The notes beneath the pieces are model-generated. The model was not told the DNA's origin. It ran no database searches and saw only the letters and a program-made list of their open reading frames with translations. Below are positions 1 to 48,678 of a stretch of DNA of 48,678 nucleotides, piece by piece. The DNA is taken from the IMG/VR virus record IMGVR_UViG_3300045988_107955. The stretch is one strand, 5' to 3'. Made by a program: the position numbers and the translations under genes. Positions within the stretch are counted from its first letter, which is position 1, and each line of letters begins with the position of its first letter. The stretch is from a virus.

Positions 1-119
1 ATTTTTTTGTTCATTCATCTTGTCAACAATTCTACTTCCTAGTCCTGATACAAAACCATTAGAGAAGTTAGTACCTGATTGTTGACCAAGTGTTGAAGCC
101 ATTGAAGCAAACTGAGCTA
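1..119. repeat. Terminal duplication of the window: 1-119 is identical to 48560-48678 (circular closure / assembly overlap)
   Basis: Compared by eye base by base. Both copies read ATTTTTTTGTTCATTCATCTTGTCAACAATTCTACTTCC...GCAAACTGAGCTA. The duplication lies inside the tape-measure ORF and keeps its frame. Confidence 0.95.
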
Positions 120-3100
120 GAGCATTTTGTAGCTGATTGATAGTATTCAAGACATTTGTCAAGTTACCAATAATAGCATCATTATCATTGATACCTGATA
201 GGCTATCAATAGCTGTCTTAATAGTATTAATACTATTGTTGAAGTTATCTGCATTTACTTCAGGGAATTGATTAATAGCGTTAGCAATAATCAAGATATT
301 ATTTACTGCTTGTACTGCATACATAATATTAGATGATAGCTTCTGAATATTTTGCAAGCTTGTAGTTAAGCCTGAATCATCTGAAGAAGCAAGAGACTGA
401 AGTACAGATTTAATCTTAGCAACTCTTGTTTCAATACCTGAACCTTCTACATTGATTAGGTCTGGGATTGTCATGAGTGTTTCTGCCATTGTCTTAAAGC
501 TATTAACTACAGAGGCCACTTGACCTACAGCTTCAGATACTTTAGCAAGCTTACCAATGTCTTGGATGAAGCTTCCTGTATCACTGTCAGTTAATGATTT
601 AAGAACTGATTGAATCTTAGCTACACGGGTCTCAATACCACTACCTTCAATGTTAATCAAGTCAGGAATCTGTGACAGAGCATCAGCAATAGTCTTAAGT
701 GAATTAATCATATTACTTGCTTCTTCTGCTAGTTTACCATAATCTGATTTACCTTTAAAGGCATCAAACATAGACATTAAACTTCCACCGTTTTCACCTG
801 CCTGGGTGATTGATTGAAGTGCTTGTCTTAACTGTTCAATCTTAGTAGGAATACCACTAAGGTCTTCTATTGAGTTAATTTCATTCAATGATGAAGCAAT
901 ACTACTGAGTTTACTTGTGAAGTCAGTTACACTCTTAATATTTGATGTTACATCCTTATTAAAAGGTGTATCTTTACCAAAGATTTTTAGAGTAGCAAGT
1001 TCACCAATCTTATCTAAAGCATTTTTAACTGATTCAATCTTAGTTGAGATGTCCAATCCATCAGGGATATTGTTAAGACTTTCAACAATATCTTTGATTT
1101 TATCAGATAGCTTTTTAAAGTTCTCATAACCTTTTAGGTCATCATCCTTGATAGTAGGAGGTGTTGGTACTCTAAAGTCACTTACTTTTTGTAGTGCCTT
1201 CTTAAGATTCTCTATCTTAGTTTCTAAAGATTCAAGACCATCATCATCTAGTTTAAGGCTACTAATCTTCTTGATAAAGTCTAGTAGTTTATTGAATGAC
1301 TTAAGCTTAGAATCTAATGTATTGGCATCTAAAGCAGAACCTATAGCATCTAAAGCTTTACTGAATACATTAATAGAGTCAATCCAGGACTCATTCCCTA
1401 GCTTCTTAAGGCTATTCATGACTTTAGTTAGGTTACTAATCTTTTCATCAATAGAAGAAGTATCAGAAGGTACTTCTACTGAGTTAATATCATCAATGAA
1501 CTGTGTAAGCTTCTTGATTGTAGAAGTCAAATTACTTACTGTGAGTTTGTCCATAAATGAACCTAGTGCATTAAGAGAAGCCAATACAGGGTCAATAAAA
1601 TAAGTATTACCTACACTTACATTAGCAAAAGCAGAACCTAAAGCTGTTTGAATATTACCAAGTTTACTTAGTTTATCCTTAATTCCATCTATATTGTCAG
1701 GAATCTCCATTCCTTGGATGTCAGTAATAAAATTACCTAGTTTTTCTACCAACTTAGTATTATTACTTGTTTCCCAACCTTTAAGGAATGAAGCAATAGA
1801 GTTATTAAAGTGTAGTAGAATATCTGAGTAATTAGTATCACCTACAGATATGTCAGCAAAAGCACTACTTAAAGTCTTTTGAATGTTTCCTAGATTTCTA
1901 AGTTTAGTCTTAAGTCCTGATAAGTCTTCAGGCATGTTAAGCTGACTTAGTGTAGCTATTAGGTTAGCTACTTTAGTAACATTGTTTGTTAAAGAGCTAG
2001 TCTCTAAACCTTTAGCAATATTACTAAATGTATTACCAATAGACTTAATAAAATCTACAGGATTTTTAATACCACCACCACTAACTGAACTAAGCTCATT
2101 AATAAGCTCAGTCATGTTCTTAAGTTTCTTAATGGTATCTTTGAACTTAGACTTGTCAGGAATATTCTTAACACTACCTTGTAGCTTAGTAAGTTGATTT
2201 GCTAAAAGGATGATACTTTCAACTTGGATAGCTTGTGCTAAGTTACTAATAGTACCAAAGATAGATGGTAATAGAGCTAGAGTAGATATATTACCACTAA
2301 TAGCACTTGCTAAACTCATTTCAGTAACAAGAGCTGTAAAGTTAGCCATCTTCTTACCGAAAGTACCTGCTTTAGGTAATTTAACTTTATTGATTCTAGC
2401 TACAGTCTTAGCTACAGACTCCATAGCTTTAGCTACAATAACCATAGTACCTGCAGTAGCTAACATGGACAGTAACCCTGCTCCTAGAGCTAAAGCTCCA
2501 ACACCTTCTGTAGCTACCATTAAAGCACCAATACCAGTAGCAATAACTCCTACTAAAGTAACAAGACCTGTCATAGCTAACATTGTTCCTGATACCTTAT
2601 CTGCATCAAACTTAATCTTATTAAGCTGTTCCATAGACTTAGCCATAAGAAGCATACCAGTTACTACTCCTGCCATAGCAGTAGCACCTATAAGTAAGTC
2701 CTTACCTAGTTCTTTACGTTGAAGTATTTTACCTAAAACTACAGCGTAGCCTGCCATAGCAGATACCATAGTTACCATAGTACCTACTTTAACTGTAGCT
2801 TCAGTAAAGTCCATGTCAGTATTACTAATGTCTTTAAAGGCACTAGCAATAAGTTTAATAGAACCTGCAAAGGCTAACATCTTAGCTGAGTCTCCTAGTG
2901 ACTTAGTAAGACCACCTAATAGGCTTGTAGAGCCTCCAGAAGCCCCTCCTGAGCCACTACTTCCTCCCCTACTGAAAGGGTTCTTAAAGTTCTTTAACAG
3001 CCCTAGAGTGCTTGATAATGCCCTTACAGAACGAGCCATCTTAGATACTACTAACCAACCTGCAGAAGCAGTAATAATACCACCAAGAATCTTACCAGTA

Positions 3101-4482
3101 TTCTTACCATTAGCATTAATTTTAGCAAAGCCTTTAGCAAGTAATTCAATTCCCTTACCTACAGGAGCTAGATATGTTACAAAGTCTTTAAGACCTTGTT
3201 TAAAGTCAAACTCTCCAAACATTTCTTTAAAGAGTGACATAGCTTTGCCTACACCTTTACTTACAAAGTTTTGAATAACATCACCATTCTCTGATACTGT
3301 ATTCATTAACTTAACTAGTCCATCAATAGCAGGTGTTAAAGCTCCTGGTTCAAATGGAGTACCTACAAGACCTATAGTAAGGGATTCTCTCATGTTCTCC
3401 CAAGCTGATTTAAGGGTTTTGGTGTTTGTTGCAGCCTTTAACAAGGCAGGGTCTTGACCTACTTCATTCAATACCTTGATGAAGTCTTTACCTAGTACCT
3501 TACCTTCTTTCATGGCATCAGCTAGGTTATCAAAACCATATTCATCTTTAAACTTCTGAACAACCTTTTGTGTAGCTGTACCACCAATAGCATCTCTGAT
3601 AGGGTTCCAGTCTCTAGCTAAGACTTTACCTTCTAAGGACATCTGTTTAATCTGTGTAGATACACGTTTAAGGGCATTAGAAGGGCTACTAGCAAGGGCT
3701 GAGATATTAGCAAGGTTTTTGGTTAGGTTATCAAAACCTCCAAAGTCTTTATCAAATCCTGCCCCTTTTAATGCACCTGCCAAGTTAGTAAGCTCAGCTA
3801 CATTGTACTTAGTTTGAGCACCGTATTTAGATAAGTTTTTAAGTGTTGAGTTGATTTCTTTGTCACTAAGAGGATTGTCTAGTGACCTCATGTTGTTTAC
3901 AAATTCATTCTGAGCATCATAAAGCTCTCCTGCGTCTTTAGCAAAGCTTTTACCAATGTTTAAAGCTCCCCTAGCAGATAGAGCCAATACTTTACTAGAA
4001 ATGCTATCTAAGGCATTAGAGATAGCTGTAAGACCTGATGTATCACCATGAATCTTAACAGTTCTATTCTTATTAACCTTATCATCAATAGCATCAATAT
4101 CACTTTTAGCTTTATTGATACCTGACAAGTCAGCATTTACTTTAAAGGTTTTACCCTTAAGACTATTGAGGTCTGAGGATACCTTAGTAATGCTTCTAGT
4201 GTCTGCATCTACCTTAACACTTACTGTCTTATTCTTAAGAGCTAGCAAGTCTTTTTGTACCTTAAGTACCTTATTACCATTACTATCAACATCAACTCTA
4301 ACACGTTTGTTTTTAAGTTTATTGACAGTATTGAATAAGGCAGTAACATCCTTACTGTTTGTTACTGCCTTAACATTTATAGTAGTAGTACCTCTAGAAT
4401 ACTTATCTAACTTGCTCAGAAGGTCAGTAAGGCTCTTATCTACCTGGGAGGTAACTTGTACCCTTAATTGCCTTTGAGCCAT
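1..4482 (-). CDS. Tail tape measure protein, first 1494 codons. The ORF leaves the window at base 1 and continues in frame at 48559, for 1662 aa in total.
   Basis: ATG at 4482 with AGAGG 6 nt upstream. Hand translation MAQRQLRVQVTSQVDKSLTDLLSKLDKYSRG... stays open. The ORF track shows no minus-strand ORF here only because no stop lies inside the window. Coiled-coil repeats plus Gly/Ala-rich hydrophobic segments (about nt 2300-2800) are typical of tape measures. It sits between the tube candidate and the baseplate genes. Confidence 0.85.
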   Translation of the reverse strand, partial: MAQRQLRVQVTSQVDKSLTDLLSKLDKYSRGTTTINVKAVTNSKDVTALFNTVNKLKNKRVRVDVDSNGNKVLKVQKDLLALKNKTVSVKVDADTRSITKVSSDLNSLKGKTFKVNADLSGINKAKSDIDAIDDKVNKNRTVKIHGDTSGLTAISNALDSISSKVLALSARGALNIGKSFAKDAGELYDAQNEFVNNMRSLDNPLSDKEINSTLKNLSKYGAQTKYNVAELTNLAGALKGAGFDKDFGGFDNLTKNLANISALASSPSNALKRVSTQIKQMSLEGKVLARDWNPIRDAIGGTATQKVVQKFKDEYGFDNLADAMKEGKVLGKDFIKVLNEVGQDPALLKAATNTKTLKSAWENMRESLTIGLVGTPFEPGALTPAIDGLVKLMNTVSENGDVIQNFVSKGVGKAMSLFKEMFGEFDFKQGLKDFVTYLAPVGKGIELLAKGFAKINANGKNTGKILGGIITASAGWLVVSKMARSVRALSSTLGLLKNFKNPFSRGGSSGSGGASGGSTSLLGGLTKSLGDSAKMLAFAGSIKLIASAFKDISNTDMDFTEATVKVGTMVTMVSAMAGYAVVLGKILQRKELGKDLLIGATAMAGVVTGMLLMAKSMEQLNKIKFDADKVSGTMLAMTGLVTLVGVIATGIGALMVATEGVGALALGAGLLSMLATAGTMVIVAKAMESVAKTVARINKVKLPKAGTFGKKMANFTALVTEMSLASAISGNISTLALLPSIFGTISNLAQAIQVESIILLANQLTKLQGSVKNIPDKSKFKDTIKKLKNMTELINELSSVSGGGIKNPVDFIKSIGNTFSNIAKGLETSSLTNNVTKVANLIATLSQLNMPEDLSGLKTKLRNLGNIQKTLSSAFADISVGDTNYSDILLHFNNSIASFLKGWETSNNTKLVEKLGNFITDIQGMEIPDNIDGIKDKLSKLGNIQTALGSAFANVSVGNTYFIDPVLASLNALGSFMDKLTVSNLTSTIKKLTQFIDDINSVEVPSDTSSIDEKISNLTKVMNSLKKLGNESWIDSINVFSKALDAIGSALDANTLDSKLKSFNKLLDFIKKISSLKLDDDGLESLETKIENLKKALQKVSDFRVPTPPTIKDDDLKGYENFKKLSDKIKDIVESLNNIPDGLDISTKIESVKNALDKIGELATLKIFGKDTPFNKDVTSNIKSVTDFTSKLSSIASSLNEINSIEDLSGIPTKIEQLRQALQSITQAGENGGSLMSMFDAFKGKSDYGKLAEEASNMINSLKTIADALSQIPDLINIEGSGIETRVAKIQSVLKSLTDSDTGSFIQDIGKLAKVSEAVGQVASVVNSFKTMAETLMTIPDLINVEGSGIETRVAKIKSVLQSLASSDDSGLTTSLQNIQKLSSNIMYAVQAVNNILIIANAINQFPEVNADNFNNSINTIKTAIDSLSGINDNDAIIGNLTNVLNTINQLQNALAQFASMASTLGQQSGTNFSNGFVSGLGSRIVDKMNEQKN

Positions 4483-4496
4483 ACTCTACCTCTTTC

Positions 4497-5852
4497 TTAA
4501 GCTTCTACATAACGGTCATAGAATTTACCATTTCTACGAACAAAGGTAACTTCTAGTGACAAGTTGACTTCATCTGAATTGTTGAACTCTTCTGAGTGTG
4601 AAGTGATGATACCATAGAATCTGAGGTATTCACGTTTACCATTAGTAGCTACACGAGGTACTGTGAACTCAGCTTCAAATGAATCAAGACGGTCTTCATT
4701 AGCTTCAAAGTGTTCAACTTCTTTTTCAGCATCATAAGTAACCAATACTTCACGGTTGATGTATTTCTTATTGACATACACTGTACCAAAGTCCTTAGCC
4801 TTAACGTTTGAGATAGCTACAAACTCATTAGGGTCTACAGGAGTTACAGATGGTACTTGAAGTGGTTCAAGATATACACCATTACAGTTTTCTCCAAGAG
4901 AGATAATTACTGAGTTACATGTTGGATACAAGTCAGCAAGTTCAATGTAACCATACTCAGTACCATTAATTGTTTTACCTTTAACAGTAAACACTCTTGT
5001 AGTTGGAATACCAGCTACAATAGTTCCACCTTTAGACTCCAATGGATTCAACCAGAAGTCATTAAGTGAACGAGTAGCACCTGAAATACTTGTAGTGATT
5101 TCAGTAGATGAAGGGTCATATCCTGAACCAAAACATCTAGCATCTGAAGCACCAAGTGAGATGTCATGAGTGAATGATTCCAAACATGAGATAAGCACGT
5201 TATCAGACTTATGTAACTCATTCTTACAAGCAATAGTCTTGATAGAAGAGATACCGAATGGTTCTTTTACAAGAGCATCATTCTTATCTTTATGCTTAAT
5301 AGTGTACTCTACATGGATACCATCTTCTGAAGGAATCCATCCTGTACCTGTTTGAGATTTAATTGACAGTGGGTTAGCAAAGTCAAATTGTGCTACTTGG
5401 AACACATCTGTAGCTAGACCTACTCCTGTAAGTTCTACAGCGTATGTGTAAGAGTTTTTACCTTCTACATCATGCAAGTCTGAAACTTTAGCTTCAACTG
5501 TAACTGTATCTGAACCAAGGAAAGTAACATACAAGTAATGGAATCCAAAACCTGCTTTAGTGTAATCACCACGGATGTCATATGTAACTGTAGCTTCACC
5601 TTCAACTGGTTTCACATAAAGTGTACCTGTCATGTGACATGCTTTCTCATTACATCTAATCATGTCTTCAGGTGTAGTCAAGGCATCAAATGATTGAAAC
5701 TCACCCTTAGTAATTTCACGATAGTTCTTAGTTGAAAGCTCTGTGTAGTAGTTAATCTTTTCAGATACTCTAACACCAATGATTTCATTTTTGTTTTGCT
5801 TAGCATAACCATACATAGGATGAGTAAGCTTTGGCATACAACCTTGTGTCAT
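4497..5852 (-). CDS. Major tail (tube) protein candidate, unusually large at 451 aa
   Basis: The ORF ends 14 nt before the tape-measure start, which is the position of the tube gene in siphovirus late operons. The sequence is beta-rich with no enzyme motifs. Function is by synteny only. Confidence 0.5.
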   Translation of the reverse strand: MTQGCMPKLTHPMYGYAKQNKNEIIGVRVSEKINYYTELSTKNYREITKGEFQSFDALTTPEDMIRCNEKACHMTGTLYVKPVEGEATVTYDIRGDYTKAGFGFHYLYVTFLGSDTVTVEAKVSDLHDVEGKNSYTYAVELTGVGLATDVFQVAQFDFANPLSIKSQTGTGWIPSEDGIHVEYTIKHKDKNDALVKEPFGISSIKTIACKNELHKSDNVLISCLESFTHDISLGASDARCFGSGYDPSSTEITTSISGATRSLNDFWLNPLESKGGTIVAGIPTTRVFTVKGKTINGTEYGYIELADLYPTCNSVIISLGENCNGVYLEPLQVPSVTPVDPNEFVAISNVKAKDFGTVYVNKKYINREVLVTYDAEKEVEHFEANEDRLDSFEAEFTVPRVATNGKREYLRFYGIITSHSEEFNNSDEVNLSLEVTFVRRNGKFYDRYVEA

Positions 5853-6049
5853 TACTTATCTCCTTTCTTTTCTTTTTTGTCTTCTTTAGCTTCTGCTTTA
5901 GCTACAGAGTTGAGCTTAGCTTCTGCTACTACTTGTCTAATTCCTGCAAGTTGTCTTTGAGCGTACATAGTACCATTCTCACCTGCAAGCTTTTGTCTAG
6001 ACTCATAAAATGCGTCTAGGTCTAGTGGTTGTTCTTTAATCATCCACAT
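5852..6049 (-). CDS. Small hypothetical virion-module protein (65 aa)
   Basis: Start and stop are coupled to neighbouring genes. The C-terminal tail is rich in Lys, Glu and Ala. No motif recognised. Confidence 0.5.
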   Translation of the reverse strand: MWMIKEQPLDLDAFYESRQKLAGENGTMYAQRQLAGIRQVVAEAKLNSVAKAEAKEDKKEKKGDK

Positions 6050-6609
6050 TCTCCTACAGTAATTTTAAATTGTTTTGAGATAGTGTTTATCTCATCATAT
6101 ACTTGTTCAAATGTAACTGGATAGTCACTGATACTAACCACATTACAAATTTTGTCTTCAAAGTTAGGTAATTTTTGTAAATCTTGGAATATGTCTCGGT
6201 AAACTACTTCATTCTCAATATAAGACCTAGAGAACATCATAGCTTTCAATCTTCTATCTACTTTATCTTCTAGGTCTAAGTTACCTTCAGGTGTATTCTC
6301 TAAGATAAGCTCCTGGTCAGCAGAAATGGTAGTCCAATGATATTTAAAAGTAATTAGATACTCACAATAACACTGTGAAGAGTAACCTACATTTGATACA
6401 TCTACTGTTAATAGTGGTAGGTGAGCATTGAAATTTGACTTATAGAATTGAGCTGTAGAGAAATGACGATTGAGTTCATGCATAAAATTCTCATAACGAA
6501 TGGTTGTGTCTCTAGACATCTCATCTACAGGCTCTAGAATTAGGTCTAGAATATCTATACCATATTCAATAAGCCATCTCTTAATATTAGTGAAAATCTT
6601 CCTCTTCAT
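6040..6609 (-). CDS. Hypothetical neck/tail-terminator-position protein (189 aa)
   Basis: Lies between the gp10-like gene and the tube candidate and is translationally coupled. Function is inferred from gene order only. Confidence 0.4.
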   Translation of the reverse strand: MKRKIFTNIKRWLIEYGIDILDLILEPVDEMSRDTTIRYENFMHELNRHFSTAQFYKSNFNAHLPLLTVDVSNVGYSSQCYCEYLITFKYHWTTISADQELILENTPEGNLDLEDKVDRRLKAMMFSRSYIENEVVYRDIFQDLQKLPNFEDKICNVVSISDYPVTFEQVYDEINTISKQFKITVGECG

Positions 6610-6917
6610 CCTGCACCTACCTGATTAATTGCTTTATCCAAGAAAGGGTTGGCAGGAGTCTTATAAGTACCGTCATGATGATACCTTGCATAATTCCTAC
6701 CTCTAGGGTTTCTAGGGTCAGTTACAAGCAAGTCTTCATCAATACCTACATAGAAGTCCTCTCCACTCTCTTCTACTGTTACAGAGTCTCTTAAAGCCCC
6801 TGTATCAACATGTATATTGTTTTCTACTGCTACTTTTAATTCCTGAACTACAGTGTGCATTTCTTCTTCAATCCAAGCATCTATCTCAGCATCACCTGTT
6901 CTTCTTCTCCTAACCAC
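6606..6917 (-). CDS. HK97 gp10-like head-tail joining (tail completion) protein
   Basis: 103 aa with the motif VDTGALRDS, which I associate with the HK97 gp10 family. It sits in the head-tail joining block. Confidence 0.55.
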   Translation of the reverse strand: MVRRRRTGDAEIDAWIEEEMHTVVQELKVAVENNIHVDTGALRDSVTVEESGEDFYVGIDEDLLVTDPRNPRGRNYARYHHDGTYKTPANPFLDKAINQVGAG

Positions 6918-6919
6918 AA

Positions 6920-7351
6920 TTATCTTCCTGTGTGACTTTCATCTGCAGTAAGAGCATCCCTAATTATTAGTTTATACTCTTCTCTAGTTGTAAGTCTTTG
7001 TCCACGAATGATTAGATAATAACAACCTGGCATAACCTCATTCTGTGATACTGCTAGAATCTTCCACCAATAACCTAAGTCAGGTTCATAGATGTAGTCT
7101 CCTAGGACAATATCAAAGTTTCTTTGTTGGTCTTGTCTCCAAACCTCAATATAGAATAGCTTATGATTAAGCTCTTGCTCAGTCTCATAGGTATTCTTAC
7201 TGAAGTTTCTGTAGGCATTGTAGAACTGTACTACTTCTACACAAGTGAACTGGTTTGTTTGTTCCCAAACGGTTGAATCTATTTGCCTACCGTTATCATC
7301 ATATTGTGGGTTAGTAGTTCCATGTCTAAAGATATAGACATCTTTAGCCAT
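6920..7351 (-). CDS. Head-closure / neck protein candidate (143 aa)
   Basis: Called by synteny within the connector block between the capsid and tail genes. No motif recognised. Confidence 0.35.
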   Translation of the reverse strand: MAKDVYIFRHGTTNPQYDDNGRQIDSTVWEQTNQFTCVEVVQFYNAYRNFSKNTYETEQELNHKLFYIEVWRQDQQRNFDIVLGDYIYEPDLGYWWKILAVSQNEVMPGCYYLIIRGQRLTTREEYKLIIRDALTADESHTGR

Positions 7352-7608
7352 TAGATAACCTCTTCAAATGCTTGTAGCTTATTACCGTTGACATAACTGT
7401 ACTTATTCAAGAGTGCCTTACCTAACTCATCAGGCACATCATACTCTCTACCAAGGTAGAAGTTAAACTCTCTATCATGATAGAAGTATCTGTAAGGCTC
7501 TAGGAGAGCCATTTCAGTCCTACCAATAGAAGATTGACCACAAGCACTGCAACCACCTCTTCTAGTTCTTCCTGTAGGGCTATTTACACCTCTATATCTA
7601 ACTCTCAT
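7351..7608 (-). CDS. Small hypothetical head-tail module protein (85 aa)
   Basis: Translationally coupled at both ends. The N-terminus is basic and carries a CSAC pair. Confidence 0.45.
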   Translation of the reverse strand: MRVRYRGVNSPTGRTRRGGCSACGQSSIGRTEMALLEPYRYFYHDREFNFYLGREYDVPDELGKALLNKYSYVNGNKLQAFEEVI

Positions 7609-8345
7609 TACTTACTCTTTCCTACTGTAATTTGCTTTTCAGTCCTTAGATTATAGCTTCTGCCACAAAGAGAATATCTTCCTAGGCTATCTTTGTAAAA
7701 GTTATTTACTAATTGAGAGAAGAAGTATTCTTGTGAATCCTTATTAATCTCCCAAACATACTTAATAGTATCTACATCTTTTTGTACCAAAGAAGCCCCT
7801 GCTGATAGTCTATTGACATTAGCACAGTCACCAACACTCATACAGTTATTGGCAATTGCAGTGTACCCTGTAAGGTAATGACAGATTAAGTTATCCCATT
7901 CAGGACTACTTAAGTCATAACCTGCTTCATATCTCATGACTAACACATTGTGAGAACAATTCTTATCACAAGAGTTGTCCTCAGTGTTCATAAGCTCATC
8001 TAGTCTGATAAAGAACTTATCAGCAATATCATCATAAGTAAACAAGCTTTTATCTAGAGGAACGATATTGACACCTCTAGAGCTGTACTGTCTTAACTCC
8101 ACTGTAACAGTATCTAGATTAATAGCTTTCCAATATGGATGTACTTGAATACAAGTGTAGCTACAGAGTTCTCTATTTAGGTCTATTGTGTGGATTCTAC
8201 AGCACTGCTCAATAGTTCCTCCTGCAACATCCCAACAAGTAATGTTACTAAGAAACCTAACAAAGTTACTCCAAATAGTGTCAAACTCAGATTGAGTAAC
8301 CTGACTCATACAAGCACATTTGCTCTTAATGGCATCTAGTAACAT
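7608..8345 (-). CDS. Cys-rich head-tail connector/adaptor candidate (245 aa)
   Basis: First gene after the capsid gene. It has 13 Cys by hand count. Function is by position only. Confidence 0.4.
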   Translation of the reverse strand: MLLDAIKSKCACMSQVTQSEFDTIWSNFVRFLSNITCWDVAGGTIEQCCRIHTIDLNRELCSYTCIQVHPYWKAINLDTVTVELRQYSSRGVNIVPLDKSLFTYDDIADKFFIRLDELMNTEDNSCDKNCSHNVLVMRYEAGYDLSSPEWDNLICHYLTGYTAIANNCMSVGDCANVNRLSAGASLVQKDVDTIKYVWEINKDSQEYFFSQLVNNFYKDSLGRYSLCGRSYNLRTEKQITVGKSK

Positions 8346-8355
8346 ATATCACCTC

Positions 8356-9543
8356 TTAGGCTTTAGGAACATGCACCATTGGGAATGGAACTTCACCGTC
8401 CAATGCACCCATGATACGAGTGTATACACCTGCAGAACAGTTAGCTGACAATGGCATACCTGTCAATAGGATGTTACGAGCATAGTTAGCTGAGTGAGCT
8501 ACACCTGCATTTTCATAGATGTCACAAGCTACAAAGTTACAATCTGAATCTGGTTCAAGAGTTGTACCTTGACGAATTTTATCTGCAGGAATGAGCAAGT
8601 CTTTATAAACCATTGATACTTTAGTTACTGACAAGTCAATAATGTAAGCTTCAAATGTGTTGTTTACTTCCAAGTCTTTTGGTACATAGATGTCTTTTAC
8701 AATAGGGATACCTTTGTATTTAAGAGTAACTGGTGTACCTTGGAAGCTACCAAAGTTACCTCTTTCCCAACCTGCAGGGAGTTTACCATTTTTACCTTCA
8801 ACAACTACATCTGAAATAGCTGTGTGTCCTACTGGATGGACAAAGATAGCATAGTTAGTTGAAGTACCTTGGTTAAGTACATCAAGGATACATCCTGCTT
8901 GTGCAAATGCACCAAGGATGTCACCTGATTGGATAGGAGTTACTGCAGGGTGTGACATTACTTCTGCAATACCGTGGAAAGGTCTCAAACCTTTACCTTG
9001 GTAGTTAACCAAACCTTGTGCAATAACACGTTGTGTACGGAAGGCAAATGAGAACCATGCAATGTATTGCAATGATGCTTCATAAGTCATTCCTGCTCTT
9101 TGGAAGTAGTTAAGCAAGTCATTAGACTTGTACTTAAGAGCTGAGTTCATCATCTTGTCAAGAGTTGTTTCACAATCTTTCAAGCAAAGTGAGAAGATTT
9201 TAGCTGAGTCAGCACAAGCTTGAATTTCAAACGGTGTGAAACAGCATCCTTGACCATCATCTGGGTCTGTTGTACCCCAAGTATAGGTTTCAGTAACCCA
9301 CTTACCTTTGTTGTTTTTAACAAAAGTAGCGATTGATGATTCTGCAATAGATTCAAGCATAGATGCTACCATTGGTGATGTGATGTTGAAATCTCCCAAT
9401 GATGGCAATGCTTTTGAGTAGTCTTTAGCAATACCGAAAGGTAGCTCGTGACCCTCTCCTGCATTTTCCATGTTTTTCTGAATTGCTGTAGCAAGTTCTC
9501 CTACAACTTCTTCAGTATAAATGTCATTAGTAACATTACTCAT
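8356..9543 (-). CDS. Major capsid protein
   Basis: 395 aa, immediately downstream of the protease-scaffold gene with a shared start/stop base. Size and position are typical of an HK97-fold capsid protein. No direct motif proof. Confidence 0.7.
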   Translation of the reverse strand: MSNVTNDIYTEEVVGELATAIQKNMENAGEGHELPFGIAKDYSKALPSLGDFNITSPMVASMLESIAESSIATFVKNNKGKWVTETYTWGTTDPDDGQGCCFTPFEIQACADSAKIFSLCLKDCETTLDKMMNSALKYKSNDLLNYFQRAGMTYEASLQYIAWFSFAFRTQRVIAQGLVNYQGKGLRPFHGIAEVMSHPAVTPIQSGDILGAFAQAGCILDVLNQGTSTNYAIFVHPVGHTAISDVVVEGKNGKLPAGWERGNFGSFQGTPVTLKYKGIPIVKDIYVPKDLEVNNTFEAYIIDLSVTKVSMVYKDLLIPADKIRQGTTLEPDSDCNFVACDIYENAGVAHSANYARNILLTGMPLSANCSAGVYTRIMGALDGEVPFPMVHVPKA

Positions 9544-10691
9544 TAAATTTGTCCTCCTGAACGAATACCATTATACCCTTTAGGCATCATGTTTGTAGGT
9601 TCTGCCTTTTGTGTAACTGATACTACGTTAGCTTCTTCACTGTTAAGCAATTTATTTAGTTCATCCACTACTGACTGTGATTTAGAACTTTTAGCTACAA
9701 GTTTTTTGTTGTCTTTTTCCAAAGCTTCTACTTTAGCTTTAAGTTCTTCATTTTCAGCTCTGAGTGATTGAATTTCAGTAAGAGCTTGTGTAAGCAATTC
9801 TGTAGTTTGGTCTACAACTTCTTCAGTTTCTTCCTCAACTACTTCTTCTGCTTCCTCTACAACCTCTTCAGAGGTGTCTAATTTCTCTTCTGAGCCTTCT
9901 TTTACCTCTTCAGGTGTATTTGTACCTTCTACCTCTTCATCAGCCTTAGAAGGCTCTTCAGGGGCTTCTACAACCTCTTCTACAGTTTCTACAGATTCAT
10001 TATCTACAGAATTGTTTGCTAGAAGAGATTTTACCTTTTCAAAGAATGTCTTATCCATAGGAGTTCCTTTCATTTCATTTAGTAATTGTAAAGTCTCTAG
10101 CTGTTTCCCTGTAGTAGATACCATAGCTACAAGGTCTTCTACACCTTCTACAGATTCCTCTGTATCATTGAAGATATTGTCCACAAACCCTAGCTCTAAA
10201 GCCTGGTCTGAAGTAAGCCATGTCTCTTTGAACATCATATCAAGGATTTCATCTTCACTGAGACCAGTCTTTTTCATATACACTTTAGCAATAGACCTTT
10301 CAGTAGAGTCAAGCATGTTTAGTGAGCGTTCAAGACTCAACTTGTCTACTACATCTTCATTTCTAAAGTGTGGTTGGTGAATCATGATTTGTGCTTGGTG
10401 TGAGATATTTACTTCATCTGCTCCAAGCATGAATACTGAAGCGATAGATGCAGATAAACTTGTAATGTTTACTACAACTCTACCACTGTAGCTTGAAAGC
10501 ATAGTGTAGATTTCACTACCTGCATTAACTGAACCACCACCTGAGTTAAGATTGAAGATAACTTCTTCACCACCTGCTTCAGCTAGGATTTTCTCAACGT
10601 TTTTAGCTGAGATGTAGTCCTGCTCTAAAGCTTCCATGAACAAAGCACCTTCAGAATCAACTACAGTACCTGCTAGTCTATATGTTCTCAT
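9543..10691 (-). CDS. Prohead protease (ClpP/S14-like) fused to an acidic coiled-coil scaffold-like domain
   Basis: ClpP-type signatures are present: NSGGGSVNAGSEIY, ASIASVFMLGAD, IMIHQP. They are followed by a tail of about 180 aa rich in Glu with coiled-coil sequence (LRAENEELKAKVEALEKDNKKL). I moved the start to ATG 10691 because AAGGAGG lies 6 nt upstream; the track start at 10712 lacks an RBS. Confidence 0.8.
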   Translation of the reverse strand: MRTYRLAGTVVDSEGALFMEALEQDYISAKNVEKILAEAGGEEVIFNLNSGGGSVNAGSEIYTMLSSYSGRVVVNITSLSASIASVFMLGADEVNISHQAQIMIHQPHFRNEDVVDKLSLERSLNMLDSTERSIAKVYMKKTGLSEDEILDMMFKETWLTSDQALELGFVDNIFNDTEESVEGVEDLVAMVSTTGKQLETLQLLNEMKGTPMDKTFFEKVKSLLANNSVDNESVETVEEVVEAPEEPSKADEEVEGTNTPEEVKEGSEEKLDTSEEVVEEAEEVVEEETEEVVDQTTELLTQALTEIQSLRAENEELKAKVEALEKDNKKLVAKSSKSQSVVDELNKLLNSEEANVVSVTQKAEPTNMMPKGYNGIRSGGQI

Positions 10692-10692
10692 G

Positions 10693-10995
10693 TTAGACCT
10701 CCTTAAAGTCAAATAGGTGTACTTCTAGTTTAATAACTCTTCCACCACAAGCTTGACAAGGAACTGGGTTATAAAGAACACCAATACTGTCTAACCAAGC
10801 ACGGTTACTAGCATTGTCAGGGAATCTTTGAGTAAGTCCTTTAATTGACTTAATAAGAGCTACATCTTCAGTCTCATAAGTAGAACCATACTCAAACCTA
10901 ACATTTTTAAGCTTAACAATATTACCATCTAAATAATTTACTCTGAAGGTCTTACCGTCAGGAAACAGTTTTGACAGTGTATATTTAAGCTTCAT
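10693..10995 (-). CDS. Hypothetical protein (100 aa)
   Basis: An ORF in the head module with a C-terminal CQACGG pair. No family recognised. Confidence 0.5.
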   Translation of the reverse strand: MKLKYTLSKLFPDGKTFRVNYLDGNIVKLKNVRFEYGSTYETEDVALIKSIKGLTQRFPDNASNRAWLDSIGVLYNPVPCQACGGRVIKLEVHLFDFKEV

Positions 10996-11161
10996 CCTTC
11001 TTAGTTCCCTTTACCTTTTTACTTCCAATTTCTTCAGGTGTAACTACCTCTGCAATACCAGAATCAAGACCAAGTTGTCTTTCTCTACGCTCTTGTAGTG
11101 CAAGTTGGTATTCATCTGTAATTTGAGGAAGTTCTACCTCAACTTCTTTTTTCTTAGCCAT
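10985..11161 (-). CDS. Small hypothetical protein (58 aa), below the ORF-track cutoff
   Basis: Hand translation gives MAKKKEVEVELPQITDEYQLALQERRERQLGLDSGIAEVVTPEEIGSKKVKGTKKDEA. It fills an otherwise empty gap, and its stop overlaps the next gene's start by 11 nt. Confidence 0.5.
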   Translation of the reverse strand: MAKKKEVEVELPQITDEYQLALQERRERQLGLDSGIAEVVTPEEIGSKKVKGTKKDEA

Positions 11162-11172
11162 AGATGCACCTC

Positions 11173-11502
11173 TTAAAGAGTTCCTGTATTACCTACTAGT
11201 GTATCAGAAGTACCTGGTGTAACTGCAGTGTCTTCTTCATCACCAATGTTACAAGGTTTACACCATTTACAAGGCATTTCTTCTTTTTCTTCCACTTCGT
11301 TTGGAAGTCGTTTCCAAGTATCACCACAACACATGAAGATTCCTTGGACTTGCTTAGTAGCAGGGTCAGTGTAGTTAATAGCTACAGAACCTTGACCATC
11401 CCAAGCTGTCAAACGTTGTAGAGCAGTCTGAGCTTCAGTACCCTTAAGAGTAATTTTTTCTCCATTGTGAGTAAGCTCTACTTTAGCTGTGATTACTTTC
11501 AT
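11173..11502 (-). CDS. Hypothetical protein with a C-terminal Cys cluster (109 aa)
   Basis: ATG at 11502 with GGAGG 6 nt upstream. Cys cluster: CC...C-x2-C-x2-C (MCCGD...PCKWCKPC). Confidence 0.5.
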   Translation of the reverse strand: MKVITAKVELTHNGEKITLKGTEAQTALQRLTAWDGQGSVAINYTDPATKQVQGIFMCCGDTWKRLPNEVEEKEEMPCKWCKPCNIGDEEDTAVTPGTSDTLVGNTGTL

Positions 11503-11531
11503 CACATACCTCCGATTATTTTAATTACTGG

Positions 11532-12086
11532 TTAAAATAGCTCATCTAAACTAATACCAGTAGATGTACCTGTGTTTTTATAGTGAGTAATCACTTCATA
11601 CATCTGTTTTGCATCATCATTAGTAAGTTGGTCTTTAAAGTCATTGATGAAGTCTTGTTCTGATACATTCTCTACTTTAAGTACAGCATACTTATCAGCT
11701 TTTCCTTCTTTGACTTTACCAATTACATAGGACAGAACAGATGGAGTATAAATACTTCCTTGTGATTGCTCAGTACAAGCTCTATAGTCAACTACAATAG
11801 AGATTGTTTTAGCTTCTTTATTAACTTTGATACGGTTGATAAAGGCAATTGATTCATTAACTACAAGTCTCTCTCTTGGAGTTGAAGTCAAATACCCTTG
11901 GCTATCAGTTTGTGGTACTTTAATAGCGTTTCCTGCAGGTTCAAGACCATTCTTTCTAACCTGCTCATCAAGTTTATTAAGTTCCACATAGTTTTCCATA
12001 GTGTATACTTTAGCATCATCAATTTTACCAAGTGATTTTACTTCACTATACTTACCATCAAAGAACTCTTTCAAACTTCCTGACAT
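11532..12086 (-). CDS. Hypothetical head-module protein (184 aa)
   Basis: ORF with compact spacing to its neighbours. No motif recognised. Confidence 0.5.
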   Translation of the reverse strand: MSGSLKEFFDGKYSEVKSLGKIDDAKVYTMENYVELNKLDEQVRKNGLEPAGNAIKVPQTDSQGYLTSTPRERLVVNESIAFINRIKVNKEAKTISIVVDYRACTEQSQGSIYTPSVLSYVIGKVKEGKADKYAVLKVENVSEQDFINDFKDQLTNDDAKQMYEVITHYKNTGTSTGISLDELF

Positions 12087-12089
12087 TGT

Positions 12090-12515
12090 TTAATTCCTTT
12101 CATACATTGACATTAGTGCTTCCTGTTCAGGAGCAAACTTACTTTCTTTCTCTTCAGTAACCATTTCAGCTACCATATCTGCAGTGATATTGTAGATGTA
12201 GTTGTTTTCATAATGAATTATCTTAGGTTTATTATCCTTCATGCTATCTTGCTGATAACCGAACTCAGTAACACCTTCATTGTGTATACATACAAAAGAT
12301 ACTATAACCATTGGTAGAGACCAATTCTCATATATATCTTTAGGAGATGTACCAAAGTGTTTACCAATCCTAAGACAGTAGGCAAAGTAATCATCAATAG
12401 GAGTGTCATAGTATTTACTATCTACTTCCTTTGTTACTTTACCATTTACATCATCATAGACTAACTTCTGTACCCTACTAAGTGTCTCATTGAAAAAACC
12501 CTGAGTTTTTATCAA
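12090..12515 (-). CDS. Hypothetical protein (141 aa); start uncertain
   Basis: The ORF track start is a TTG with no clear RBS, and it overlaps the upstream gene by 29 nt. Confidence 0.4.
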   Translation of the reverse strand: MIKTQGFFNETLSRVQKLVYDDVNGKVTKEVDSKYYDTPIDDYFAYCLRIGKHFGTSPKDIYENWSLPMVIVSFVCIHNEGVTEFGYQQDSMKDNKPKIIHYENNYIYNITADMVAEMVTEEKESKFAPEQEALMSMYERN

Positions 12516-13020
12516 TAAGCTTACTAGACAGAACTACAAGTGATTCATCACTCAAATATTCCATGTCATAGTCACTGATACCAAGTCCATACTGTACTAG
12601 TGTTTCCATAGCATCTACTACTTCATCACTGAGTTTAGAATATACTTCAGTAACTTCTGATAGAGACATAATTTCTTGCTCACCAGTAGATGTATTTACT
12701 TTTGAGAAGTAAAGGATAAGTGTAGTTACAGCATGACGAACTCTACGAGCTTTACGAGGTGTAATAGATACCCCTTTAAATACACGAATAACTTCTCTGC
12801 CTTCATCTGTGTCAGTGTAATTACCCTGGATAGCAAAGTTCTTAGGATAGATAAACTTGGCTTCATAATCAGATTCAGCATCAATGTTATTGACATCACC
12901 TACAACTACAGGGGAGTCATTACTTCCTATAGCCATGAAAGGTTGGTCTTGTCGTTGTGCTTGCTCAATAGCTTCAATCATGCCATGCTGAGCATTTTTG
13001 TCAAAATTGATTGTTGTCAT
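12487..13020 (-). CDS. Hypothetical protein downstream of portal (177 aa)
   Basis: Translationally coupled to the portal gene by a 4-nt overlap. It occupies the position of a minor head protein. Confidence 0.45.
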   Translation of the reverse strand: MTTINFDKNAQHGMIEAIEQAQRQDQPFMAIGSNDSPVVVGDVNNIDAESDYEAKFIYPKNFAIQGNYTDTDEGREVIRVFKGVSITPRKARRVRHAVTTLILYFSKVNTSTGEQEIMSLSEVTEVYSKLSDEVVDAMETLVQYGLGISDYDMEYLSDESLVVLSSKLIDKNSGFFQ

Positions 13021-14351
13021 TGTTCCCCCTCTAGAAGATGTTTATAAAGGTATTCTTTAGCTTCTTCAGTATACCCTGCTTCATGGATACGTTCAAAGGT
13101 TTGTGACATGAAATTATCTTTTTCATAGTCATAGTAATCTTTAGTTTCTTGGTTTTTGAACCTAAAAGTGTAACCTTCATAACCCATAAGCCTGATTACT
13201 TCAGTAAGCTTGACTGCAATCTTATCTCTCCAAGGAATAACCTTGTGGATGATGAATGTCTTAATGACTTCATCCTTACCAATATTCCCTGTACCTGCAT
13301 CCAAGTCAAATACCTGTGGTGAAACACCATAAATTTGACAAGAGAAGCGTGTAGCATGGATTGATAAGAGGTTTAGGTAATCACTAGGTTTAGAATCCCT
13401 AGTCAACTGTTCCATATCACTGAAGATGTCTGAATAAATGATTGAATCATTGTACTCTACATTGGCTAGCATGTCTGCTAGTGATTTTACGTTGTCTTTT
13501 CTGACATCCTCATTGAATACAGCGTTAGAATTACTTGTATCAAAGATTTTAGCCGAAGTTGAAGGGTTTCCATCATTCTTCATCTTAGAAAGCATTGTTT
13601 CATTGTGTTTAAATGCCAATGTACCAACACCATTACGTTGAAAATCATGAATAAAGTAATCTAAGAGCTTAAGGATAAGATGAGTACGCTTTTTATCGTT
13701 CTCAAATGGGCTAACACCAATGAATGAACCATCCATAGTGATATTTGTGAAGTCTTCTGAGGTTAAAGCTATAGAATCCTTGTCATTTGAGACAATATTA
13801 CCATCATCATCAATGTAAAACCTATCATCTACCACTTCTTCAGAAGCCCTTATCCAGATATTCTTACGATTTAAGCTATGATACCGTCTTAGAATGTAGA
13901 TGAAGGGCATGTAAACAAGTGGAATTTCTTCAGATTCTCTAAAAATGATGTCATAAGAGTTCTTAGGAACAATCATAATACTATCTTTATGACCATTATG
14001 AGCTTGTTTTGCAGGAATCTTTCTTACACCTACAGCACCTTGTTCAAAAAGCTCTCTTGTAAGCTGTTTAAACATGTCTATAACTGTAATTCCTTGGATA
14101 TTTTGGGAATCTAGCATGTCTCTGAGAGTTTCACCCTCAATAGAGCTATCTTCATCCTTAACAAGCTCCATATCACCTGCAAAGATGTAGTCAACAATAC
14201 CTTCAAGAATAGTGTTAATACCTGGCATATTAGTTACTAGGTATTGCACTTGTTCATAGGTAAGTGTATCATCCATCTCATTTAGCTGTGAAGGAATCCC
14301 TATACTGTCTTTAATAAGGAGTTCATAGCCAGTTTTTCTATCAATTTCCAC
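13017..14351 (-). CDS. Portal protein
   Basis: 444 aa, immediately downstream of the large terminase with a shared base at 14351. Size and position are typical of a portal. No direct motif. Confidence 0.65.
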   Translation of the reverse strand: MEIDRKTGYELLIKDSIGIPSQLNEMDDTLTYEQVQYLVTNMPGINTILEGIVDYIFAGDMELVKDEDSSIEGETLRDMLDSQNIQGITVIDMFKQLTRELFEQGAVGVRKIPAKQAHNGHKDSIMIVPKNSYDIIFRESEEIPLVYMPFIYILRRYHSLNRKNIWIRASEEVVDDRFYIDDDGNIVSNDKDSIALTSEDFTNITMDGSFIGVSPFENDKKRTHLILKLLDYFIHDFQRNGVGTLAFKHNETMLSKMKNDGNPSTSAKIFDTSNSNAVFNEDVRKDNVKSLADMLANVEYNDSIIYSDIFSDMEQLTRDSKPSDYLNLLSIHATRFSCQIYGVSPQVFDLDAGTGNIGKDEVIKTFIIHKVIPWRDKIAVKLTEVIRLMGYEGYTFRFKNQETKDYYDYEKDNFMSQTFERIHEAGYTEEAKEYLYKHLLEGEQ

Positions 14352-15952
14352 TAATTACCTCCTTCTACACCAAGTATATATAGTTCTAGAGCATGTACAG
14401 CTAGAATAACAGCATCTAGGTCATCAGGAGACCTCTTCAGCACTTGTCTAATGACATCTTTACCAATTAGGGTAACTTTATCAAGCTCTTTGTTTTTAAG
14501 CTGTATAGCTCTCATCTGAGTCAATAGAGTTTCCTTAATTTCAGAAGCAAACACAACTTTATTTTCTTGCATAAGCTGTCTGAGAACTAAGTGCATCTCT
14601 GCTCTTCTATTTCTAGCCATTAATGCAGTATCTACATGACTTGCTACCTTCTCAGGTGTAGGTCTTCCACCAAAGTCAATAGGATATATAGTCACCCTGT
14701 CAAAGGATGGTCTATTCATCATCTCGACAATCAAGTGAGAACCTTGTCCTGTATCAATAGCAAGTGATACTACATTGTACTTCATAACTACACGCTCTAT
14801 ACCGTCTACAATTTCTCTTGTAGACCTTGCATCAGACCATTCATCAGGTCTTAAGTTGATGGTATCAGTAACCCTAACAAGGGCATCCTCTTGGGTGTCA
14901 TACATAGACAGTGCAAGGGTAATACCATCAGAACCTTTATAGGCTGAGTCAATTCCTAGAGCTGATATAGTGCGTGGTGAAATGCTACTAATGTCGTGTC
15001 TAGGAGCTACAATCATTGGAGCATTGAAGAACTCTGAGCTATTTTCATCATACTCACAAAGCAAGTTGATTCTAATAGACTCTTCAGTTCTAGCAAAGTC
15101 AGAAGCAAGTACCTCTTCAGGAGTCATTTTAATTGAGTCTGATTCCATTGAGGTAACTATGTTACCCCAAATAACAAACTCATCATCCTTCAGATTAGGG
15201 TTAGTAACAGATTCATGGAAGTGATTTAAGAAACGAGGGTTACTAATACCAAAAAGGATAAGTGATTCACCATCATCTCTTTCAAATTCACGTCTACCAA
15301 GCTCTGTTAAGGCACGTTCTGAGATAAAGTCCATCTCATCAATAAGAACATGAGAACCTTCACCAATGTTTTCATCTGAGTCCATACTAGAGAATGTATC
15401 CCCTGTAGATTTAGTATCAATCTTGTTACCATTCTTGAAAACAATCCTTGACTTACTATAAGCAGTCTCAGACCGTCCTAGGAGCTTGTCAGCCTTGCTA
15501 ATTGATGCCTTGGACTCTTCTACCAACATGTTCTTCATGTCGATACTAGCCCCTCTCAGATGCCTTCTAGCGTGTTCCATTACTTTGGCTGTCCTAGAAG
15601 ACTTAGATGCAACTACAGACACACTGTAGCTGTGCATGGCTAAATAGTTAGCTAAAGCTCCCATTATAAAGGATTTACCAAACCTAGGAGGTTCAATCAT
15701 GTAACCAGTATGATAGTCACCTGATATTAAAGCTCCAATAGCTAAAGCCTGGTCAAAGTTGAGTTCAATATTCATTTCAGCTAAGAACTCAGTATAACCT
15801 AGCTTAGCATAGTGGATTCTTTTCTCAATAGGTATTGAGTTCCTAATATAAGAGTCTGGATGTGGTATATACCCCTTTAACCAAGGAAGGAGTTCACTTT
15901 TAGGATGGACTTCACCAAGTTTTAGTTCAAGTCTATCCCTCAGTTTCCCCAT
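14351..15952 (-). CDS. terL: Terminase large subunit
   Basis: 533 aa with Walker A PPRFGKSF, Walker B-like HVLIDEMDF and a C-terminal nuclease-like region. It follows a small basic/acidic ORF and precedes the portal. Confidence 0.85.
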   Translation of the reverse strand: MGKLRDRLELKLGEVHPKSELLPWLKGYIPHPDSYIRNSIPIEKRIHYAKLGYTEFLAEMNIELNFDQALAIGALISGDYHTGYMIEPPRFGKSFIMGALANYLAMHSYSVSVVASKSSRTAKVMEHARRHLRGASIDMKNMLVEESKASISKADKLLGRSETAYSKSRIVFKNGNKIDTKSTGDTFSSMDSDENIGEGSHVLIDEMDFISERALTELGRREFERDDGESLILFGISNPRFLNHFHESVTNPNLKDDEFVIWGNIVTSMESDSIKMTPEEVLASDFARTEESIRINLLCEYDENSSEFFNAPMIVAPRHDISSISPRTISALGIDSAYKGSDGITLALSMYDTQEDALVRVTDTINLRPDEWSDARSTREIVDGIERVVMKYNVVSLAIDTGQGSHLIVEMMNRPSFDRVTIYPIDFGGRPTPEKVASHVDTALMARNRRAEMHLVLRQLMQENKVVFASEIKETLLTQMRAIQLKNKELDKVTLIGKDVIRQVLKRSPDDLDAVILAVHALELYILGVEGGN

Positions 15953-16505
15953 CTGTTCCCTCTTCTAGTCTCAATACCTCATCATGTTCTAGTTCTTTCT
16001 GTTCTTCTTTAGAACCTTTACCATAGTCTGCCCAGATATTACCTAGCTCATCAAACTTATCTAGGATAAGCTCCCTTGTAGCTGATGCAGTATTATCACT
16101 ATCATCAGTAACTAGAGCCATAGATACTTCTCTAGATACTGCTTTACCTTCAACTCTATCAGCCCACTCTTTACGTTCATCTGAACTAATCATAGATAGT
16201 TTAGTTTGAACTAAAGCATTAACCCTTGTAGCTGTAGGTACTGGAATATTTTCTACAAATTCTACATCTAGTTTTTTGACTTTATCAACTACAAGAGGGG
16301 CAATGCCCCAAAACATCTCTACTACCTCTAACTGGTCTAGAGACATTTCAGATAAAGCTCTCATTTCTGTAGAATAAGCTCTATTTTTCTTTTTTGATTT
16401 TGGTAGGTCTGAGTGACCATACCAATATTTAGGAAAGGGAATACCTTTACTAAGAAAGTAGTCTCTATCCTTACCTTCAATAGCTAATTTAATTTCATCT
16501 TTCAT
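15933..16505 (-). CDS. Terminase small subunit candidate
   Basis: 190 aa, the first gene of the late operon, overlapping terL by 20 nt. RBS AAAAGGGG lies before the ATG. Function is by position only. Confidence 0.5.
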   Translation of the reverse strand: MKDEIKLAIEGKDRDYFLSKGIPFPKYWYGHSDLPKSKKKNRAYSTEMRALSEMSLDQLEVVEMFWGIAPLVVDKVKKLDVEFVENIPVPTATRVNALVQTKLSMISSDERKEWADRVEGKAVSREVSMALVTDDSDNTASATRELILDKFDELGNIWADYGKGSKEEQKELEHDEVLRLEEGTDGETEG

Positions 16506-16534
16506 AAGTAAACCCCTTTTTACTTGAAATACAA

Positions 16535-16606
16535 TAGTTCCACCAGGAATTGAACCTGGAGTAGAGGTTTAGAAGACCTCTGTGTTATCCGTTACACCAT
16601 AGAACC
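16535..16606 (-). tRNA. tRNA-Arg(UCU): tRNA-Arg, anticodon UCU
   Basis: Hand-folded cloverleaf. Acceptor GGTTCTA/TGGAACT (two G-U pairs), D stem GTGT/ACAC, anticodon stem GAGGT/ACCTC with loop CTTCTAA, T arm CCAGG-TTCAATT-CCTGG, discriminator A. Confidence 0.9.
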
Positions 16607-16610
16607 TAAA

Positions 16611-16641
16611 ATAAAAACCATACTCCTTCCCAGGAGTATGG
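16611..16641 (-). terminator. Intrinsic terminator 4 nt upstream of tRNA-Arg
   Basis: On the minus strand: CCATACTCC-tgggaa-GGAGTATGG (9-bp stem) followed by TTTTTATTTT. Confidence 0.8.
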
Positions 16642-16770
16642 AATCTAGGAAGGAATTACAACGTAAAAATCAACCAATACCAAGGAAATAAATATAGTTA
16701 CTCATTACCCCAAACCATATCTATCTCCTTGCTACTGGTTGGTATTATAATTACTGTAGTTTACCTTCTC

Positions 16771-16841
16771 AGCCCCTAGACGGAATTGAACCGACGATAA
16801 AGCTTTTGCAGAGCCATGCCTTACCTCTTGGCTATAGGGGC
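16771..16841 (-). tRNA. tRNA-Cys(GCA): tRNA-Cys, anticodon GCA
   Basis: Hand-folded. Acceptor GCCCCTA/TAGGGGC, anticodon loop CTGCAAA, T loop TTCAATT with one T-T mismatch in the T stem. Discriminator U, as expected for Cys. Confidence 0.85.
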
Positions 16842-16908
16842 ATCAAGTAACTAATAAAAGTTACTCTAGGAATAAGAAAAAGTTATGAATCCTTTAGGAC
16901 ATACAGTA

Positions 16909-16937
16909 ATTATATATTATATTATTATAATTGTCAA
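16909..16937 (-). promoter_or_regulatory. Consensus sigma70-type promoter upstream of tRNA-Cys
   Basis: On the minus strand: TTGACA, 17-nt spacer, TATAAT. Both hexamers are perfect. Confidence 0.7.
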
Positions 16938-16939
16938 TA

Positions 16940-17765
16940 GTTATTTAGTAATTCTTAGTGATTGAGAGCTACAGACGTGCTTGCATGTCTGTACTCGAAG
17001 AACTTAGAATTACTTATTGATAAACTACAAGGGACATTTAATTAACTACAGAAGTGATTATTATTATTTATCTAATCGCTAGGCTTTGCTTTGGGGCAAG
17101 CCTAGCTAAGTAACTGAATTGGTTTGAAGACTTGCAAAACCAATGAATGTTACGGTTAATGATACTACTAATACTGACACTGACTAATGATAGTAAGAAA
17201 ATCCCCCCCCCCAACAAAAAGCTTGTAATTACTTGGGGTGGGAATAGGGAATACAGACTTCTTCAATCATCATATCTGTAAACTACAAACCTATTTCTGA
17301 GAGCAGACGACCTATCTGATTAATTAGGTTGGGATTAGTTCCCTAAACCACTATCAACAGTAGTGTCCAGTCGGAGAGACTGCTCATACTAAGTAATAAC
17401 TTAGCCTGCCCACCTTGCCAACGTTCACGTTATAGCATTTCAATACCTGTCATATCCACGTTGTGGAGAGTGCTTTTGACACACCTTTAGAGGTATCTTT
17501 ATCAGGTCAATTCCTTTAACTAGTTGCCACTAGTCGCTGGAAGAAGCTCTTTAGATATTCACTATCATGTTATTCCTTTGTTGCTGTTACAACTTAGGCA
17601 GTATAGCTTATTCTCTATTGAGTTTATTCCTCCTTAGCTACAGTGTCTCTGATACGGAGCAGTAGCAAACCTCCGTCACCAATTTTTCCAAGCCTACTTG
17701 AAGGTAAATTGTTAAGTGCGTAATTAAACCTCTGAACTCTGTAGTTCAATCTCTATTTAATTATA
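16940..17765 (-). ncRNA. Large structured non-coding RNA candidate (GOLLD/ROOL-class by context); ends approximate
   Basis: No ORF of 60 or more codons in any frame. It has its own promoter at 17800-17772. Many perfect helices were verified by eye (17078-17106, 17110-17153, 17252-17280, 17368-17382, 17455-17467, 17476-17510, 17519-17534, 17654-17676). tRNA genes follow on the same strand. The strand call rests on promoter and terminator context. Confidence 0.6.
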
Positions 17766-17771
17766 TTTACA

Positions 17772-17800
17772 ATTATAAAACATAAATTTGTAAAAAGCAA
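17772..17800 (-). promoter_or_regulatory. Near-consensus promoter for the large ncRNA locus
   Basis: On the minus strand: TTGCTT, 17-nt spacer, TATAAT. It lies directly downstream of the 17846-17804 terminator. Confidence 0.65.
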
Positions 17801-17803
17801 TAG

Positions 17804-17846
17804 AAAACACAAAAAAGAAAGCACATTCAGAGACAAATGTGCTTTC
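17804..17846 (-). terminator. Intrinsic terminator
   Basis: On the minus strand: GAAAGCACATT-tgtctctg-AATGTGCTTTC (11-bp stem) followed by TTTTTTGTGTTTTC. Confidence 0.8.
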
Positions 17847-17872
17847 TGAGGTTTGATTACGCATATTTATTA
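17808..17872 (-). ncRNA. Very short ORF-free transcription unit (about 60 nt) between promoter 17907-17879 and terminator 17846-17804
   Basis: Defined only by the flanking near-consensus promoter and the strong terminator. It has no start codon or RBS. Confidence 0.35.
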
Positions 17873-17878
17873 TAACCT

Positions 17879-17907
17879 ACTATTTTAAATAAGTCAACAC
17901 TTAAATA
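17879..17907 (-). promoter_or_regulatory. Near-consensus sigma70-type promoter
   Basis: On the minus strand: TTGACT, 17-nt spacer, TATAAT. Confidence 0.65.
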
Positions 17908-17916
17908 TAAAAAAGT

Positions 17917-17951
17917 ACAGTGTTGGATGTCTGTACTTTTTAACATGAAAT
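17917..17951. terminator. Bidirectional intrinsic terminator
   Basis: AAAAGTACAG-tgttggatgt-CTGTACTTTT, with an A-run upstream and a T-run downstream, so a U-run follows the hairpin on either strand. Confidence 0.7.
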
Positions 17952-18058
17952 AAGGAGACTTTATTATCAAGAATAGATATTAAAGTTGATATAAAATGCC
18001 AGTGTTGATGCTTACAAATCATCACTTCTAATTTATATTTGAACTATTATTAGCTCAT
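17920..18058 (-). ncRNA. Short ORF-free transcription unit (about 140 nt), candidate sRNA
   Basis: Bounded by promoter 18093-18065 and terminator 17951-17917. The only ATG-initiated frame lacks an RBS and would run through the terminator. Confidence 0.3.
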
Positions 18059-18064
18059 AGCTAT

Positions 18065-18093
18065 ATGATACATCAAAAAAGGGTCTAAGTCAA
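18065..18093 (-). promoter_or_regulatory. Near-consensus promoter whose -35 lies inside the preceding terminator hairpin
   Basis: On the minus strand: TTGACT, 17-nt spacer, TATCAT. Confidence 0.5.
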
Positions 18094-18104
18094 TACTTAA
18101 ACCC
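18075..18104 (-). terminator. Intrinsic terminator
   Basis: On the minus strand: GGGTTTAAG-tattga-CTTAGACCC followed by TTTTTT. One pair (plus-strand 18085/18100) is G-U on the minus-strand RNA but a C-A mismatch on the plus strand. Confidence 0.75.
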
Positions 18105-18164
18105 AATTTCAACAGAAAAATTAACTTAAAGGCATTTAAAGTGGCTTTCCTTCAACTACCGTAA
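18078..18164 (-). ncRNA. Short ORF-free transcription unit (about 85 nt), candidate sRNA
   Basis: It starts about 7 nt after a perfect TTGACA-16-TATAAT promoter. It contains hairpin TTAACTTA...TAAGTTAA and ends at the 18104-18075 terminator. Confidence 0.4.
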
Positions 18165-18170
18165 GTTAAT

Positions 18171-18198
18171 TATAGCAAAAGAAAAAGAGATGTCAAGT
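18171..18198 (-). promoter_or_regulatory. Consensus sigma70-type promoter
   Basis: On the minus strand: TTGACA, 16-nt spacer, TATAAT. Confidence 0.7.
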
Positions 18199-18315
18199 AA
18201 CATCCCTTATTCCCATCACAAAGTTTTAATTCTATGGAGTAAACTAATATGAATTTTCAACATTATCGCCTACACATGTAGTATAAACCATCTAAGCTAC
18301 AGAGTCAACATTTAT

Positions 18316-18594
18316 TTATGGATATTTAACTTTCTTAGCATCACTAAGCTGTTCCTTACATAACAAGTATAAATTAGTGATGTCATAACCCATACATCCA
18401 TTCTTGTTATACAAGTCCCACTTAACCTGTAGCTGTGTATAACGCTCTGATTTCTCTTCTCTTAAGTCTTCTAGCATCAGTGGTATATATCTACCCATAG
18501 CTAGTACATCATCCTTAGAAAGCTTCTTAGACACCTTAAACACCCCTTTATTTAGTATATACTCCTGGACGAATAGTAAACTTCCTTTGTACAT
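18316..18594 (-). CDS. Small hypothetical protein (92 aa from ATG 18594, or 72 aa from GTG 18534)
   Basis: The ATG start overlaps the upstream gene by 47 nt. A GTG at 18534 has a GGGG RBS about 7 nt upstream, just after the upstream stop. Confidence 0.5.
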   Translation of the reverse strand: MYKGSLLFVQEYILNKGVFKVSKKLSKDDVLAMGRYIPLMLEDLREEKSERYTQLQVKWDLYNKNGCMGYDITNLYLLCKEQLSDAKKVKYP

Positions 18595-18862
18595 CTACAG
18601 GAAGTAAACTAAGTACCTCACCCTTCATCTTTTCAATTTGATACTTACTAAGCCTATCATGTCTATCCCATCTATCCTTAACTACAGAACGGTATTTTTC
18701 ATACTCTTCATCAAGACCACAAGCCTTTAAGTAGTCAATCATAATAGCTAGAGTACCTAAATATTTACCCCAACCTAAGTGATGCCCTTTAGTTGATATT
18801 CCATTAAATTTACTCTGTTGTGGAAAGAAGTGTCTCCATTCTTTTTCAATAACATCATTCAT
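18548..18862 (-). CDS. Small hypothetical protein (104 aa)
   Basis: Shares its start/stop base with the upstream gene. No motif recognised. Confidence 0.55.
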   Translation of the reverse strand: MNDVIEKEWRHFFPQQSKFNGISTKGHHLGWGKYLGTLAIMIDYLKACGLDEEYEKYRSVVKDRWDRHDRLSKYQIEKMKGEVLSLLPVDVQRKFTIRPGVYTK

Positions 18863-19074
18863 TAGTCAGCCCCCCTTAATACATCATCTACAGCTCCTAG
18901 TAATTCCTCTAACTCTATCCACATATCTTCTAGATAGTCATTAGTTTTATAAGTCTTCAGTAACTTATTATACCTACTCTTAAACTGATGATAGTATAAA
19001 GGGTTACTCATCCTAATAGCTTCCAATTTAGCTTCAATGTTAGCTTTTAAACCTGCTATCTGTAGTTCAATCAT
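18862..19074 (-). CDS. Small hypothetical helical protein (70 aa)
   Basis: RBS AGGAGG lies 8 nt upstream of the ATG. It is the first gene of a three-gene leftward unit divergent from the early operon. Confidence 0.55.
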   Translation of the reverse strand: MIELQIAGLKANIEAKLEAIRMSNPLYYHQFKSRYNKLLKTYKTNDYLEDMWIELEELLGAVDDVLRGAD

Positions 19075-19115
19075 CTTGTATTCCTCCTAGTAATTAATAT
19101 TGATTGACAGTTACT

Positions 19116-19124
19116 ATTATACCA
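19116..19124 (-). promoter_or_regulatory. Extended -10 promoter element for the 19074-18316 gene trio
   Basis: On the minus strand: TGgTATAAT, about 40 nt upstream of the 19074 start. The -35 region overlaps the first GGGTTGCA box. Confidence 0.4.
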
Positions 19125-19130
19125 CATATT

Positions 19131-19304
19131 GGGTTGCATAAGCTAAAATTTATAGAAAAATATAGGGTTGCAATAAGTGAAGTATCTAAAAATTATAAAG
19201 GGTTGCAGTTTTAAATTAGTTGAATATAGTGGAGGGTTGCAGAATTATTTTATTTGAATGTAATACGAGGGTTGCAATTTTTAAAAGTTTGAATATAACA
19301 CGCC
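19131..19304 (+). repeat. Array of five phased GGGTTGCA boxes (starts 19131, 19165, 19200, 19234, 19269; period 34-35 bp), each resembling a promoter
   Basis: Units 3-5 read TTGCA(G/A), a 16-nt spacer ending in TTGAA, then TATAGT / TGTAAT / TATAAC. Units 1-2 share GGGTTGCA(A)TAAG but have weaker -10 elements. Confidence 0.7.
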
Positions 19305-19478
19305 CCAAACGCTCTGAGCGTGAAAGTCCAAAAATACCTAGTATATATATACAAACCCTTAATTTTAAAGCATTCTGTAGCTTACCAATAAACATCTTTC
19401 CGAAAAATCATAATTTTCCAGAAACATAGATAGATATGCTTAATCAGTGAAACACGTTGATACTAAAGGGATTGTCTA

Positions 19479-19499
19479 TTGTTTGAGTTGATAAGCTAC
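19479..19499 (+). repeat. Direct repeat copy A (TTGTTTGAGTTGATAAGCTAC)
   Basis: 20 of 21 bases are identical to 20024-20044. An upstream GTTGATAC...GGATTGT motif is also shared. Confidence 0.8.
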
Positions 19500-19610
19500 G
19501 AGCATTGATAGAGTACAGACTATACCAATTTAAGCAGTGGTATTAATGATTAATTGATAGTACAGTATATTATATAGTATGCTTTGTTATCATCATGTCA
19601 TTGTCTGTTA

Positions 19611-19618
19611 GGGTTGCA
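19611..19618 (+). promoter_or_regulatory. Isolated sixth GGGTTGCA box
   Basis: An exact 8-mer match. No convincing -10 element lies downstream. Confidence 0.4.
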
Positions 19619-20023
19619 TGTCTATGACTCTATGAGATGCGTGCATTGCACTCTTTTTACAGTCATATATCTACCCTCTTATTCTATTAATCATTGTATA
19701 TATCATACTCTAACACTACACTACTATCATTACTCTATATCATTATCCTATCTATCCTACACTTACTAGCCTATCATCATAGCACGTTCATAGACACCTC
19801 TAACAGCTTCTACAATCGTTTCTAATACGTTGGTAGTGTTATCATACCTACTTATACTTACCATTGCTTATACGTCCTTATAATAGCTTATACTGATATA
19901 TGCTTACTAGTCTCTACTATATAAGGACAATAATTAATGTGTACTAATAAGATACTATACAATGTATTAACGAGCGTAGCGAGTTGATACGTTGGATTGT
20001 ATCTTATATAATGTATCTTTGTT

Positions 20024-20044
20024 TTGTTTGTGTTGATAAGCTAC
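20024..20044 (+). repeat. Direct repeat copy B (TTGTTTGTGTTGATAAGCTAC)
   Basis: Partner of 19479-19499, located 545 bp downstream. Confidence 0.8.
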
Positions 20045-20179
20045 AGAAGGGGTCATGGCTCACCAAGAGCCATTCCCTTAGTAATCATTTATACTATAGA
20101 ATATGCTAGCCCAAAATAGAATCAGAAAAACAAAATAAAAAGGTCTTAAAATAAATTTTAAACTTTTTTCAAAAACCTA

Positions 20180-20207
20180 TTGACATTGTTACAGAATACT
20201 GTATAAT
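20180..20207 (+). promoter_or_regulatory. Consensus early promoter
   Basis: TTGACA, 16-nt spacer, TATAAT, about 75 nt upstream of the first rightward gene. Confidence 0.75.
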
Positions 20208-20281
20208 AGTTAGTGTAAGTTAGTTAATGGCTTACAGATAAAGAAAGGGAGCTACAAAGATAGCTTAAAAGGTAAATTAAA

Positions 20282-20560
20282 ATGGCAAACAAAGAACTTA
20301 AATTCAGTTACTCAAACGCAGAACTTTATATCTCTAAATATAATGTATATGGCAGTCGCTTGTTCCTCTTGGTTGACATTGTGAATAATACAATGTATTC
20401 AGGGTGGACAGCAAGCACAGTGGCTACTCCTCGATACGCTGAATATCACGTACTTGAAAACGTTACTCAGAAAGAGGTTAAACGTATTAAAGCACAAAAA
20501 GAAGCTATTGGCTTTAAAGAACTCACTGATGATGAGTTTAAAGAAGCCATCAAATATTAA
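20282..20560 (+). CDS. Early hypothetical protein (92 aa)
   Basis: First ORF after the consensus promoter. No motif recognised. Confidence 0.55.
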   Translation: MANKELKFSYSNAELYISKYNVYGSRLFLLVDIVNNTMYSGWTASTVATPRYAEYHVLENVTQKEVKRIKAQKEAIGFKELTDDEFKEAIKY

Positions 20561-20799
20561 ACCCCTTTTAGGTTAAAGCCTAACTCTTATCTTGCAAGGG
20601 ATAAGGGGGTATAGAGGATTTAAGCTATCCTCGGAGCTATCAACAATCTAGTGACTACCCTATTTGTGTTAATAGGCATAGAGCTAGTGAGACAAGCCAA
20701 AATCAAGCTACAATATTGTTAATAACTTATATGCCTTGGTAACTTGGGAACAACTGTTACACTGAACAGACAAGACAGATGAAATAAAGAGGTATTACA

Positions 20800-20946
20800 A
20801 TGCTTATTGTAGTTAAGCACAAAGAAAAAGGGGTGTTATCTATTTCAGAATACCCTAGTATAAAAGTAGCTGAAAGAGAATATAAAAAACTCTTTCCTGA
20901 TACTTTTGATGAGTTGATTATAATGGAATCTACAGAATATCTGTAG
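20800..20946 (+). CDS. Small early protein (48 aa), below the ORF-track cutoff
   Basis: AAAGAGG lies 8 nt upstream of the ATG. Hand translation: MLIVVKHKEKGVLSISEYPSIKVAEREYKKLFPDTFDELIIMESTEYL. Confidence 0.45.
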   Translation: MLIVVKHKEKGVLSISEYPSIKVAEREYKKLFPDTFDELIIMESTEYL

Positions 20947-20973
20947 TTTATGAATAAGTAAGGAGTAAATAAA

Positions 20974-21492
20974 ATGGCAGTAATTAAGATTGATTTGACA
21001 GAATTAGGTTTGTTTTCTGGGTTGTATAACTCTATCTGGGATAATGAATTAGAAACAGTACAGCAAGAGGAAATTATTTCAGTATGTGAAGATATTTTTG
21101 AAGACTGTAGTTTTTACACAAGAGTTAAGAATAAAGAAAGTCTTTTAAAAGATATAGCTGAATTATTCTGTAATGCACTTGAAAATAGTTTAGAAGGTGT
21201 ATTTAAATTTGATAGCTCTTGGTCACCTTCTTTTTACAACTATGACACTGACCATATTTATTTAAAATGGACTGTGGAAGATAAGACTGAAGATGAAATG
21301 GAAGATATGCTAGAAACTTTCCTTCTTGAAACTGATAATCTGTCAGATTATGAAATTTTCAGTGTGTTTGATTATAACGGTAATGGTGATAATGTTCTTA
21401 ACGATAATTATGACATTATCATGATTGAAGATGGTAACGAGTATATAATTAAAGATATTAATGAAGACAGTGTAGAGTTACAAAGTATTTAA
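20974..21492 (+). CDS. Highly acidic early protein (172 aa); DNA-mimic / anti-restriction candidate
   Basis: Hand count gives 42 Asp+Glu against 9 Lys+Arg. It lies in the early takeover gene position, with RBS AAGGAG. Confidence 0.4.
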   Translation: MAVIKIDLTELGLFSGLYNSIWDNELETVQQEEIISVCEDIFEDCSFYTRVKNKESLLKDIAELFCNALENSLEGVFKFDSSWSPSFYNYDTDHIYLKWTVEDKTEDEMEDMLETFLLETDNLSDYEIFSVFDYNGNGDNVLNDNYDIIMIEDGNEYIIKDINEDSVELQSI

Positions 21493-21504
21493 GGAGATAA
21501 TAAA

Positions 21505-21579
21505 ATGTTGGGTTGTGTTGTTTTAGGGGCTATGGCTCTATTGATTGTAGGTATTGATTATGGAAAACTTTATTATTAG
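21505..21579 (+). CDS. Possible 24-aa hydrophobic micropeptide
   Basis: AAGGAG lies 8 nt upstream of the ATG. Sequence: MLGCVVLGAMALLIVGIDYGKLYY. It overlaps the next gene's start. Very short, so tentative. Confidence 0.25.
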   Translation: MLGCVVLGAMALLIVGIDYGKLYY

Positions 21580-21796
21580 TCTTAAAAATGGTGAAAAGTA
21601 TCACTTGAAAACAGAATATAAAAGAATTTCACTGACAAACAAAAAGGCTCTATATAGTAATATAGAGGTGTTTAGTCCAGTACCTAGAAAAGATATTATT
21701 GAGATAAGAAAACCTATTTCACAAGAAGAAATAGATGACTGTAGTTTGATTATTACTGTTACAAAAGCTATGGTTAAAAGATTTAACAAAATTTAA
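21560..21796 (+). CDS. Early hypothetical protein (78 aa from ATG 21560)
   Basis: The track start at 21554 is a TTG, and the first ATG is at 21560. No motif recognised. Confidence 0.5.
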   Translation: MENFIISLKNGEKYHLKTEYKRISLTNKKALYSNIEVFSPVPRKDIIEIRKPISQEEIDDCSLIITVTKAMVKRFNKI

Positions 21797-21808
21797 GGAG
21801 ATAGTAGA

Positions 21809-21976
21809 ATGTTTAATATTTTTGTAAAAAAAGAAGACAAGGCTGTATTTAAAGAGCCTTATCGTCCTAGTTGGGAAGAATCAGCTAGAGCATGGGAGCA
21901 GTCTCATATTGCTCGTAAAAAGGCTTTTGAGAGCGTTAAACATGACTTAAGTAGTAATACCCTACCACGCATTTAA
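21809..21976 (+). CDS. Small early protein (55 aa), below the ORF-track cutoff
   Basis: AAGGAG lies 8 nt upstream of the ATG. Hand translation: MFNIFVKKEDKAVFKEPYRPSWEESARAWEQSHIARKKAFESVKHDLSSNTLPRI. Confidence 0.5.
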   Translation: MFNIFVKKEDKAVFKEPYRPSWEESARAWEQSHIARKKAFESVKHDLSSNTLPRI

Positions 21977-22100
21977 AATTGATTACAAGCCCTTTTAGAG
22001 GGGTTTAAGACACACTAGTAAGGCTAGCACTAGACTGTCAGGGGTCTAGGTGTCATAGGTCATATTATTGACCATTAAATTTAATAAGGAGTTAAAATAT

Positions 22101-23111
22101 ATGGCTTTTGAAACTATTAAAGCAAAACAAGTCAGGGACTATATGAATAAGTATAGTCTTACAAACAAGGTATTTGCCAAGGCACTAGGTGTAAGTCCTA
22201 GTTCTGTTAATGCTTGGAAACAAAGAGGATTGTCAAGCAAGACAAAGAATTTTAGGAAGCTACAAAGAGTCTTGAAACTAGATTTCTACCGTGACAATGT
22301 AGTTGATGTTCCTGATGAATTACCTTGTGGCAATACATGGTCAGTTAGTAGAGTGTCTAAATGGTTAGAAAGTCCTTGGGATTTTTACTGTCACTACATT
22401 AAAGGTCTATCCAAGCCTAGTCCGTGGCAAGACGCATTAGACCGAGGAACTACACTACACCATATACTGGAATGTATCGGTAATGGTGTTAGTCTACATA
22501 GTATCCTAAATTCTATTGAAATTTGGGGTAATGAAAAAGGATTATCTGAAAAGGGTATTGCTGATGGTATCCGTGTAGCTAAAAAGTACATTGAAAATTA
22601 TGGTGGTGTAGACACCATTGGTAAGGTATTAGAAACTGAGAAATTGATTAAATGGGATTTATCAGAATATATCCCAGGACAGCATTTTCAAGGCTATATA
22701 GACGCTGTAGTTGAGGACAAAGACGATGGTGTATGGTTGGTTGATTATAAGACCTACAGCAATAAACCACGCTTTGAGAACCTACGTTTAGAACTACAGT
22801 GTAATGTTTACATGTATGTTATGAAAGAAATTCTTGGCTATAACGTGCAAGGTTTTGTCTATGACTGTATCAATCCGAGAGAGAAAATTGTTGGTAAAGG
22901 TTATCACTTCCATCAGTTCAAAATCAACTACAACGAAAAAATTGTAACTAAAGTAGTTGAGGATTTTCTTTCTACGATTGAAATTATTATCAACAATCCT
23001 GATTATAATATCTTCAAAAAATCTGATTATGGCACTCCTTACATGGATGAACTTGTTCATGGTTTTGAGGAAGAAAACAAAATCAAGATTACAGGAATTG
23101 AGGAAGAATAA
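22101..23111 (+). CDS. HTH-fused PD-(D/E)XK (RecB/Cas4-family-like) nuclease
   Basis: The N-terminus resembles an XRE/Cro HTH (LTNKVFAKALGVSPSSVNAWKQRG). The nuclease core has GYIDAV...WLVDYKT...QCNVYMY (D, D/E-x-K, Q-x3-Y). I moved the start to ATG 22101, with AAGGAG upstream. Confidence 0.65.
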   Translation: MAFETIKAKQVRDYMNKYSLTNKVFAKALGVSPSSVNAWKQRGLSSKTKNFRKLQRVLKLDFYRDNVVDVPDELPCGNTWSVSRVSKWLESPWDFYCHYIKGLSKPSPWQDALDRGTTLHHILECIGNGVSLHSILNSIEIWGNEKGLSEKGIADGIRVAKKYIENYGGVDTIGKVLETEKLIKWDLSEYIPGQHFQGYIDAVVEDKDDGVWLVDYKTYSNKPRFENLRLELQCNVYMYVMKEILGYNVQGFVYDCINPREKIVGKGYHFHQFKINYNEKIVTKVVEDFLSTIEIIINNPDYNIFKKSDYGTPYMDELVHGFEEENKIKITGIEEE

Positions 23112-23112
23112 T

Positions 23113-23487
23113 ATGAATAGGCTGAAAGAGTTACGCAAAGAAAAAAAGTTATATCAGAAAATGGTAGCTAAAATTTTTGGTGTCAACGTAAGAACGTGGC
23201 GACGTTGGGAATGTGGAGAAGCTCAAATTAGAATCGACAAATTAAAGGAAATTGCTGATTATTTTGGGGTGACAGAAGCATATTTGCTTGGATATACCAA
23301 CAACCATTTGAGTGATAATAAGAAAAAATTTCATGAATTTTGGGATGGTAAAGAAGGTTCGGCAGTTGATAAACTTAATGATTTAACTCAAAATAGTAAA
23401 GGAAAAATCAATGTTGTAGGGTATCAACTCATACATGGGGATAACGGATACCCTATTACTTACATTTTAGTTGAAGAGGATGGATAA
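23113..23487 (+). CDS. XRE-family HTH protein (124 aa)
   Basis: MNRLKELRKEKKLYQKMVAKIFGVNVRTWRRWECGE is a classic XRE helix-turn-helix. The start is at the internal ATG with a GAGGAAG RBS; the track's N-terminal extension overlaps the previous gene. Confidence 0.75.
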   Translation: MNRLKELRKEKKLYQKMVAKIFGVNVRTWRRWECGEAQIRIDKLKEIADYFGVTEAYLLGYTNNHLSDNKKKFHEFWDGKEGSAVDKLNDLTQNSKGKINVVGYQLIHGDNGYPITYILVEEDG

Positions 23488-23633
23488 TGAAAGATAAAAT
23501 AATTCCTATGTTGGTTGTTATTGGCTTTTCAACATTGTTTGTTAAGGATGAAAAAAGTTTTTATTCTTGGTTTTCATGGTGTGGGTTATTTGTAGCTATC
23601 ATTTTACTATTATATTATGTGATAGGAGTTTAA
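23487..23633 (+). CDS. Small membrane protein (48 aa), below the ORF-track cutoff
   Basis: TAATG start/stop overlap with the upstream gene. Two hydrophobic segments (IIPMLVVIGFSTLF, CGLFVAIILLLYYVIGV). Confidence 0.45.
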   Translation: MKDKIIPMLVVIGFSTLFVKDEKSFYSWFSWCGLFVAIILLLYYVIGV

Positions 23634-23634
23634 T

Positions 23635-23868
23635 TTGAAAAAAGAATATTTAGGTGATGAGGAATCAGTAAAAAAATTTTGGGAGAATGTTATAGATATG
23701 TGTAACCGTAGAGGAACTACAATTACAAAATTATCTCTTAAACTAGGTAAGTCACCTAATCACATATCAAACATGAAAAGTCAAAATATAAACCCTACTT
23801 TAGTAAAAATAAAAAATATCGCTGAAGCTTTAGGGATAGGAATTACAACACTTTTTAAAGGAATTTGA
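23635..23868 (+). CDS. Cro/CI-type HTH protein (77 aa, TTG start)
   Basis: AGGAG lies 6 nt upstream of the TTG. The HTH reads GTTITKLSLKLGKSPNHISNMKSQ. It is directly upstream of the palindromic GGGTTGCA box. Confidence 0.7.
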   Translation: MKKEYLGDEESVKKFWENVIDMCNRRGTTITKLSLKLGKSPNHISNMKSQNINPTLVKIKNIAEALGIGITTLFKGI

Positions 23869-23883
23869 AAAATTTATGTTTTA

Positions 23884-23915
23884 GGGTTGCATTTTGCAAC
23901 TCTTAGTGGTACAAT
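23884..23915 (+). promoter_or_regulatory. Promoter with overlapping palindromic operator
   Basis: GGGTTGCA box with -35 TTGCAT, a 17-nt spacer and -10 TACAAT. The palindrome GTTGCA-ttt-TGCAAC spans the -35 and spacer. Confidence 0.65.
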
Positions 23916-23953
23916 AAAAGGGTATTAAGATAAAACAATAAGGAGACAATATT

Positions 23954-24367
23954 ATGGAAGAAAAAAATTTAGTTATCTTACCTGAAGAAGTAGTTGAGTA
24001 TTTAGATTTTATGAAAGAAAAAAACTACACTTTGAAAGGTGTTTTAAACGTAGTTATCGGTGAAGGCAGGATAAAAAAATTTATGGATAACTACTTGGGA
24101 CATGGAAAAAACCAAGAAAAAGTAGCTCTTGCTTGGTTAAATGGATACAAGACGAAAGAGAAAAATTTTATTGTTAAATTTAAAAATCTTGGTGATGTTT
24201 ATGGTTATCTTAACTATGAAAGAGAAGCAAAAATTTTTAAATTAAGTAGTAAAGATAATTCAGTATACTTCCAAACAATATTCACAAAGAAATTCCTTGA
24301 GGAAAATGGTTTTGGTTGGGTGTTTGACAGTGAAGGTGTACATATTATTGAGGTAGAAAATGATTGA
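23954..24367 (+). CDS. Hypothetical protein (137 aa), DUF1642-like by memory
   Basis: The segment QEKVALAWLNGYKTKEKNF resembles a motif I recall from streptococcal phage DUF1642 proteins. The assignment is weak. Confidence 0.4.
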   Translation: MEEKNLVILPEEVVEYLDFMKEKNYTLKGVLNVVIGEGRIKKFMDNYLGHGKNQEKVALAWLNGYKTKEKNFIVKFKNLGDVYGYLNYEREAKIFKLSSKDNSVYFQTIFTKKFLEENGFGWVFDSEGVHIIEVEND

Positions 24368-24524
24368 TATTATTAGTTACATTGTAGCTCATCCACTGTA
24401 TTGTCTTGGTTTAGCTTTCCTAGTTATTGTAGCTTGGAATCTATCAGGGTTTAACAGTACAGCTACAAACAACAAACGTAGTGCTTTAATTGATAAGCAT
24501 TATAGAAAAAATTTCAAAAAATAA
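24360..24524 (+). CDS. Small membrane protein (54 aa), below the ORF-track cutoff
   Basis: Overlaps the upstream stop. One hydrophobic helix (PLYCLGLAFLVIVAW) and a basic tail. Confidence 0.45.
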   Translation: MIDIISYIVAHPLYCLGLAFLVIVAWNLSGFNSTATNNKRSALIDKHYRKNFKK

Positions 24525-24548
24525 TTTAAGGGCTTTATGCCCTATTGA

Positions 24549-24671
24549 GACAGCAAAGGTTAAAGCACAACACTGTTCTAAAACTAATTTTACCTTTTTT
24601 ATTTCATAACGTTACATGCGTACATTTCATTTGTCTTTTGTGCTACAGGGGTTCAATTCCCTTGGCTGTCA
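24549..24671 (+). ncRNA. tRNA-like element: acceptor stem and canonical T-arm, but no D-arm and about 70 nt where the anticodon loop should be
   Basis: GACAGC (24549-54) pairs with GCTGTC (24665-70). T arm: AGGGG-TTCAATT-CCCTT (24647-63), with the same T loop as both bona fide tRNAs. AGCAC (24564-68) pairs with GTGCT (24640-44) and encloses 71 nt. Discriminator A. Confidence 0.5.
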
Positions 24672-24710
24672 TTACCTTTTAGGTAAAAAATTTTTAAAGG
24701 AGTAAACTAC

Positions 24711-25499
24711 ATGGTTAAGTTGAAAAAACTTAGTGAGATTAAACCACATAATCTTACTACCATTTATGGTATGCCTGGTAAAGGTAAGACCAAACTAATT
24801 TCTTCCATGCCAGGAAAAATTTTAGTTGCTGATGCTGATAATGGTTTAGCTACAATTATGAATGATGTAGCTGAATCAGGTCAGACAGTTGATGTAGCTA
24901 CAGTTGAGTCTTGGGAAGATTTTTTGGAAGTGTTGGATGAGGTAAAAAATTATGATAGCTTTGCTATCGACCATCTAACTAAAATCCAACAATTCTTGTA
25001 TGACTATCTTATTGAGAACGATAAGAAAGCTAAACGCATGACCTTGCAACTATATGGTTATGCAAAGGAAGAAATGATTTCAGTCATTGATAGATTGGTA
25101 CGTTTTGCAAATGCAGGAAAAAATATCTATGTTATCTGTCAAGAGAAACAAATTAATCTTGAAGATGAGGATGAAGACCTTCCTAAAATTATCACAGCAG
25201 ACCTACAAGGGTCTATCCGTGATAATTTGCTAGCTTCATGCTCTCTTGTAGCTAATGCCCGTACTTATCAGAAAAAAGAAAAAATTGATGGTAAGCCTAA
25301 AAAAGTTACTTATTATGGAATCCAACTTAGTGACTCTAATATCTACACTTTGAAGATTCGTACACCTGAAAAAAATTCTGTTCCTGATAAACTAATCAAT
25401 CCTACTTGGAGTGATATTAATAAAGTCTTAGGAGTGACTGAAAACTCATCTGCTCAGACAGTTAAAGCAAAAAAATCTAAAAAATCTAAAGGAGAATAA
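24711..25499 (+). CDS. RecA-fold ATPase, Sak4/AAA_24-like recombination protein
   Basis: Walker A YGMPGKGKTKL and Walker B-like SFAIDHL. It is followed by an SSB-like gene with an acidic tail, as in Sak4 modules. Confidence 0.65.
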   Translation: MVKLKKLSEIKPHNLTTIYGMPGKGKTKLISSMPGKILVADADNGLATIMNDVAESGQTVDVATVESWEDFLEVLDEVKNYDSFAIDHLTKIQQFLYDYLIENDKKAKRMTLQLYGYAKEEMISVIDRLVRFANAGKNIYVICQEKQINLEDEDEDLPKIITADLQGSIRDNLLASCSLVANARTYQKKEKIDGKPKKVTYYGIQLSDSNIYTLKIRTPEKNSVPDKLINPTWSDINKVLGVTENSSAQTVKAKKSKKSKGE

Positions 25500-25501
25500 C
25501 A

Positions 25502-25918
25502 ATGAAAATCAAATTTGAAAATGCTGAAGGTATCAAGGATGGTATCCATGAAGTAAAAATTACTAAAATCAAACGTGTAAAACTAGGTAAAGACAAGAAA
25601 CCTGCTACACAAGTAACATTTGTAGGTAAGTCATTGACTATGTCAAGTAATTTCTTTGACAACTACATCTCAGGTCAATTGTTCCAAAGTATGGTGCGTG
25701 CTGTAGGTTTTGAAGACTTTGATGTTACTGTAGATGAAATTGATTCTGAAGACCTCATTGGAGAATCATTGAATGTTGAAGTAGCACCACAAGAGGGTAA
25801 TCCTAAATTTAAAGAAATTAAAGACTATCTTCCTATTGGTGATGAAGACGACCTTGAAGATGATGACGAGGAAGAAGACGAGGACGAAGAAGAGGAAGAA
25901 GAGGATGATGAAGAGTAA
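25502..25918 (+). CDS. SSB-like protein with poly-acidic C-terminal tail (DUF669-like)
   Basis: 138 aa ending in DDLEDDDEEEDEDEEEEEEDDEE. It sits directly after the Sak4-like ATPase. Confidence 0.5.
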   Translation: MKIKFENAEGIKDGIHEVKITKIKRVKLGKDKKPATQVTFVGKSLTMSSNFFDNYISGQLFQSMVRAVGFEDFDVTVDEIDSEDLIGESLNVEVAPQEGNPKFKEIKDYLPIGDEDDLEDDDEEEDEDEEEEEEDDEE

Positions 25919-25928
25919 AGAGGAAAAA

Positions 25929-26135
25929 ATGCAAGCTATTGCTTACAACATCTCTAAGCTCTTATATGTTCAAGGATGGACTCAGTTAAAGCTTGCTAAA
26001 GCTTTGGGAGTCAGTCACACTACCATTCAAAACTACATCAATCAGAAAAAACTTGCTTCTGATGCTTCAATCAAAAAACTTGCTGAAATTGCAGGAGTTA
26101 CTGAAGAAGAATTTCTCATTGAAGGGAGTTTCTAA
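25929..26135 (+). CDS. XRE-family HTH protein (68 aa)
   Basis: The HTH reads WTQLKLAKALGVSHTTIQNYINQ. The start is at ATG 25929 with an AGAGGA RBS; the track's extension is an out-of-context overlap with the acidic tail of the previous gene. Confidence 0.7.
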   Translation: MQAIAYNISKLLYVQGWTQLKLAKALGVSHTTIQNYINQKKLASDASIKKLAEIAGVTEEEFLIEGSF

Positions 26136-26708
26136 ATGCAAGCTAAAGATTTAAAAGTAGGTGACATCTTCCGTGTAGATGAACCAGGTTATGCAAATGA
26201 ACCTTTGGAATGTGTAGACATTCAAGAATATCATGTAGTTTATCAACCACTTAATACTTCTAAATTATTTAACATGTCTAAAGGTAATAAAGTAGTTATT
26301 CTTGAAAAAGATGAAGAAAAAAATTCTGATTCTGAAGTACATAACCCACAACGCTATAATGCTAACAATGTAGAGTGTTGGGATTTTATTGCTAAGTATG
26401 AGCTTGATTACTTTATAGCTACAGCCATTAAATATGTGTGGCGACATAAATATAAGGGTGGTAAGCAAGACCTAGAGAAAGCTTTAGAGTTCTTGTGTAA
26501 ACGTATTAGCTTAAATAAAAATTATGAAAGACCAAGTGATTTTACTTATACAGTGCCACAAGTAATTGACTATCAAGACATGGATATTACACAAATGGTA
26601 ATTCTATATTATGCTAGTAGATTACATGTAGTGTCACCAGACGCTCAGAAACGGCTTGTAATCAAGGTAAAAAGTCTAGTGGAGGATTATATCAATGAGT
26701 TCTATTAA
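26136..26708 (+). CDS. DUF3310-like protein with N-terminal extension
   Basis: ECWDFI...AIKYVWRHKYKGGKQDLEKALEFL matches the DUF3310 signature as I remember it. Confidence 0.55.
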   Translation: MQAKDLKVGDIFRVDEPGYANEPLECVDIQEYHVVYQPLNTSKLFNMSKGNKVVILEKDEEKNSDSEVHNPQRYNANNVECWDFIAKYELDYFIATAIKYVWRHKYKGGKQDLEKALEFLCKRISLNKNYERPSDFTYTVPQVIDYQDMDITQMVILYYASRLHVVSPDAQKRLVIKVKSLVEDYINEFY

Positions 26709-27411
26709 ATGGCATACAGAGGACGAGAGACTGATTCCTGAACGTGCTACAAAAAATTCTGTTGGTTATGATTTTAAAGCACCTAATACTGTTACTATTG
26801 CACCAAAGGAAACAATTATTATTGATACACTTGTAGCTTGTGATTTCTCTAATGATTTATGGTTAGGGATTTATGGTCGCTCTAGCTTTGCTCAAAAAAG
26901 ACTTATCAATCCATTAGGTGTAGGTGTAATTGACCCTGATTACTTTGCTACAGGTAATACTATTAAAATTGCTTTATTTAATATTGGTTATGAAGAAATT
27001 ACCATTAAAAAAGGTGAAGCTATTGCTCAAGGTATCTTTCACAGTGTAAATATTGGTGATGATATTGTAACTACAGAACGCATTGGTGGCTTTGGTTCTA
27101 CTGATGTTATTGATGAGTACCCACTTACTGTAGAAATTTATGGTAAGAAGTATAAAGCTAAGTATGCAAAGAGTTTACCTCATTCTTTATTTGGTATATT
27201 GGTTTATGGTAATGTTGGTGACATTATCTTTATCAGTAAAGATGAGGATGGAAGACTACATGATGCTTGGAGTTTCTTTAGAGTAAATAAAAATGTTATC
27301 TTAAATAATCATTGTTGGTTTTTTGAGCATGACTTAGGTTTGATTATTGATGCTACTAAAGAAGAAGCTTCAAATGACTTTATTGAAAGCTTGTTAGTTA
27401 AGGAAGGATAG
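26695..27411 (+). CDS. dut: Trimeric-type dUTPase with a C-terminal extension of about 100 aa
   Basis: Motifs SVGYDF, GRSS, GVIDPDY and the terminal RIGGFGST are present. They are followed by an extra domain, DEYPLTVEIYGKKYK...LLVKEG. Confidence 0.8.
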   Translation: MSSIKWHTEDERLIPERATKNSVGYDFKAPNTVTIAPKETIIIDTLVACDFSNDLWLGIYGRSSFAQKRLINPLGVGVIDPDYFATGNTIKIALFNIGYEEITIKKGEAIAQGIFHSVNIGDDIVTTERIGGFGSTDVIDEYPLTVEIYGKKYKAKYAKSLPHSLFGILVYGNVGDIIFISKDEDGRLHDAWSFFRVNKNVILNNHCWFFEHDLGLIIDATKEEASNDFIESLLVKEG

Positions 27412-27421
27412 AGGTGTTAGG

Positions 27422-30400
27422 ATGCCATTAGATAAAAAATTTAAGGATGTACTATCTCTAAACTTTAGTAAGGAAGATGAAATCCATGTAGGTCTCTTGG
27501 CATCAAGTGGGCAGTTTAACAATGGTACTATCACTCTAGATGAAATTGATGAGTTTATCACAGAATACAAGGATGATTACAATGTATTCATGTGCTATGC
27601 TCCTATTGAAGGAAATGATAGACTACTAGAAAATGCTAAACCTACTAGATTCCTTGTAGCTGATATTGATGGTGCTGAAATTCCTGAAGAGTTTCAACCT
27701 AGCTACTATTGGGAAACAAGCCCTAATAAGTACCAAGGTCTTTGGATAAGTGATAAAGTTATTGCACCTAAAGACTATGAGGTGTTAGCTCATGCTATGG
27801 TTAAAAAATTTAAGTTTGATTCTGCTAGTGACATTGTTCACTTGTATAGGATTCCAACTACAGTTAACCATAAGTATGCTACACCACAAGAGGTATCAGA
27901 GCCTAAAGGTGATGGTGTTGTTTACCGTAGACAAGATATTTTTGAAATTCTTGAATATGATAAATACAAAAAAGGTACTAAAAAGAAGAAGGTCAAGAGT
28001 AAAAGAATACCTAATAAAGACTATGACCTGGAAGAGCTTTATAAAAAATATGAAGTAAAACCTCTTATAGAAAGAGAAATTACTGACCGTAGTGCTTATG
28101 TATACGCTATTGCTAAAGCTCTATATGAGCAAGGTGCTAAGTCTTCTGAAGTTAAGTTTGTAGTTATGTCTACAGACCAAGACAAGTGGGATAGAGATGA
28201 AATTGATAAGGTTCTCTTAAGAATTAAGTCAAAGACTAAACGTAGAAAGAAAGTTAGTAGTTCAGTTAATATTTCTGAAGACGAAGTACATATCATTGGT
28301 ATTAATGATGTTAAAGAAGGTGAGCATGGTGAAGAATGGCTCATTGAAGGTCTTTGGGAGTATGACTCAGTAGGGTTAATTGTAGCACCTCCTAAGAGCT
28401 ACAAGTCTACTCTAATTACTAACATGGCTGTAGCTGTAGCTAGTGGTAAACCATTTGATGGTCGTAAGGTTATTCAAGGTGGTGTACTTATCTTGCAAGG
28501 TGAAAATAGTTTAGTTGCAGAAAAATCAAGATTGATGAACATTGCAGGAACTACAGACTTGCCTATCTACTATGTTCAGTCAAGTATTAATCTTGATAAT
28601 ATTGAAGTTCTTAAACGTACTATCATTGAAAACAGTATCAAGATGCTTGTTATTGACCCTCTATACCTATTGTTTGGTAGTGGTAATATGAACTATCAAG
28701 TGGATGTTACACCTAAACTAAGGACTCTTACAGAGCTTAGAAAAGAGACTGGATGTAGCATTATTCTTGTACATCACACAAGAAAAACAGATGGTTCTTC
28801 AGACTTATCTACAAGTGATATTAATGGTTCAGGATTCTTTGAAGGATGGTATGAGTCATTAATTATGCTTCAACCCCCTAGACGTACTGTGGTAAGGAAG
28901 GTTAAGATGTTTAATCGTTTTCGTAACCACATGGGGTCTGAAGGAACTATCAGAATTGATGATAACCTTAAAATGACATTGAACCTTGATGATGATTTTG
29001 GTGGGGAATATTCAGAGGATAAACCTGATAAACCTATCAATACTCGTAAGGAGAGATTGAAAAAGAAAAAGGCTAAGAAGTCTAAAAAGAAAAAAGAGAC
29101 TGTAGCTGAAGAAGAAGTTAAGAAAGAAGAAACTAAGGTAAAAAAGTCAAAGGCTCTCAGAAGCTCTAAGAAGCGTTTTAAGCGTGTTAAACAATCTACC
29201 TATACAACAACCCTAGAAACGTTTTACAAGCCATCAGAAGGCAAATTAGAGCGTTTTGAGAGTGGTACAATGATTGACCTTAGTAAGACTAAGAAAATTT
29301 ATGTTGATATTGAAACTACAGGACTTAATAATATCACTGATGAAATTAAGTCAATCCAAATTACAGATGAGAGTGAAAACACTTATGTACTTTGGGTTGA
29401 TGGTAACTACAGTGAGCTTAAAGATATTGCTAAGTTCCTGAATCAGTTTAAATTAATTACTCATGGTGGTAAGTTTGATAGCCTATTCTTCTTCAAGAAA
29501 TGTGGTATAGCTCTTAAATTGTTTGGGGATACTCAGATTCTTGCTCACATGCTTACAGAACCTAGTCTTAAACTTAAAGACCTTGTTAAGAAGTATCTAG
29601 GTATTACTTATGATATTGACAAAGAAATTAAGAAGTCTAACAAGAAAGTAACTGTAGCTAGTGTTAAAAAAGAACTTAAAGAGTGGGCTTTAGAAAATAC
29701 TGAGCTTAAAAAACTTACACCTTATAACAAAATGATTGAAGCTCTATATAATGACTTGGAAGGTAGTTTATTCTTAGATAAACCACAGATGCTTATTAAG
29801 TTTGTAGATGACGGTACTGATTATGATAAGGTACTTGATTACTACTCTAAGGTGTCTGAGCGTGTCTTGGAAGAAAGAAGAATGACTCTTATTAAATATG
29901 GTATGGGTGATACTGTATATGGATTCAGACTTTATAATTACCTATATCCTAAAGTCAAAGCTTATAAACTACTTAAAGTCTATAGACATGAAGTAAGAGC
30001 TTATAATGCCTATATAGAGGTTGAAAAAGAAGGGGTTACAATAGACTTTGGTTTATTGGGAGAGACCAGAGCTACAATAGAGACTGAGCTTAAAGAAGTT
30101 GAAAAAGAACTTTACTCTTTTGATATTGTTAAAGAAGCTGAAGTAGACAACTTTAACTCAGCTCAACAAAAGGTAAGACTATTCTGTGAGGTGTTAGGTT
30201 GGGAGACTAAACACATGACTAATGGTGGACAACCACAAGTCAATCAATCCCAGTTAGAGGAATGGTCAAAAGAAGGTAAACATGAAATACTAGATGTTTT
30301 GCTTAGATATAATAAGCTTGTTAAACAGCTACAGTTTGTAGATAAGTGGGAAGAATTATCACAATATGATGGTAAGCTACATCCAAGCTTTAACATTACT

Positions 30401-31231
30401 GCTGATACTGGAAGGACTACTTGTAAGAATCCTAACATCCAACAAGTGCCTCAGGAGTCAACACTTAGGAATGTAATTACATGTCCTAAAGGTAGAAAAT
30501 TCATTGAAGTGGATATGTCACAAGCTGAATTACGTGTAGCTAGTATCTTTTCTGAAGATGAAAACATGATACATGCTTATCAATCAGGTAGTGACTTGCA
30601 CCAAAAAACAATGGAATTAATTAAAGGTGGTAAGAAACCTAAAGATGCACAGGAAGCTAAGAGATGGCGTACTGAAGCCAAATCAGCGAACTTTGGTCTC
30701 TTATATGGTATGTCAGCTAAGACTTACCAGGAGTATGCTAAAGGCTATGGAATGAATATTACTTTAGAAGAAGCTGAAGACATCCGTGATGATTTCTTTA
30801 ATTCATATCCAAAGCTACTAGACATGCATAAGAAGTTTGTAGAATATGCTAAGAAGTATGGATATACTTATAGCCCTATTGGTCGTAAGAGATTCTTACC
30901 TAACCTTAAAAGCAAGAATTGGAAAGATGTTAGTGAAGCTGAAAGACAAGCTATTAACACACCTGTCCAAGGTTTTGCAAGTGATTTAGTTATTAGTGCT
31001 TTAGCAGATATTCTTGAAGATGAATCACTAGACAAGTCTAAGTATAAGATTATTGGTTCAGTACATGATGCCATTCTAGTTGAAGCAGATGAAGATGTTG
31101 CTGAAGAATATGCTAAGAAAGTAAAAGAACACATGGAGAATCCTAGTATTCTTGAAATATGTGATATTGAAATTACAGTACCTCTTGTAGCTGATATTGA
31201 AATTGGCTCAGCTTGGGGTAAACATGATTAA
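27422..31231 (+). CDS. Fusion protein: RepB'-like primase + RepA/AAA_25-like helicase + Lys-rich linker + 3'-5' exonuclease + family A DNA polymerase
   Basis: Primase: LVADIDG and ETSPNKYQGLW. Helicase: PPKSYKST, LVIDPLY, ILVHHTRK. Exonuclease: VDIETTGL, GKFD, YGMGD. Polymerase: motif A VDMSQAELRV, motif B RTEAKSANFGLLYG, motif C SVHDAILVE. Confidence 0.85.
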   Translation: MPLDKKFKDVLSLNFSKEDEIHVGLLASSGQFNNGTITLDEIDEFITEYKDDYNVFMCYAPIEGNDRLLENAKPTRFLVADIDGAEIPEEFQPSYYWETSPNKYQGLWISDKVIAPKDYEVLAHAMVKKFKFDSASDIVHLYRIPTTVNHKYATPQEVSEPKGDGVVYRRQDIFEILEYDKYKKGTKKKKVKSKRIPNKDYDLEELYKKYEVKPLIEREITDRSAYVYAIAKALYEQGAKSSEVKFVVMSTDQDKWDRDEIDKVLLRIKSKTKRRKKVSSSVNISEDEVHIIGINDVKEGEHGEEWLIEGLWEYDSVGLIVAPPKSYKSTLITNMAVAVASGKPFDGRKVIQGGVLILQGENSLVAEKSRLMNIAGTTDLPIYYVQSSINLDNIEVLKRTIIENSIKMLVIDPLYLLFGSGNMNYQVDVTPKLRTLTELRKETGCSIILVHHTRKTDGSSDLSTSDINGSGFFEGWYESLIMLQPPRRTVVRKVKMFNRFRNHMGSEGTIRIDDNLKMTLNLDDDFGGEYSEDKPDKPINTRKERLKKKKAKKSKKKKETVAEEEVKKEETKVKKSKALRSSKKRFKRVKQSTYTTTLETFYKPSEGKLERFESGTMIDLSKTKKIYVDIETTGLNNITDEIKSIQITDESENTYVLWVDGNYSELKDIAKFLNQFKLITHGGKFDSLFFFKKCGIALKLFGDTQILAHMLTEPSLKLKDLVKKYLGITYDIDKEIKKSNKKVTVASVKKELKEWALENTELKKLTPYNKMIEALYNDLEGSLFLDKPQMLIKFVDDGTDYDKVLDYYSKVSERVLEERRMTLIKYGMGDTVYGFRLYNYLYPKVKAYKLLKVYRHEVRAYNAYIEVEKEGVTIDFGLLGETRATIETELKEVEKELYSFDIVKEAEVDNFNSAQQKVRLFCEVLGWETKHMTNGGQPQVNQSQLEEWSKEGKHEILDVLLRYNKLVKQLQFVDKWEELSQYDGKLHPSFNITADTGRTTCKNPNIQQVPQESTLRNVITCPKGRKFIEVDMSQAELRVASIFSEDENMIHAYQSGSDLHQKTMELIKGGKKPKDAQEAKRWRTEAKSANFGLLYGMSAKTYQEYAKGYGMNITLEEAEDIRDDFFNSYPKLLDMHKKFVEYAKKYGYTYSPIGRKRFLPNLKSKNWKDVSEAERQAINTPVQGFASDLVISALADILEDESLDKSKYKIIGSVHDAILVEADEDVAEEYAKKVKEHMENPSILEICDIEITVPLVADIEIGSAWGKHD

Positions 31232-31253
31232 TTAACAGAAAAGGAATTATAAA

Positions 31254-31760
31254 ATGAACTATCTTTACACTATCAACCTATACAAAAATGATAAGAAAAT
31301 TCACAGTGAACAATTAATTTCACTTGGTAACTACAAGAGTCTTAATAGACTACTTGTAGGTGAAGATGAAATCCATCCTGAAGAATATGTTGTTGTCAAT
31401 GGTAAGATGCTTATTGCAGTTATTGATAATATCCTTATGGAAAAATACATTGAGGATGAACCACAAACAATTACTGTTAAGAATAGTGATGGTAATGAAG
31501 TTGTTAAAATCCATCACCCACTTACTAACCTATCAGCTTTATTCATGAGTTTTGTAAATGAAGCAGTAGTTGAAGATGAACAAGAAGATGGTGGTATTCT
31601 TGTTTTATCTACAGCTGTTCATAAGCTATTTAAGTCTCATGACTTGTTTGCAAATGTAATTTTGTCAGACTTGTTTGCAACTACAGATTGTGTAGATAGT
31701 ATTACAGGTGATGTTGCTAAAGGATTCAAGCTAACAGTTAAGGTGGAAGAAGATGAGTAA
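31254..31760 (+). CDS. Hypothetical protein (168 aa)
   Basis: ORF with an RBS in the replication module. No motif recognised. Confidence 0.55.
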   Translation: MNYLYTINLYKNDKKIHSEQLISLGNYKSLNRLLVGEDEIHPEEYVVVNGKMLIAVIDNILMEKYIEDEPQTITVKNSDGNEVVKIHHPLTNLSALFMSFVNEAVVEDEQEDGGILVLSTAVHKLFKSHDLFANVILSDLFATTDCVDSITGDVAKGFKLTVKVEEDE

Positions 31761-32436
31761 GATTAAGTATAATGATTATGTTGAATTTGCAAACGCATTA
31801 GAGAATGTGTTTACACAAGTAACAGGAGACCATACAAGCCCTATAGTTAGTTATATCTATGATGCTGTAGAATTAATCAAGAAAGCTACACCAGGCTTCT
31901 TAGAAGGTTACTGTGCTGTCAGTGTCCATGATGCTTATGAAGGAGGTTTACCTGCTCATACAGTTAAGGTATTCTCTCAACTATGTAGCTTTATGTTTGG
32001 TGGGGATAGTACTAGTGTATTCTACAATAACATCAGAAATGGTGTTGACATGCCTGCTCTCATCATTGGTTGTATCATCCATGACTTTGGTAAGTCATTT
32101 GAGTATCTAAATGGTCAACGACATGAGAACTCATTTGTACCTCATACATTGTTTGGTATCCATCTACTTACTAAACTAGAAGCTGACATTCTATCTAAGT
32201 ATTCAATGGGTACTTATCTAAGATTGATGGCTATTATTGGTCAACATCATGGAGACTTTGGTGAGAAACCACAGTGTATTGAATCTTATCTAATTCACTT
32301 AGCTGACTACCAAGAAACTAAGCTACAGATTCTTGAAGAAGCTATTGATAGTGCTAAAGATTATGGTGATGATGTAGTTACATCTAAGTATCTACCATAT
32401 AAACTTAATTGTGGAGGTGGTAATATTGACTTTTAG
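31753..32436 (+). CDS. HD-domain phosphohydrolase
   Basis: Motifs IIHDFGK (the H-D pair), GQHHGDFG and HLADY. Confidence 0.7.
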   Translation: MSKIKYNDYVEFANALENVFTQVTGDHTSPIVSYIYDAVELIKKATPGFLEGYCAVSVHDAYEGGLPAHTVKVFSQLCSFMFGGDSTSVFYNNIRNGVDMPALIIGCIIHDFGKSFEYLNGQRHENSFVPHTLFGIHLLTKLEADILSKYSMGTYLRLMAIIGQHHGDFGEKPQCIESYLIHLADYQETKLQILEEAIDSAKDYGDDVVTSKYLPYKLNCGGGNIDF

Positions 32437-32722
32437 TCTTGGTCAATTAGTCTTGGTTAATAATAAACCAGGAGTAATTACTAACATTGGTAAAGGAGCT
32501 TATGCTGTTAATGTCAATGGAACTAATGAATGGTTCAATGAAGAAGATATTATCAGTATGTATCCTAAAGATAGTGTTCAATTCTATCAGGGTAACTTGT
32601 TAGATGTTGAATTTAAAATCAATCAGTACCTAGTTAAAAACAATAACAAATCTATTAAACAAATTACTGCTACTGGAAGTGGTAATGATAGATTAGTTGT
32701 GGTGGTGTATACCAATTCTTAA
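32426..32722 (+). CDS. Hypothetical protein (98 aa, TTG start)
   Basis: GGAGGTGG lies 6 nt upstream of TTG 32426. The track's GTG start at 32411 would sit inside the RBS. Confidence 0.45.
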   Translation: MTFSLGQLVLVNNKPGVITNIGKGAYAVNVNGTNEWFNEEDIISMYPKDSVQFYQGNLLDVEFKINQYLVKNNNKSIKQITATGSGNDRLVVVVYTNS

Positions 32723-33080
32723 GCATAGTGGAAGACCTAAAGGCTCTAAGGATAAACTACCTAGAGTCCGTGGTATAAGCAAGGTAGACAAATCTCCTGA
32801 AGCATATAAGGCTATGAAGAAATACATAGACCTAGAAAAGGAATACAACAAAATAAAAATGCTTAAGAAGGAGTATAGGAATGGTTCTTCTCAGCAAAGA
32901 TTCTATACAAAGAGGTTAAGACATATAAGGCAAAGACAAGCTGACTTGTATGAAATCATAGCTATGAACCATCTTGCTTATAAACTAGCTGATAAGCTTG
33001 GTATTGGTATTACACAGCCTTACAGAAGGTATATAAGAGCTAAAGGAGAGGGTACTAAATGGAAGCACAAGAACAAGTAA
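32697..33080 (+). CDS. Highly basic protein with AT-hook-like motif (127 aa); start uncertain
   Basis: SGRPKGSKDK resembles an AT-hook core and the protein is rich in Lys and Arg throughout. It has a TTG start and overlaps both neighbours. Confidence 0.4.
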   Translation: MWWCIPILKHSGRPKGSKDKLPRVRGISKVDKSPEAYKAMKKYIDLEKEYNKIKMLKKEYRNGSSQQRFYTKRLRHIRQRQADLYEIIAMNHLAYKLADKLGIGITQPYRRYIRAKGEGTKWKHKNK

Positions 33081-33544
33081 TATTGGCTCTTGATGTGTCA
33101 ACTACATGCACTGGTTATGCTCTCTATGTAGGTAATAAGCTTACTAAGTATGGTCATGTTAAGCCTACTGGTAAGGATTGGTTAGTCAGAGTAAGAAAGA
33201 TGGCTGATAAAGTAACTGAACTAGATAAAGAGTATAGTATTGATACTGTAGTTATTGAAGATACTTTCTTCTTAAAGAACATTAAGACAGTCAAGAAACT
33301 GTGTCTAGCACAAGGTATACTACTTGGACAGTTACCTGAAGCTAAACTTATTCAAGTATTCCCTAATACATGGAAGAAACATTTTGGTCTAGGTAAAGGG
33401 AAAGCTACACGAAGTGAACAAAAGCAAACATCAATTTCTGTAGCTGAGACTATGTTCTTAATTGGACATGGTATTAATGATGATGAAGCTGATGCTATCC
33501 TTATGGGTAGATATGTATTGGAAACAATGGAAGGGGGTGAATAA
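33059..33544 (+). CDS. RuvC-like Holliday junction resolvase
   Basis: Motifs ILALDVSTTCTGYAL, VVIEDTFF and DDEADAILMG supply the catalytic acidic residues of the RuvC fold. The RBS is AGGAGAGGG. Confidence 0.75.
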   Translation: MEAQEQVILALDVSTTCTGYALYVGNKLTKYGHVKPTGKDWLVRVRKMADKVTELDKEYSIDTVVIEDTFFLKNIKTVKKLCLAQGILLGQLPEAKLIQVFPNTWKKHFGLGKGKATRSEQKQTSISVAETMFLIGHGINDDEADAILMGRYVLETMEGGE

Positions 33545-33690
33545 TGGATTTAAAGGACTTATTTTACTTTATTAGTGCTGTCATTGGTATTCTATGGATT
33601 GCCATTGTTACACTATCTTATGTGCTTGGTAGAATTGCCAAAGCTACAGAAAAGAGACTTGAACGTATCAAGTCACTAGAAGAAAACTAG
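33544..33690 (+). CDS. Small membrane protein (48 aa), last gene of the early operon
   Basis: TAATG overlap with the upstream gene. One TM helix (FYFISAVIGILWIAIVTLSYVL) and a charged tail. Confidence 0.45.
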   Translation: MDLKDLFYFISAVIGILWIAIVTLSYVLGRIAKATEKRLERIKSLEEN

Positions 33691-33823
33691 AATAAATTAC
33701 ACTATAGTTTATTTAGTGCTTGGACAACCCTAATAAACTAACTAAAATACAATGTAAAACTTAACGCAAAATATTTAACAACAAACTCTTTTCAAACTCT
33801 AGAAAATACTAGAAGATTTCACT

Positions 33824-33856
33824 GGCTATAGATTTATTTCTATAGCCTTTTATTAT
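33824..33856 (+). terminator. Intrinsic terminator ending the rightward operon
   Basis: GGCTATAGA-tttatt-TCTATAGCC (9-bp stem) followed by TTTTATTAT. Confidence 0.8.
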
Positions 33857-33913
33857 ACCCTAATTTGCTCTGTAATCAATTCTAGTAGCTTCCTAGGGTA
33901 AATATACTAGGGT

Positions 33914-33947
33914 ATAATAAAAAGCCCTTAGAACGTCTTCTAAGAGC
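33914..33947 (-). terminator. Intrinsic terminator ending the leftward late/lysis operon
   Basis: On the minus strand: GCTCTTAGAA-gacg-TTCTAAGGGC followed by TTTTTATTAT. The single non-Watson-Crick pair is U-G on the minus strand only. Confidence 0.75.
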
Positions 33948-34048
33948 CTTATATAGCCACTAAGTCATTGTAACCCAGTTGACCTAGTTGGGGAGGTGAT
34001 TTACTCCTTTAAATTTTATAGTGGTGTGGCTATAAGCCTATTATACCA

Positions 34049-34486
34049 CTATTTATAGAATCTGTAAGCAGTCCAACTGTTAATACTGAACTCTCCTAGG
34101 AAGTCTAGTGATTTAAAGTCAGTTGATTCTTCAGGTAATTGATTACCAAACTCATCAAAGTTATAGACTTTAGCACCATCATTAGCATAAGAGAAAGAGT
34201 TATAGTCAGTAATAACTGCTACTTCTTTCTTAGGTTGCCATAGTCTAGTTACAGTACCATTACTATTCTTAGTCTCACTGACAAAGTTATAGACTCTGTA
34301 GTTATCAAAGTAAGTGAGGAAAGCACCACTTGTAGAACGATTAATCACTCTACCTTCAGTACCATTATTGTAACCATATCTATTATACCTAGTATCAGGG
34401 TTATAGTTACTTGTTACACTTGCATGAGCTACAGAAGCTACACCAAGGGCAAGTAAAACAGTTAGAGTAGCAATCAGTTTCTTCAT
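34049..34486 (-). CDS. Secreted protein of unknown function (145 aa) encoded downstream of the endolysin
   Basis: Sec-type signal peptide MKKLIATLTVLLALGVASVAHA. The mature part is rich in Tyr and Asn. It is the last gene before the terminator. Confidence 0.6.
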   Translation of the reverse strand: MKKLIATLTVLLALGVASVAHASVTSNYNPDTRYNRYGYNNGTEGRVINRSTSGAFLTYFDNYRVYNFVSETKNSNGTVTRLWQPKKEVAVITDYNSFSYANDGAKVYNFDEFGNQLPEESTDFKSLDFLGEFSINSWTAYRFYK

Positions 34487-34488
34487 CC

Positions 34489-35913
34489 TTACCCCTCGTT
34501 TGAAACTTCAAGATTACCCTTAATAGTAACTTTACCAAGAGCATCTTGTACTGAAGTAGATTTAATCTTTTCAAGTGCATCTACCACTTTAGCATTTGCT
34601 TCAGAAATAGCTTGTTTAATTTCTTCTGAGTCTCTAGATTGGCTAGCTAGAAATCTATCAAAGTCAGCATCAGGTAGGTTAAGATGTTTAGCTCCTGCAG
34701 ACTGTAGCTGTGTAACAGTTTCAATATCACCAATACCAAACACTCTGCCATTAACTACAGCCACATAACCAGTGGCACCACTTTGACTTCTTACTACAAA
34801 ATTCATGTTTTCATCCTCTTCTTCTACATTACTAGATGATGTTACTTCATCATCAATCAATACAATATTCTTATCTAGTCCACCTGCAATACCAGTAGAA
34901 GTAAACTGCCACCATCTCATGTGTTCTATACCAGGGAATACACCCCAATAAGGAGTAGGAGTTACTTCATAGTTAGGGTATCCTGCAATCCATAGACTAT
35001 TAGGATACTTAGCTGTTACTTGGTCGATATAGACATTTGCTAGTGTATAAGGCTTGTAGCTATAGTAAATAGGTTCAAAGCCTGCTTGTTTACACTTATC
35101 CATAAAGGCAATTACAGCATCAGTGTTAGCTTGTACGTTACCACTAGCACTATCCTCATAGTCACACACTAAGTATCTAGGTTTGCTTGGTAGATTACTG
35201 ATGAAGAAGTCAGCTTCAGATTGTGCTAAGCCTACATCTCCACCGAATCTAGCAAAGTGATAATACCCTACACAGTTACTTGTATTGGTTTGTTGAGTAA
35301 CTACAGGAGACAACCATCCAGTACCTTCAGTAACTTTAATAATGGTATTTCTAGTACCACTAGCATTACAGATGTCTGTTAGGTCTCCTGGTTGATAAGC
35401 TGATACATCAATGAAATAGTCATCTTTCTTCATACCACTAGCTACAGGAGATGATTCTGAGCTGTTAGTAACTACTGCAGTATTGTTAGCTGATTTAGGT
35501 CTAAAAGCAGTAGCAAATGTAGCTGAGTAAGGTAGAGCTACAATGTTAAATACTCCACCACCATTGGGGTTTCTTTGTTCTCCACCTTGGTTTTGACCTA
35601 AGAAGTTACCATATCCATTACCTGCATCACTGTCAAAGATAGCTACATGAGAATAAGGTGTTGAAGGTGTAACATCAAAGATAGCTACATCTCCTGATTG
35701 CATTACTTCTACTTCATCAAAGTAGTTAAGGATACCATTACTATGTCTTTGAGTCCACAGGTCTTGTGCATATCCACTGTCAGTACAGTTAATAACAGGA
35801 ACACCTAAGTAGTTACAGTATTCTGCAAAACCATCCCAACATTGGTCTCCAAACCAACCATCAATGTCATAACCATTACCAAGGTGAGTATTTTTAAAGT
35901 CTTGATAACTCAT
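34489..35913 (-). CDS. Endolysin: CHAP endopeptidase + GH25 muramidase + C-terminal domain
   Basis: CHAP: FGDQCWDG...YSHVAIF. GH25: IDVSAYQ, IIKVTEG, YHFARF, DYEDSA. The N-terminal 350 aa closely resemble the streptococcal phage B30/PlyGBS-type lysin as I remember it. Confidence 0.85.
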   Translation of the reverse strand: MSYQDFKNTHLGNGYDIDGWFGDQCWDGFAEYCNYLGVPVINCTDSGYAQDLWTQRHSNGILNYFDEVEVMQSGDVAIFDVTPSTPYSHVAIFDSDAGNGYGNFLGQNQGGEQRNPNGGGVFNIVALPYSATFATAFRPKSANNTAVVTNSSESSPVASGMKKDDYFIDVSAYQPGDLTDICNASGTRNTIIKVTEGTGWLSPVVTQQTNTSNCVGYYHFARFGGDVGLAQSEADFFISNLPSKPRYLVCDYEDSASGNVQANTDAVIAFMDKCKQAGFEPIYYSYKPYTLANVYIDQVTAKYPNSLWIAGYPNYEVTPTPYWGVFPGIEHMRWWQFTSTGIAGGLDKNIVLIDDEVTSSSNVEEEDENMNFVVRSQSGATGYVAVVNGRVFGIGDIETVTQLQSAGAKHLNLPDADFDRFLASQSRDSEEIKQAISEANAKVVDALEKIKSTSVQDALGKVTIKGNLEVSNEG

Positions 35914-36122
35914 TATTCAATTCCTTTATTATAACTTGTGCTTGATAGACCTACCAAAGCACCAATGAAAGTACCTAAAGCAGTCAATACAGTAACAATA
36001 ACACCTGTAGTTTCAGGGTATCCTACTGCAATACCTACAGTACCTACAAAGGTAGCTAAAGCAGGAATAAAAGTAATTGCTACAAACTTAAGTACATCAT
36101 AAGTTTTATTACTAAAAATCAT
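35913..36122 (-). CDS. Holin (69 aa, two TM segments)
   Basis: KTYDVLKFVAITFIPALATFVGTVGIA...VTVLTALGTFIGALVGL. It lies immediately upstream of the endolysin with a shared start/stop base. Confidence 0.75.
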   Translation of the reverse strand: MIFSNKTYDVLKFVAITFIPALATFVGTVGIAVGYPETTGVIVTVLTALGTFIGALVGLSSTSYNKGIE

Positions 36123-36555
36123 TGTATCTTTCCTCTCTAATTTCTAGATTGTCATACTTACTATAGAGCATTTTAATTTCACCATTACCACCATTATTAT
36201 GGTAAATAGTATACATCTTAGCTATCTCTGTAGCTTCATCTACAAAGGTATAACCACGCTCTAAAGCTTTGACTAGTGTATTATATAAGCCAATCCTAAA
36301 ATGGCTCTTAGAGAAGCTCTCAGTAGCTTCTATTTGCTTTTGTTGAGCTTCATTGTCAATAACCAAGTCTCTAACATCATTAGTAAGTTTAGAAAGAGTT
36401 TCATTTAATTGATTTTGATGAGCAATTACCTGTTCTCTTTCTTCTCTACTCTCTTTGACATATTTCTTAACTGTCATGTAAATACCTACACATGTAGATA
36501 GTGTTGATACTGCTCCCCCTACAGTAGTCATTAAAATATCAACTGATATATTCAA
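36112..36555 (-). CDS. Membrane-anchored lysis-module protein (second holin / lysis regulator candidate)
   Basis: One N-terminal TM segment (ILMTTVGGAVSTLSTCVGIYMTV), then a helical domain of about 110 aa. It lies adjacent to the holin. Confidence 0.45.
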   Translation of the reverse strand: MNISVDILMTTVGGAVSTLSTCVGIYMTVKKYVKESREEREQVIAHQNQLNETLSKLTNDVRDLVIDNEAQQKQIEATESFSKSHFRIGLYNTLVKALERGYTFVDEATEIAKMYTIYHNNGGNGEIKMLYSKYDNLEIREERYNDF

Positions 36556-36557
36556 TT

Positions 36558-37520
36558 CTACTTACCTTCTTCTTTAGGTTTAGTGTCCTCTTCTTTTTTC
36601 TTCTTCTCTTCTTCTTCCTTTTGCTTACGCTCAGCAATCTTTTCATCTGACCAATCACAAGCACCACATAGTACGTTACAAGGGTCAGTAGGCAATCCAA
36701 TATTAGGGTTGTGGTTAATGTATTGAGCTGTAATACTACTCCTTGTAGGAGCAAATACCCATTCATCTAAAGTAGATAGCATCTTAAGAACATCAGATGA
36801 ACCACCTTCAGGTTTAAGGTCAAATTCTTTATTGTATTCAAGTGTTCTATTGATGTCTTGTTCCCAAGATTGGCCAGGGTCATATCCTTTTTGGAAAACT
36901 ACATTGTTATCAATATCATAGATAGTGAATCTACCATTATGATTAGTAGTAGGTGCTTTATTGACATACTTAATTTTATCAATTCTGATAGCACTAATTT
37001 TAGCATGGATAGAACCATCTTTATTAGGTGTGTAGCTATGAATTACTTTACCAAAAACATTACCAACACCAACTTCACCTGTTTCTACCATATTCCATAC
37101 AATAGTAAAATTACCATTAGTGTCAGTCTTAACTACACTATAAGTAGTACCACCTGATGTAGATGTTTGTGTACCATCTGACTTCATAGCTAACTCTACA
37201 TTGTCACTTAACTTACCAATTAGGAAGTCTACAAGAGCATTTAGTTTCTTTTCATGACAGTTAGCTACAGCACATAGGTTATCTACACGCTTATCTAAAT
37301 TAACTACCATAATAAGCAAGTCTCTTAGGAAACACCATAAGAAGTAAGCATATTGAGCTAGTCTTTTAGGTAGACCTACACAAGATGTATTTGCTAGTAA
37401 ACAAGTATAGTCTTTCAAGACCTTAAGCTTCTTTTCCATTACATCTTGTCTTTGTTCTACCTCTACACAGACATCAATCTTTTCACATTGACAATCTCCA
37501 CATTGTCCTAAGCAAGACAT
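36558..37520 (-). CDS. Cys-capped fibre-like protein P4 (320 aa), N-terminal paralogue of 37520-39082
   Basis: MSCLGQCGDCQCEK...KLKVLKDYTCLLANTSCVGLPKRLAQYAYFLWCFLRDLL aligns by eye with the P3 N-terminus. The C-terminal tail is rich in Lys and Glu. Confidence 0.5.
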   Translation of the reverse strand: MSCLGQCGDCQCEKIDVCVEVEQRQDVMEKKLKVLKDYTCLLANTSCVGLPKRLAQYAYFLWCFLRDLLIMVVNLDKRVDNLCAVANCHEKKLNALVDFLIGKLSDNVELAMKSDGTQTSTSGGTTYSVVKTDTNGNFTIVWNMVETGEVGVGNVFGKVIHSYTPNKDGSIHAKISAIRIDKIKYVNKAPTTNHNGRFTIYDIDNNVVFQKGYDPGQSWEQDINRTLEYNKEFDLKPEGGSSDVLKMLSTLDEWVFAPTRSSITAQYINHNPNIGLPTDPCNVLCGACDWSDEKIAERKQKEEEEKKKKEEDTKPKEEGK

Positions 37521-39082
37521 TAGTTACCTCCTGTTAATTCTTTAGGTACAGGTGTTAAGTCTCCACAAGTAACACTAATAGCTTTAACCTCAAAGAGTTG
37601 TGGTTCTTCAGGTCTTGTAGGCTTAATAGGTTCTGTAGGTTTAGTACCTGTAGGTTGGGTTGGTCTAGTAGGTTCAGTTACTGTAGGTTCATTAGGTCTA
37701 ACAGGTTCAGTCTGAGTAGGTCTAGTAGGTTCTACAGGTTTATTACCACCAGGAGCTACAGGTTCTGTAGGTCTTTCAGGTACAACTACAGTTCTCTTAG
37801 TAGGTTCTTTTGGTCTACCATCCATAGAGATTGTAGGAGCTGTAATCTTAAGTGATACCTTGTTTTTAGAGCCTGAAACCCACATATCATCATAGAATAG
37901 GAAGTCAATAGTTTGTGATTGACCTTGGCTGATATTAATATCATGAGACAAAGGATAAGTAACATCAAGAGCTTGTGTAAATGCTGATTGTCCTCTATAG
38001 GATTTAGACCAAATAACAGCACCATTAGGTTTCTTGTAAGTGATACTAAAGTCTGAGAAAGCTACTTTAGGAGATACCTTATCATAACTTACCTCTTGGA
38101 TAGTAACACTGTTAGCCTTGATGTTTACACCACCAGTAATACCACTGTAGCTAGCATTGAATCCTACATTACCTCTAAGAACCCAGTAACCAATATTTTC
38201 AGTTCCATCATTGATAGGAGACTTAATAGTAAAGTTACCAGTATTCTTATCAAAAGTATACTCATCAGCTAAGTCATTGTTAGTATTAGCAATCTCTTTA
38301 AACTCAAAAGTATATCCAATATTACCTACAAGACCTGCTTCCCATCTCTTGAAAGCTTTATTATATTCAGCAATAGCTGTCTGATAGTCAGATTCAGCTC
38401 TCTCAGCCTCTCTAAGCTTGTCATTGTACTCCTTAAGCTTTCTATCATACTCAGCCTTAAGACGTGCATACTCGCTATTAGAGGCGTTATATGATGCCAT
38501 ATCACTGTTATACTTCTCTACAGCTTTAGTATACTCAGCCATTACTTTTCTGTAAGCTTCTAAGTCAGTATTATACTTAGCAATAGCTTTAGTATAATCA
38601 CTTCTTAACTTATCATAGTTAGCTTTGTCTTTTTCATACTGAGCTACAGCAGTCTCATAATCCTTATTGGCTTTATTAAAGCTTGCTAGACCATCTTGAT
38701 AAAGCTTGTAGTTCCTATTGTAAGTCTCCATAGCTTCATTGTAGATAGCTAGTTTAGTGTTATATTCATTGAGGATTCTAGAGTTTTCTTTGTTAGCAGT
38801 AAGTTGTTTCTCTACTTCTACTGCTAAGTCTGAAATCTTTCTACATAGTTCCTCATCACGCTTCTTAAACACTGTAAGGTCTAACTCTTGTTGCATCCTA
38901 AGAATGTCTCTAAGGATACACCATAGCATGTAGAACCCTTTAGAGAGGATTCTAGGAAGGTCAATACAGTTAGCGTTAGCAATAACACATACTAAGTCAT
39001 GAAGGACTCTTAGCTTGTCTTCAATGTCTTTTTTATTTTTAGCTTCAATGCATTCACAATCATTGCATCCAGTACAAGCCAT
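37520..39082 (-). CDS. Cys-capped fibre/adhesin-like protein P3 (520 aa) with a Tyr-heptad helix, a beta-rich domain and a Pro-rich repeat (antigen I/II-like layout)
   Basis: N-terminal cap MACTGCNDCEC. Tyr or Phe occurs every 7th residue over about 135 aa. A 73-aa P/T/E-rich repeat (RPTEPV, KPVEPTRPT, ...) lies near the C-terminus. Confidence 0.55.
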   Translation of the reverse strand: MACTGCNDCECIEAKNKKDIEDKLRVLHDLVCVIANANCIDLPRILSKGFYMLWCILRDILRMQQELDLTVFKKRDEELCRKISDLAVEVEKQLTANKENSRILNEYNTKLAIYNEAMETYNRNYKLYQDGLASFNKANKDYETAVAQYEKDKANYDKLRSDYTKAIAKYNTDLEAYRKVMAEYTKAVEKYNSDMASYNASNSEYARLKAEYDRKLKEYNDKLREAERAESDYQTAIAEYNKAFKRWEAGLVGNIGYTFEFKEIANTNNDLADEYTFDKNTGNFTIKSPINDGTENIGYWVLRGNVGFNASYSGITGGVNIKANSVTIQEVSYDKVSPKVAFSDFSITYKKPNGAVIWSKSYRGQSAFTQALDVTYPLSHDINISQGQSQTIDFLFYDDMWVSGSKNKVSLKITAPTISMDGRPKEPTKRTVVVPERPTEPVAPGGNKPVEPTRPTQTEPVRPNEPTVTEPTRPTQPTGTKPTEPIKPTRPEEPQLFEVKAISVTCGDLTPVPKELTGGN

Positions 39083-39094
39083 TTAGTACCTCCT

Positions 39095-39580
39095 TTATAA
39101 TGATTCACTTAAAGTGATAGTTTGATTATCTTTTTTAAGGATAACAAAAGAAGCCATCATGCCATCATCCAAGTTCATAGTTCTTGTAACAGTTAAATCA
39201 CCATATTGTTGAATATTTAGAATATCCTCATGGATGATACAAAGCTCTTCACCAATATTTGTGTCATAAGTTTTGATTGTAGTATTAAAACTTACCTTAC
39301 TTACACTATATCTAGGAAGAAAACTATTAGTTATGTTTGCTGATAGCAAAACCCTAGGTTCTCTACTAAAAATTTGTGAGGGAACAAATTTATTTTTTTG
39401 AATACTGTAGTTAATACCATTAATAAACATATTAATGTTAGTAAATGGAATTGTAACTCCTTTAGCATACTTAGCTACAGAGTTTATAAACTCCTTATCA
39501 TAAGGGTTTGTACCATTACCTTTGATTACAGAGTTATCAATAGAGATACCTTCTCTTTTTAAAATACCATAATCATGCAT
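39095..39580 (-). CDS. Hypothetical protein downstream of fibre P2 (161 aa)
   Basis: Shares its start/stop base with the upstream fibre gene. It may be a fibre accessory protein, chaperone or distal domain, judged by position only. Confidence 0.4.
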   Translation of the reverse strand: MHDYGILKREGISIDNSVIKGNGTNPYDKEFINSVAKYAKGVTIPFTNINMFINGINYSIQKNKFVPSQIFSREPRVLLSANITNSFLPRYSVSKVSFNTTIKTYDTNIGEELCIIHEDILNIQQYGDLTVTRTMNLDDGMMASFVILKKDNQTITLSESL

Positions 39581-40548
39581 TAGTTAGTTACCTCCCTTAG
39601 TGAGTAGACAAGTTCTGCTAGTGCTACTTCAGGTTCTTCCATAGTCACTTCAATAATGTATTCATCCTGGAAGTTAGCTCCAAACATAAGACCTTTTGTT
39701 AGGTTATTAAGTGAAGCAGGAACAGTCAATGTAGGTTCTTCAGTAATAATACTATTGTTGTCTAAGTCAAACTTGTAGAACTCAAAATAGAATGATAAGT
39801 TAAGAACACCAGTTGTACTTAAGTCATACATAACATGAATATTACCAAAAGCTTCAGGGAATGTATATCTACCTACCATAGAGATACCTTCTAAGTCAGA
39901 TTGGTTAATTGGTATAGTAAAGTAAGTCAAAATGTATTCTTGTGTCTGTGTACTACTTCCTTGTCCTTTATACATCTTAGTAGTAATTTTAGGAAACCTA
40001 ATATATAGTTCCTTATCACCAAAAGTATACTGAGGAGTCGGAAGAGTAACTTGAATAGCATTTGTAGTTAATAAACTATTAAACTCTTTAACACCTAACT
40101 GTGTTAGTGTTTTTAGTTTATTACTAATACCATTAATACTAGCTACTAGTTTGTACTTAGTGTTTGTATCAACTACAGAATTGTTAATAGTACCATCTTC
40201 AGTAATAGTAATACCAGTACCTGCTTTATAAGTAGTACCTTTAGGAATCTCTACTGAGTTACCATTACTAATACTTAGTGTAGTACCATTCAAAGTAAGT
40301 GTTTGTTTATCATTATCTTCTTTAGCTTCTAGTTTTTCTACTCTAGCTACAAGAGGTTTATCATCATAAGAAGTACCTCCTGTAGTTGCTGTAGATGTTA
40401 ATTCAGTAAAGCCATCACCATTTTCATTAAGGATATAGGCTTTATTGTCAGGCATAATATAGGCATGGTTTCTAGTTGCATAGTCTAGGTCTGGTAAGGC
40501 TTCTACCCTCTTAAATACAGGGTTACACCATGAAATACAGTCACCCAT
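39580..40548 (-). CDS. Tail fibre-like protein P2 (322 aa)
   Basis: The N-terminus MGDCISWCNP...LPDLDYATRNHAYIMPDNKAY...ELT is paralogous to P1. It shares LEAKEDNDKQTLTLNGTTLSISNGNSV with P1. Confidence 0.55.
   Translation of the reverse strand: MGDCISWCNPVFKRVEALPDLDYATRNHAYIMPDNKAYILNENGDGFTELTSTATTGGTSYDDKPLVARVEKLEAKEDNDKQTLTLNGTTLSISNGNSVEIPKGTTYKAGTGITITEDGTINNSVVDTNTKYKLVASINGISNKLKTLTQLGVKEFNSLLTTNAIQVTLPTPQYTFGDKELYIRFPKITTKMYKGQGSSTQTQEYILTYFTIPINQSDLEGISMVGRYTFPEAFGNIHVMYDLSTTGVLNLSFYFEFYKFDLDNNSIITEEPTLTVPASLNNLTKGLMFGANFQDEYIIEVTMEEPEVALAELVYSLREVTN
40300..40331. repeat. 32-nt segment shared with 41627-41658 (31 of 32 identical)
   Basis: TGTTTGTTTATCATTATCTTCTTTAGCTTCTA here against ...TTTTGCTTCTA in the partner. 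It encodes the shared EAKEDNDKQT motif of fibres P1 and P2. Confidence 0.85.
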
Positions 40549-40558
40549 TTAATACCTC

Positions 40559-41008
40559 CTATGTACGTTTAATGTCACTATAGTTAATCATAGAGACAAT
40601 ACCATTGTCATTATAATCTTTAAGTGATTCCCAGGAAACATCTTTTTGAATAGTCAATGGTTGGTTGACAATTACTAGACCAAACTTAGTTTCCCCCTGA
40701 GTATCTTTATAATCAGGGTTTTCTAGTTTAAACATAGCACCTACACCGTAAGTTTCACCTACAATAGGTTTATTGAACAAGTCAATTAATCTTGCCCACT
40801 GAGTACCATAGAGGAAAGGAGCATAGAGTAGGACTGAGTTAATAGTCTCATTATATGAAGGAGTGTTCTGTAGTTTAAGTACATCCTTAACCATATCATC
40901 TGATTCAAGACTACCTTCATAAGTCCAATTAAGATAAGGTCTAGTGTCAGTTACAGTGATGAGAGGGAAGTTGTTTTCTCTCTCTTCTCTTTTAATTTTA
41001 ATAGCCAT
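40559..41008 (-). CDS. Hypothetical protein downstream of fibre P1 (149 aa)
   Basis: Lies between two fibre-like genes. No motif recognised. Confidence 0.4.
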   Translation of the reverse strand: MAIKIKREERENNFPLITVTDTRPYLNWTYEGSLESDDMVKDVLKLQNTPSYNETINSVLLYAPFLYGTQWARLIDLFNKPIVGETYGVGAMFKLENPDYKDTQGETKFGLVIVNQPLTIQKDVSWESLKDYNDNGIVSMINYSDIKRT

Positions 41009-41011
41009 TAA

Positions 41012-42277
41012 TTAGTCCTCAACAATCTTAACAAGTTTCATTACAAGTTTAAGTTTTTTATTTAATGACTTCTTATCATCATTTGTTGATGCTTTATAGT
41101 CATTAATCATGGTTTGAAGACCACTTTCTAAATTACTAAATTCTAAGTACAAACCGTCATTTTGTAAAATAGGTTTACTGCCACATAACAAAGAAAGACT
41201 TGTTACTGAAGCATTATTAAATAGTTTGTTTGAAGCATAGATATTTGAGTCACTAAATTCTTCATCTAAACCACATACATAGAAACTCCATGATACAAAG
41301 TCAGGGTCAGTATAAGGGAATGATACACCATCCTTAAATGGAATAGTTACTTTACCACTAAAATCTTCTAGTGTCCATTCTTTTTCAATAGAAGCTACTC
41401 TAAACTTGTTGTTTTGTTTAATAGTATCAATTTCATCTAAAGCACTAGTAATCATTAAGTATAGACCTTTTAATGTAGAATCAGCCCATACATCAAAATC
41501 TGTAAGTCCTTCAGTATATCCTTGGAAAGCACCTGTCATAATTTTCTTAAACAAAGGGTCACTTTCTTCAGGAAGTGTAATAGAGTTACCACCTGAGATA
41601 CTGATTTCCTTACCATTAATAGACAATGTTTGTTTATCATTATCTTCTTTTGCTTCTAAAGTAGTAAGTCTAGTTTCATCAGAAGTAACTTTAGCTTCCA
41701 ATCCTGAAGGGTCAAAGATAGTATCTTTATCTTCTTTGGTTTCAAGCTTAGTTACAGTAGCTTTTACTTCTTCAAGAGCTTTCTTAATTTCAGAATCATC
41801 ATAGATAGTGTCTTTATCCTCTTTAGCGTTTAAGGCATCTGAGAGCTTCTGTACTGCTTTGTTTACATCCTCTAGTCCTGTTACACTAGTCTTACCTTCA
41901 AGCTCCTTTTTAAGGGCTTCTATGGCTTCTGAGAGGGTCTTATCTTTATCAGTAGGTTTATCTTCTTTGTCAGATGGTTTTTCATCATTCTTAGCTTTAA
42001 GAGCTTTTTCTACTTCAATGACTCTATTAGTCAAGTCTAGGAGAACATTAAGCTTATTAGTTTCTGTAGCTTCATCTCTTGTCAATTCAAGCCATGCAGT
42101 ACAGTTAGCATTTGCATACCACAACTTAGAGTCAGGTGTACGATACAAGTAATGTCTTGAAGTTCTTCCTAGTGTAGGAAGGCAATTTACATCAAGAATA
42201 GGTTTGCAGTTAGAGCTATATTGTCCTGAACATTCGTTACATTCATTACAGCTATTACATCCACAGTTTGTACACAT
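41012..42277 (-). CDS. Tail fibre-like protein P1 (421 aa) with extreme N-terminal Cys cluster
   Basis: MCTNCGCNSCNECNECSGQYSSNCKPILDVNC has 8 Cys in 32 residues. KEDKDTI repeats form a coiled-coil stalk, followed by EAKEDNDKQTLSINGKEISISGGNSITLPE. Confidence 0.55.
   Translation of the reverse strand: MCTNCGCNSCNECNECSGQYSSNCKPILDVNCLPTLGRTSRHYLYRTPDSKLWYANANCTAWLELTRDEATETNKLNVLLDLTNRVIEVEKALKAKNDEKPSDKEDKPTDKDKTLSEAIEALKKELEGKTSVTGLEDVNKAVQKLSDALNAKEDKDTIYDDSEIKKALEEVKATVTKLETKEDKDTIFDPSGLEAKVTSDETRLTTLEAKEDNDKQTLSINGKEISISGGNSITLPEESDPLFKKIMTGAFQGYTEGLTDFDVWADSTLKGLYLMITSALDEIDTIKQNNKFRVASIEKEWTLEDFSGKVTIPFKDGVSFPYTDPDFVSWSFYVCGLDEEFSDSNIYASNKLFNNASVTSLSLLCGSKPILQNDGLYLEFSNLESGLQTMINDYKASTNDDKKSLNKKLKLVMKLVKIVED
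41627..41658. repeat. 32-nt segment shared with 40300-40331
   Basis: See the partner entry at 40300-40331. It is a possible module-exchange boundary between the two fibre genes. Confidence 0.85.
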
Positions 42278-42291
42278 ACGGTGTACCTCCT

Positions 42292-42498
42292 TTATTTATA
42301 TAATTCTACTTTAGCTAAGTAACTTAGTATGTTAATCTCCTTAGTTCTTCTAAGAGCTTCTGACCTAAGAGCTAGGATACAGATAACTGCTTGATAGTCT
42401 TCAGGATGATTAAGTAAGTGTTTGTTTAATAAGTCAATTCGTCTATTAACTACAGAGAGCTTAAGAGACTTCTTATGAAGGATATTGGTGTAATTCAT
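42292..42498 (-). CDS. Small hypothetical protein (68 aa)
   Basis: A compact ORF between the virion lysin and fibre P1. It is helical and basic. Confidence 0.45.
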   Translation of the reverse strand: MNYTNILHKKSLKLSVVNRRIDLLNKHLLNHPEDYQAVICILALRSEALRRTKEINILSYLAKVELYK

Positions 42499-42506
42499 TG
42501 TTGCTC

Positions 42507-44681
42507 CTAATTTAAGTGATTATACTTAAGATAAGTTCTTAAAATAACATCTGCTTGCATTGAACCAGTAATTTCTACTAGATGCTCACCACTTCTAAAG
42601 ATTTTCTTTTGTTGTTCTTCAGTGAGTGCTGTAGCTCCTAACATAACATCATAACCATGATTAGGTTTATCATCTGGGAATACTGAGTATTTGTCAATCC
42701 ATTTACCATCATATTGAGCTTTAAACATAGGTGTAAAGTCAATACCATCAATCTTAACCTTGATGTCTACTGCAAACTTAGCTACATAGTTCCTAGTAAG
42801 TGAGCCATCAGTATTACCTATACTCTTACCACCTGCTACTTCAGGAGGATAGATAAGGTGTCTACCACCACTGAGCATATCATCCATAGTTCTCTGTCTT
42901 TCAACTACAAACCTTTGACCTGATACATTCTGCTCTAGTGTAGTTACTGTATCACCGTTAATAGCTTTAATAACACCAGTATGTCCATAAGGACTGTATT
43001 GATTGGTTTCAGTAAAGATAGCTCCTACCTTCATAGCTTCTCTAGATGTAGGTACTACCTTCCATCCTACAGCATTCCAATCATAACCAATACCAATGTT
43101 ACTAGCTGATAGTGTGTCACCTATGGCATGAGTAATTCCAGTTATACCACCACCAAGACCTACACCACCTAGTTTCATTGAGTACCAAGCTACAAGACCA
43201 TAACACTCACCATTACCTAGTGTAGTACCTTTAAGAGAGTCTAACTCACCAAGTACCTTCATAGTCTCTGTAGCTGTCTGTACCTCTCCTGTAGCTCCAT
43301 TAGGTTCACCACTACTAGCAGTACCAACAATACCACCAAAGTCAGACATTCCTGAACCTCTATTGTTGTTACCATCTGATTGTCCTCCACCACCTGATGA
43401 GTGGAATACAGTACCAGTATTCATGCTATCAGTAGGCTTAAATGAGATGTGAACATGGTCTCCATGATTTTGAGTCTTATTACCTCTATCAGGCATTAAG
43501 CTCCATACTCTAGCAGGCCCATAGATATTATTGACATTCATGAAGAACTTCTGACCCCATATTACATAGTCAATATTAAGTTCATCCATGTTCTCAATAA
43601 CAAAACCTGCAATAGTATCACCAAGTCTATAGTTATCATTAGTCATGAAGTCTACTGCTAGTGATTGGTCTGGTTGGTGTCCTGGGTAAGTAATGAATTG
43701 CTCTTCAGGTGTATTGGTAGCAATAGCTATGGCTCTTTTAACTCTAGCTACATGAGGTTGCCATGCACCTGTAGCTCCATCCCAATGGCTTCTAATGATG
43801 TCTCCAAAGGCATTACCATCAATAAGGTCATAGTAACCATTAGAACCATCAGAAGCATTTGTAGGCTGTAGTAACTGTGCATCAATCTTATCTAGGATAT
43901 TATCATTGTTTAAGTTAATACCTGACCTTACACCATTTGCTAGAGAGTTATAAGAAGCATACCCTGCGGCAGCATAGTCAAACAAAGCTCCACCAATTTG
44001 AAAGAGTCCTTTCATAAACTCATCAAATGTAGTTTTACCTTGGACATTATACATCTTTTGGTTGTTACCTGCAGTTTGTTCAGCTAACAGATACATGTAG
44101 TCAATTAGGAAGTCATCTACAGAAGCAAAGTGCATATATGTACCACCTTCATTAGAAGGTCTAGCACTACCTGTAGTAACTACAACACCTGAAGGTCTAG
44201 TACCTGCAGTACCAGTAATACCACCCCAGTTATTATCAGCTTTAGCTACTGCTGAGTTACCCCAGTTAGACTCAATATAAAGTTGGACAATAACACCTGA
44301 AGGAAGTAGATTGTACTTAGCACATCCATCAAGGATAGTCTGTACTAAACTTGCAGGAAGTGTATTACCACCATAAGTAATATCACCACCAGTATACTTC
44401 TTATCACCACCAAAAGCTGAGCCTTTAGTAGAACCACCTTCTTTAAGTCCTGTCTTAACTCCATAAGGTCTAACAATGATTTTAAACCACCAATGAGCAA
44501 ACTTATCAAAGTCATAAGATATTGATGTATAGAACTGAGCAGGAACATTACTTGTCATTACTGATTGATACTCAATACCATGCAAGTCAGTTACTGAGAA
44601 CCTTCTTTGAAACCCTTGTCTTCTCCATCTCTCTGTAGATGAATTGACTGCATTTAAGAGCTTCTGTGCTTCTGTCTGCAT
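42507..44681 (-). CDS. Virion-associated peptidoglycan hydrolase with three putative catalytic domains
   Basis: Glucosaminidase-like YIESNWGNSAVAKADNNWGGI. Metallopeptidase-like NHGDHVHISF. C-terminal CHAP GNGECYGLVAWY...GHTGVIKA. It sits in the baseplate module. Confidence 0.75.
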   Translation of the reverse strand: MQTEAQKLLNAVNSSTERWRRQGFQRRFSVTDLHGIEYQSVMTSNVPAQFYTSISYDFDKFAHWWFKIIVRPYGVKTGLKEGGSTKGSAFGGDKKYTGGDITYGGNTLPASLVQTILDGCAKYNLLPSGVIVQLYIESNWGNSAVAKADNNWGGITGTAGTRPSGVVVTTGSARPSNEGGTYMHFASVDDFLIDYMYLLAEQTAGNNQKMYNVQGKTTFDEFMKGLFQIGGALFDYAAAGYASYNSLANGVRSGINLNNDNILDKIDAQLLQPTNASDGSNGYYDLIDGNAFGDIIRSHWDGATGAWQPHVARVKRAIAIATNTPEEQFITYPGHQPDQSLAVDFMTNDNYRLGDTIAGFVIENMDELNIDYVIWGQKFFMNVNNIYGPARVWSLMPDRGNKTQNHGDHVHISFKPTDSMNTGTVFHSSGGGGQSDGNNNRGSGMSDFGGIVGTASSGEPNGATGEVQTATETMKVLGELDSLKGTTLGNGECYGLVAWYSMKLGGVGLGGGITGITHAIGDTLSASNIGIGYDWNAVGWKVVPTSREAMKVGAIFTETNQYSPYGHTGVIKAINGDTVTTLEQNVSGQRFVVERQRTMDDMLSGGRHLIYPPEVAGGKSIGNTDGSLTRNYVAKFAVDIKVKIDGIDFTPMFKAQYDGKWIDKYSVFPDDKPNHGYDVMLGATALTEEQQKKIFRSGEHLVEITGSMQADVILRTYLKYNHLN

Positions 44682-46367
44682 CTATACCTCCTTATCGTTA
44701 TATAAGTATTTCTCTACGGTTAATTTAAAGCTTGTGAATCCTTCATAGGTAGTAGTAACTAGAATCTCTGAGATGTAGAAGTAATCATCCTTAGACATTA
44801 CTTTCTTGAAGTATTTAGAACACTTCTCAGATTTAAGTAGTCTGTCTACAAATGTCAATCTTACCTTATCCCCTACATTGTAGTTATTAGGTAAGTCTTT
44901 GATGTCAAAGGTATAACCTACTTTTCTTCTACTATGGATAAGCTTCCTTACTGCTTGTGTGTAAAGTTGTCTACTAGCTACAAGTCTGTCTTCATCTGAT
45001 AGCTCTTTGTTATTGTTAGCTACAGGTTGGACATCATTAGATGTGAATGATTGCTCATATACCCTACCTGCTTCAAGAGCTAGACCTTCTTTATCTAGTA
45101 CAGCATAGTCACCATTATTGTTAGCTCCAAAAGGAATCAAATCAATATAGTCATAACTACGCTCAGTATTTACTTCCTCACCAGTAAGTATAACAGGAAA
45201 GTCAGGATTCTGTAGATAAGGTCTATTATAGACATCTCTAAGAGTAAGAGTAGTAGTACCTGAGTCTGACTTATCTGTAAGATAGATACCATAGTTAGTA
45301 ATTGTAGTGAAGTCTCTTTGAGTTACTAGCTCATTACCTAACAAGTTAGTTTCATTAACCATTAACTCTTTATATTGACCAAACCTACCAATCTCAATAG
45401 TTCTTTCTTCAGTAAGTGATACTCTCCAAAAGACATCCTCAGTCTGTTTACATACATCTGTAAGAGCTTGTAGCTTATCCTGATTAGAGAATAGGTAAGT
45501 GATAACAATATCATCTGTACCTTCTTCAGTGAACTTATAAGTCCAATTCTCATCATTGAACATACCACTAAGCTTAGATAACTCAACATAGTTTACTGAG
45601 ATACCATCATCTTTAGTAGTATTTTCGCCTTTATCTACATCCTTGTCCTCTTTAGGCTTTTCAGTAGTTACTTCAGTCTTACCTTTATTGTAACCATCTT
45701 TAGTAGTTACTGTAGTAGTAACAGTACCATCAGGTCTAGTAGTTACTGTAGTTTGAGTATAAGCTCCTTTACCAGTAACTACCTTAGTAATGTGACTGAC
45801 TACTTCTCTTGTAGTACCATCTGACATCTCATAAGTAGTTGTCTTAGTCTTACTACCATCTTCATTGTAGACTGTGTTAATGGTCTTGTTACCAGTCTTA
45901 GTAACCTTCTTCTCTTCAGGTTCTTCATCTTTCTTATCTTCTTCTCTAGGTTTTTGGTTAGAGATAATCTCTCCACCTTCACCCATTGAAGCAGGTCTAA
46001 TATACTCATCATAAGTATATATTTCACCTAGTGTAAGTTCTTTGATGGCATAGTTTGTAGGTACTCTTCTATGTTGAAGTTCAGTAGCTACATGGACTGC
46101 CTGAATAGTAGTAACACCAGTAACATGGTCTGAATCAATTCTTTCAGTAATACCATGAAAGATATGACCATTATCAAAGGTTAGAACAAACTCAAATTGT
46201 GCATCAGGAATAGGACTATCCATAAGCACTTCAGTAGGAAGTTGGAAACTAATACTAGGTGTATCCATAATTTTATGGCTTACACTAATATTGTTTCCTA
46301 GGAATACATCATTAGTTATGTAGTGTCTAGTGTCCTTAGTTGGTTTCCAATACAGAGTCAGGGACAT
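44682..46367 (-). CDS. Baseplate hub / Tal-like protein with Thr-rich insertion (561 aa)
   Basis: Sits in the baseplate position before the virion lysin, with GGAGG 9 nt upstream of the ATG. An internal low-complexity segment reads TKTTTYEMSDGTTREV...TVTTRPDGTVTTTVTTKDG. Confidence 0.45.
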   Translation of the reverse strand: MSLTLYWKPTKDTRHYITNDVFLGNNISVSHKIMDTPSISFQLPTEVLMDSPIPDAQFEFVLTFDNGHIFHGITERIDSDHVTGVTTIQAVHVATELQHRRVPTNYAIKELTLGEIYTYDEYIRPASMGEGGEIISNQKPREEDKKDEEPEEKKVTKTGNKTINTVYNEDGSKTKTTTYEMSDGTTREVVSHITKVVTGKGAYTQTTVTTRPDGTVTTTVTTKDGYNKGKTEVTTEKPKEDKDVDKGENTTKDDGISVNYVELSKLSGMFNDENWTYKFTEEGTDDIVITYLFSNQDKLQALTDVCKQTEDVFWRVSLTEERTIEIGRFGQYKELMVNETNLLGNELVTQRDFTTITNYGIYLTDKSDSGTTTLTLRDVYNRPYLQNPDFPVILTGEEVNTERSYDYIDLIPFGANNNGDYAVLDKEGLALEAGRVYEQSFTSNDVQPVANNNKELSDEDRLVASRQLYTQAVRKLIHSRRKVGYTFDIKDLPNNYNVGDKVRLTFVDRLLKSEKCSKYFKKVMSKDDYFYISEILVTTTYEGFTSFKLTVEKYLYNDKEV

Positions 46368-46920
46368 TACCGAATACCTCCACAGCTCTAGCCATTACAG
46401 CTTCTTCAGACATATCTTCACTCTTTGATTCTACATTAGACATGATTTCATTCATCTCTTCCTGAGACCTAATAGAATCTGCAAAGCAAGCACTACATGG
46501 TTGAGGATAGAATCCTAGGAATCCTGCTACAACTACATTGAACAACTCTACTGCAGAATGATAGATTTCTTCTACCTCTACATTATTCATGTCTACTTGC
46601 CAAGCTTCAAAAGCAGTAATCATTTGAACTGAAGCATGTTTAAGTGAACACCACAAGTCAGGGTTAGCATCCTCAGTAGAAAGGCTCTGTAAGGCTCTCA
46701 TAACGCTTCTACGCTGTTCTGTAGTTCTCTCTAGTGTTTCCTTCGCAAACTGCAGTTTCTTTGTTAGAGAGCCTCTCACAGCCTCATCTGATGTTCCTTT
46801 AACATAGAGTAAAGAGTAATACTTTTCTACTGTAAGTCTGAAGTGATATTCAAGAGCTACAGTGTTGATTAAGTTGGTAAGTAGTTCTTCTGTTAGTCCT
46901 ACTGATGATTGTTTGTTCAT
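46336..46920 (-). CDS. Acidic helical hypothetical protein (194 aa) between Dit-like and Tal-like genes
   Basis: Coupled to both neighbours. No motif recognised. Confidence 0.45.
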   Translation of the reverse strand: MNKQSSVGLTEELLTNLINTVALEYHFRLTVEKYYSLLYVKGTSDEAVRGSLTKKLQFAKETLERTTEQRRSVMRALQSLSTEDANPDLWCSLKHASVQMITAFEAWQVDMNNVEVEEIYHSAVELFNVVVAGFLGFYPQPCSACFADSIRSQEEMNEIMSNVESKSEDMSEEAVMARAVEVFGNVPDSVLETN

Positions 46921-48056
46921 TAGATTGTCAACCTTTCATAGTCAATAAATACACAGAATGATTCTGAGGTAACACCATCAACTGAGATGATATTATATCC
47001 TCTCTTGATATGCCACCATACATTATCACAAAGTGTTAGATTCTCATTACTTACAACTTCAGCTTCTCCACATAAAGCATCTGTAGGACAGCTAAATGAC
47101 TGAACTAAACCAGTGCTTGAAATAGACAGATAACCTTGGTCATAAGTACCTTTAAGCTTAACCATAGTATCATTAATCATGATTCTAGGGTCTTTAAATT
47201 TACCTTGTAGAGTAATTGTTACATCTCTAGACTCAACTACAGTGTCAGAATAGAACTTGGTAGACCAAGCACCATCCACACAAGCATCACAGTGAGATTC
47301 ACCCCAAAGTCTTTCATCACCAAACCTTTCTCTACCAAGTTCACAGTTATGGATAATACGGTAGTCACTATTACATTTCTGATAGAAACTTAACCATACA
47401 TCACCTTGGACTTCACATAGAGAAATAGCTTTAGATAATTCACAGCAATCTTTAGCACAGTCCTCACAAGTACCATTCAAGGTTCGTGAAGTCTGACAGA
47501 AAGCTTGACATGTAGCATTATGAAAACAACTAGCTATCATGTTTACAAAGTTACAGTCAGCATAAGGAAGAAGGAAAGTAGTATATCCATCTGCCTTGTG
47601 CCATACTGCATCAGGGTTAGTAAAAGCTACTTGAAAGCTTAAGTATCCGTTGTCTCTCATAGTCCACTCATAAGTAGGTGTATAAGAGTCTAGGATAGCA
47701 TTACACCATATAAGCTGACCACCAGTGTCAATAGCCCAAAGCTTACCTACTGTCAATAAGTTATCCTTAATGAAGTCTTGGTGAGCTTGGATATTAACCA
47801 TATCCCAATCTGTAGTTCTAATTGATAAGTCTAGAGTAATCTTATCATCTTTAAGGAGAACTTGGTCTCCTGTAATTTTCCAATAACTACCATTCCTAAA
47901 CATGTACTCTGTAGTTTCATACTTAGTAGTTATTGATTCTGAAGGACTAGAGTTAATAGCTTCAGTACCACTAAACACTAGGTCATTGTATTGAATGAAC
48001 CTTCTAGGTCTAGCTACAAAGTCTGAAGTTGACCTAGCACCTAAACATGTTGTCAT
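46920..48056 (-). CDS. Distal tail protein (Dit) position; exceptionally Cys-rich (378 aa)
   Basis: First gene after the tape measure, with a 4-nt overlap. It has 19 Cys by hand count, many clustered (CFHNATCQAFCQTSRTLNGTCEDCAKDCCELSKAISLC). Confidence 0.5.
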   Translation of the reverse strand: MTTCLGARSTSDFVARPRRFIQYNDLVFSGTEAINSSPSESITTKYETTEYMFRNGSYWKITGDQVLLKDDKITLDLSIRTTDWDMVNIQAHQDFIKDNLLTVGKLWAIDTGGQLIWCNAILDSYTPTYEWTMRDNGYLSFQVAFTNPDAVWHKADGYTTFLLPYADCNFVNMIASCFHNATCQAFCQTSRTLNGTCEDCAKDCCELSKAISLCEVQGDVWLSFYQKCNSDYRIIHNCELGRERFGDERLWGESHCDACVDGAWSTKFYSDTVVESRDVTITLQGKFKDPRIMINDTMVKLKGTYDQGYLSISSTGLVQSFSCPTDALCGEAEVVSNENLTLCDNVWWHIKRGYNIISVDGVTSESFCVFIDYERLTI

Positions 48057-48678
48057 GGTCTAACTACCCCCTTAATTTCACTTAAACCATTGATGAATGA
48101 AGCTTTATTATCTACATTCTGAGTAATGTTGTTAGTAGTATTGTTAACTACAGAGTGCCCTGTATGTCCTGCTAGAGCTTTAAGAGCTTGTGTAAGATTC
48201 ATTTGATTTAGGTTATCAAGGAATTGCTTACCTAACATGGATGATACTGAACGTTTAAGTACATATTCACCTGCAGTTAACATAGCAGGAATAGTATCAG
48301 TACCTAGTGAAGCAAAGCTTCTTCTACCTACTACACCACCTGTAGAGTGGTACTCAGGAATAATACCTCCATGCTGTCTTTTCTTGGTACTCTTAACTGT
48401 AGTTTCATTGATAGTAATATCAACTGTCTTACCTCTAAGAGAATCAATAGCTGACTGAATTTGTTGGATTTTGTTAAGTACAGAACTTACATCAAAACCA
48501 TCAGCAATCTTACTAGAGATTGAAGCACCTAAAGCTTCCCAACCAAGGTTCTCAATTTGATTTTTTTGTTCATTCATCTTGTCAACAATTCTACTTCCTA
48601 GTCCTGATACAAAACCATTAGAGAAGTTAGTACCTGATTGTTGACCAAGTGTTGAAGCCATTGAAGCAAACTGAGCTA
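48053..48678 (-). CDS. Tail tape measure protein, C-terminal part, continuing from base 1 (non-redundant portion 48053-48559)
   Basis: The frame of track ORF 48053-48661 matches the frame leaving base 1, since 48559 is a codon start. The Met at 48661 is internal (…AQFASMASTLGQQSG…). Confidence 0.85.
   Translation of the reverse strand, partial: AQFASMASTLGQQSGTNFSNGFVSGLGSRIVDKMNEQKNQIENLGWEALGASISSKIADGFDVSSVLNKIQQIQSAIDSLRGKTVDITINETTVKSTKKRQHGGIIPEYHSTGGVVGRRSFASLGTDTIPAMLTAGEYVLKRSVSSMLGKQFLDNLNQMNLTQALKALAGHTGHSVVNNTTNNITQNVDNKASFINGLSEIKGVVRP
48560..48678. repeat. Second copy of the 119-bp terminal duplication
   Basis: Identical to 1-119. Confidence 0.95.

Follow-up and report, generated by a model that had tools for sequence, protein, structure and literature searches.

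What fills the 1.8-kb gap upstream of the packaging genes in this phage, and how are transcripts started there brought to the late operon? The window (the whole 48,678-nucleotide stretch analyzed, IMG/VR record IMGVR_UViG_3300045988_107955) comes from a phage whose host is probably Streptococcus. The original prediction took the stacked promoters and terminators in this gap for a multiplied lambda PR'-6S-tR' leader and offered a small-RNA island as an alternative. We found six sigma-A-type promoters and five hairpin-plus-U-run terminators on the minus strand of 16506-18316, and the gap is densely filled with RNA genes: four small-RNA cassettes, then an ~800-nt non-coding RNA (ncRNA), then P5, tRNA-Cys, a 28-bp hairpin and T4, followed by tRNA-Arg and terS. 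The locus is best read, from its sequence, as an island of RNA genes rather than a multiplied leader, and we give this explanation as a whole, including the cassettes, the ncRNA, sRNA3 pairing, P5 and a role of T4 as insulator or attenuator, a probability of about 0.6. The elements are as follows.

18308-18280, minus strand: promoter P0, TTGACT-17-TATACT, 10/12 matches, overlapping the end of the last small ORF
18273-18176, minus strand: sRNA0 unit, ~95 nt, predicted start ~18273, ending in T0
18208-18185, minus strand: T0, hairpin plus U run, kept in all alleles (-13 to -16 kcal/mol)
18196-18169, minus strand: promoter P1, TTGACA-16-TATAAT with TGn extended -10, 12/12 matches, invariant in relatives
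18162-18075, minus strand: sRNA1 unit, ~88 nt, ending in T1
18104-18081, minus strand: T1, hairpin plus U6, from the terminator scan
18093-18065, minus strand: promoter P2, TTGACT-17-TATCAT (TATTAT or TAATAT in relatives)
18058-17908, minus strand: sRNA2 unit, ~150 nt, four hairpins, ending in T2
17941-17910, minus strand: T2, 11-bp stem, 10-nt loop and U run (-11 kcal/mol, z -4.4)
17897-17869, minus strand: promoter P3, TTGACT-17-TATAAT, 11/12 matches, conserved
17862-17806, minus strand: sRNA3 unit, ~55 nt, hypervariable 5' leader, then T3
17847-17816, minus strand: T3, hairpin plus U run, from the terminator scan
17800-17772, minus strand: promoter P4, TTGCTT-17-TATAAT, predicted promoter of the large ncRNA, conserved in relatives
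17765-16964, minus strand: large ncRNA, ~800 nt, predicted to start from P4 and run into P5 and the tRNAs
17732-17717, minus strand: candidate target of the sRNA3 leader, GAGGTTTAATTACGCA, linker predicted to be single-stranded, following the ncRNA's 5' hairpin (window allele)
16937-16909, minus strand: promoter P5, TTGACA-17-TATAAT, with a ~90-bp block just upstream that is invariant in relatives
16841-16771, minus strand: tRNA-Cys(GCA), present in every island-carrying relative
16741-16671, minus strand: long RNA hairpin, 28 bp, between tRNA-Cys and T4
16641-16608, minus strand: T4, 9-10-bp GC-rich hairpin (16641-16618), then UUUUUAUUUU, ending 4 nt before tRNA-Arg
16606-16535, minus strand: tRNA-Arg(UCU), 30 nt upstream of the terS start
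16505, minus strand: terS start codon, directly after tRNA-Arg

All five promoters first proposed in series on this strand exist, and a sixth, P0, had been overlooked. The coordinates given for P2, P4 and P5 were exact, while P1 had been placed at 18198-18171 and P3 was 10 nt off. P0 is conserved among relatives, some of which have TTGACA instead, with a counterpart in the relative L169 at 3932-3959. Five sites in the whole window, counting both strands, match 11 or 12 of the 12 consensus positions, and three of these lie on the island minus strand, against a mean of 0.04 expected; none of 2000 dinucleotide shuffles reached three. At a threshold of 10/12 the island holds six sites against 0.6 expected. 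P4 has a weak -35, which matches at only 3/6 positions and sits behind the T-rich tail of T3. The island promoters probably fire, and do so early, given their resemblance to the window's two early promoters of consensus type; host sigma-A RNA polymerase would then transcribe the RNA genes.

Scanning recovered T1, T3 and T4, and folding supported T2, whose loop exceeds the limit of the scanner, so four terminators of the original prediction stood with small coordinate shifts and T0 had been missed. Terminator-like sites in the island number five against 1.0 +/- 1.1 expected. The same scan found none in the late operon body (1-14000, minus strand), and on that strand of 30000-48678 the sole strong terminator ends an operon at 33950-33921. 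Two weak terminator-like sites of 6-7 pairs were also seen at 33674-33656 and 47270-47255.

In all five terminators the hairpin and U run persist among relatives, through compensatory changes or full hairpin replacement. The T0 stem exchanges a G-U for an A-U pair, three alleles of the T1 stem (GGG/CCC, GAA/TTC and GAG/CTC) and three of the T4 stem carry compensatory changes, and T3 is substituted by unrelated hairpins with the U run retained in two relatives, L011 and L021. On the minus strand the T1 pair 18100/18085 is indeed U-G. As had been noticed, the 3' arm of T1 contains the -35 of P2, and the 3' arm of T0 likewise contains that of P1, suggesting fused junctions in which the U run would serve as spacer before the -10, which carries TGn at P1. 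The T0-T4 hairpins probably terminate transcription.

The transcribed units behave differently from their control elements. Across 13-15 IMG/VR relatives the hexamers and all promoter and terminator elements are retained, whereas the transcribed bodies between them diverge and are variable or mosaic. Folding indicates that sRNA0, sRNA1 and sRNA2 have structured bodies beyond their terminators, and the 5' hairpin of sRNA2, whose core sequence is confined to this phage lineage, covaries (GAGCTA/TAGTTC versus GCACTA/TAGTGC). A 43-aa ORF in sRNA2 was rejected on a 2-nt indel among relatives, and a target search with sRNA0, sRNA1 and sRNA2 identified no target. Cassettes number 0, 3, 4 or 5 per relative with identical flanking genes, and the ncRNA, P5 and the tRNAs persist despite these changes. 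L174 has five; L169 has three that are no longer alignable by blastn, again with -35 elements inside terminator arms; and L025 has none, a fused terminator-promoter immediately preceding its ncRNA. Given the conserved promoters and terminators, the structured bodies, this modularity and a leader antisense to the large RNA, the four cassettes, each a promoter, a structured RNA of 55-150 nt and an intrinsic terminator, are best read as autonomous small-RNA genes, which would yield sRNA0, sRNA1, sRNA2 and sRNA3 separately. The small-RNA island that had been named as the alternative is thus the better supported proposal.

The large RNA has a structure of 168 pairs, with 99.1% of alignment cells paired and many invariant G-U pairs. 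Changes on both sides affect 28 pairs against 0-3 in slid controls, and here as in the terminators and the long hairpin the covariation is demonstrated, with some of the counts reflecting shared haplotypes because the relatives are closely related. Homologs are found in L025, behind TTGACA-17-TATAAA, and in L169, behind TTGACA-18-TATAGT, both with TGn. No terminator of its own was found in the window or in L169, and in L025 a terminator-like hairpin is internal only, with none at the RNA end, so that P4 would drive an ornate RNA co-transcribed with the P5 unit. Rfam, including the GOLLD and ROOL covariance models, gave no family match at E <= 10. It is a new ornate RNA, found to date in one uncultured phage lineage only. 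The large ornate RNAs GOLLD and ROOL of phages and prophages (PMC5737381, PMC12286853) are similar in size (580 to >800 nt), in their many helices and in being phage-encoded beside tRNA genes and probably co-transcribed with them; unlike them, the island RNA belongs to a single lineage and comes with a dedicated antisense small RNA.

That small RNA is sRNA3. Its hypervariable 5' leader (17862-17848, 15-20 nt) is complementary to the ncRNA linker at 15/16 positions in the window allele, against 7-9 for the sense, reversed and complement controls, and 0/500 shuffles matched the observed value. Four independent alleles are each complementary to the ncRNA of their own phage at 13-15 positions (controls 7-10, shuffle P <= 0.008), and cognate pairs outscore non-cognate ones. 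Complementarity is marginal for leader alleles e, f and g (P 0.03-0.1), and the L011 leader fits its own ncRNA less well than a non-cognate one. This pattern suggests that sRNA3 acts in trans, base-pairing with exposed loops or linkers in the large RNA and thereby influencing its folding, its processing or its stability; alternatively, the pairing could be a long-range helix in cis if T3 is read through. The P1/P7 c4 RNA and the P4 CI RNA, antisense immunity RNAs, offer a parallel: they too are small RNAs just upstream of the target on the same strand, with short complementary segments that vary in a matched fashion between related phages. In this phage the target is itself non-coding, not a leader belonging to an antirepressor or replication operon; sRNA3 has a promoter and a terminator to itself instead of being processed from a leader; and the window showed no sign of lysogeny functions.

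Downstream of the large RNA, P5 is conserved, with homologous promoters preceding the tRNAs in L025 (12/12 matches), L169 and L026. It heads tRNA-Cys, tRNA-Arg and the packaging operon, and a promoter scan of the window found no further strong promoter within the late operon; P5 is the putative late-operon promoter. The long hairpin folds at -37.6 kcal/mol (z -5.5) on the minus strand versus -20.7 on the plus strand, has ten compensatory pairs, is also found in L169, and is likely an RNase III or processing site. The strong terminator had been correctly placed 4 nt before tRNA-Arg. T4 is the sole terminator from P5 to terS, with tRNA-Arg and the entire late operon directly behind it, and every transcript reaching terS must cross it because there is no promoter space between T4 and terS. 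Read-through of T4, by leakiness or regulation, is required for terS expression, so this one element of the proposed read-through logic holds. Phage T4 has a tRNA cluster co-transcribed with the stable RNAs species 1 and 2, and there too tRNAs are grouped with small stable RNAs under host-type promoters; in the island, promoter and terminator are individual to each small RNA, and the packaging operon follows directly on the cluster.

The lambda-like gate itself fares less well. Under this proposal, polymerase starting from one or more island promoters is modified by a phage protein, perhaps encoded by one of the small ORFs in 19074-18316, and then reads through T0-T4 into the late operon, the short RNAs being by-products like lambda 6S, possibly with gained functions. 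The late genes all lie on one strand behind the stack with no other strong promoter, tRNA-Arg and terS are reachable only across T4, and PR'-tR' transcripts can be functional sRNAs, as StxS of Stx phages illustrates (PMC7547250). As in lambda, with its Q protein, and in the Stx phages, an intrinsic terminator stands ~50-200 nt behind a strong promoter of constitutive appearance with late genes beyond, the short transcript can be a regulatory RNA, and a terminator, here T4, must be read through for late expression. Unlike lambda, the island combines four to five independent cassettes with a large RNA and tRNAs, relatives can do without the cassettes, and a single terminator separates the late genes from the nearest promoter. 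Since only T4 lies downstream of P5, no five-fold gate is needed. The three ORFs that had been put in the position of Q have no Q, sigma, activator or other regulator match in Pfam, PHROGs or PDB sequences, and a fold search with the model of orf104 (104 aa, pLDDT 69) gave no match. L025 keeps orf70 and orf104 homologs, the ncRNA, P5, the tRNAs and terS yet lacks cassettes, and no strong terminator precedes its terS; in L026 (TerL 38% identical) a P5-type promoter is followed by tRNA-Cys, tRNA-Arg and packaging genes without terminators. We consider protein antitermination unlikely. Processive antitermination by RNA in cis, in which the P4-derived large RNA or part of it stays with polymerase so that P4 transcripts cross T4 and P5 transcripts end there, with sRNA3 as an antisense inhibitor for timing or specificity, seems more doubtful still. 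In the window and in L169 the ncRNA lacks a terminator; it always lies in cis, ahead of the hairpin or terminator preceding tRNA-Arg and terS, and appears to be targeted by sRNA3 in an allele-specific way. At ~800 nt it is about ten times the size of the known antiterminator RNAs, put being ~70 nt. It has no Rfam match to these elements, and in L025 it is followed merely by a weak hairpin and UUUUAA before tRNA-Arg. Like put (HK022), EAR, conAn2 and canT, which act in processive antitermination (PMC11658703), including in Gram-positive mobile elements, it is a structured RNA placed between a promoter and terminators where a long operon begins, but it is far larger, shares no sequence similarity with them, and its antitermination role is only putative; phage RNAs of similar size beside tRNAs, GOLLD and ROOL, form free nanocages (PMC12286853).

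There are two further readings. In one, the region acts at the DNA level, for example as a pac or cos site, as an origin or through protein-binding repeats, and its palindromes merely resemble terminators. The position would fit, since cos or pac sites are often located upstream of terS; several Logan contigs also end at or just upstream of terS, and the motif TGTAGYTTATCAA is repeated in the island and the early control region. However, the G-U pairs and the fold-energy asymmetry of the long hairpin fit minus-strand RNA only, a T run follows every hairpin on the same strand, and the ends of ~49-kb assembly contigs are scattered and therefore indicate no fixed genome end, making such an element very improbable. 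The least probable of these explanations is the suggested promoter decoy, in which the units titrate host polymerase or sigma-A. Near-consensus promoters spaced ~100-200 bp apart would suit a sink, but we found no evidence supporting one: the RNA bodies retain structure beyond the terminators, the sRNA3 leader is complementary to the ncRNA, L025 lacks the units, and five to six sites per genome copy would be few relative to host promoters.

Two further points count against the RNA-gene island. A constitutive consensus late promoter does not account for temporal control, and an efficient T4 crossed by leakiness may yield insufficient late mRNA. T4 alone necessarily separates a promoter from the late genes, and as an insulator or attenuator it would allow the RNA genes of this phage to be made in excess, while read-through transcripts alone would carry tRNA-Arg and the late mRNAs.

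Our preferred reading, to which we give a probability of roughly 0.6, is that the 1.8 kb between three small ORFs and a terS-like gene is an autonomous island of RNA genes, in which the last terminator, T4, acts as an insulator or attenuator. The original prediction had put forward a multiplied late leader of the PR'-6S-tR' kind, read through by Q, with a small-RNA island as its alternative, and the evidence favors the RNA-gene island over a Q-gated leader. By its appearance, the window is the complete genome, in circular permutation, of an uncultured virulent-type phage (~48.7 kb, GC ~35%), with the following layout around the ORF-free stretch.

20282-33544, plus strand: early and replication genes (DNA polymerase-primase, Sak4-like protein, dUTPase, RuvC)
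48661 to 34049, minus strand: late tail and lysis genes
19074 to 4497, minus strand: late head genes, including protease and adaptor
19074-18316, minus strand: three small ORFs, directly upstream of the island
16505-15933, minus strand: terS-like gene, directly downstream of the island
15952-14351, minus strand: terminase large subunit (TerL)
14351-13017, minus strand: portal

The host is probably a Streptococcus, because the endolysin resembles the B30-type lysins of Streptococcus phages (62-64% identity). The closest cultured terminase, from a Lactococcus P087-like phage, is 25% identical, a DNA search of INPHARED returned similarity to tRNA-Arg alone, and a scan of GTDB genomes for TerL gave no match.

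All the promoters and terminators listed in the original prediction were found on the minus strand, with P1 displaced by 2 nt, P3 by 10 nt and T2 corrected to 17941-17910. That list was incomplete, having overlooked two elements.

18308-18280, minus strand: promoter P0, TTGACT-17-TATACT
18208-18185, minus strand: terminator T0, a hairpin plus U run whose 3′ arm holds the -35 of P1

The -35 of P2 sits in the same way inside an arm of T1, and such fused junctions recur in a lineage that lies beyond the reach of DNA-level alignment. The six putative promoters (P0-P5) are of the sigma-A/sigma-70 type, with TTGACA/TATAAT hexamers spaced 16-18 nt apart and kept in relatives; the weakest is P4, with a -35 of TTGCTT (3/6 consensus matches). 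On both strands of the whole window, five sites reach at least 11/12 consensus matches, three of them in the island, where dinucleotide shuffles predict 0.04 (0/2000 reach three). The other two are early promoters.

19984-20012, plus strand: early promoter
20180-20207, plus strand: early promoter

At 10/12 or better, the island has six sites against the 0.6 expected from dinucleotide shuffles, and it has five terminator-like sites against 1.0 +/- 1.1. No terminator-like site was found on the minus strand of 1-14000, and the sole strong terminator on that strand of 30000-48678 is the one at the operon end (33950-33921). At P5, three TATAAT hexamers overlap or adjoin one another (16909-16931, TTGACAAT-TATAAT-AA-TATAAT-A-TATAAT), and of these only the last has a 17-nt spacing to the -35.

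Conservation was examined in 21 IMG/VR contigs with a terminase 98-100% identical to that of the window, among which island identity is just 82-93%. Thirteen of the contigs span the island; their promoter hexamers and U runs are kept, and the transcribed bodies form two to four mosaic alleles. A stable hairpin with a U run is retained at 5/5 terminators; T1 and T4 each occur as three stem alleles related by compensatory changes, and the T3 hairpin is swapped for unrelated hairpins in L011 and L021. With GC-containing hairpins, immediate U runs and compensatory changes, these elements are predicted to be intrinsic (Rho-independent) terminators. Because hexamers, U runs and hairpins persist despite the mosaic bodies, promoters and terminators are under selection as such. 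That the promoters are decoys, or that the island works as a DNA element, is in either case very improbable. Two side observations concern the downstream end: insertions of ~400-800 nt lie between P5 and the tRNAs in L014 (~3310-3780) and L015 (~4320-5140), in the slot at ~16796-16890 of the window, and the tRNA-Cys body differs markedly among relatives around a constant GCA anticodon.

The four short units, P0-T0 to P3-T3, would yield sRNA0 (~95 nt), sRNA1 (~88 nt), sRNA2 (~150 nt, four hairpins) and sRNA3 (~55 nt), all structured, with a few covariations and without a conserved ORF. Two coding candidates were rejected, a 43-aa ORF in sRNA2 (18025-17894), which most relatives break with a 2-nt indel, and a peptide after tRNA-Cys (RBS and ATG at 16717) whose ATG is missing in relatives; no conserved small hydrophobic ORF overlapping or adjoining an sRNA, as in type I toxin-antitoxin systems, was found. 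From P4 runs a large structured RNA, the ncRNA, of ~800 nt (about 17765-16964), for which RNAalifold on 15 sequences gave 168 pairs in 29 helices, with 99.1% of alignment cells paired and both-side changes at 28 pairs versus 0-3 when partners were slid. Many of its G-U pairs are invariant, which assigns it to the minus strand. It has no terminator and continues into P5, and tRNA-Cys follows 120 nt downstream. Within it, a tract of 7-10 G differs in length among relatives (~17201-17212; A1 columns 582-591); its predicted partner is CUUCUUCC, ~340 nt upstream, with which it would form the G-U-rich helix 10. Reading on from P5, tRNA-Cys is followed by a long hairpin, then T4, then tRNA-Arg ahead of terS.

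16741-16671, minus strand: 28-bp hairpin, -37.6 kcal/mol, z -5.5 (other strand -20.7), with 10 compensatory pairs
starting 4 nt after T4, minus strand: tRNA-Arg(UCU), with terS 30 nt beyond

A possible antiterminator pairing of UUCCUUCC (16653-16646) with T4, in its loop and 3′ arm, was spotted by eye; RNAalifold instead matches these bases to the beginning of the spacer, so the pairing is a tentative lead.

The ncRNA is like GOLLD and ROOL in size, ornateness, phage origin and tRNA neighborhood (PMC5737381, PMC12286853) but fails the covariance-model test: no Rfam family, these two included, matched the ncRNA in cmscan at E <= 10 on 16400-18500 or at E <= 1 on the relatives L169 and L025. At permissive thresholds, Rfam returned tRNAs and chance hits only on the window, L169 and L025, with microRNA-like hits on the long hairpin, and the Rfam models for CRISPR-DR, tracrRNA and 6S had no match in the island at E <= 10. 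Motif scans of GTDB genomes gave 103 evidently chance hits for the ncRNA and 0 for the sRNA2 core, and the IMG/VR motif scan found no lineage beyond the phage's own. We found neither the ~800-nt RNA nor the island described before. Catalogues of short candidate phage RNAs are large (mean 67 nt, PMC10690425), and that catalogue may list island fragments such as terminators or hairpins.

Relatives at increasing distance suggest, by their arrangements, a layered locus. Duplication of the sRNA3-type unit brings the cassettes of L174 (island ~80% identical) to five. For L169 and L170 (orf104, one of the small ORFs, 52% identical), blastn aligns only the tRNAs of the island; three promoter-terminator cassettes, two with the next -35 within the terminator 3′ arm, are followed by a promoter, an ncRNA homolog without a terminator (nhmmer E 3e-43), a promoter, tRNA-Cys, a long hairpin, a terminator, tRNA-Arg and terS. 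L025 (TerL 85%) has homologs of the small ORFs orf70 and orf104 and lacks all four small cassettes. Right behind its last ORF stands a terminator, and one arm of it contains the -35 from which the ncRNA would be transcribed; beyond come an ncRNA that has diverged (E 4e-9), a 12/12 P5 homolog, tRNA-Cys, a short hairpin plus UUUUAA, tRNA-Arg and terS. L026 (TerL 38%) runs from TTGACA-17-TATACT through tRNA-Cys, a hairpin lacking a U run and tRNA-Arg to the packaging genes, and L022, L023 and L027 (TerL 64-66%) have no tRNAs but ordinary terminators and then a non-consensus region before terS. From these comparisons, P5 and the two tRNAs at the head of the packaging operon form the old core, the ncRNA is an addition common to the window, L169 and L025, and the small cassettes, numbering 0, 3, 4 or 5, are accessory.

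Among TerL homologs of 69-87% identity, no island was recovered, the contigs all stopping at or just upstream of terS. The Logan contigs of intermediate relatives (L164-L167) end at terS or <=400 nt upstream; assemblies may break there because the island is hypervariable or repetitive. Homologs of orf104 are found on many Logan and ENA contigs of ~49-51 kb. In L023 (~185-225) and L027 (~2225-2255), which lack tRNAs and ncRNA, a repeated TTGTCAG motif, GGCAG(A/T)AAATTGTCAGTAAGTTGTCAG, lies between terminator and terS and may mark a late promoter that depends on an activator, or a pac site. L024 (1-1348; TerL 52%) has a 12/12 promoter (249-277), ~770 nt without a called gene and a terminator (1042-1071), placed differently from the island; the ncRNA profile had no nhmmer match there, and the stretch may be an unrelated large RNA.

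The sRNA3 leader, 15-20 nt long and single-stranded, is the most variable part of the island and is complementary to the ncRNA of its own genome. In the window, GCGTAATCAAACCTC pairs with GAGGTTTAATTACGCA (17732-17717) at 15/16 positions. In L009, L010, L016 and L019, GCTTTATAAAACCTC and GAGGTTT(C/T)ATAA(A/C)GCA have co-varied at the same site; in L002, L015 and L020, ATGTTCACGTTATAG faces CTATAACGTGAACGT in a UGAA-loop hairpin, and in L008, CTTCAAGCATGACA faces TATCATGCTTGAAG in the loop of helix 25. The change is matched on both sides, from GCGTAAT..CCTC/GAGG..ATTACGC in the window to GCTTTAT..CCTC/GAGG..ATAAAGC in L009, L016 and L019. Four independent leader alleles have complementarity scores of 13-15, versus 7-10 for sense, reversed and complement controls, with shuffle P <= 0.008, and three more are marginal (P 0.03-0.1). 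These scores allow <=1 mismatch, since a G-U-tolerant contiguous-helix score raised the background and discriminated less. Cognate leader-ncRNA pairs score above non-cognate ones, L011 excepted, and most targets fall in predicted loops or linkers. Only chance-level matches were found for sRNA0, sRNA1 and sRNA2 against the ncRNA and the P5-terS segment, for their window alleles against the whole window, and for the small RNAs of L169 against the ncRNA of that relative.

T3 looks strong, and we therefore take sRNA3 to be an antisense RNA that acts in trans; in read-through transcripts, the same pairing could possibly form a cis helix. As in c4- and CI-type RNAs, an above-chance complementary segment lies on the same replicon, and RNA and target vary in a matched way. 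The layout resembles that of P1/P7 c4 and P4 CI, with an upstream same-strand antisense RNA and matched allelic variation. Those RNAs control antirepressor or replication genes, whereas the target of sRNA3 is a non-coding RNA.

Several repeats were noted around these elements. Five direct repeats of a ~30-nt unit with GCAACCC, 34-35 nt apart (19131-19297, also 19611-19617), lie directly upstream of the extended -10 promoter of the small ORFs (TGgTATAAT, ~19124-19114); the window has 7 copies of GCAACCC versus 1.6 expected, and the repeats could be iterons, activator sites of a regulated middle/late promoter, or an origin. The motif TGTAGYTTATCAA (<=1 mismatch) occurs 6 times versus 0.5 expected.

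17017-17029: copy ~80 nt upstream of P5, in a ~90-bp block invariant among relatives
19376-19388: copy
19488-19500: copy
20033-20045: copy
20942-20954: copy
26234-26246: copy

Besides the copy near P5, others are located in the early control region. CTGTAG(C/T)TTA relatives of the motif lie in the spacers of P0 and of the L169 ncRNA promoter. The motif may be a shared operator; its hexamer is also part of an ncRNA helix. A 14-nt perfect direct repeat, GATTGAACTACAGA, links the 5′ start of the ncRNA (17738-17751) to the opening codons of the first small ORF (19059-19072), and a 27-nt repeat, 81% identical, links the ncRNA 3′ end (16946-16972) to the 5′ UTR of that ORF (19088-19114). The two copies lie side by side in the leader of the ORF, where their order is permuted compared with that at the ends of the ncRNA; the arrangement may be due to chance.

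Since tRNA-Arg takes up 72/100 nt between T4 and terS, no promoter is possible there, and tRNA-Arg and all late mRNAs must therefore come from transcripts crossing T4. The read-through idea of the original prediction holds at T4 but not as a five-terminator gate; T0-T3 would close the short units to which they belong, as well as the small-ORF operon. A constitutive-looking sigma-70-type promoter, P5, stands ~270 nt before T4 and ahead of the late operon, and the same form of promoter and close terminator is seen in the P0-P3 units. The P5-T4 logic is that of lambda PR'-6S-tR' with Q and of StxS, where short terminated transcripts are able to serve as sRNAs (PMC7547250); the differences from lambda are that no Q protein was found here and that the leader is dispensable in relatives. 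The three small ORFs, proposed to occupy the place of Q, matched nothing in Pfam or PHROGs at E <= 0.01 or in a sequence search of the PDB, and a structure model of orf104 had no PDB fold match (0 in Foldseek). The late operon also exists without the full leader: L025 is devoid of the small cassettes, in L026 the promoter, tRNAs and packaging genes follow one another with no terminator among them, and both do without a strong terminator. With no detectable relation of the small ORFs to Q or any regulator, a protein that carries polymerase past T4 is unlikely; a novel antiterminator among the three is possible, and T4 may simply be leaky.

RNA antitermination in cis is known from put, EAR and canT (PMC11658703), and the ncRNA, which runs without a terminator into P5, might overcome T4 in this way, which we consider distinctly unlikely. 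We would give equally long odds to an RNA-only control circuit of the late operon, with the ncRNA as licence and sRNA3 as disabler. The P4-transcribed ~800-nt RNA would in cis take RNA polymerase through T4 (processive antitermination), or otherwise license late expression, and the hypervariable sRNA3, acting as an antisense RNA in an allele-specific way, would switch the ncRNA off. If true, such a circuit would serve timing, or kin discrimination and exclusion among co-infecting related phages, and would be the first function for a GOLLD/ROOL-like giant phage RNA, with a dedicated antisense regulator.

Read as an autonomous RNA-gene island, the locus is of interest mainly for its giant RNA, an ~800-nt structured RNA not previously filed, and for the cognate antisense small RNA. 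Phage small RNAs, tRNA clusters and giant ornate RNAs are known, and to our knowledge their functions are largely open, entirely so for GOLLD and ROOL. Here, small RNAs, tRNAs and a giant RNA come together in a single compact, naturally variable locus directly before the packaging genes, and the fused terminator-promoter junctions, with a -35 in the hairpin arm and the U run as spacer, are a neat packing of independent RNA genes. The variable leader of sRNA3, a separate small RNA, is complementary to the giant RNA of the same phage and so offers a built-in handle on it. For annotation, at least eight RNA genes fill what would pass for a 1.8-kb 'intergenic' gap in an abundant uncultured phage, whose host is probably a human-associated Streptococcus.

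Follow-up and report, generated by a model that had tools for sequence, protein, structure and literature searches.

Comparative sequence evidence indicates that an interval of about 0.8 kb upstream of the terminase genes of an uncultured phage is the gene for a highly structured noncoding RNA, read from the minus strand under its own conserved promoter. In the model, a long-range helix closes a fold of about six domains that also contains three or more pseudoknots, a linker of variable sequence, and, at the 3' end, a hairpin that hardly varies. Family searches place this RNA in no catalogued family; it constitutes a new one, comparable in kind with GOLLD and ROOL. The core proposal of the initial annotation (a hairpin-dense noncoding RNA gene of about 0.8 kb, with its own promoter, beside the phage tRNA genes) is thus supported by the promoter and by covariation. 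Large, intricately folded RNAs of bacteria and phages are rare: OLE, GOLLD, ROOL, raiA, and a few others. Every one of these has proved structurally unexpected; GOLLD and ROOL, for example, assemble from RNA alone into cages that exceed the ribosome in size, with a function that, to our knowledge, is not established.

The window (the whole stretch of DNA analysed, 48,678 nucleotides) is a phage genome of about 48.7 kb that encodes terminase, portal, and a structural module of Clp type. The large-RNA locus falls where the early region meets terS/terL. Lactococcus phage P087 carries the nearest cultured TerL, at about 25% identity. The endolysin contains a GH25 domain above the Pfam cut-off and a CHAP domain just below it (24.3 versus 26 bits), and is 62-64% identical to the B30-type lysins of Streptococcus agalactiae phages; another protein in the window contains a BspA_v domain. 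The endolysin and the BspA_v domain suggest that the host is probably Streptococcus, and the lysin identity makes the Lactobacillales host proposed at the outset probable.

The locus is arranged as follows:

18594-18316: next gene upstream of the ORF-poor stretch
17808 to 17897, minus strand: small unit, with a promoter (17897-17869) followed by a predicted RNA of about 55 nt (17862-17808) running to the terminator at 17847-17816
17816 to 17847, minus strand: intrinsic terminator, 14-bp stem plus T-run, ending the upstream small transcription unit (signal scan)
17772 to 17800, minus strand: large-RNA promoter, TTGCTT-17-TATAAT (sequence and conservation)
16947 to 17765, minus strand: large structured noncoding RNA, spanning about 820 nt if counted from the predicted start through the 3' hairpin (covariation, G-U bias)
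16909 to 16937, minus strand: sigma-70 consensus promoter of the tRNA unit, TTGACA-17-TATAAT, 12/12 (signal scan)
16771 to 16841, minus strand: tRNA-Cys (GCA) (ARAGORN and Rfam)
16641-16618, minus strand: terminator-like hairpin preceding tRNA-Arg, between both tRNAs (signal scan)
16535 to 16606, minus strand: tRNA-Arg (UCU) (ARAGORN and Rfam)
16505-15933, minus strand: terS, downstream border of the ORF-poor stretch

In the window ORF scan, no ORF of 60 aa or more occurs across 16506-18315, where the longest is 49 aa; the gap is wider than that first noted (16842-17770). Several other features read from the window alone also hold: the intrinsic terminator directly before the large-RNA promoter, the perfect consensus promoter after the interval, and the two tRNA genes on the same strand, each called by both ARAGORN and Rfam. 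The large-RNA promoter had been described as near-consensus, which is apt for its −10 element and spacing but not for its −35 element, which matches TTGACA at three of six positions. Almost every position of this promoter is invariant or at least 90% conserved among 23 homologues. The terminator at 17847-17816 is kept in most homologues, with a different hairpin in its place in two (L002 and L072). The TTGACA/TATAAT promoter of the tRNA unit is present in every homologue that reaches that point, including the most diverged copy described below.

Transcription of the large RNA is predicted to start near 17765, and the leader that follows is variable. From promoter and terminator logic we infer the transcript, its ends, and its abundance. 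The signal scan found no intrinsic terminator between the large RNA and the tRNA promoter; tRNA-Cys begins about 105 nt downstream of the large RNA.

TerL relatives in IMG/VR have protein 99% identical to that of the window and intergenic DNA just 81-84% identical, thereby providing variation for a test of structure. A metagenome scan for an invariant 18-mer contributed about 20 further contigs, most of them 49-50 kb in length. The resulting alignment (A3) holds 24 distinct RNA sequences after removal of duplicates, all from metagenome contigs of one phage species. One relative's contig is labelled gut metagenome.

A much more diverged copy of the RNA lies on L106, a Logan contig whose TerL is 85% identical. 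Its order (terminator/promoter, RNA, TTGACA promoter, tRNA-Cys, tRNA-Arg, and terS) is that of the window, and it also has a terminator-like hairpin between the two tRNAs. This copy is found by covariance models of two domains from the window's species: D4 (186 positions; 49.3 bits, E 7e-10) and D2 (model R2, 138 positions; 45.8 bits, E 5.6e-8). The two domains occur in the right order, and many of their helices are compensated. The large RNA is therefore known from one uncultured phage species and one more distant relative, and in both lineages lies directly upstream of the promoter, tRNA-Cys, tRNA-Arg, and terS.

Beyond these lineages, the large RNA is absent from relatives with 63-66% identical TerL (L104, L112, and L140-L142). 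L107, the sampled member of a cluster at 38-39% TerL identity, has the tRNA pair upstream of terS and no large RNA. In Lactococcus phage P087, the terminase gene is not preceded by a comparable gap free of ORFs, and Rfam gives no match. L105 (TerL 52%) has 1.3 kb free of ORFs, where the D4 model matches weakly (17-18 bits, E about 0.05), at noise level. Scans of IMG/VR with conserved 16-20-mers, a degenerate hairpin motif, and two TerL queries returned only the same 6-7 contigs; other matches, such as L065 and L129, were rejected as chance occurrences inside ORFs. A scan of genome contigs gave five chance matches and no homologue, and consequently no prophage or host assignment. Several short Logan contigs stop before the locus, and several assemblies break at it.

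Covariation across the alignment argues strongly for structure. The RNAalifold model of A3 contains 211 pairs in 34 helices. Of the cells in these pairs, 97.2% can pair (n=24), compared with 35.5-43.3% when partners are slid by one to three columns. Thirty-seven pairs are changed on both sides, against 1-5 in the slid controls. Double-sided changes occupy 221 cells, against 1-15 in the controls, although the events are fewer than such cell counts suggest, because most of the covariation is supplied by alleles that recombine within a single species. None of 500 shuffles reached the observed value for paired cells, double-sided pairs, or double-sided cells.

Folding energy favours both strands over shuffled sequence (MFE z-score −3.95 for the minus strand, −4.68 for the plus strand). 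The strand is settled instead by wobble pairs: read as the minus strand, the alignment contains 340 G-U cells and 30 A-C cells, and hence the minus strand is the RNA. None of the 24 homologues shares a conserved ORF with the others; the longest ORFs vary in position, strand, and length (27-67 aa), so that nothing appears to be translated in a conserved manner. A small-protein gene was rejected. A CRISPR array, ToxI-like repeats, and other tandem repeats also were rejected, since repeat families are absent. The locus thereby combines a length of at least 500 nt, covarying helices, tertiary contacts, and no conserved ORF; these traits place it among the large ornate structured noncoding RNAs, which are a kind and not a homology family.

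The modelled domains, listed from the 5' end, are:

17640 to 17748, minus strand: D1, with the P1 5' strand, two covarying hairpins (17711-17680 and 17676-17654), and a single-stranded-looking stretch (17736-17717)
17748-17739 with 17030-17021, minus strand: closing helix P1, 97.5% paired, changing solely via G-U wobble
17497 to 17639, minus strand: D2, the most sequence-conserved core (conservation; R2 model match in L106)
17416 to 17496, minus strand: D3, helix 17496-17491/17448-17443 around two invariant hairpins
17236 to 17415, minus strand: D4, multi-branched, closed by 17415-17409/17242-17236 with three covarying pairs
17154 to 17235, minus strand: variable linker, mean pairwise identity 67%, carrying the PK1 3' arms
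17072 to 17153, minus strand: D5, hairpins 17153-17110 and 17106-17078
16947 to 17014, minus strand: 3' hairpin of 68 nt and 26 bp, with a CAAG loop and no U-tract; 99% mean identity

D2 consists of a long irregular hairpin (17633-17539), a second hairpin (17535-17518), and a GGG-AAUUAA-CCC hairpin (17515-17504) followed by AUAAA; the GGG-AAUUAA-CCC sequence and the AUAAA after it are identical in L106. All four pairs of the D3 hairpin at 17431-17420 covary, appearing in different phages as AACG/CGUU, GUCA/UGAC, AACU/AGUU, and GAUU/AAUC. In D4, five pairs of hairpin 17281-17251 covary. When L106 is included, 29 of 44 D4 pairs are changed on both sides and 99.3% of cells pair, counts that lean towards structure because the alignment was fitted to the model. 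Within the variable linker, a G7-G11 run (17212-17203) is conserved; its pairing with the window's CCCACCCC was rejected as not conserved. The D5 hairpin at 17153-17110 displays an invariant 11-nt loop, UGCAAGUCUUC (17136-17126), and the neighbouring hairpin at 17106-17078, whose loop is C-rich, occurs in three compensating alleles. The near-invariant 3' hairpin (17014-16947) contains two compensatory pair changes, and is a candidate processing or protein-binding site.

Nine helices had been picked out by eye in the window, of which six are kept in homologues. Five of these (17078-17106, 17110-17153, 17252-17280, 17519-17534, and 17654-17676) show compensatory changes. The sixth, 17455-17467, is kept in 24 of 24 sequences, but because it never varies it gives no covariation evidence. 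The helix at 17476-17510 was partly right: covariation prefers pairing of 17491-17496 with 17443-17448. The other two are not conserved. Instead of C10 pairing with GGGGTGGG (17203-17242), residues 17236-17242 pair with 17409-17415, with three covarying pairs; and helix 17368-17382 is found in the window sequence only.

Scanning all pairs of alignment columns identified three contacts outside the nested model:

17187 to 17270, minus strand: PK1, 12 bp, loop 17270-17265 plus 17263-17258 with linker 17192-17187 plus 17200-17195
17637 to 17666, minus strand: PK2, loop GCUAC (17666-17662) with GUAGC (17641-17637)
17434 to 17528, minus strand: PK3, a long-range loop contact, loop GGCA (17528-17525) with UGCU (17437-17434)

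Together, these pseudoknots are 99.8% paired, versus 33-48% when slid. PK1 has four covarying pairs, one of which is seen as C-G, U-A, A-U, and G-C. In PK2, a C-G pair becomes U-A in three sequences; a rival nested helix (17639-17634/17049-17044) loses a pair in both of those sequences that extend to its 3' strand, two in number. In PK3, an A-U pair becomes G-C in three sequences, in all of which the competing local helix is broken. Palindrome-to-palindrome covariation was seen in no loop.

Sequence change in this gene follows an unusual pattern. Structural genes within the species are 93-100% identical, and the large RNA is a local minimum of identity. For example, L074 and the window are 99-100% identical over 13250-16750 and 77-81% identical over 17000-17500. 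Mean pairwise identity differs among segments: linker, 67%; D4b, 74%; D5b, 79%; D1-D3, 86-88%; and 3' hairpin, 99%. When alleles were clustered for each domain separately, they proved to reassort freely between phages. The large-RNA gene is a recombination hotspot: its modules diverge by about 20% even where the flanks of the phages compared are 99-100% identical. Because pairing is preserved as alleles reassort, the gene can be described as a mosaic of exchangeable modules. Such hypervariability with compensated structure, among near-identical phages, suggests selection by the host.

The small unit upstream possibly belongs to the same system. The first 19 nt of its predicted RNA (17863-17844) are complementary to the single-stranded-looking D1 segment (17736-17717), with 17 of 19 positions pairing in the window. 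The complementary arms covary, and at least 14 of the 19 positions pair in 13 of 23 homologues. A different explanation, an invertible promoter flanked by a 20-nt inverted repeat, was rejected: orientation is identical in all 23 homologues, and the absence of a recombinase gene among the 24 window ORFs scanned also counts against it.

What might such an RNA do? With moderate confidence, we favour a stable, folded RNA particle of the GOLLD and ROOL kind that acts in trans, with a processed 3' end, a core that serves as scaffold, and variable modules selected by the host. Since no terminator follows the large RNA, transcription probably continues into the tRNA unit, in which case the 3' end would be made by processing. 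Cleavage might occur at the long invariant 3' hairpin (an RNase III-like substrate), or be performed by tRNA-processing enzymes. D1-D3, the conserved 5' core, would form the scaffold. A specificity that the host pushes to diversify would reside in the linker and in the 3' modules, which evolve fast and recombine. As a hypothesis, invariant loops such as UGCAAGUCUUC could plausibly mediate self-assembly or the binding of proteins. A bolder version, to which we give a small chance, would make this the third independently evolved self-assembling phage RNA particle: a 5' scaffold with swappable 3' specificity modules and a regulatory, D1-pairing small RNA, constituting an RNA-only arms-race system.

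The position of the gene might instead reflect action in cis, the main rival reading, which we consider doubtful. The large RNA would then be a leader, the 5' part of a transcript running into tRNA-Cys, tRNA-Arg, and the packaging/late operon, and would function either as a put/EAR-like antiterminator acting past the hairpin at 16641-16618 or as a scaffold for folding and processing of the tRNA precursor. Its site, directly before the tRNAs and the late operon at the boundary of the early region with terS/terL, and with terminators downstream, fits this role equally well. Furthermore, no terminator separates the large RNA from the tRNAs, and the terminator-like hairpin between the tRNAs occurs in L106 as well as in the window. 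The RNA also shares with put and EAR the character of a promoter-proximal structured RNA upstream of terminators and a long operon. However, the 12/12 promoter that lies between the large RNA and the tRNAs means that these do not require the upstream transcript, and L107 retains the tRNA pair upstream of terS without the large RNA. Moreover, the RNAs for processive antitermination in cis (HK022 put, Bacillus EAR) have 60-120 nt and two or three hairpins, compared with 800 nt and six domains here. Finally, hypervariable modules would be unexpected in an element that touches the conserved RNA polymerase.

Acting in trans, the RNA could alternatively serve not as a cage or scaffold but as an anti-defence decoy or sponge, offering bait to some factor of the host, for example a defence nuclease that senses RNA or targets tRNA; its variable modules then would track host variants. 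The contrast between an RNA core about 20% different and flanks 99-100% identical, together with the shuffling of modules, is what such a contest would be expected to leave, but phage noncoding and early regions often are mosaic without any such role. The RNA adjoins phage tRNA genes, which often are read as a counter to depletion of host tRNAs. The complementarity between the upstream small RNA and D1 suggests a regulated RNA-RNA interplay. Against this, no defence or anti-defence partner was found, and Pfam and PHROG scans of the neighbouring small proteins returned nothing informative. We regard the decoy as unlikely.

At the gathering score, Rfam 15 recognizes the two tRNAs and nothing else in this region of the window. 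Scans with permissive filters at E<=10, covering both strands of window 16940-17775, window 16500-18400, and the L106 copy, returned no GOLLD, ROOL, OLE, intron, RNase P, or other relevant match. The sole match within the RNA, CRISPR-DR60 on the opposite strand (16.8 bits, E 6.2), is noise. Other Rfam 15 families (introns, RNase P, tmRNA, 6S, HEARO/omega RNA, and riboswitches) also gave no match, and an Rfam scan of the phage relatives revealed no large RNA. Blastn in its distant mode found no match to the interval among 50,697 phage records, which presumably include Kayvirus genomes. A search of literature and supplements found the conserved sequence blocks in no paper. As a positive control, the ROOL model (RF03087) scored 130.4 bits (E 3.5e-28) in a 1.9 kb stretch of Ligilactobacillus salivarius pMP118 that carries the lncRNA described in PMC5643018. 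The control is for ROOL only; presence of the GOLLD model in Rfam is taken from PMC12286853. Membership in GOLLD or ROOL, as first proposed, is therefore unsupported in the window and in L106 alike, and the fallback, that an RNA matching neither would be a new large phage RNA, applies. The assignment to a new family rests on the absence of any Rfam 15 match at E<=10 next to a positive ROOL control, on the absence of a blastn match, and on the absence of the conserved blocks from the papers searched.

GOLLD and ROOL are large RNAs of phages and prophages, in many cases located close to tRNA islands; they form homo-oligomeric cages via kissing loops and A-minor contacts, and their linker shows little conservation (PMC12286853). 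The window RNA resembles ROOL as a large, tRNA-adjacent phage or prophage RNA of Lactobacillales, with multiple pseudoknots, a poorly conserved internal linker, and no associated protein gene (PMC12286853). The phage setting is clear from the terminase, portal, and lysin genes, with tRNA-Cys adjacent to the RNA. ROOL assembles into a homo-oligomeric, RNA-only nanocage, which for the window RNA is a hypothesis. It differs in length (about 800 nt versus a ROOL model length of 574), in having no covariance-model match at E<=10 under the settings at which a true ROOL scores 130 bits, and in that part of its variable linker forms a covarying pseudoknot.

GOLLD is similar in being a phage or prophage RNA of about 800 nt in Lactobacillales, often near or containing tRNAs, with an ornate multi-domain fold; the window RNA has about 820 nt and adjacent tRNAs. 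The covariance model, however, gives no match at E<=10 on either strand of two divergent homologues, and the tRNAs adjoin the window RNA, with none internal. The conservation profile also is reversed: in GOLLD the 3' region is conserved and the 5' region less so (PMC12286853), whereas here the 5' D1-D3 core is conserved, D4b, linker, and D5b vary, and on the 3' side conservation is confined to the terminal hairpins. The size of about 0.8 kb, the phage setting beside tRNAs, the pseudoknots, the variable linker, and a host probably in the Lactobacillales would all fit a far-diverged GOLLD or ROOL that the Rfam models miss; in light of the search results and the opposite conservation, we judge it very improbable.

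Other large RNAs invite comparison. The Staphylococcus Kayvirus phage K makes abundant lncRNAs beside its tRNA genes, which the authors liken to GOLLD and ROOL on account of that position (PMC9241854). These share tRNA adjacency and a Bacillota phage with the window RNA (PMC9241854), but they are defined by expression and the window RNA by covariation, and the latter has no blastn match in the deposited phage records. OLE, a large and ornate RNA of Bacillota with about 600 nt and numerous conserved helices, forms homodimers through palindromic loops (PMC12286853). In contrast to the window RNA, OLE is chromosomal and works with dedicated proteins such as OapC; its covariance model finds no match here.

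The window RNA therefore would be a non-homologous family in the niche of GOLLD and ROOL: phage, tRNA-adjacent, and with a host that is probably in the Lactobacillales. The case is thereby strengthened that large RNAs and tRNA genes occur together through a biological role held in common and not through common descent, and an independent system for testing that role becomes available. Two unusual handles are available, the compensated hypervariability of modules and the possible partner small RNA; and the alignment and structure model are ready for chemical probing and cryo-EM.

That the interval is a DNA-level element (an origin, cos or pac site, or recombination site) or a decayed protein gene can nearly be dismissed: its place upstream of terS, where cos sites often sit, and the assembly breaks would suit such an element, but the wobble asymmetry between strands points to RNA, the long-range helices and pseudoknots covary, the promoter is dedicated and conserved, and a conserved reading frame is absent. 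Base composition also differs along the locus, with a GC content of 0.39-0.41 inside the RNA (17150-17750) and 0.24-0.31 in the upstream noncoding DNA (17750-18350).

The gene for the large RNA, the structured non-coding RNA of about 0.8 kb at 16947..17765 (-), is a hotspot of recombination and divergence. L074, a phage of the same species, is 99-100% identical to the window in the flanks (13250-16750) and 77-81% identical in the RNA core (17000-17500); moreover, domain alleles are reassorted across the 24 sequences (distinct homologues from this phage species). Many independent assemblies (L003, L004, L011, L013, and L108-L111) stop within or beside the locus, which fits either strain-level heterogeneity that breaks the assembly graph or a nearby physical genome end.

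Beyond the large RNA, the ORF-free stretch at 17770-18315 (-) is a series of small terminator/promoter units:

18208-18185 (-), terminator stem in which the following promoter, 18196-18169, has its -35 box
18104-18081 (-), terminator stem in which the following promoter, 18093-18065, has its -35 box
17946-17905 (-), hairpin, part of a further unit
17897-17869 (-), promoter, part of a further unit
17847-17816 (-), terminator, part of a further unit

From this arrangement, several small RNAs of 50-250 nt are predicted. One of them, a 55-nt RNA from the promoter at 17897-17869, would begin with 19 nt (17844-17863) complementary to 17717-17736 in D1, a domain of the large RNA (17640..17748). In the window, 17 of the 19 positions pair, and covariation links the arms, which occur as GCGUAAU:AUUACGC, GCUUUAU:AUAAAGC, and GCUUAAU:AUUAAGC. 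Of 23 homologues, 13 keep the pairing at 14 or more of the 19 positions; it is gone from those in which another sequence has taken the place of the upstream unit.

The 15-mer AGTACAGACAT(G/C)CAA (minus strand) lies at 16981-16995 within the invariant 3' hairpin of the large RNA, and a second copy (minus strand) lies at 17923-17937 within the upstream hairpin, 17946-17905. This could be a protein-binding or processing motif common to both hairpins. The G-run at 17203-17212 varies from G7 to G11 across homologues, and is present as G8 in L106, a relative whose TerL is 85% identical. Two hairpins with C-rich loops, near 17330-17341 and near 17088-17096, offer candidate pairing partners, of which covariation favours neither.

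Upstream of terS, the window phage, L106, and L107 (38% TerL identity) all retain a tRNA-Cys(GCA)/tRNA-Arg(UCU) pair:

window 16535-16841, tRNA pair
L106:4991-5164, tRNA pair
L107:4794-4984, tRNA pair

Both the window phage (at 16641-16618) and L106 have a terminator-like hairpin between these tRNAs. Relatives with 63-66% identical TerL have neither tRNA-Cys nor tRNA-Arg, and L105 (52%) has only tRNA-Cys of the pair. L105 also has an ORF-free stretch of 1.3 kb (L105:1-1348), with two features:

L105 249-277, promoter TTGACA-17-TATAAT
L105 near 1045-1080, terminator-like hairpin

This stretch may be a remote homologue of the large RNA, or an analogous large RNA; the covariance model of domain D4 (17236..17415) scores 18 bits over 496-652, with E about 0.05, a match at noise level.

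The host evidence comes from two neighbouring genes:

window 34489-35913, endolysin
window 36558-37520, adhesin-domain protein

The endolysin, with a GH25 domain and a CHAP match below threshold, shares 62-64% identity with the B30-type lysins found in Streptococcus agalactiae phages, and an adhesin BspA variable domain is present in the adjoining protein. Both this resemblance and this neighbour point to a streptococcal host.

In L107, the sampled member of a cluster with 38-39% TerL identity, an AT-rich array of iteron-like repeats (L107:3930-4130; variants of TTAGTTACTAAGT) lies upstream of a RuvC-like gene and the tRNA pair. This array may be a replication origin.

What the first reader, a model, noticed from the sequence alone, without database searches (positions are those of the whole stretch)
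37520..39082. Phage fibre protein with streptococcal antigen I/II-like architecture: strict Tyr-heptad helix + globular domain + proline-rich repeat of matching length
Seen in sequence:
- After a Cys-rich N-terminal cap, residues about 95-250 carry Tyr (once Phe) at every seventh position for 18 of 20 consecutive heptads, for example DYETAVAQYEKDKANYDKLRSDYTKAIAKYNTDLEAYRKVMAEYTKAVEKYNSDMASYNASNSEYARLKAEYDRKLKEYN.
- A beta-rich segment of about 165 aa follows.
- Then comes a 73-aa P/T/E-rich repeat: RPKEPTKRTVVVPERPTEPVAPGGNKPVEPTRPTQTEPVRPNEPTVTEPTRPTQPTGTKPTEPIKPTRPEEPQ.

Established knowledge: in streptococcal AgI/II adhesins (SpaP/P1, SspB), the alanine-rich A repeats have the same Tyr heptad (…[23 protein letters not shown]…). 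They wrap around the polyproline-II helix of the P repeats to form a long stalk that presents the V domain at its tip.

Back-of-envelope estimate using standard rises: about 157 helical residues x 1.5 angstrom and 73 PPII residues x 3.1 angstrom both give about 23 nm. The two segments could therefore pair along their full length.

Inference: this is a phage receptor-binding fibre built on the alpha/PPII hybrid stalk principle of its host's own adhesins. It could have arisen by horizontal acquisition or by convergence.
Basis: partly seen in the sequence, partly recalled or inferred. Interest (0 to 1): 0.65.

Follow-up and report, generated by a model that had tools for sequence, protein, structure and literature searches.

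The report
Phage fibre copying streptococcal adhesin stalk
A virus of streptococci carries a tail protein whose core is a true relative of the alanine-helix / tip-domain / proline-strand core of the bacteria's own antigen I/II surface adhesins, probably a thin 25-nm stalk holding a binding domain at its tip, and no such fibre design turned up in the phage records or papers I could search.

Summary
ORF 37520..39082 (minus strand, 520 aa) has a Cys-rich cap and then an aromatic residue at 20 of 21 consecutive heptad positions (0 of 100,000 shuffles reach this). A 169-aa beta domain and a 75-aa PxxP-rich segment follow.

- The central domain matches the BspA V domain of group B streptococcal AgI/II by sequence (E 1.8e-5) and by fold (Foldseek E 7e-10, TM 0.68).
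- A profile of the protein aligns in one colinear stretch across the A, V and P regions of bona fide LPXTG AgI/II adhesins (E down to 4e-31).
- The protein lacks the signal peptide, P1 N-domain, C-domains and anchor, so it holds only the A-V-P core.

The hairpin stalk is inferred, from two results.
- Across 30 relatives, helix length and return-strand length co-vary with slope 0.48-0.53; alpha-helix against PPII predicts 0.48.
- AlphaFold confidence in the Pro segment drops from about 69 to 49 when cap and helix are removed.

The gene sits in the tail module of a complete, uncultured, lytic siphovirus of about 48.6 kb, just upstream of holin and lysin. It is translationally coupled to a shorter paralogue.

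A receptor-binding role is likely but untested. No phage record or paper searched here describes this design.

The parts
38801..39082 (-). Residues 1-94: Cys-rich N-terminal cap (CxxCxxCxC, then C32, C39, W54-C55, C80), followed by the start of the stalk helix
   Evidence: Invariant C3 C6 C9 C11 C32 C39 W54 C55 across 15 diverse family members. The cap is 42% identical to that of the neighbouring ORF. No Pfam hit. Cap-only matches to many phage-type proteins.
38333..38800 (-). Residues 95-250: A-like region, a long alpha-helix with Tyr/Phe/Trp at 20 of 21 heptad positions (YxxxLxxY; frequent Y-N)
   Evidence: AF2 helix 77-198 + 203-252 with pLDDT 78-89. Aligns in register with the SpaP A repeat in PDB 6TZL, weakly (whole-sequence E 3e-3, this stretch alone i-E 0.05).
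37823..38332 (-). Residues 251-420: V-like tip domain, a beta-sandwich of the BspA V type
   Evidence: phmmer against 5DZ8_A, E 1.8e-5. Foldseek against 5DZ8_A, E 7.4e-10, TM 0.68. 28% identity over 320 aa to AgI/II protein P0016, E 1e-19. Aligns with the paralogue's BspA_v domain.
37598..37822 (-). Residues 421-495: P-like region with 20 Pro in a PxxPxxPxxxx pattern (11-aa degenerate repeats); the putative PPII return strand
   Evidence: pLDDT 51-84 in the full-length model against 44-54 without cap and helix. Length co-varies with the helix across relatives.
37520..37597 (-). Residues 496-520 plus stop: C-terminal tail with conserved Cys506 ('VTCGDLTP'). Cys506 is predicted to lie level with Cys80 at the base of the stalk. 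The stop codon overlaps the next gene's ATG (TAATG).
   Evidence: C506 is invariant. A C-terminal Cys or Cys pair is present in all 30 family proteins measured (the coiled-coil member P0047 also has a near-terminal Cys). Cys-to-Cys distances: 172 helical residues against 86-88 extended residues. Junction sequence.
36558..37520 (-). Translationally coupled paralogue (320 aa): same cap, short helix, BspA_v domain, 9-residue return, a C-terminal CxxxCxxC, then an E/K-rich tail
   Evidence: Pfam BspA_v 1.1e-18. 5DZ8 at 1e-18. The long + short pair is conserved in L001, L002, L003 and L024.
34489..36555 (-). Downstream lysis cassette: a conserved 147-aa protein, a Dp-1-type holin (35913..36122) and a CHAP+GH25 endolysin (34489..35913). 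It marks the end of the tail module and points to a Streptococcus host.
   Evidence: The endolysin is 62-64% identical to B30-type lysins of S. agalactiae phages.
39095..48661 (-). Upstream tail and baseplate genes. They include a 724-aa tail lysin (glucosaminidase + CHAP), a 561-aa tail protein, and two further proteins with Cys-rich N-termini (41012..42277 and 39580..40548). The tape measure gene runs across the window ends.

Best explanation
The gene encodes a tail-tip adhesin, the likely receptor-binding fibre, of a lytic Streptococcus siphovirus. Its core descends from the same ancestor as the A-V-P core of BspA-type antigen I/II adhesins.

Proposed mechanism:
1. The helix of about 175 residues (77-252) runs outward for about 26 nm. 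It has a Tyr/aliphatic seam.
2. The BspA-type V domain sits at the tip.
3. The PxxP-rich segment of about 86 residues runs back antiparallel as a polyproline-II strand. It packs its prolines against the Tyr seam, as in SpaP.
4. This return brings Cys506 back to Cys80 and the N-terminal Cys-rich cap. The cap closes the hairpin and presumably plugs the fibre into the baseplate.
5. The V domain then binds a host-surface ligand, most likely a cell-wall glycan, at a distance from the tail tip. The shorter co-translated paralogue offers a second V domain close to the baseplate.

Shown: the periodicities, the V-domain homology and fold, the colinear A-V-P homology to real AgI/II adhesins, the tail-module location, and the co-variation of helix and return-strand lengths.

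Inferred: physical alpha/PPII pairing, the Cys clasp, virion location, oligomeric state, and the ligand.
For: V domain:
- Sequence: 5DZ8 E 1.8e-5.
- Fold: Foldseek 5DZ8 E 7.4e-10, TM 0.68; the SpaP A3VP1 structure 3IPK is also aligned over 555 columns, but only weakly (rank 11, E 7e-3, prob 0.16, TM about 0.1).

Colinear A-V-P homology:
- Profile search of 1.84 billion proteins gave single-stretch matches spanning query 85-500 in LPXTG adhesins P0016 (4e-31), P0023, P0029, P0045, P0053 and P0106.
- P0016, P0029, P0045 and P0028 carry BspA_v + AgI_II_C2 + Antigen_C + anchor, and P0016 and P0029 also Adhesin_P1_N. P0045 and P0028 are named SspB-related adhesins of S. canis.

Stalk chemistry: the SpaP stalk is built from Tyr of heptads locking into PxxP pockets, and BspA uses an Asn seam (review PMC7732690). 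The target has both Tyr heptads and frequent Y-N.

Length ruler, measured from the last Cys before the tip and to the first Cys after it:
- BspA_v-type relatives: slope 0.535, r 0.997 (20 proteins, 14 distinct pairs).
- GbpC-type relatives: slope 0.48, r 0.87 (10 proteins).
- The ratio of rises 1.5/3.1 A predicts 0.48.
- P0004 loses a net 21 helix residues and 10 Pro-segment residues; the 28-residue helix deletion lies at matching height next to V.
- The helix kink at 198-203 and the 'APGG' break at 443-446 also fall at the same calculated height.

AF2 deletion control: pLDDT of the P segment is about 69 with cap and helix and about 49 without. The V domain is unchanged.

Genomic context: TMP, tail lysin, fibres, then holin and lysin. 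This synteny is conserved in diverged phages.
Against: - No coordinates or contact map could be inspected, so A-P contact is indirect.
- The AF2 model is only moderate (mean pLDDT 69.8, 5-sequence alignment), and residues 501-520, which include Cys506, are low-confidence.
- No multimer prediction was possible, and most phage fibres are trimers.
- The length correlation rests on two size clusters and on related sequences.
- Pfam Strep_SA_rep (the A repeat) and Pfam BspA_v did not hit the target itself in my scan. The helix also attracts generic coiled-coil matches.
- The host species, virion location and ligand are all untested.
Confidence: 0.7

Rival explanations
1. It is an ordinary trimeric coiled-coil fibre. 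The Tyr/aliphatic a/d seam drives a parallel three-stranded coil, the V domain is a trimer-presented head, and the Pro-rich segment is a flexible linker or tail with no pairing to the helix.
For: With Tyr at one core position and aliphatic residues four positions later, the helix has a canonical 3-4 hydrophobic spacing. Generic coiled-coil families match it. Trimeric fibres are the norm in phages (established knowledge). DSSP gives the Pro segment no regular secondary structure, and the last 20 residues have low confidence.
Against: - It does not explain why return-segment length tracks helix length at about 0.5 residue per residue in two tip-domain subfamilies.
- It does not explain why every measured family member ends in Cys after the return segment.
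- It does not explain why the main helix deletion and the Pro-segment deletion in P0004 lie at matching heights.
- It does not explain why Pro-segment confidence depends on the cap and helix.
- The homologous bacterial A-V-P units are known hairpins (PMC7732690).
Confidence: 0.15
2. The A-V-P fibre is a virion protein, but its V domain binds something other than the host bacterium. Candidates are the salivary or mucosal glycoproteins and partner microbes that AgI/II adhesins bind. This would anchor the phage in the niche where its host lives, while another tail protein acts as the true receptor-binding protein.
For: AgI/II V-bearing adhesins bind gp340 and Candida Als3 (PMC7732690). The tail module has several other candidate binders: the short paralogue and the ORFs at 39580..40548 and 41012..42277. 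The phage recurs in metagenome-derived viral contigs whose dataset IDs I take, from my own knowledge, to be Human Microbiome Project samples.
Against: There is no direct evidence. The last genes before the lysis cassette are usually host-recognition proteins. Tip domains are swapped among relatives (BspA_v, GbpC-type and others), as expected for host-range determinants.
Confidence: 0.1
3. It is a captured fragment of a bacterial adhesin gene with no structural role, either a passenger ('moron') gene or an assembly chimera.
For: The closest characterised relatives are bacterial.
Against: - The gene is intact and under clear constraint across 20 IMG/VR contigs at 90-99% identity, and in homologues at 37-41% identity.
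- It lacks a signal peptide and an anchor.
- It carries a phage-specific cap shared with many other phage proteins.
- It keeps its place in the tail module in diverged phages.
- The cap was not found in 185,579 species-representative bacterial genomes.
Confidence: 0.05

Closest known systems
BspA and BspA-type antigen I/II adhesins of pyogenic streptococci (V domain PDB 5DZ8; for example S. canis WP_317608703.1 and WP_003045322.1)
   Same: Same V-domain fold and detectable sequence homology. Same order: alanine-rich helix, V, proline-rich segment. These are aligned colinearly by a single profile match. The Asn-after-Tyr pattern recalls BspA's Asn seam.
   Different: The phage protein has no signal peptide, no Adhesin_P1_N domain, no C2/C3 isopeptide domains and no LPXTG anchor. 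Instead it has an N-terminal 7-8-Cys cap and a C-terminal Cys. Its Tyr heptad is far stricter than in the BspA-type proteins examined: 21 of 22 positions, against 3-15 of about 20-30.
SpaP/P1 (S. mutans) and SspB A3-V-P1 stalk (PDB 3IOX/3IPK, 6TZL)
   Same: YxxxLxxY heptads and PxxP repeats, the chemistry that locks the alpha-helix to the PPII helix in SpaP (PMC7732690). The A-to-P length ratio is about 2.1. The A region aligns in register with the SpaP A repeat.
   Different: The V domain is of the other structural type (BspA_v, not the GbpC/lectin type). Repeat units are 7 and 11 aa rather than 82 and 39 aa. Pfam Strep_SA_rep does not hit. The similarity in A and P is weak and partly compositional.
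Uncultured-virus database entries: 'Adhesin protein [Siphoviridae sp. ctK0l2]' A0A8S5NKE1 and 'Glucan-binding protein C [Siphoviridae sp. ctzSN25]' A0A8S5QVQ2, plus the metagenomic proteins P0013, P0014, P0004, P0005 and P0031
   Same: Same family: Cys cap, helix, AgI/II-type tip domain, Pro return, C-terminal Cys, all in phage tail modules.
   Different: These carry only automatic names. None has been studied, and stalk length and tip domain vary between them. No match in 50,697 GenBank phage records by tblastn, and no paper found.
Classical phage fibres and receptor-binding proteins (trimeric coiled-coil or beta-helical shafts with C-terminal heads)
   Same: Gene position at the end of the tail module. 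An elongated shaft with a distal binding domain. Tip domains are exchanged modularly.
   Different: Here the binding domain is in the middle of the chain and the chain returns to its start. The shaft would be an intramolecular alpha/PPII hairpin rather than three parallel chains.

Membership tests
Antigen I/II (AgI/II) adhesin family | V (variable) domain of BspA or GbpC/SpaP type | tested here: met
   5DZ8 phmmer E 1.8e-5. Foldseek E 7.4e-10, TM 0.68. BLASTP against AgI/II protein P0016, E 1e-19.
Antigen I/II (AgI/II) adhesin family | Alanine-rich A region with Tyr heptads upstream of V | tested here: met
   20 of 21 heptads aromatic; Ala is the commonest residue (23 of 156). In-register match to the SpaP A repeat. 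However, Pfam PF06696 Strep_SA_rep gave no hit, either here or at E <= 0.001 in the four bona fide BspA-type adhesins scanned.
Antigen I/II (AgI/II) adhesin family | Proline-rich P region with PxxP motifs downstream of V | tested here: met
   20 Pro in 75 aa; 13 of 19 spacings are exactly 3; 11-aa / 33-nt repeat.
Antigen I/II (AgI/II) adhesin family | A and P pair antiparallel into an alpha/PPII stalk that presents V at the tip | tested here: inconclusive
   Indirect support only: the length ruler has slope 0.48-0.53, indels fall at matching heights, and the pLDDT of P depends on the helix. No coordinates or experiment.
Antigen I/II (AgI/II) adhesin family | N-terminal secretion signal and Adhesin_P1_N domain | tested here: not met
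   The sequence starts MACTGCNDCECIEAKNKKD with no hydrophobic leader. There is no Pfam Adhesin_P1_N hit, whereas bacterial relatives have it.
Antigen I/II (AgI/II) adhesin family | C-terminal C1-C3 isopeptide domains (AgI_II_C2, Antigen_C) and an LPXTG anchor | tested here: not met
   The protein ends 25 residues after the P region, and Pfam gave no such hits. All four scanned AgI/II relatives have them.
Pfam PF18220 BspA_v | Score above the gathering threshold (25 bits) | tested here: inconclusive
   The target gave no hit with PF18220.6. Precomputed PF18220.7 hits are listed for 95%- and 82%-identical homologues and for P0004. The neighbouring paralogue scores 67.9 bits.
Phage tail fibre / receptor-binding protein | Encoded in the tail morphogenesis module, distal to the tape measure and baseplate genes and next to the lysis cassette | tested here: met
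   Gene order is TMP, tail proteins and tail lysin, fibres, holin, endolysin. The synteny is conserved.
Phage tail fibre / receptor-binding protein | Present in virions and required for adsorption to host cells | not testable with these tools
   Needs virion proteomics, immuno-EM and adsorption assays. The phage is uncultured.
Phage tail fibre / receptor-binding protein | Homotrimeric shaft | not testable with these tools
   Only monomer AF2 was available.

The most novel reading that the evidence does not exclude
This is one member of a sizeable, undescribed family of phage tail adhesins. Each protein folds as a single-chain alpha-helix/polyproline-II hairpin closed at its base by a Cys (possibly metal) clasp. 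I found no report of this fibre-building principle in viruses.

The tip domains are traded with the host's own AgI/II adhesins.

In the boldest version, the phage copy of the adhesin stalk docks onto the same partners as the bacterial adhesin: salivary agglutinin or partner microbes, or the host's own surface AgI/II through the A3VP1-to-C-domain self-association described for S. mutans P1. The virus would then exploit the adhesin network of the biofilm rather than a conventional glycan receptor.
Probability: 0.12. Interest if true: 0.85.

Novelty: new variant of a known kind. Interest (0 to 1): 0.7.

Why it matters
1. It would extend the alpha/PPII hybrid stalk from bacterial adhesins, the only place I know it from, to a virus. 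It would also give phages a single-chain way to build a fibre with the binding domain in the middle of the polypeptide.
2. It documents module sharing between phage tail proteins and the major adhesin family of streptococci. Both V-domain types appear on the same phage scaffold. This bears on how host-range determinants and bacterial adhesins evolve.
3. The natural series of stalk lengths that keep a fixed helix-to-proline ratio is an evolutionary 'ruler' experiment. It independently supports the AgI/II stalk model.
4. These phages appear to be human-associated and probably infect streptococci. Their V domains are candidate ligand-specific probes or targeting modules.

Tried and rejected
- Tape-measure protein. 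PHROG tape-measure hits and the SMC, Rad50 and other hits are coiled-coil noise. The real tape measure is an ORF of at least 1495 aa running across the window ends.
- megablast and tblastn of the target, the neighbour and P0031 against 50,697 phage records gave no match.
- P0024 (GbpC type) only hit 'agglutinin receptor' genes in large predicted streptococcal prophage records and one enterococcal phage, and the aligned region excluded the cap.
- Word-indexed homologue searches with the V-domain and cap profiles found few or no relatives. The exhaustive profile search was what revealed the family.
- Two scans of species-representative bacterial genomes, one for P0016 and one for the cap, found nothing. 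Host species and the donor of the V domain therefore remain unknown.
- One cap alignment was too diverse for the locus finder.
- The primary BspA structure paper (PMC4965550) is not held, so details of BspA's Asn seam come from a review.
- No DNA-level tandem repeat underlies the Tyr heptads. The periodicity is therefore kept at protein level and is not the residue of a recent duplication.
- The A-only profile hits are a mixture of AgI/II-like adhesins and generic coiled coils. The A region alone is therefore not diagnostic.
Full report
**1. What is in the sequence**

The finding corresponds to an ORF at 37520..39082 on the minus strand, encoding 520 aa.

- In register from residue 107, every seventh residue is Tyr, with Phe at 135, through to residue 219. 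Then come Ala226, Tyr233, Tyr240 and Trp247.
- Twenty of the 22 aromatic residues in residues 95-250 fall in one heptad register. None of 100,000 shuffles exceeded 12.
- The fifth heptad position is mostly aliphatic, giving YxxxLxxY. The second position is Asn in 9 of 21 heptads.
- Residues 252-420 are beta-rich.
- Residues 421-495 contain 20 Pro spaced 3,3,5 (PxxPxxPxxxx). They are encoded by a degenerate 33-nt tandem repeat.
- The first 80 residues contain 8 Cys. A single conserved Cys, C506, follows the Pro segment.
- Twelve in-register Tyr and 17 of the 20 Pro are invariant in an alignment that includes a homologue of only 41% identity.

**2. Genomic setting**

The window has a 119-nt identical terminal repeat, so it is a circularly closed assembly of about 48.56 kb. 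An ORF of at least 1495 aa, typical of a tape measure protein, runs off the window start on the minus strand.

PHROG and Pfam searches identify the following:
- terminase, portal, protease and capsid genes;
- a 1269-aa DNA polymerase/primase;
- a tail lysin (glucosaminidase + CHAP);
- a CHAP+GH25 endolysin.

On the minus strand the order is: tape measure, tail proteins, tail lysin, several small fibre-like ORFs, the target, a 320-aa paralogue, a 147-aa protein, a Dp-1-type holin, then the endolysin.

Host and relatives:
- The large terminase is only 25% identical to those of lactococcal P087-like phages.
- Nothing in 50,697 GenBank phage records matches the fibre region.
- The endolysin is 62-64% identical to B30-type lysins of S. 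agalactiae phages, which points to a Streptococcus host.
- Twenty IMG/VR contigs carry the gene at 90-99% identity. Many have dataset numbers of the 7000000xxx series, which from my own knowledge (not checked here) are Human Microbiome Project assemblies.
- The cap motif is absent from 185,579 species-representative bacterial genomes. Together with the replication module, this fits a strictly lytic phage.

**3. Relationship to antigen I/II**

Searching PDB sequences with the whole protein gives the BspA V domain (5DZ8) as the top hit, at E 1.8e-5 over residues 278-404. The next hits of interest are SpaP/AgI/II A-region chains. There the Tyr heptads align in register with [23 protein letters not shown] (6TZL E 3e-3; 6E36 and 3IOX are weaker).

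An AF2 model built on five homologues has mean pLDDT 69.8. It shows one long helix (77-198 and 203-252), a ten-stranded beta domain, and an extended Pro segment.

Foldseek against the PDB returns 5DZ8 first (E 7.4e-10, TM 0.68). The SpaP A3VP1 crystal structure 3IPK is aligned over 555 columns, but only weakly (rank 11, E 7e-3, prob 0.16, TM about 0.1).

The neighbouring ORF matches Pfam BspA_v at 1.1e-18 and 5DZ8 at 1e-18.

An exhaustive profile search of 1.84 billion representative proteins found 309 matches.
- Several are long proteins matched in a single stretch covering query positions from about 85-126 to 463-500. That stretch spans helix, V and Pro segment together.
- Their sequences show signal peptides and LPXTG anchors.
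- Pfam assigns BspA_v + AgI_II_C2 + Antigen_C + anchor to all four scanned, and Adhesin_P1_N to two of them (P0016, P0029).
- Two are named 'SspB-related isopeptide-forming adhesin [Streptococcus canis]'.
- Pairwise, the target is 28% identical to P0016 over 320 residues (E 1e-19).

The architecture is therefore shared by descent, not by convergence.

The target lacks every AgI/II part outside A-V-P: the signal peptide, the P1 N-domain, the C-domains and the anchor. It should therefore not be filed as an AgI/II adhesin. It is a phage protein built around the AgI/II stalk-and-tip core.

**4. A phage family with a common scaffold**

The same profile search returned many proteins that match only the N-terminal cap. 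Their sequences share the following scaffold:
- CxxCxxCxC, two further Cys and a WC motif, all invariant;
- a helix of variable length;
- a tip domain, which may be BspA_v, a GbpC/SpaP-type V domain or something else;
- a Pro-containing return segment;
- a C-terminal Cys or Cys pair.

The GbpC-type members even keep the A-to-V and V-to-P junction motifs of SpaP.

Some members are fused behind a larger N-terminal domain (P0005, P0020, P0044). One is a tandem of two modules (P0031). P0031 has the same length (747 aa) as BFVD's best structural match, 'Adhesin protein [Siphoviridae sp. ctK0l2]', though I did not compare the two sequences.

Contexts are phage tail modules. The pair of a long A-V-P fibre followed by a short BspA_v protein is conserved even in a phage whose fibre is less than 50% identical.

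In the window, the stop codon of the target overlaps the ATG of the short paralogue (TAATG), and a GGAGG lies upstream.

**5. Does the Pro segment pair with the helix?**

I could not inspect coordinates, so I used three indirect tests.

(a) A natural length ruler. For each family member I counted the residues from the last Cys before the tip domain to the domain, and from the domain to the first Cys after it.
- For 20 BspA_v-type proteins (14 distinct pairs) the slope is 0.535 with r 0.997.
- For 10 GbpC-type proteins the slope is 0.48 with r 0.87. Other anchors give 0.53 and 0.38.
- An alpha-helix (1.5 A per residue) running antiparallel to a PPII strand (3.1 A per residue) predicts 0.48.
- In the target, Cys80 to the helix end is 172 residues, about 258 A. 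The end of V to Cys506 is 86-88 residues, about 260-270 A.
- Caveat: the BspA_v data form two size clusters, and the sequences are related.

(b) Matching indels and breaks.
- Relative to the target, P0004 lacks 28 helix residues next to V and gains 7 far from V, a net loss of 21 residues or three heptads. It also lacks 10 Pro-segment residues next to V. That is 31.5 A against 31 A.
- The only helix break in the model (198-203) and the 'APGG' low-confidence break (443-446) both lie about 78 A from V by the same arithmetic.

(c) A deletion control. Re-predicting residues 251-520 alone leaves the V domain's confidence unchanged. The Pro segment's mean pLDDT falls from about 69 to about 49.

These tests fit the published AgI/II stalk, in which heptad Tyr residues lock into PxxP pockets (Larson 2010, as summarised in PMC7732690). 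They make the hairpin the best reading. It remains an inference.

**6. Function**

Several features make a receptor-binding or adhesion role the most likely one:
- the position at the end of the tail module;
- the distal binding domain;
- the swapping of tip domains among relatives;
- the absence of secretion and anchoring signals.

The ligand is unknown. Alternatives are a conventional trimeric coiled coil with a floppy Pro tail, binding to non-host ligands of the AgI/II type, or a passenger gene. These are weighed in the rivals section.

**7. Novelty**

Six full-text literature searches found nothing on phage proteins with AgI/II architecture. Cultured-phage records lack the gene. Only automatically named entries from uncultured viruses exist.

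I rate this a new variant of a known kind: the AgI/II A-V-P stalk on a phage-specific Cys-clasped scaffold.

Noticed in passing
window 16535-16606 (-) and 16771-16841 (-): The phage encodes tRNA-Arg(TCT) and tRNA-Cys(GCA). A phage-borne tRNA-Cys is notable next to a tail module in which at least four proteins begin with Cys-rich N-termini.
   Followed up: no
window 36558-37520 (-): Short paralogue (320 aa) with the same Cys cap (42% identity), a short helix, a clear BspA_v domain, a C-terminal CxxxCxxC cluster and an E/K-rich tail that the L001 and L002 homologues lack. Its ATG overlaps the target's stop codon (TAATG).
   Followed up: partly
window 1-119 and 48560-48678; minus-strand ORF 1-~4490: A 119-nt identical terminal direct repeat shows the window is a circularised whole-genome assembly. 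A tape-measure-like ORF of at least 1495 aa runs off the window start and is missed by ORF listing.
   Followed up: partly
window 41012-42277 (-) and 39580-40548 (-): Two further tail-module proteins have Cys-rich N-termini (MCTNCGCNSCNECNECSG...; MGDCISWCNP...) and related N-terminal regions. They share a 35-aa block of 63% identity ('LEAKEDNDKQTL..NG...SIS.GNS'). The block suggests a common attachment or repeat module distinct from the fibre cap. Homologues occur in L002.
   Followed up: partly
L002 4870-7260 (P0005); also P0020, P0044, P0049: In related phages the cap-stalk-V module is fused behind an N-terminal domain of about 360 aa and a Pro-rich linker, and it carries a GbpC/SpaP-type V domain instead of BspA_v. 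Both AgI/II V-domain types therefore occur on one phage scaffold.
   Followed up: partly
L025 7001-9244 (P0031): A 747-aa protein made of two helix-V-P modules in tandem; the second carries the Cys cap. It is encoded after the endolysin in contigs of about 59-65 kb. Its 90%-identity cluster has 535 members, so this phage type is abundant.
   Followed up: no
window 42507-44681 (-): A 724-aa tail-associated lysin combining a glucosaminidase and a CHAP domain. This is separate from the CHAP+GH25 endolysin at 34489-35913.
   Followed up: no
window ~20000 and ~34000: GC skew changes sign at about 20 kb and about 34 kb. These points match the switch between the minus-strand structural and lysis genes and the plus-strand replication module, which includes a 1269-aa polymerase/primase fusion.
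   Followed up: no
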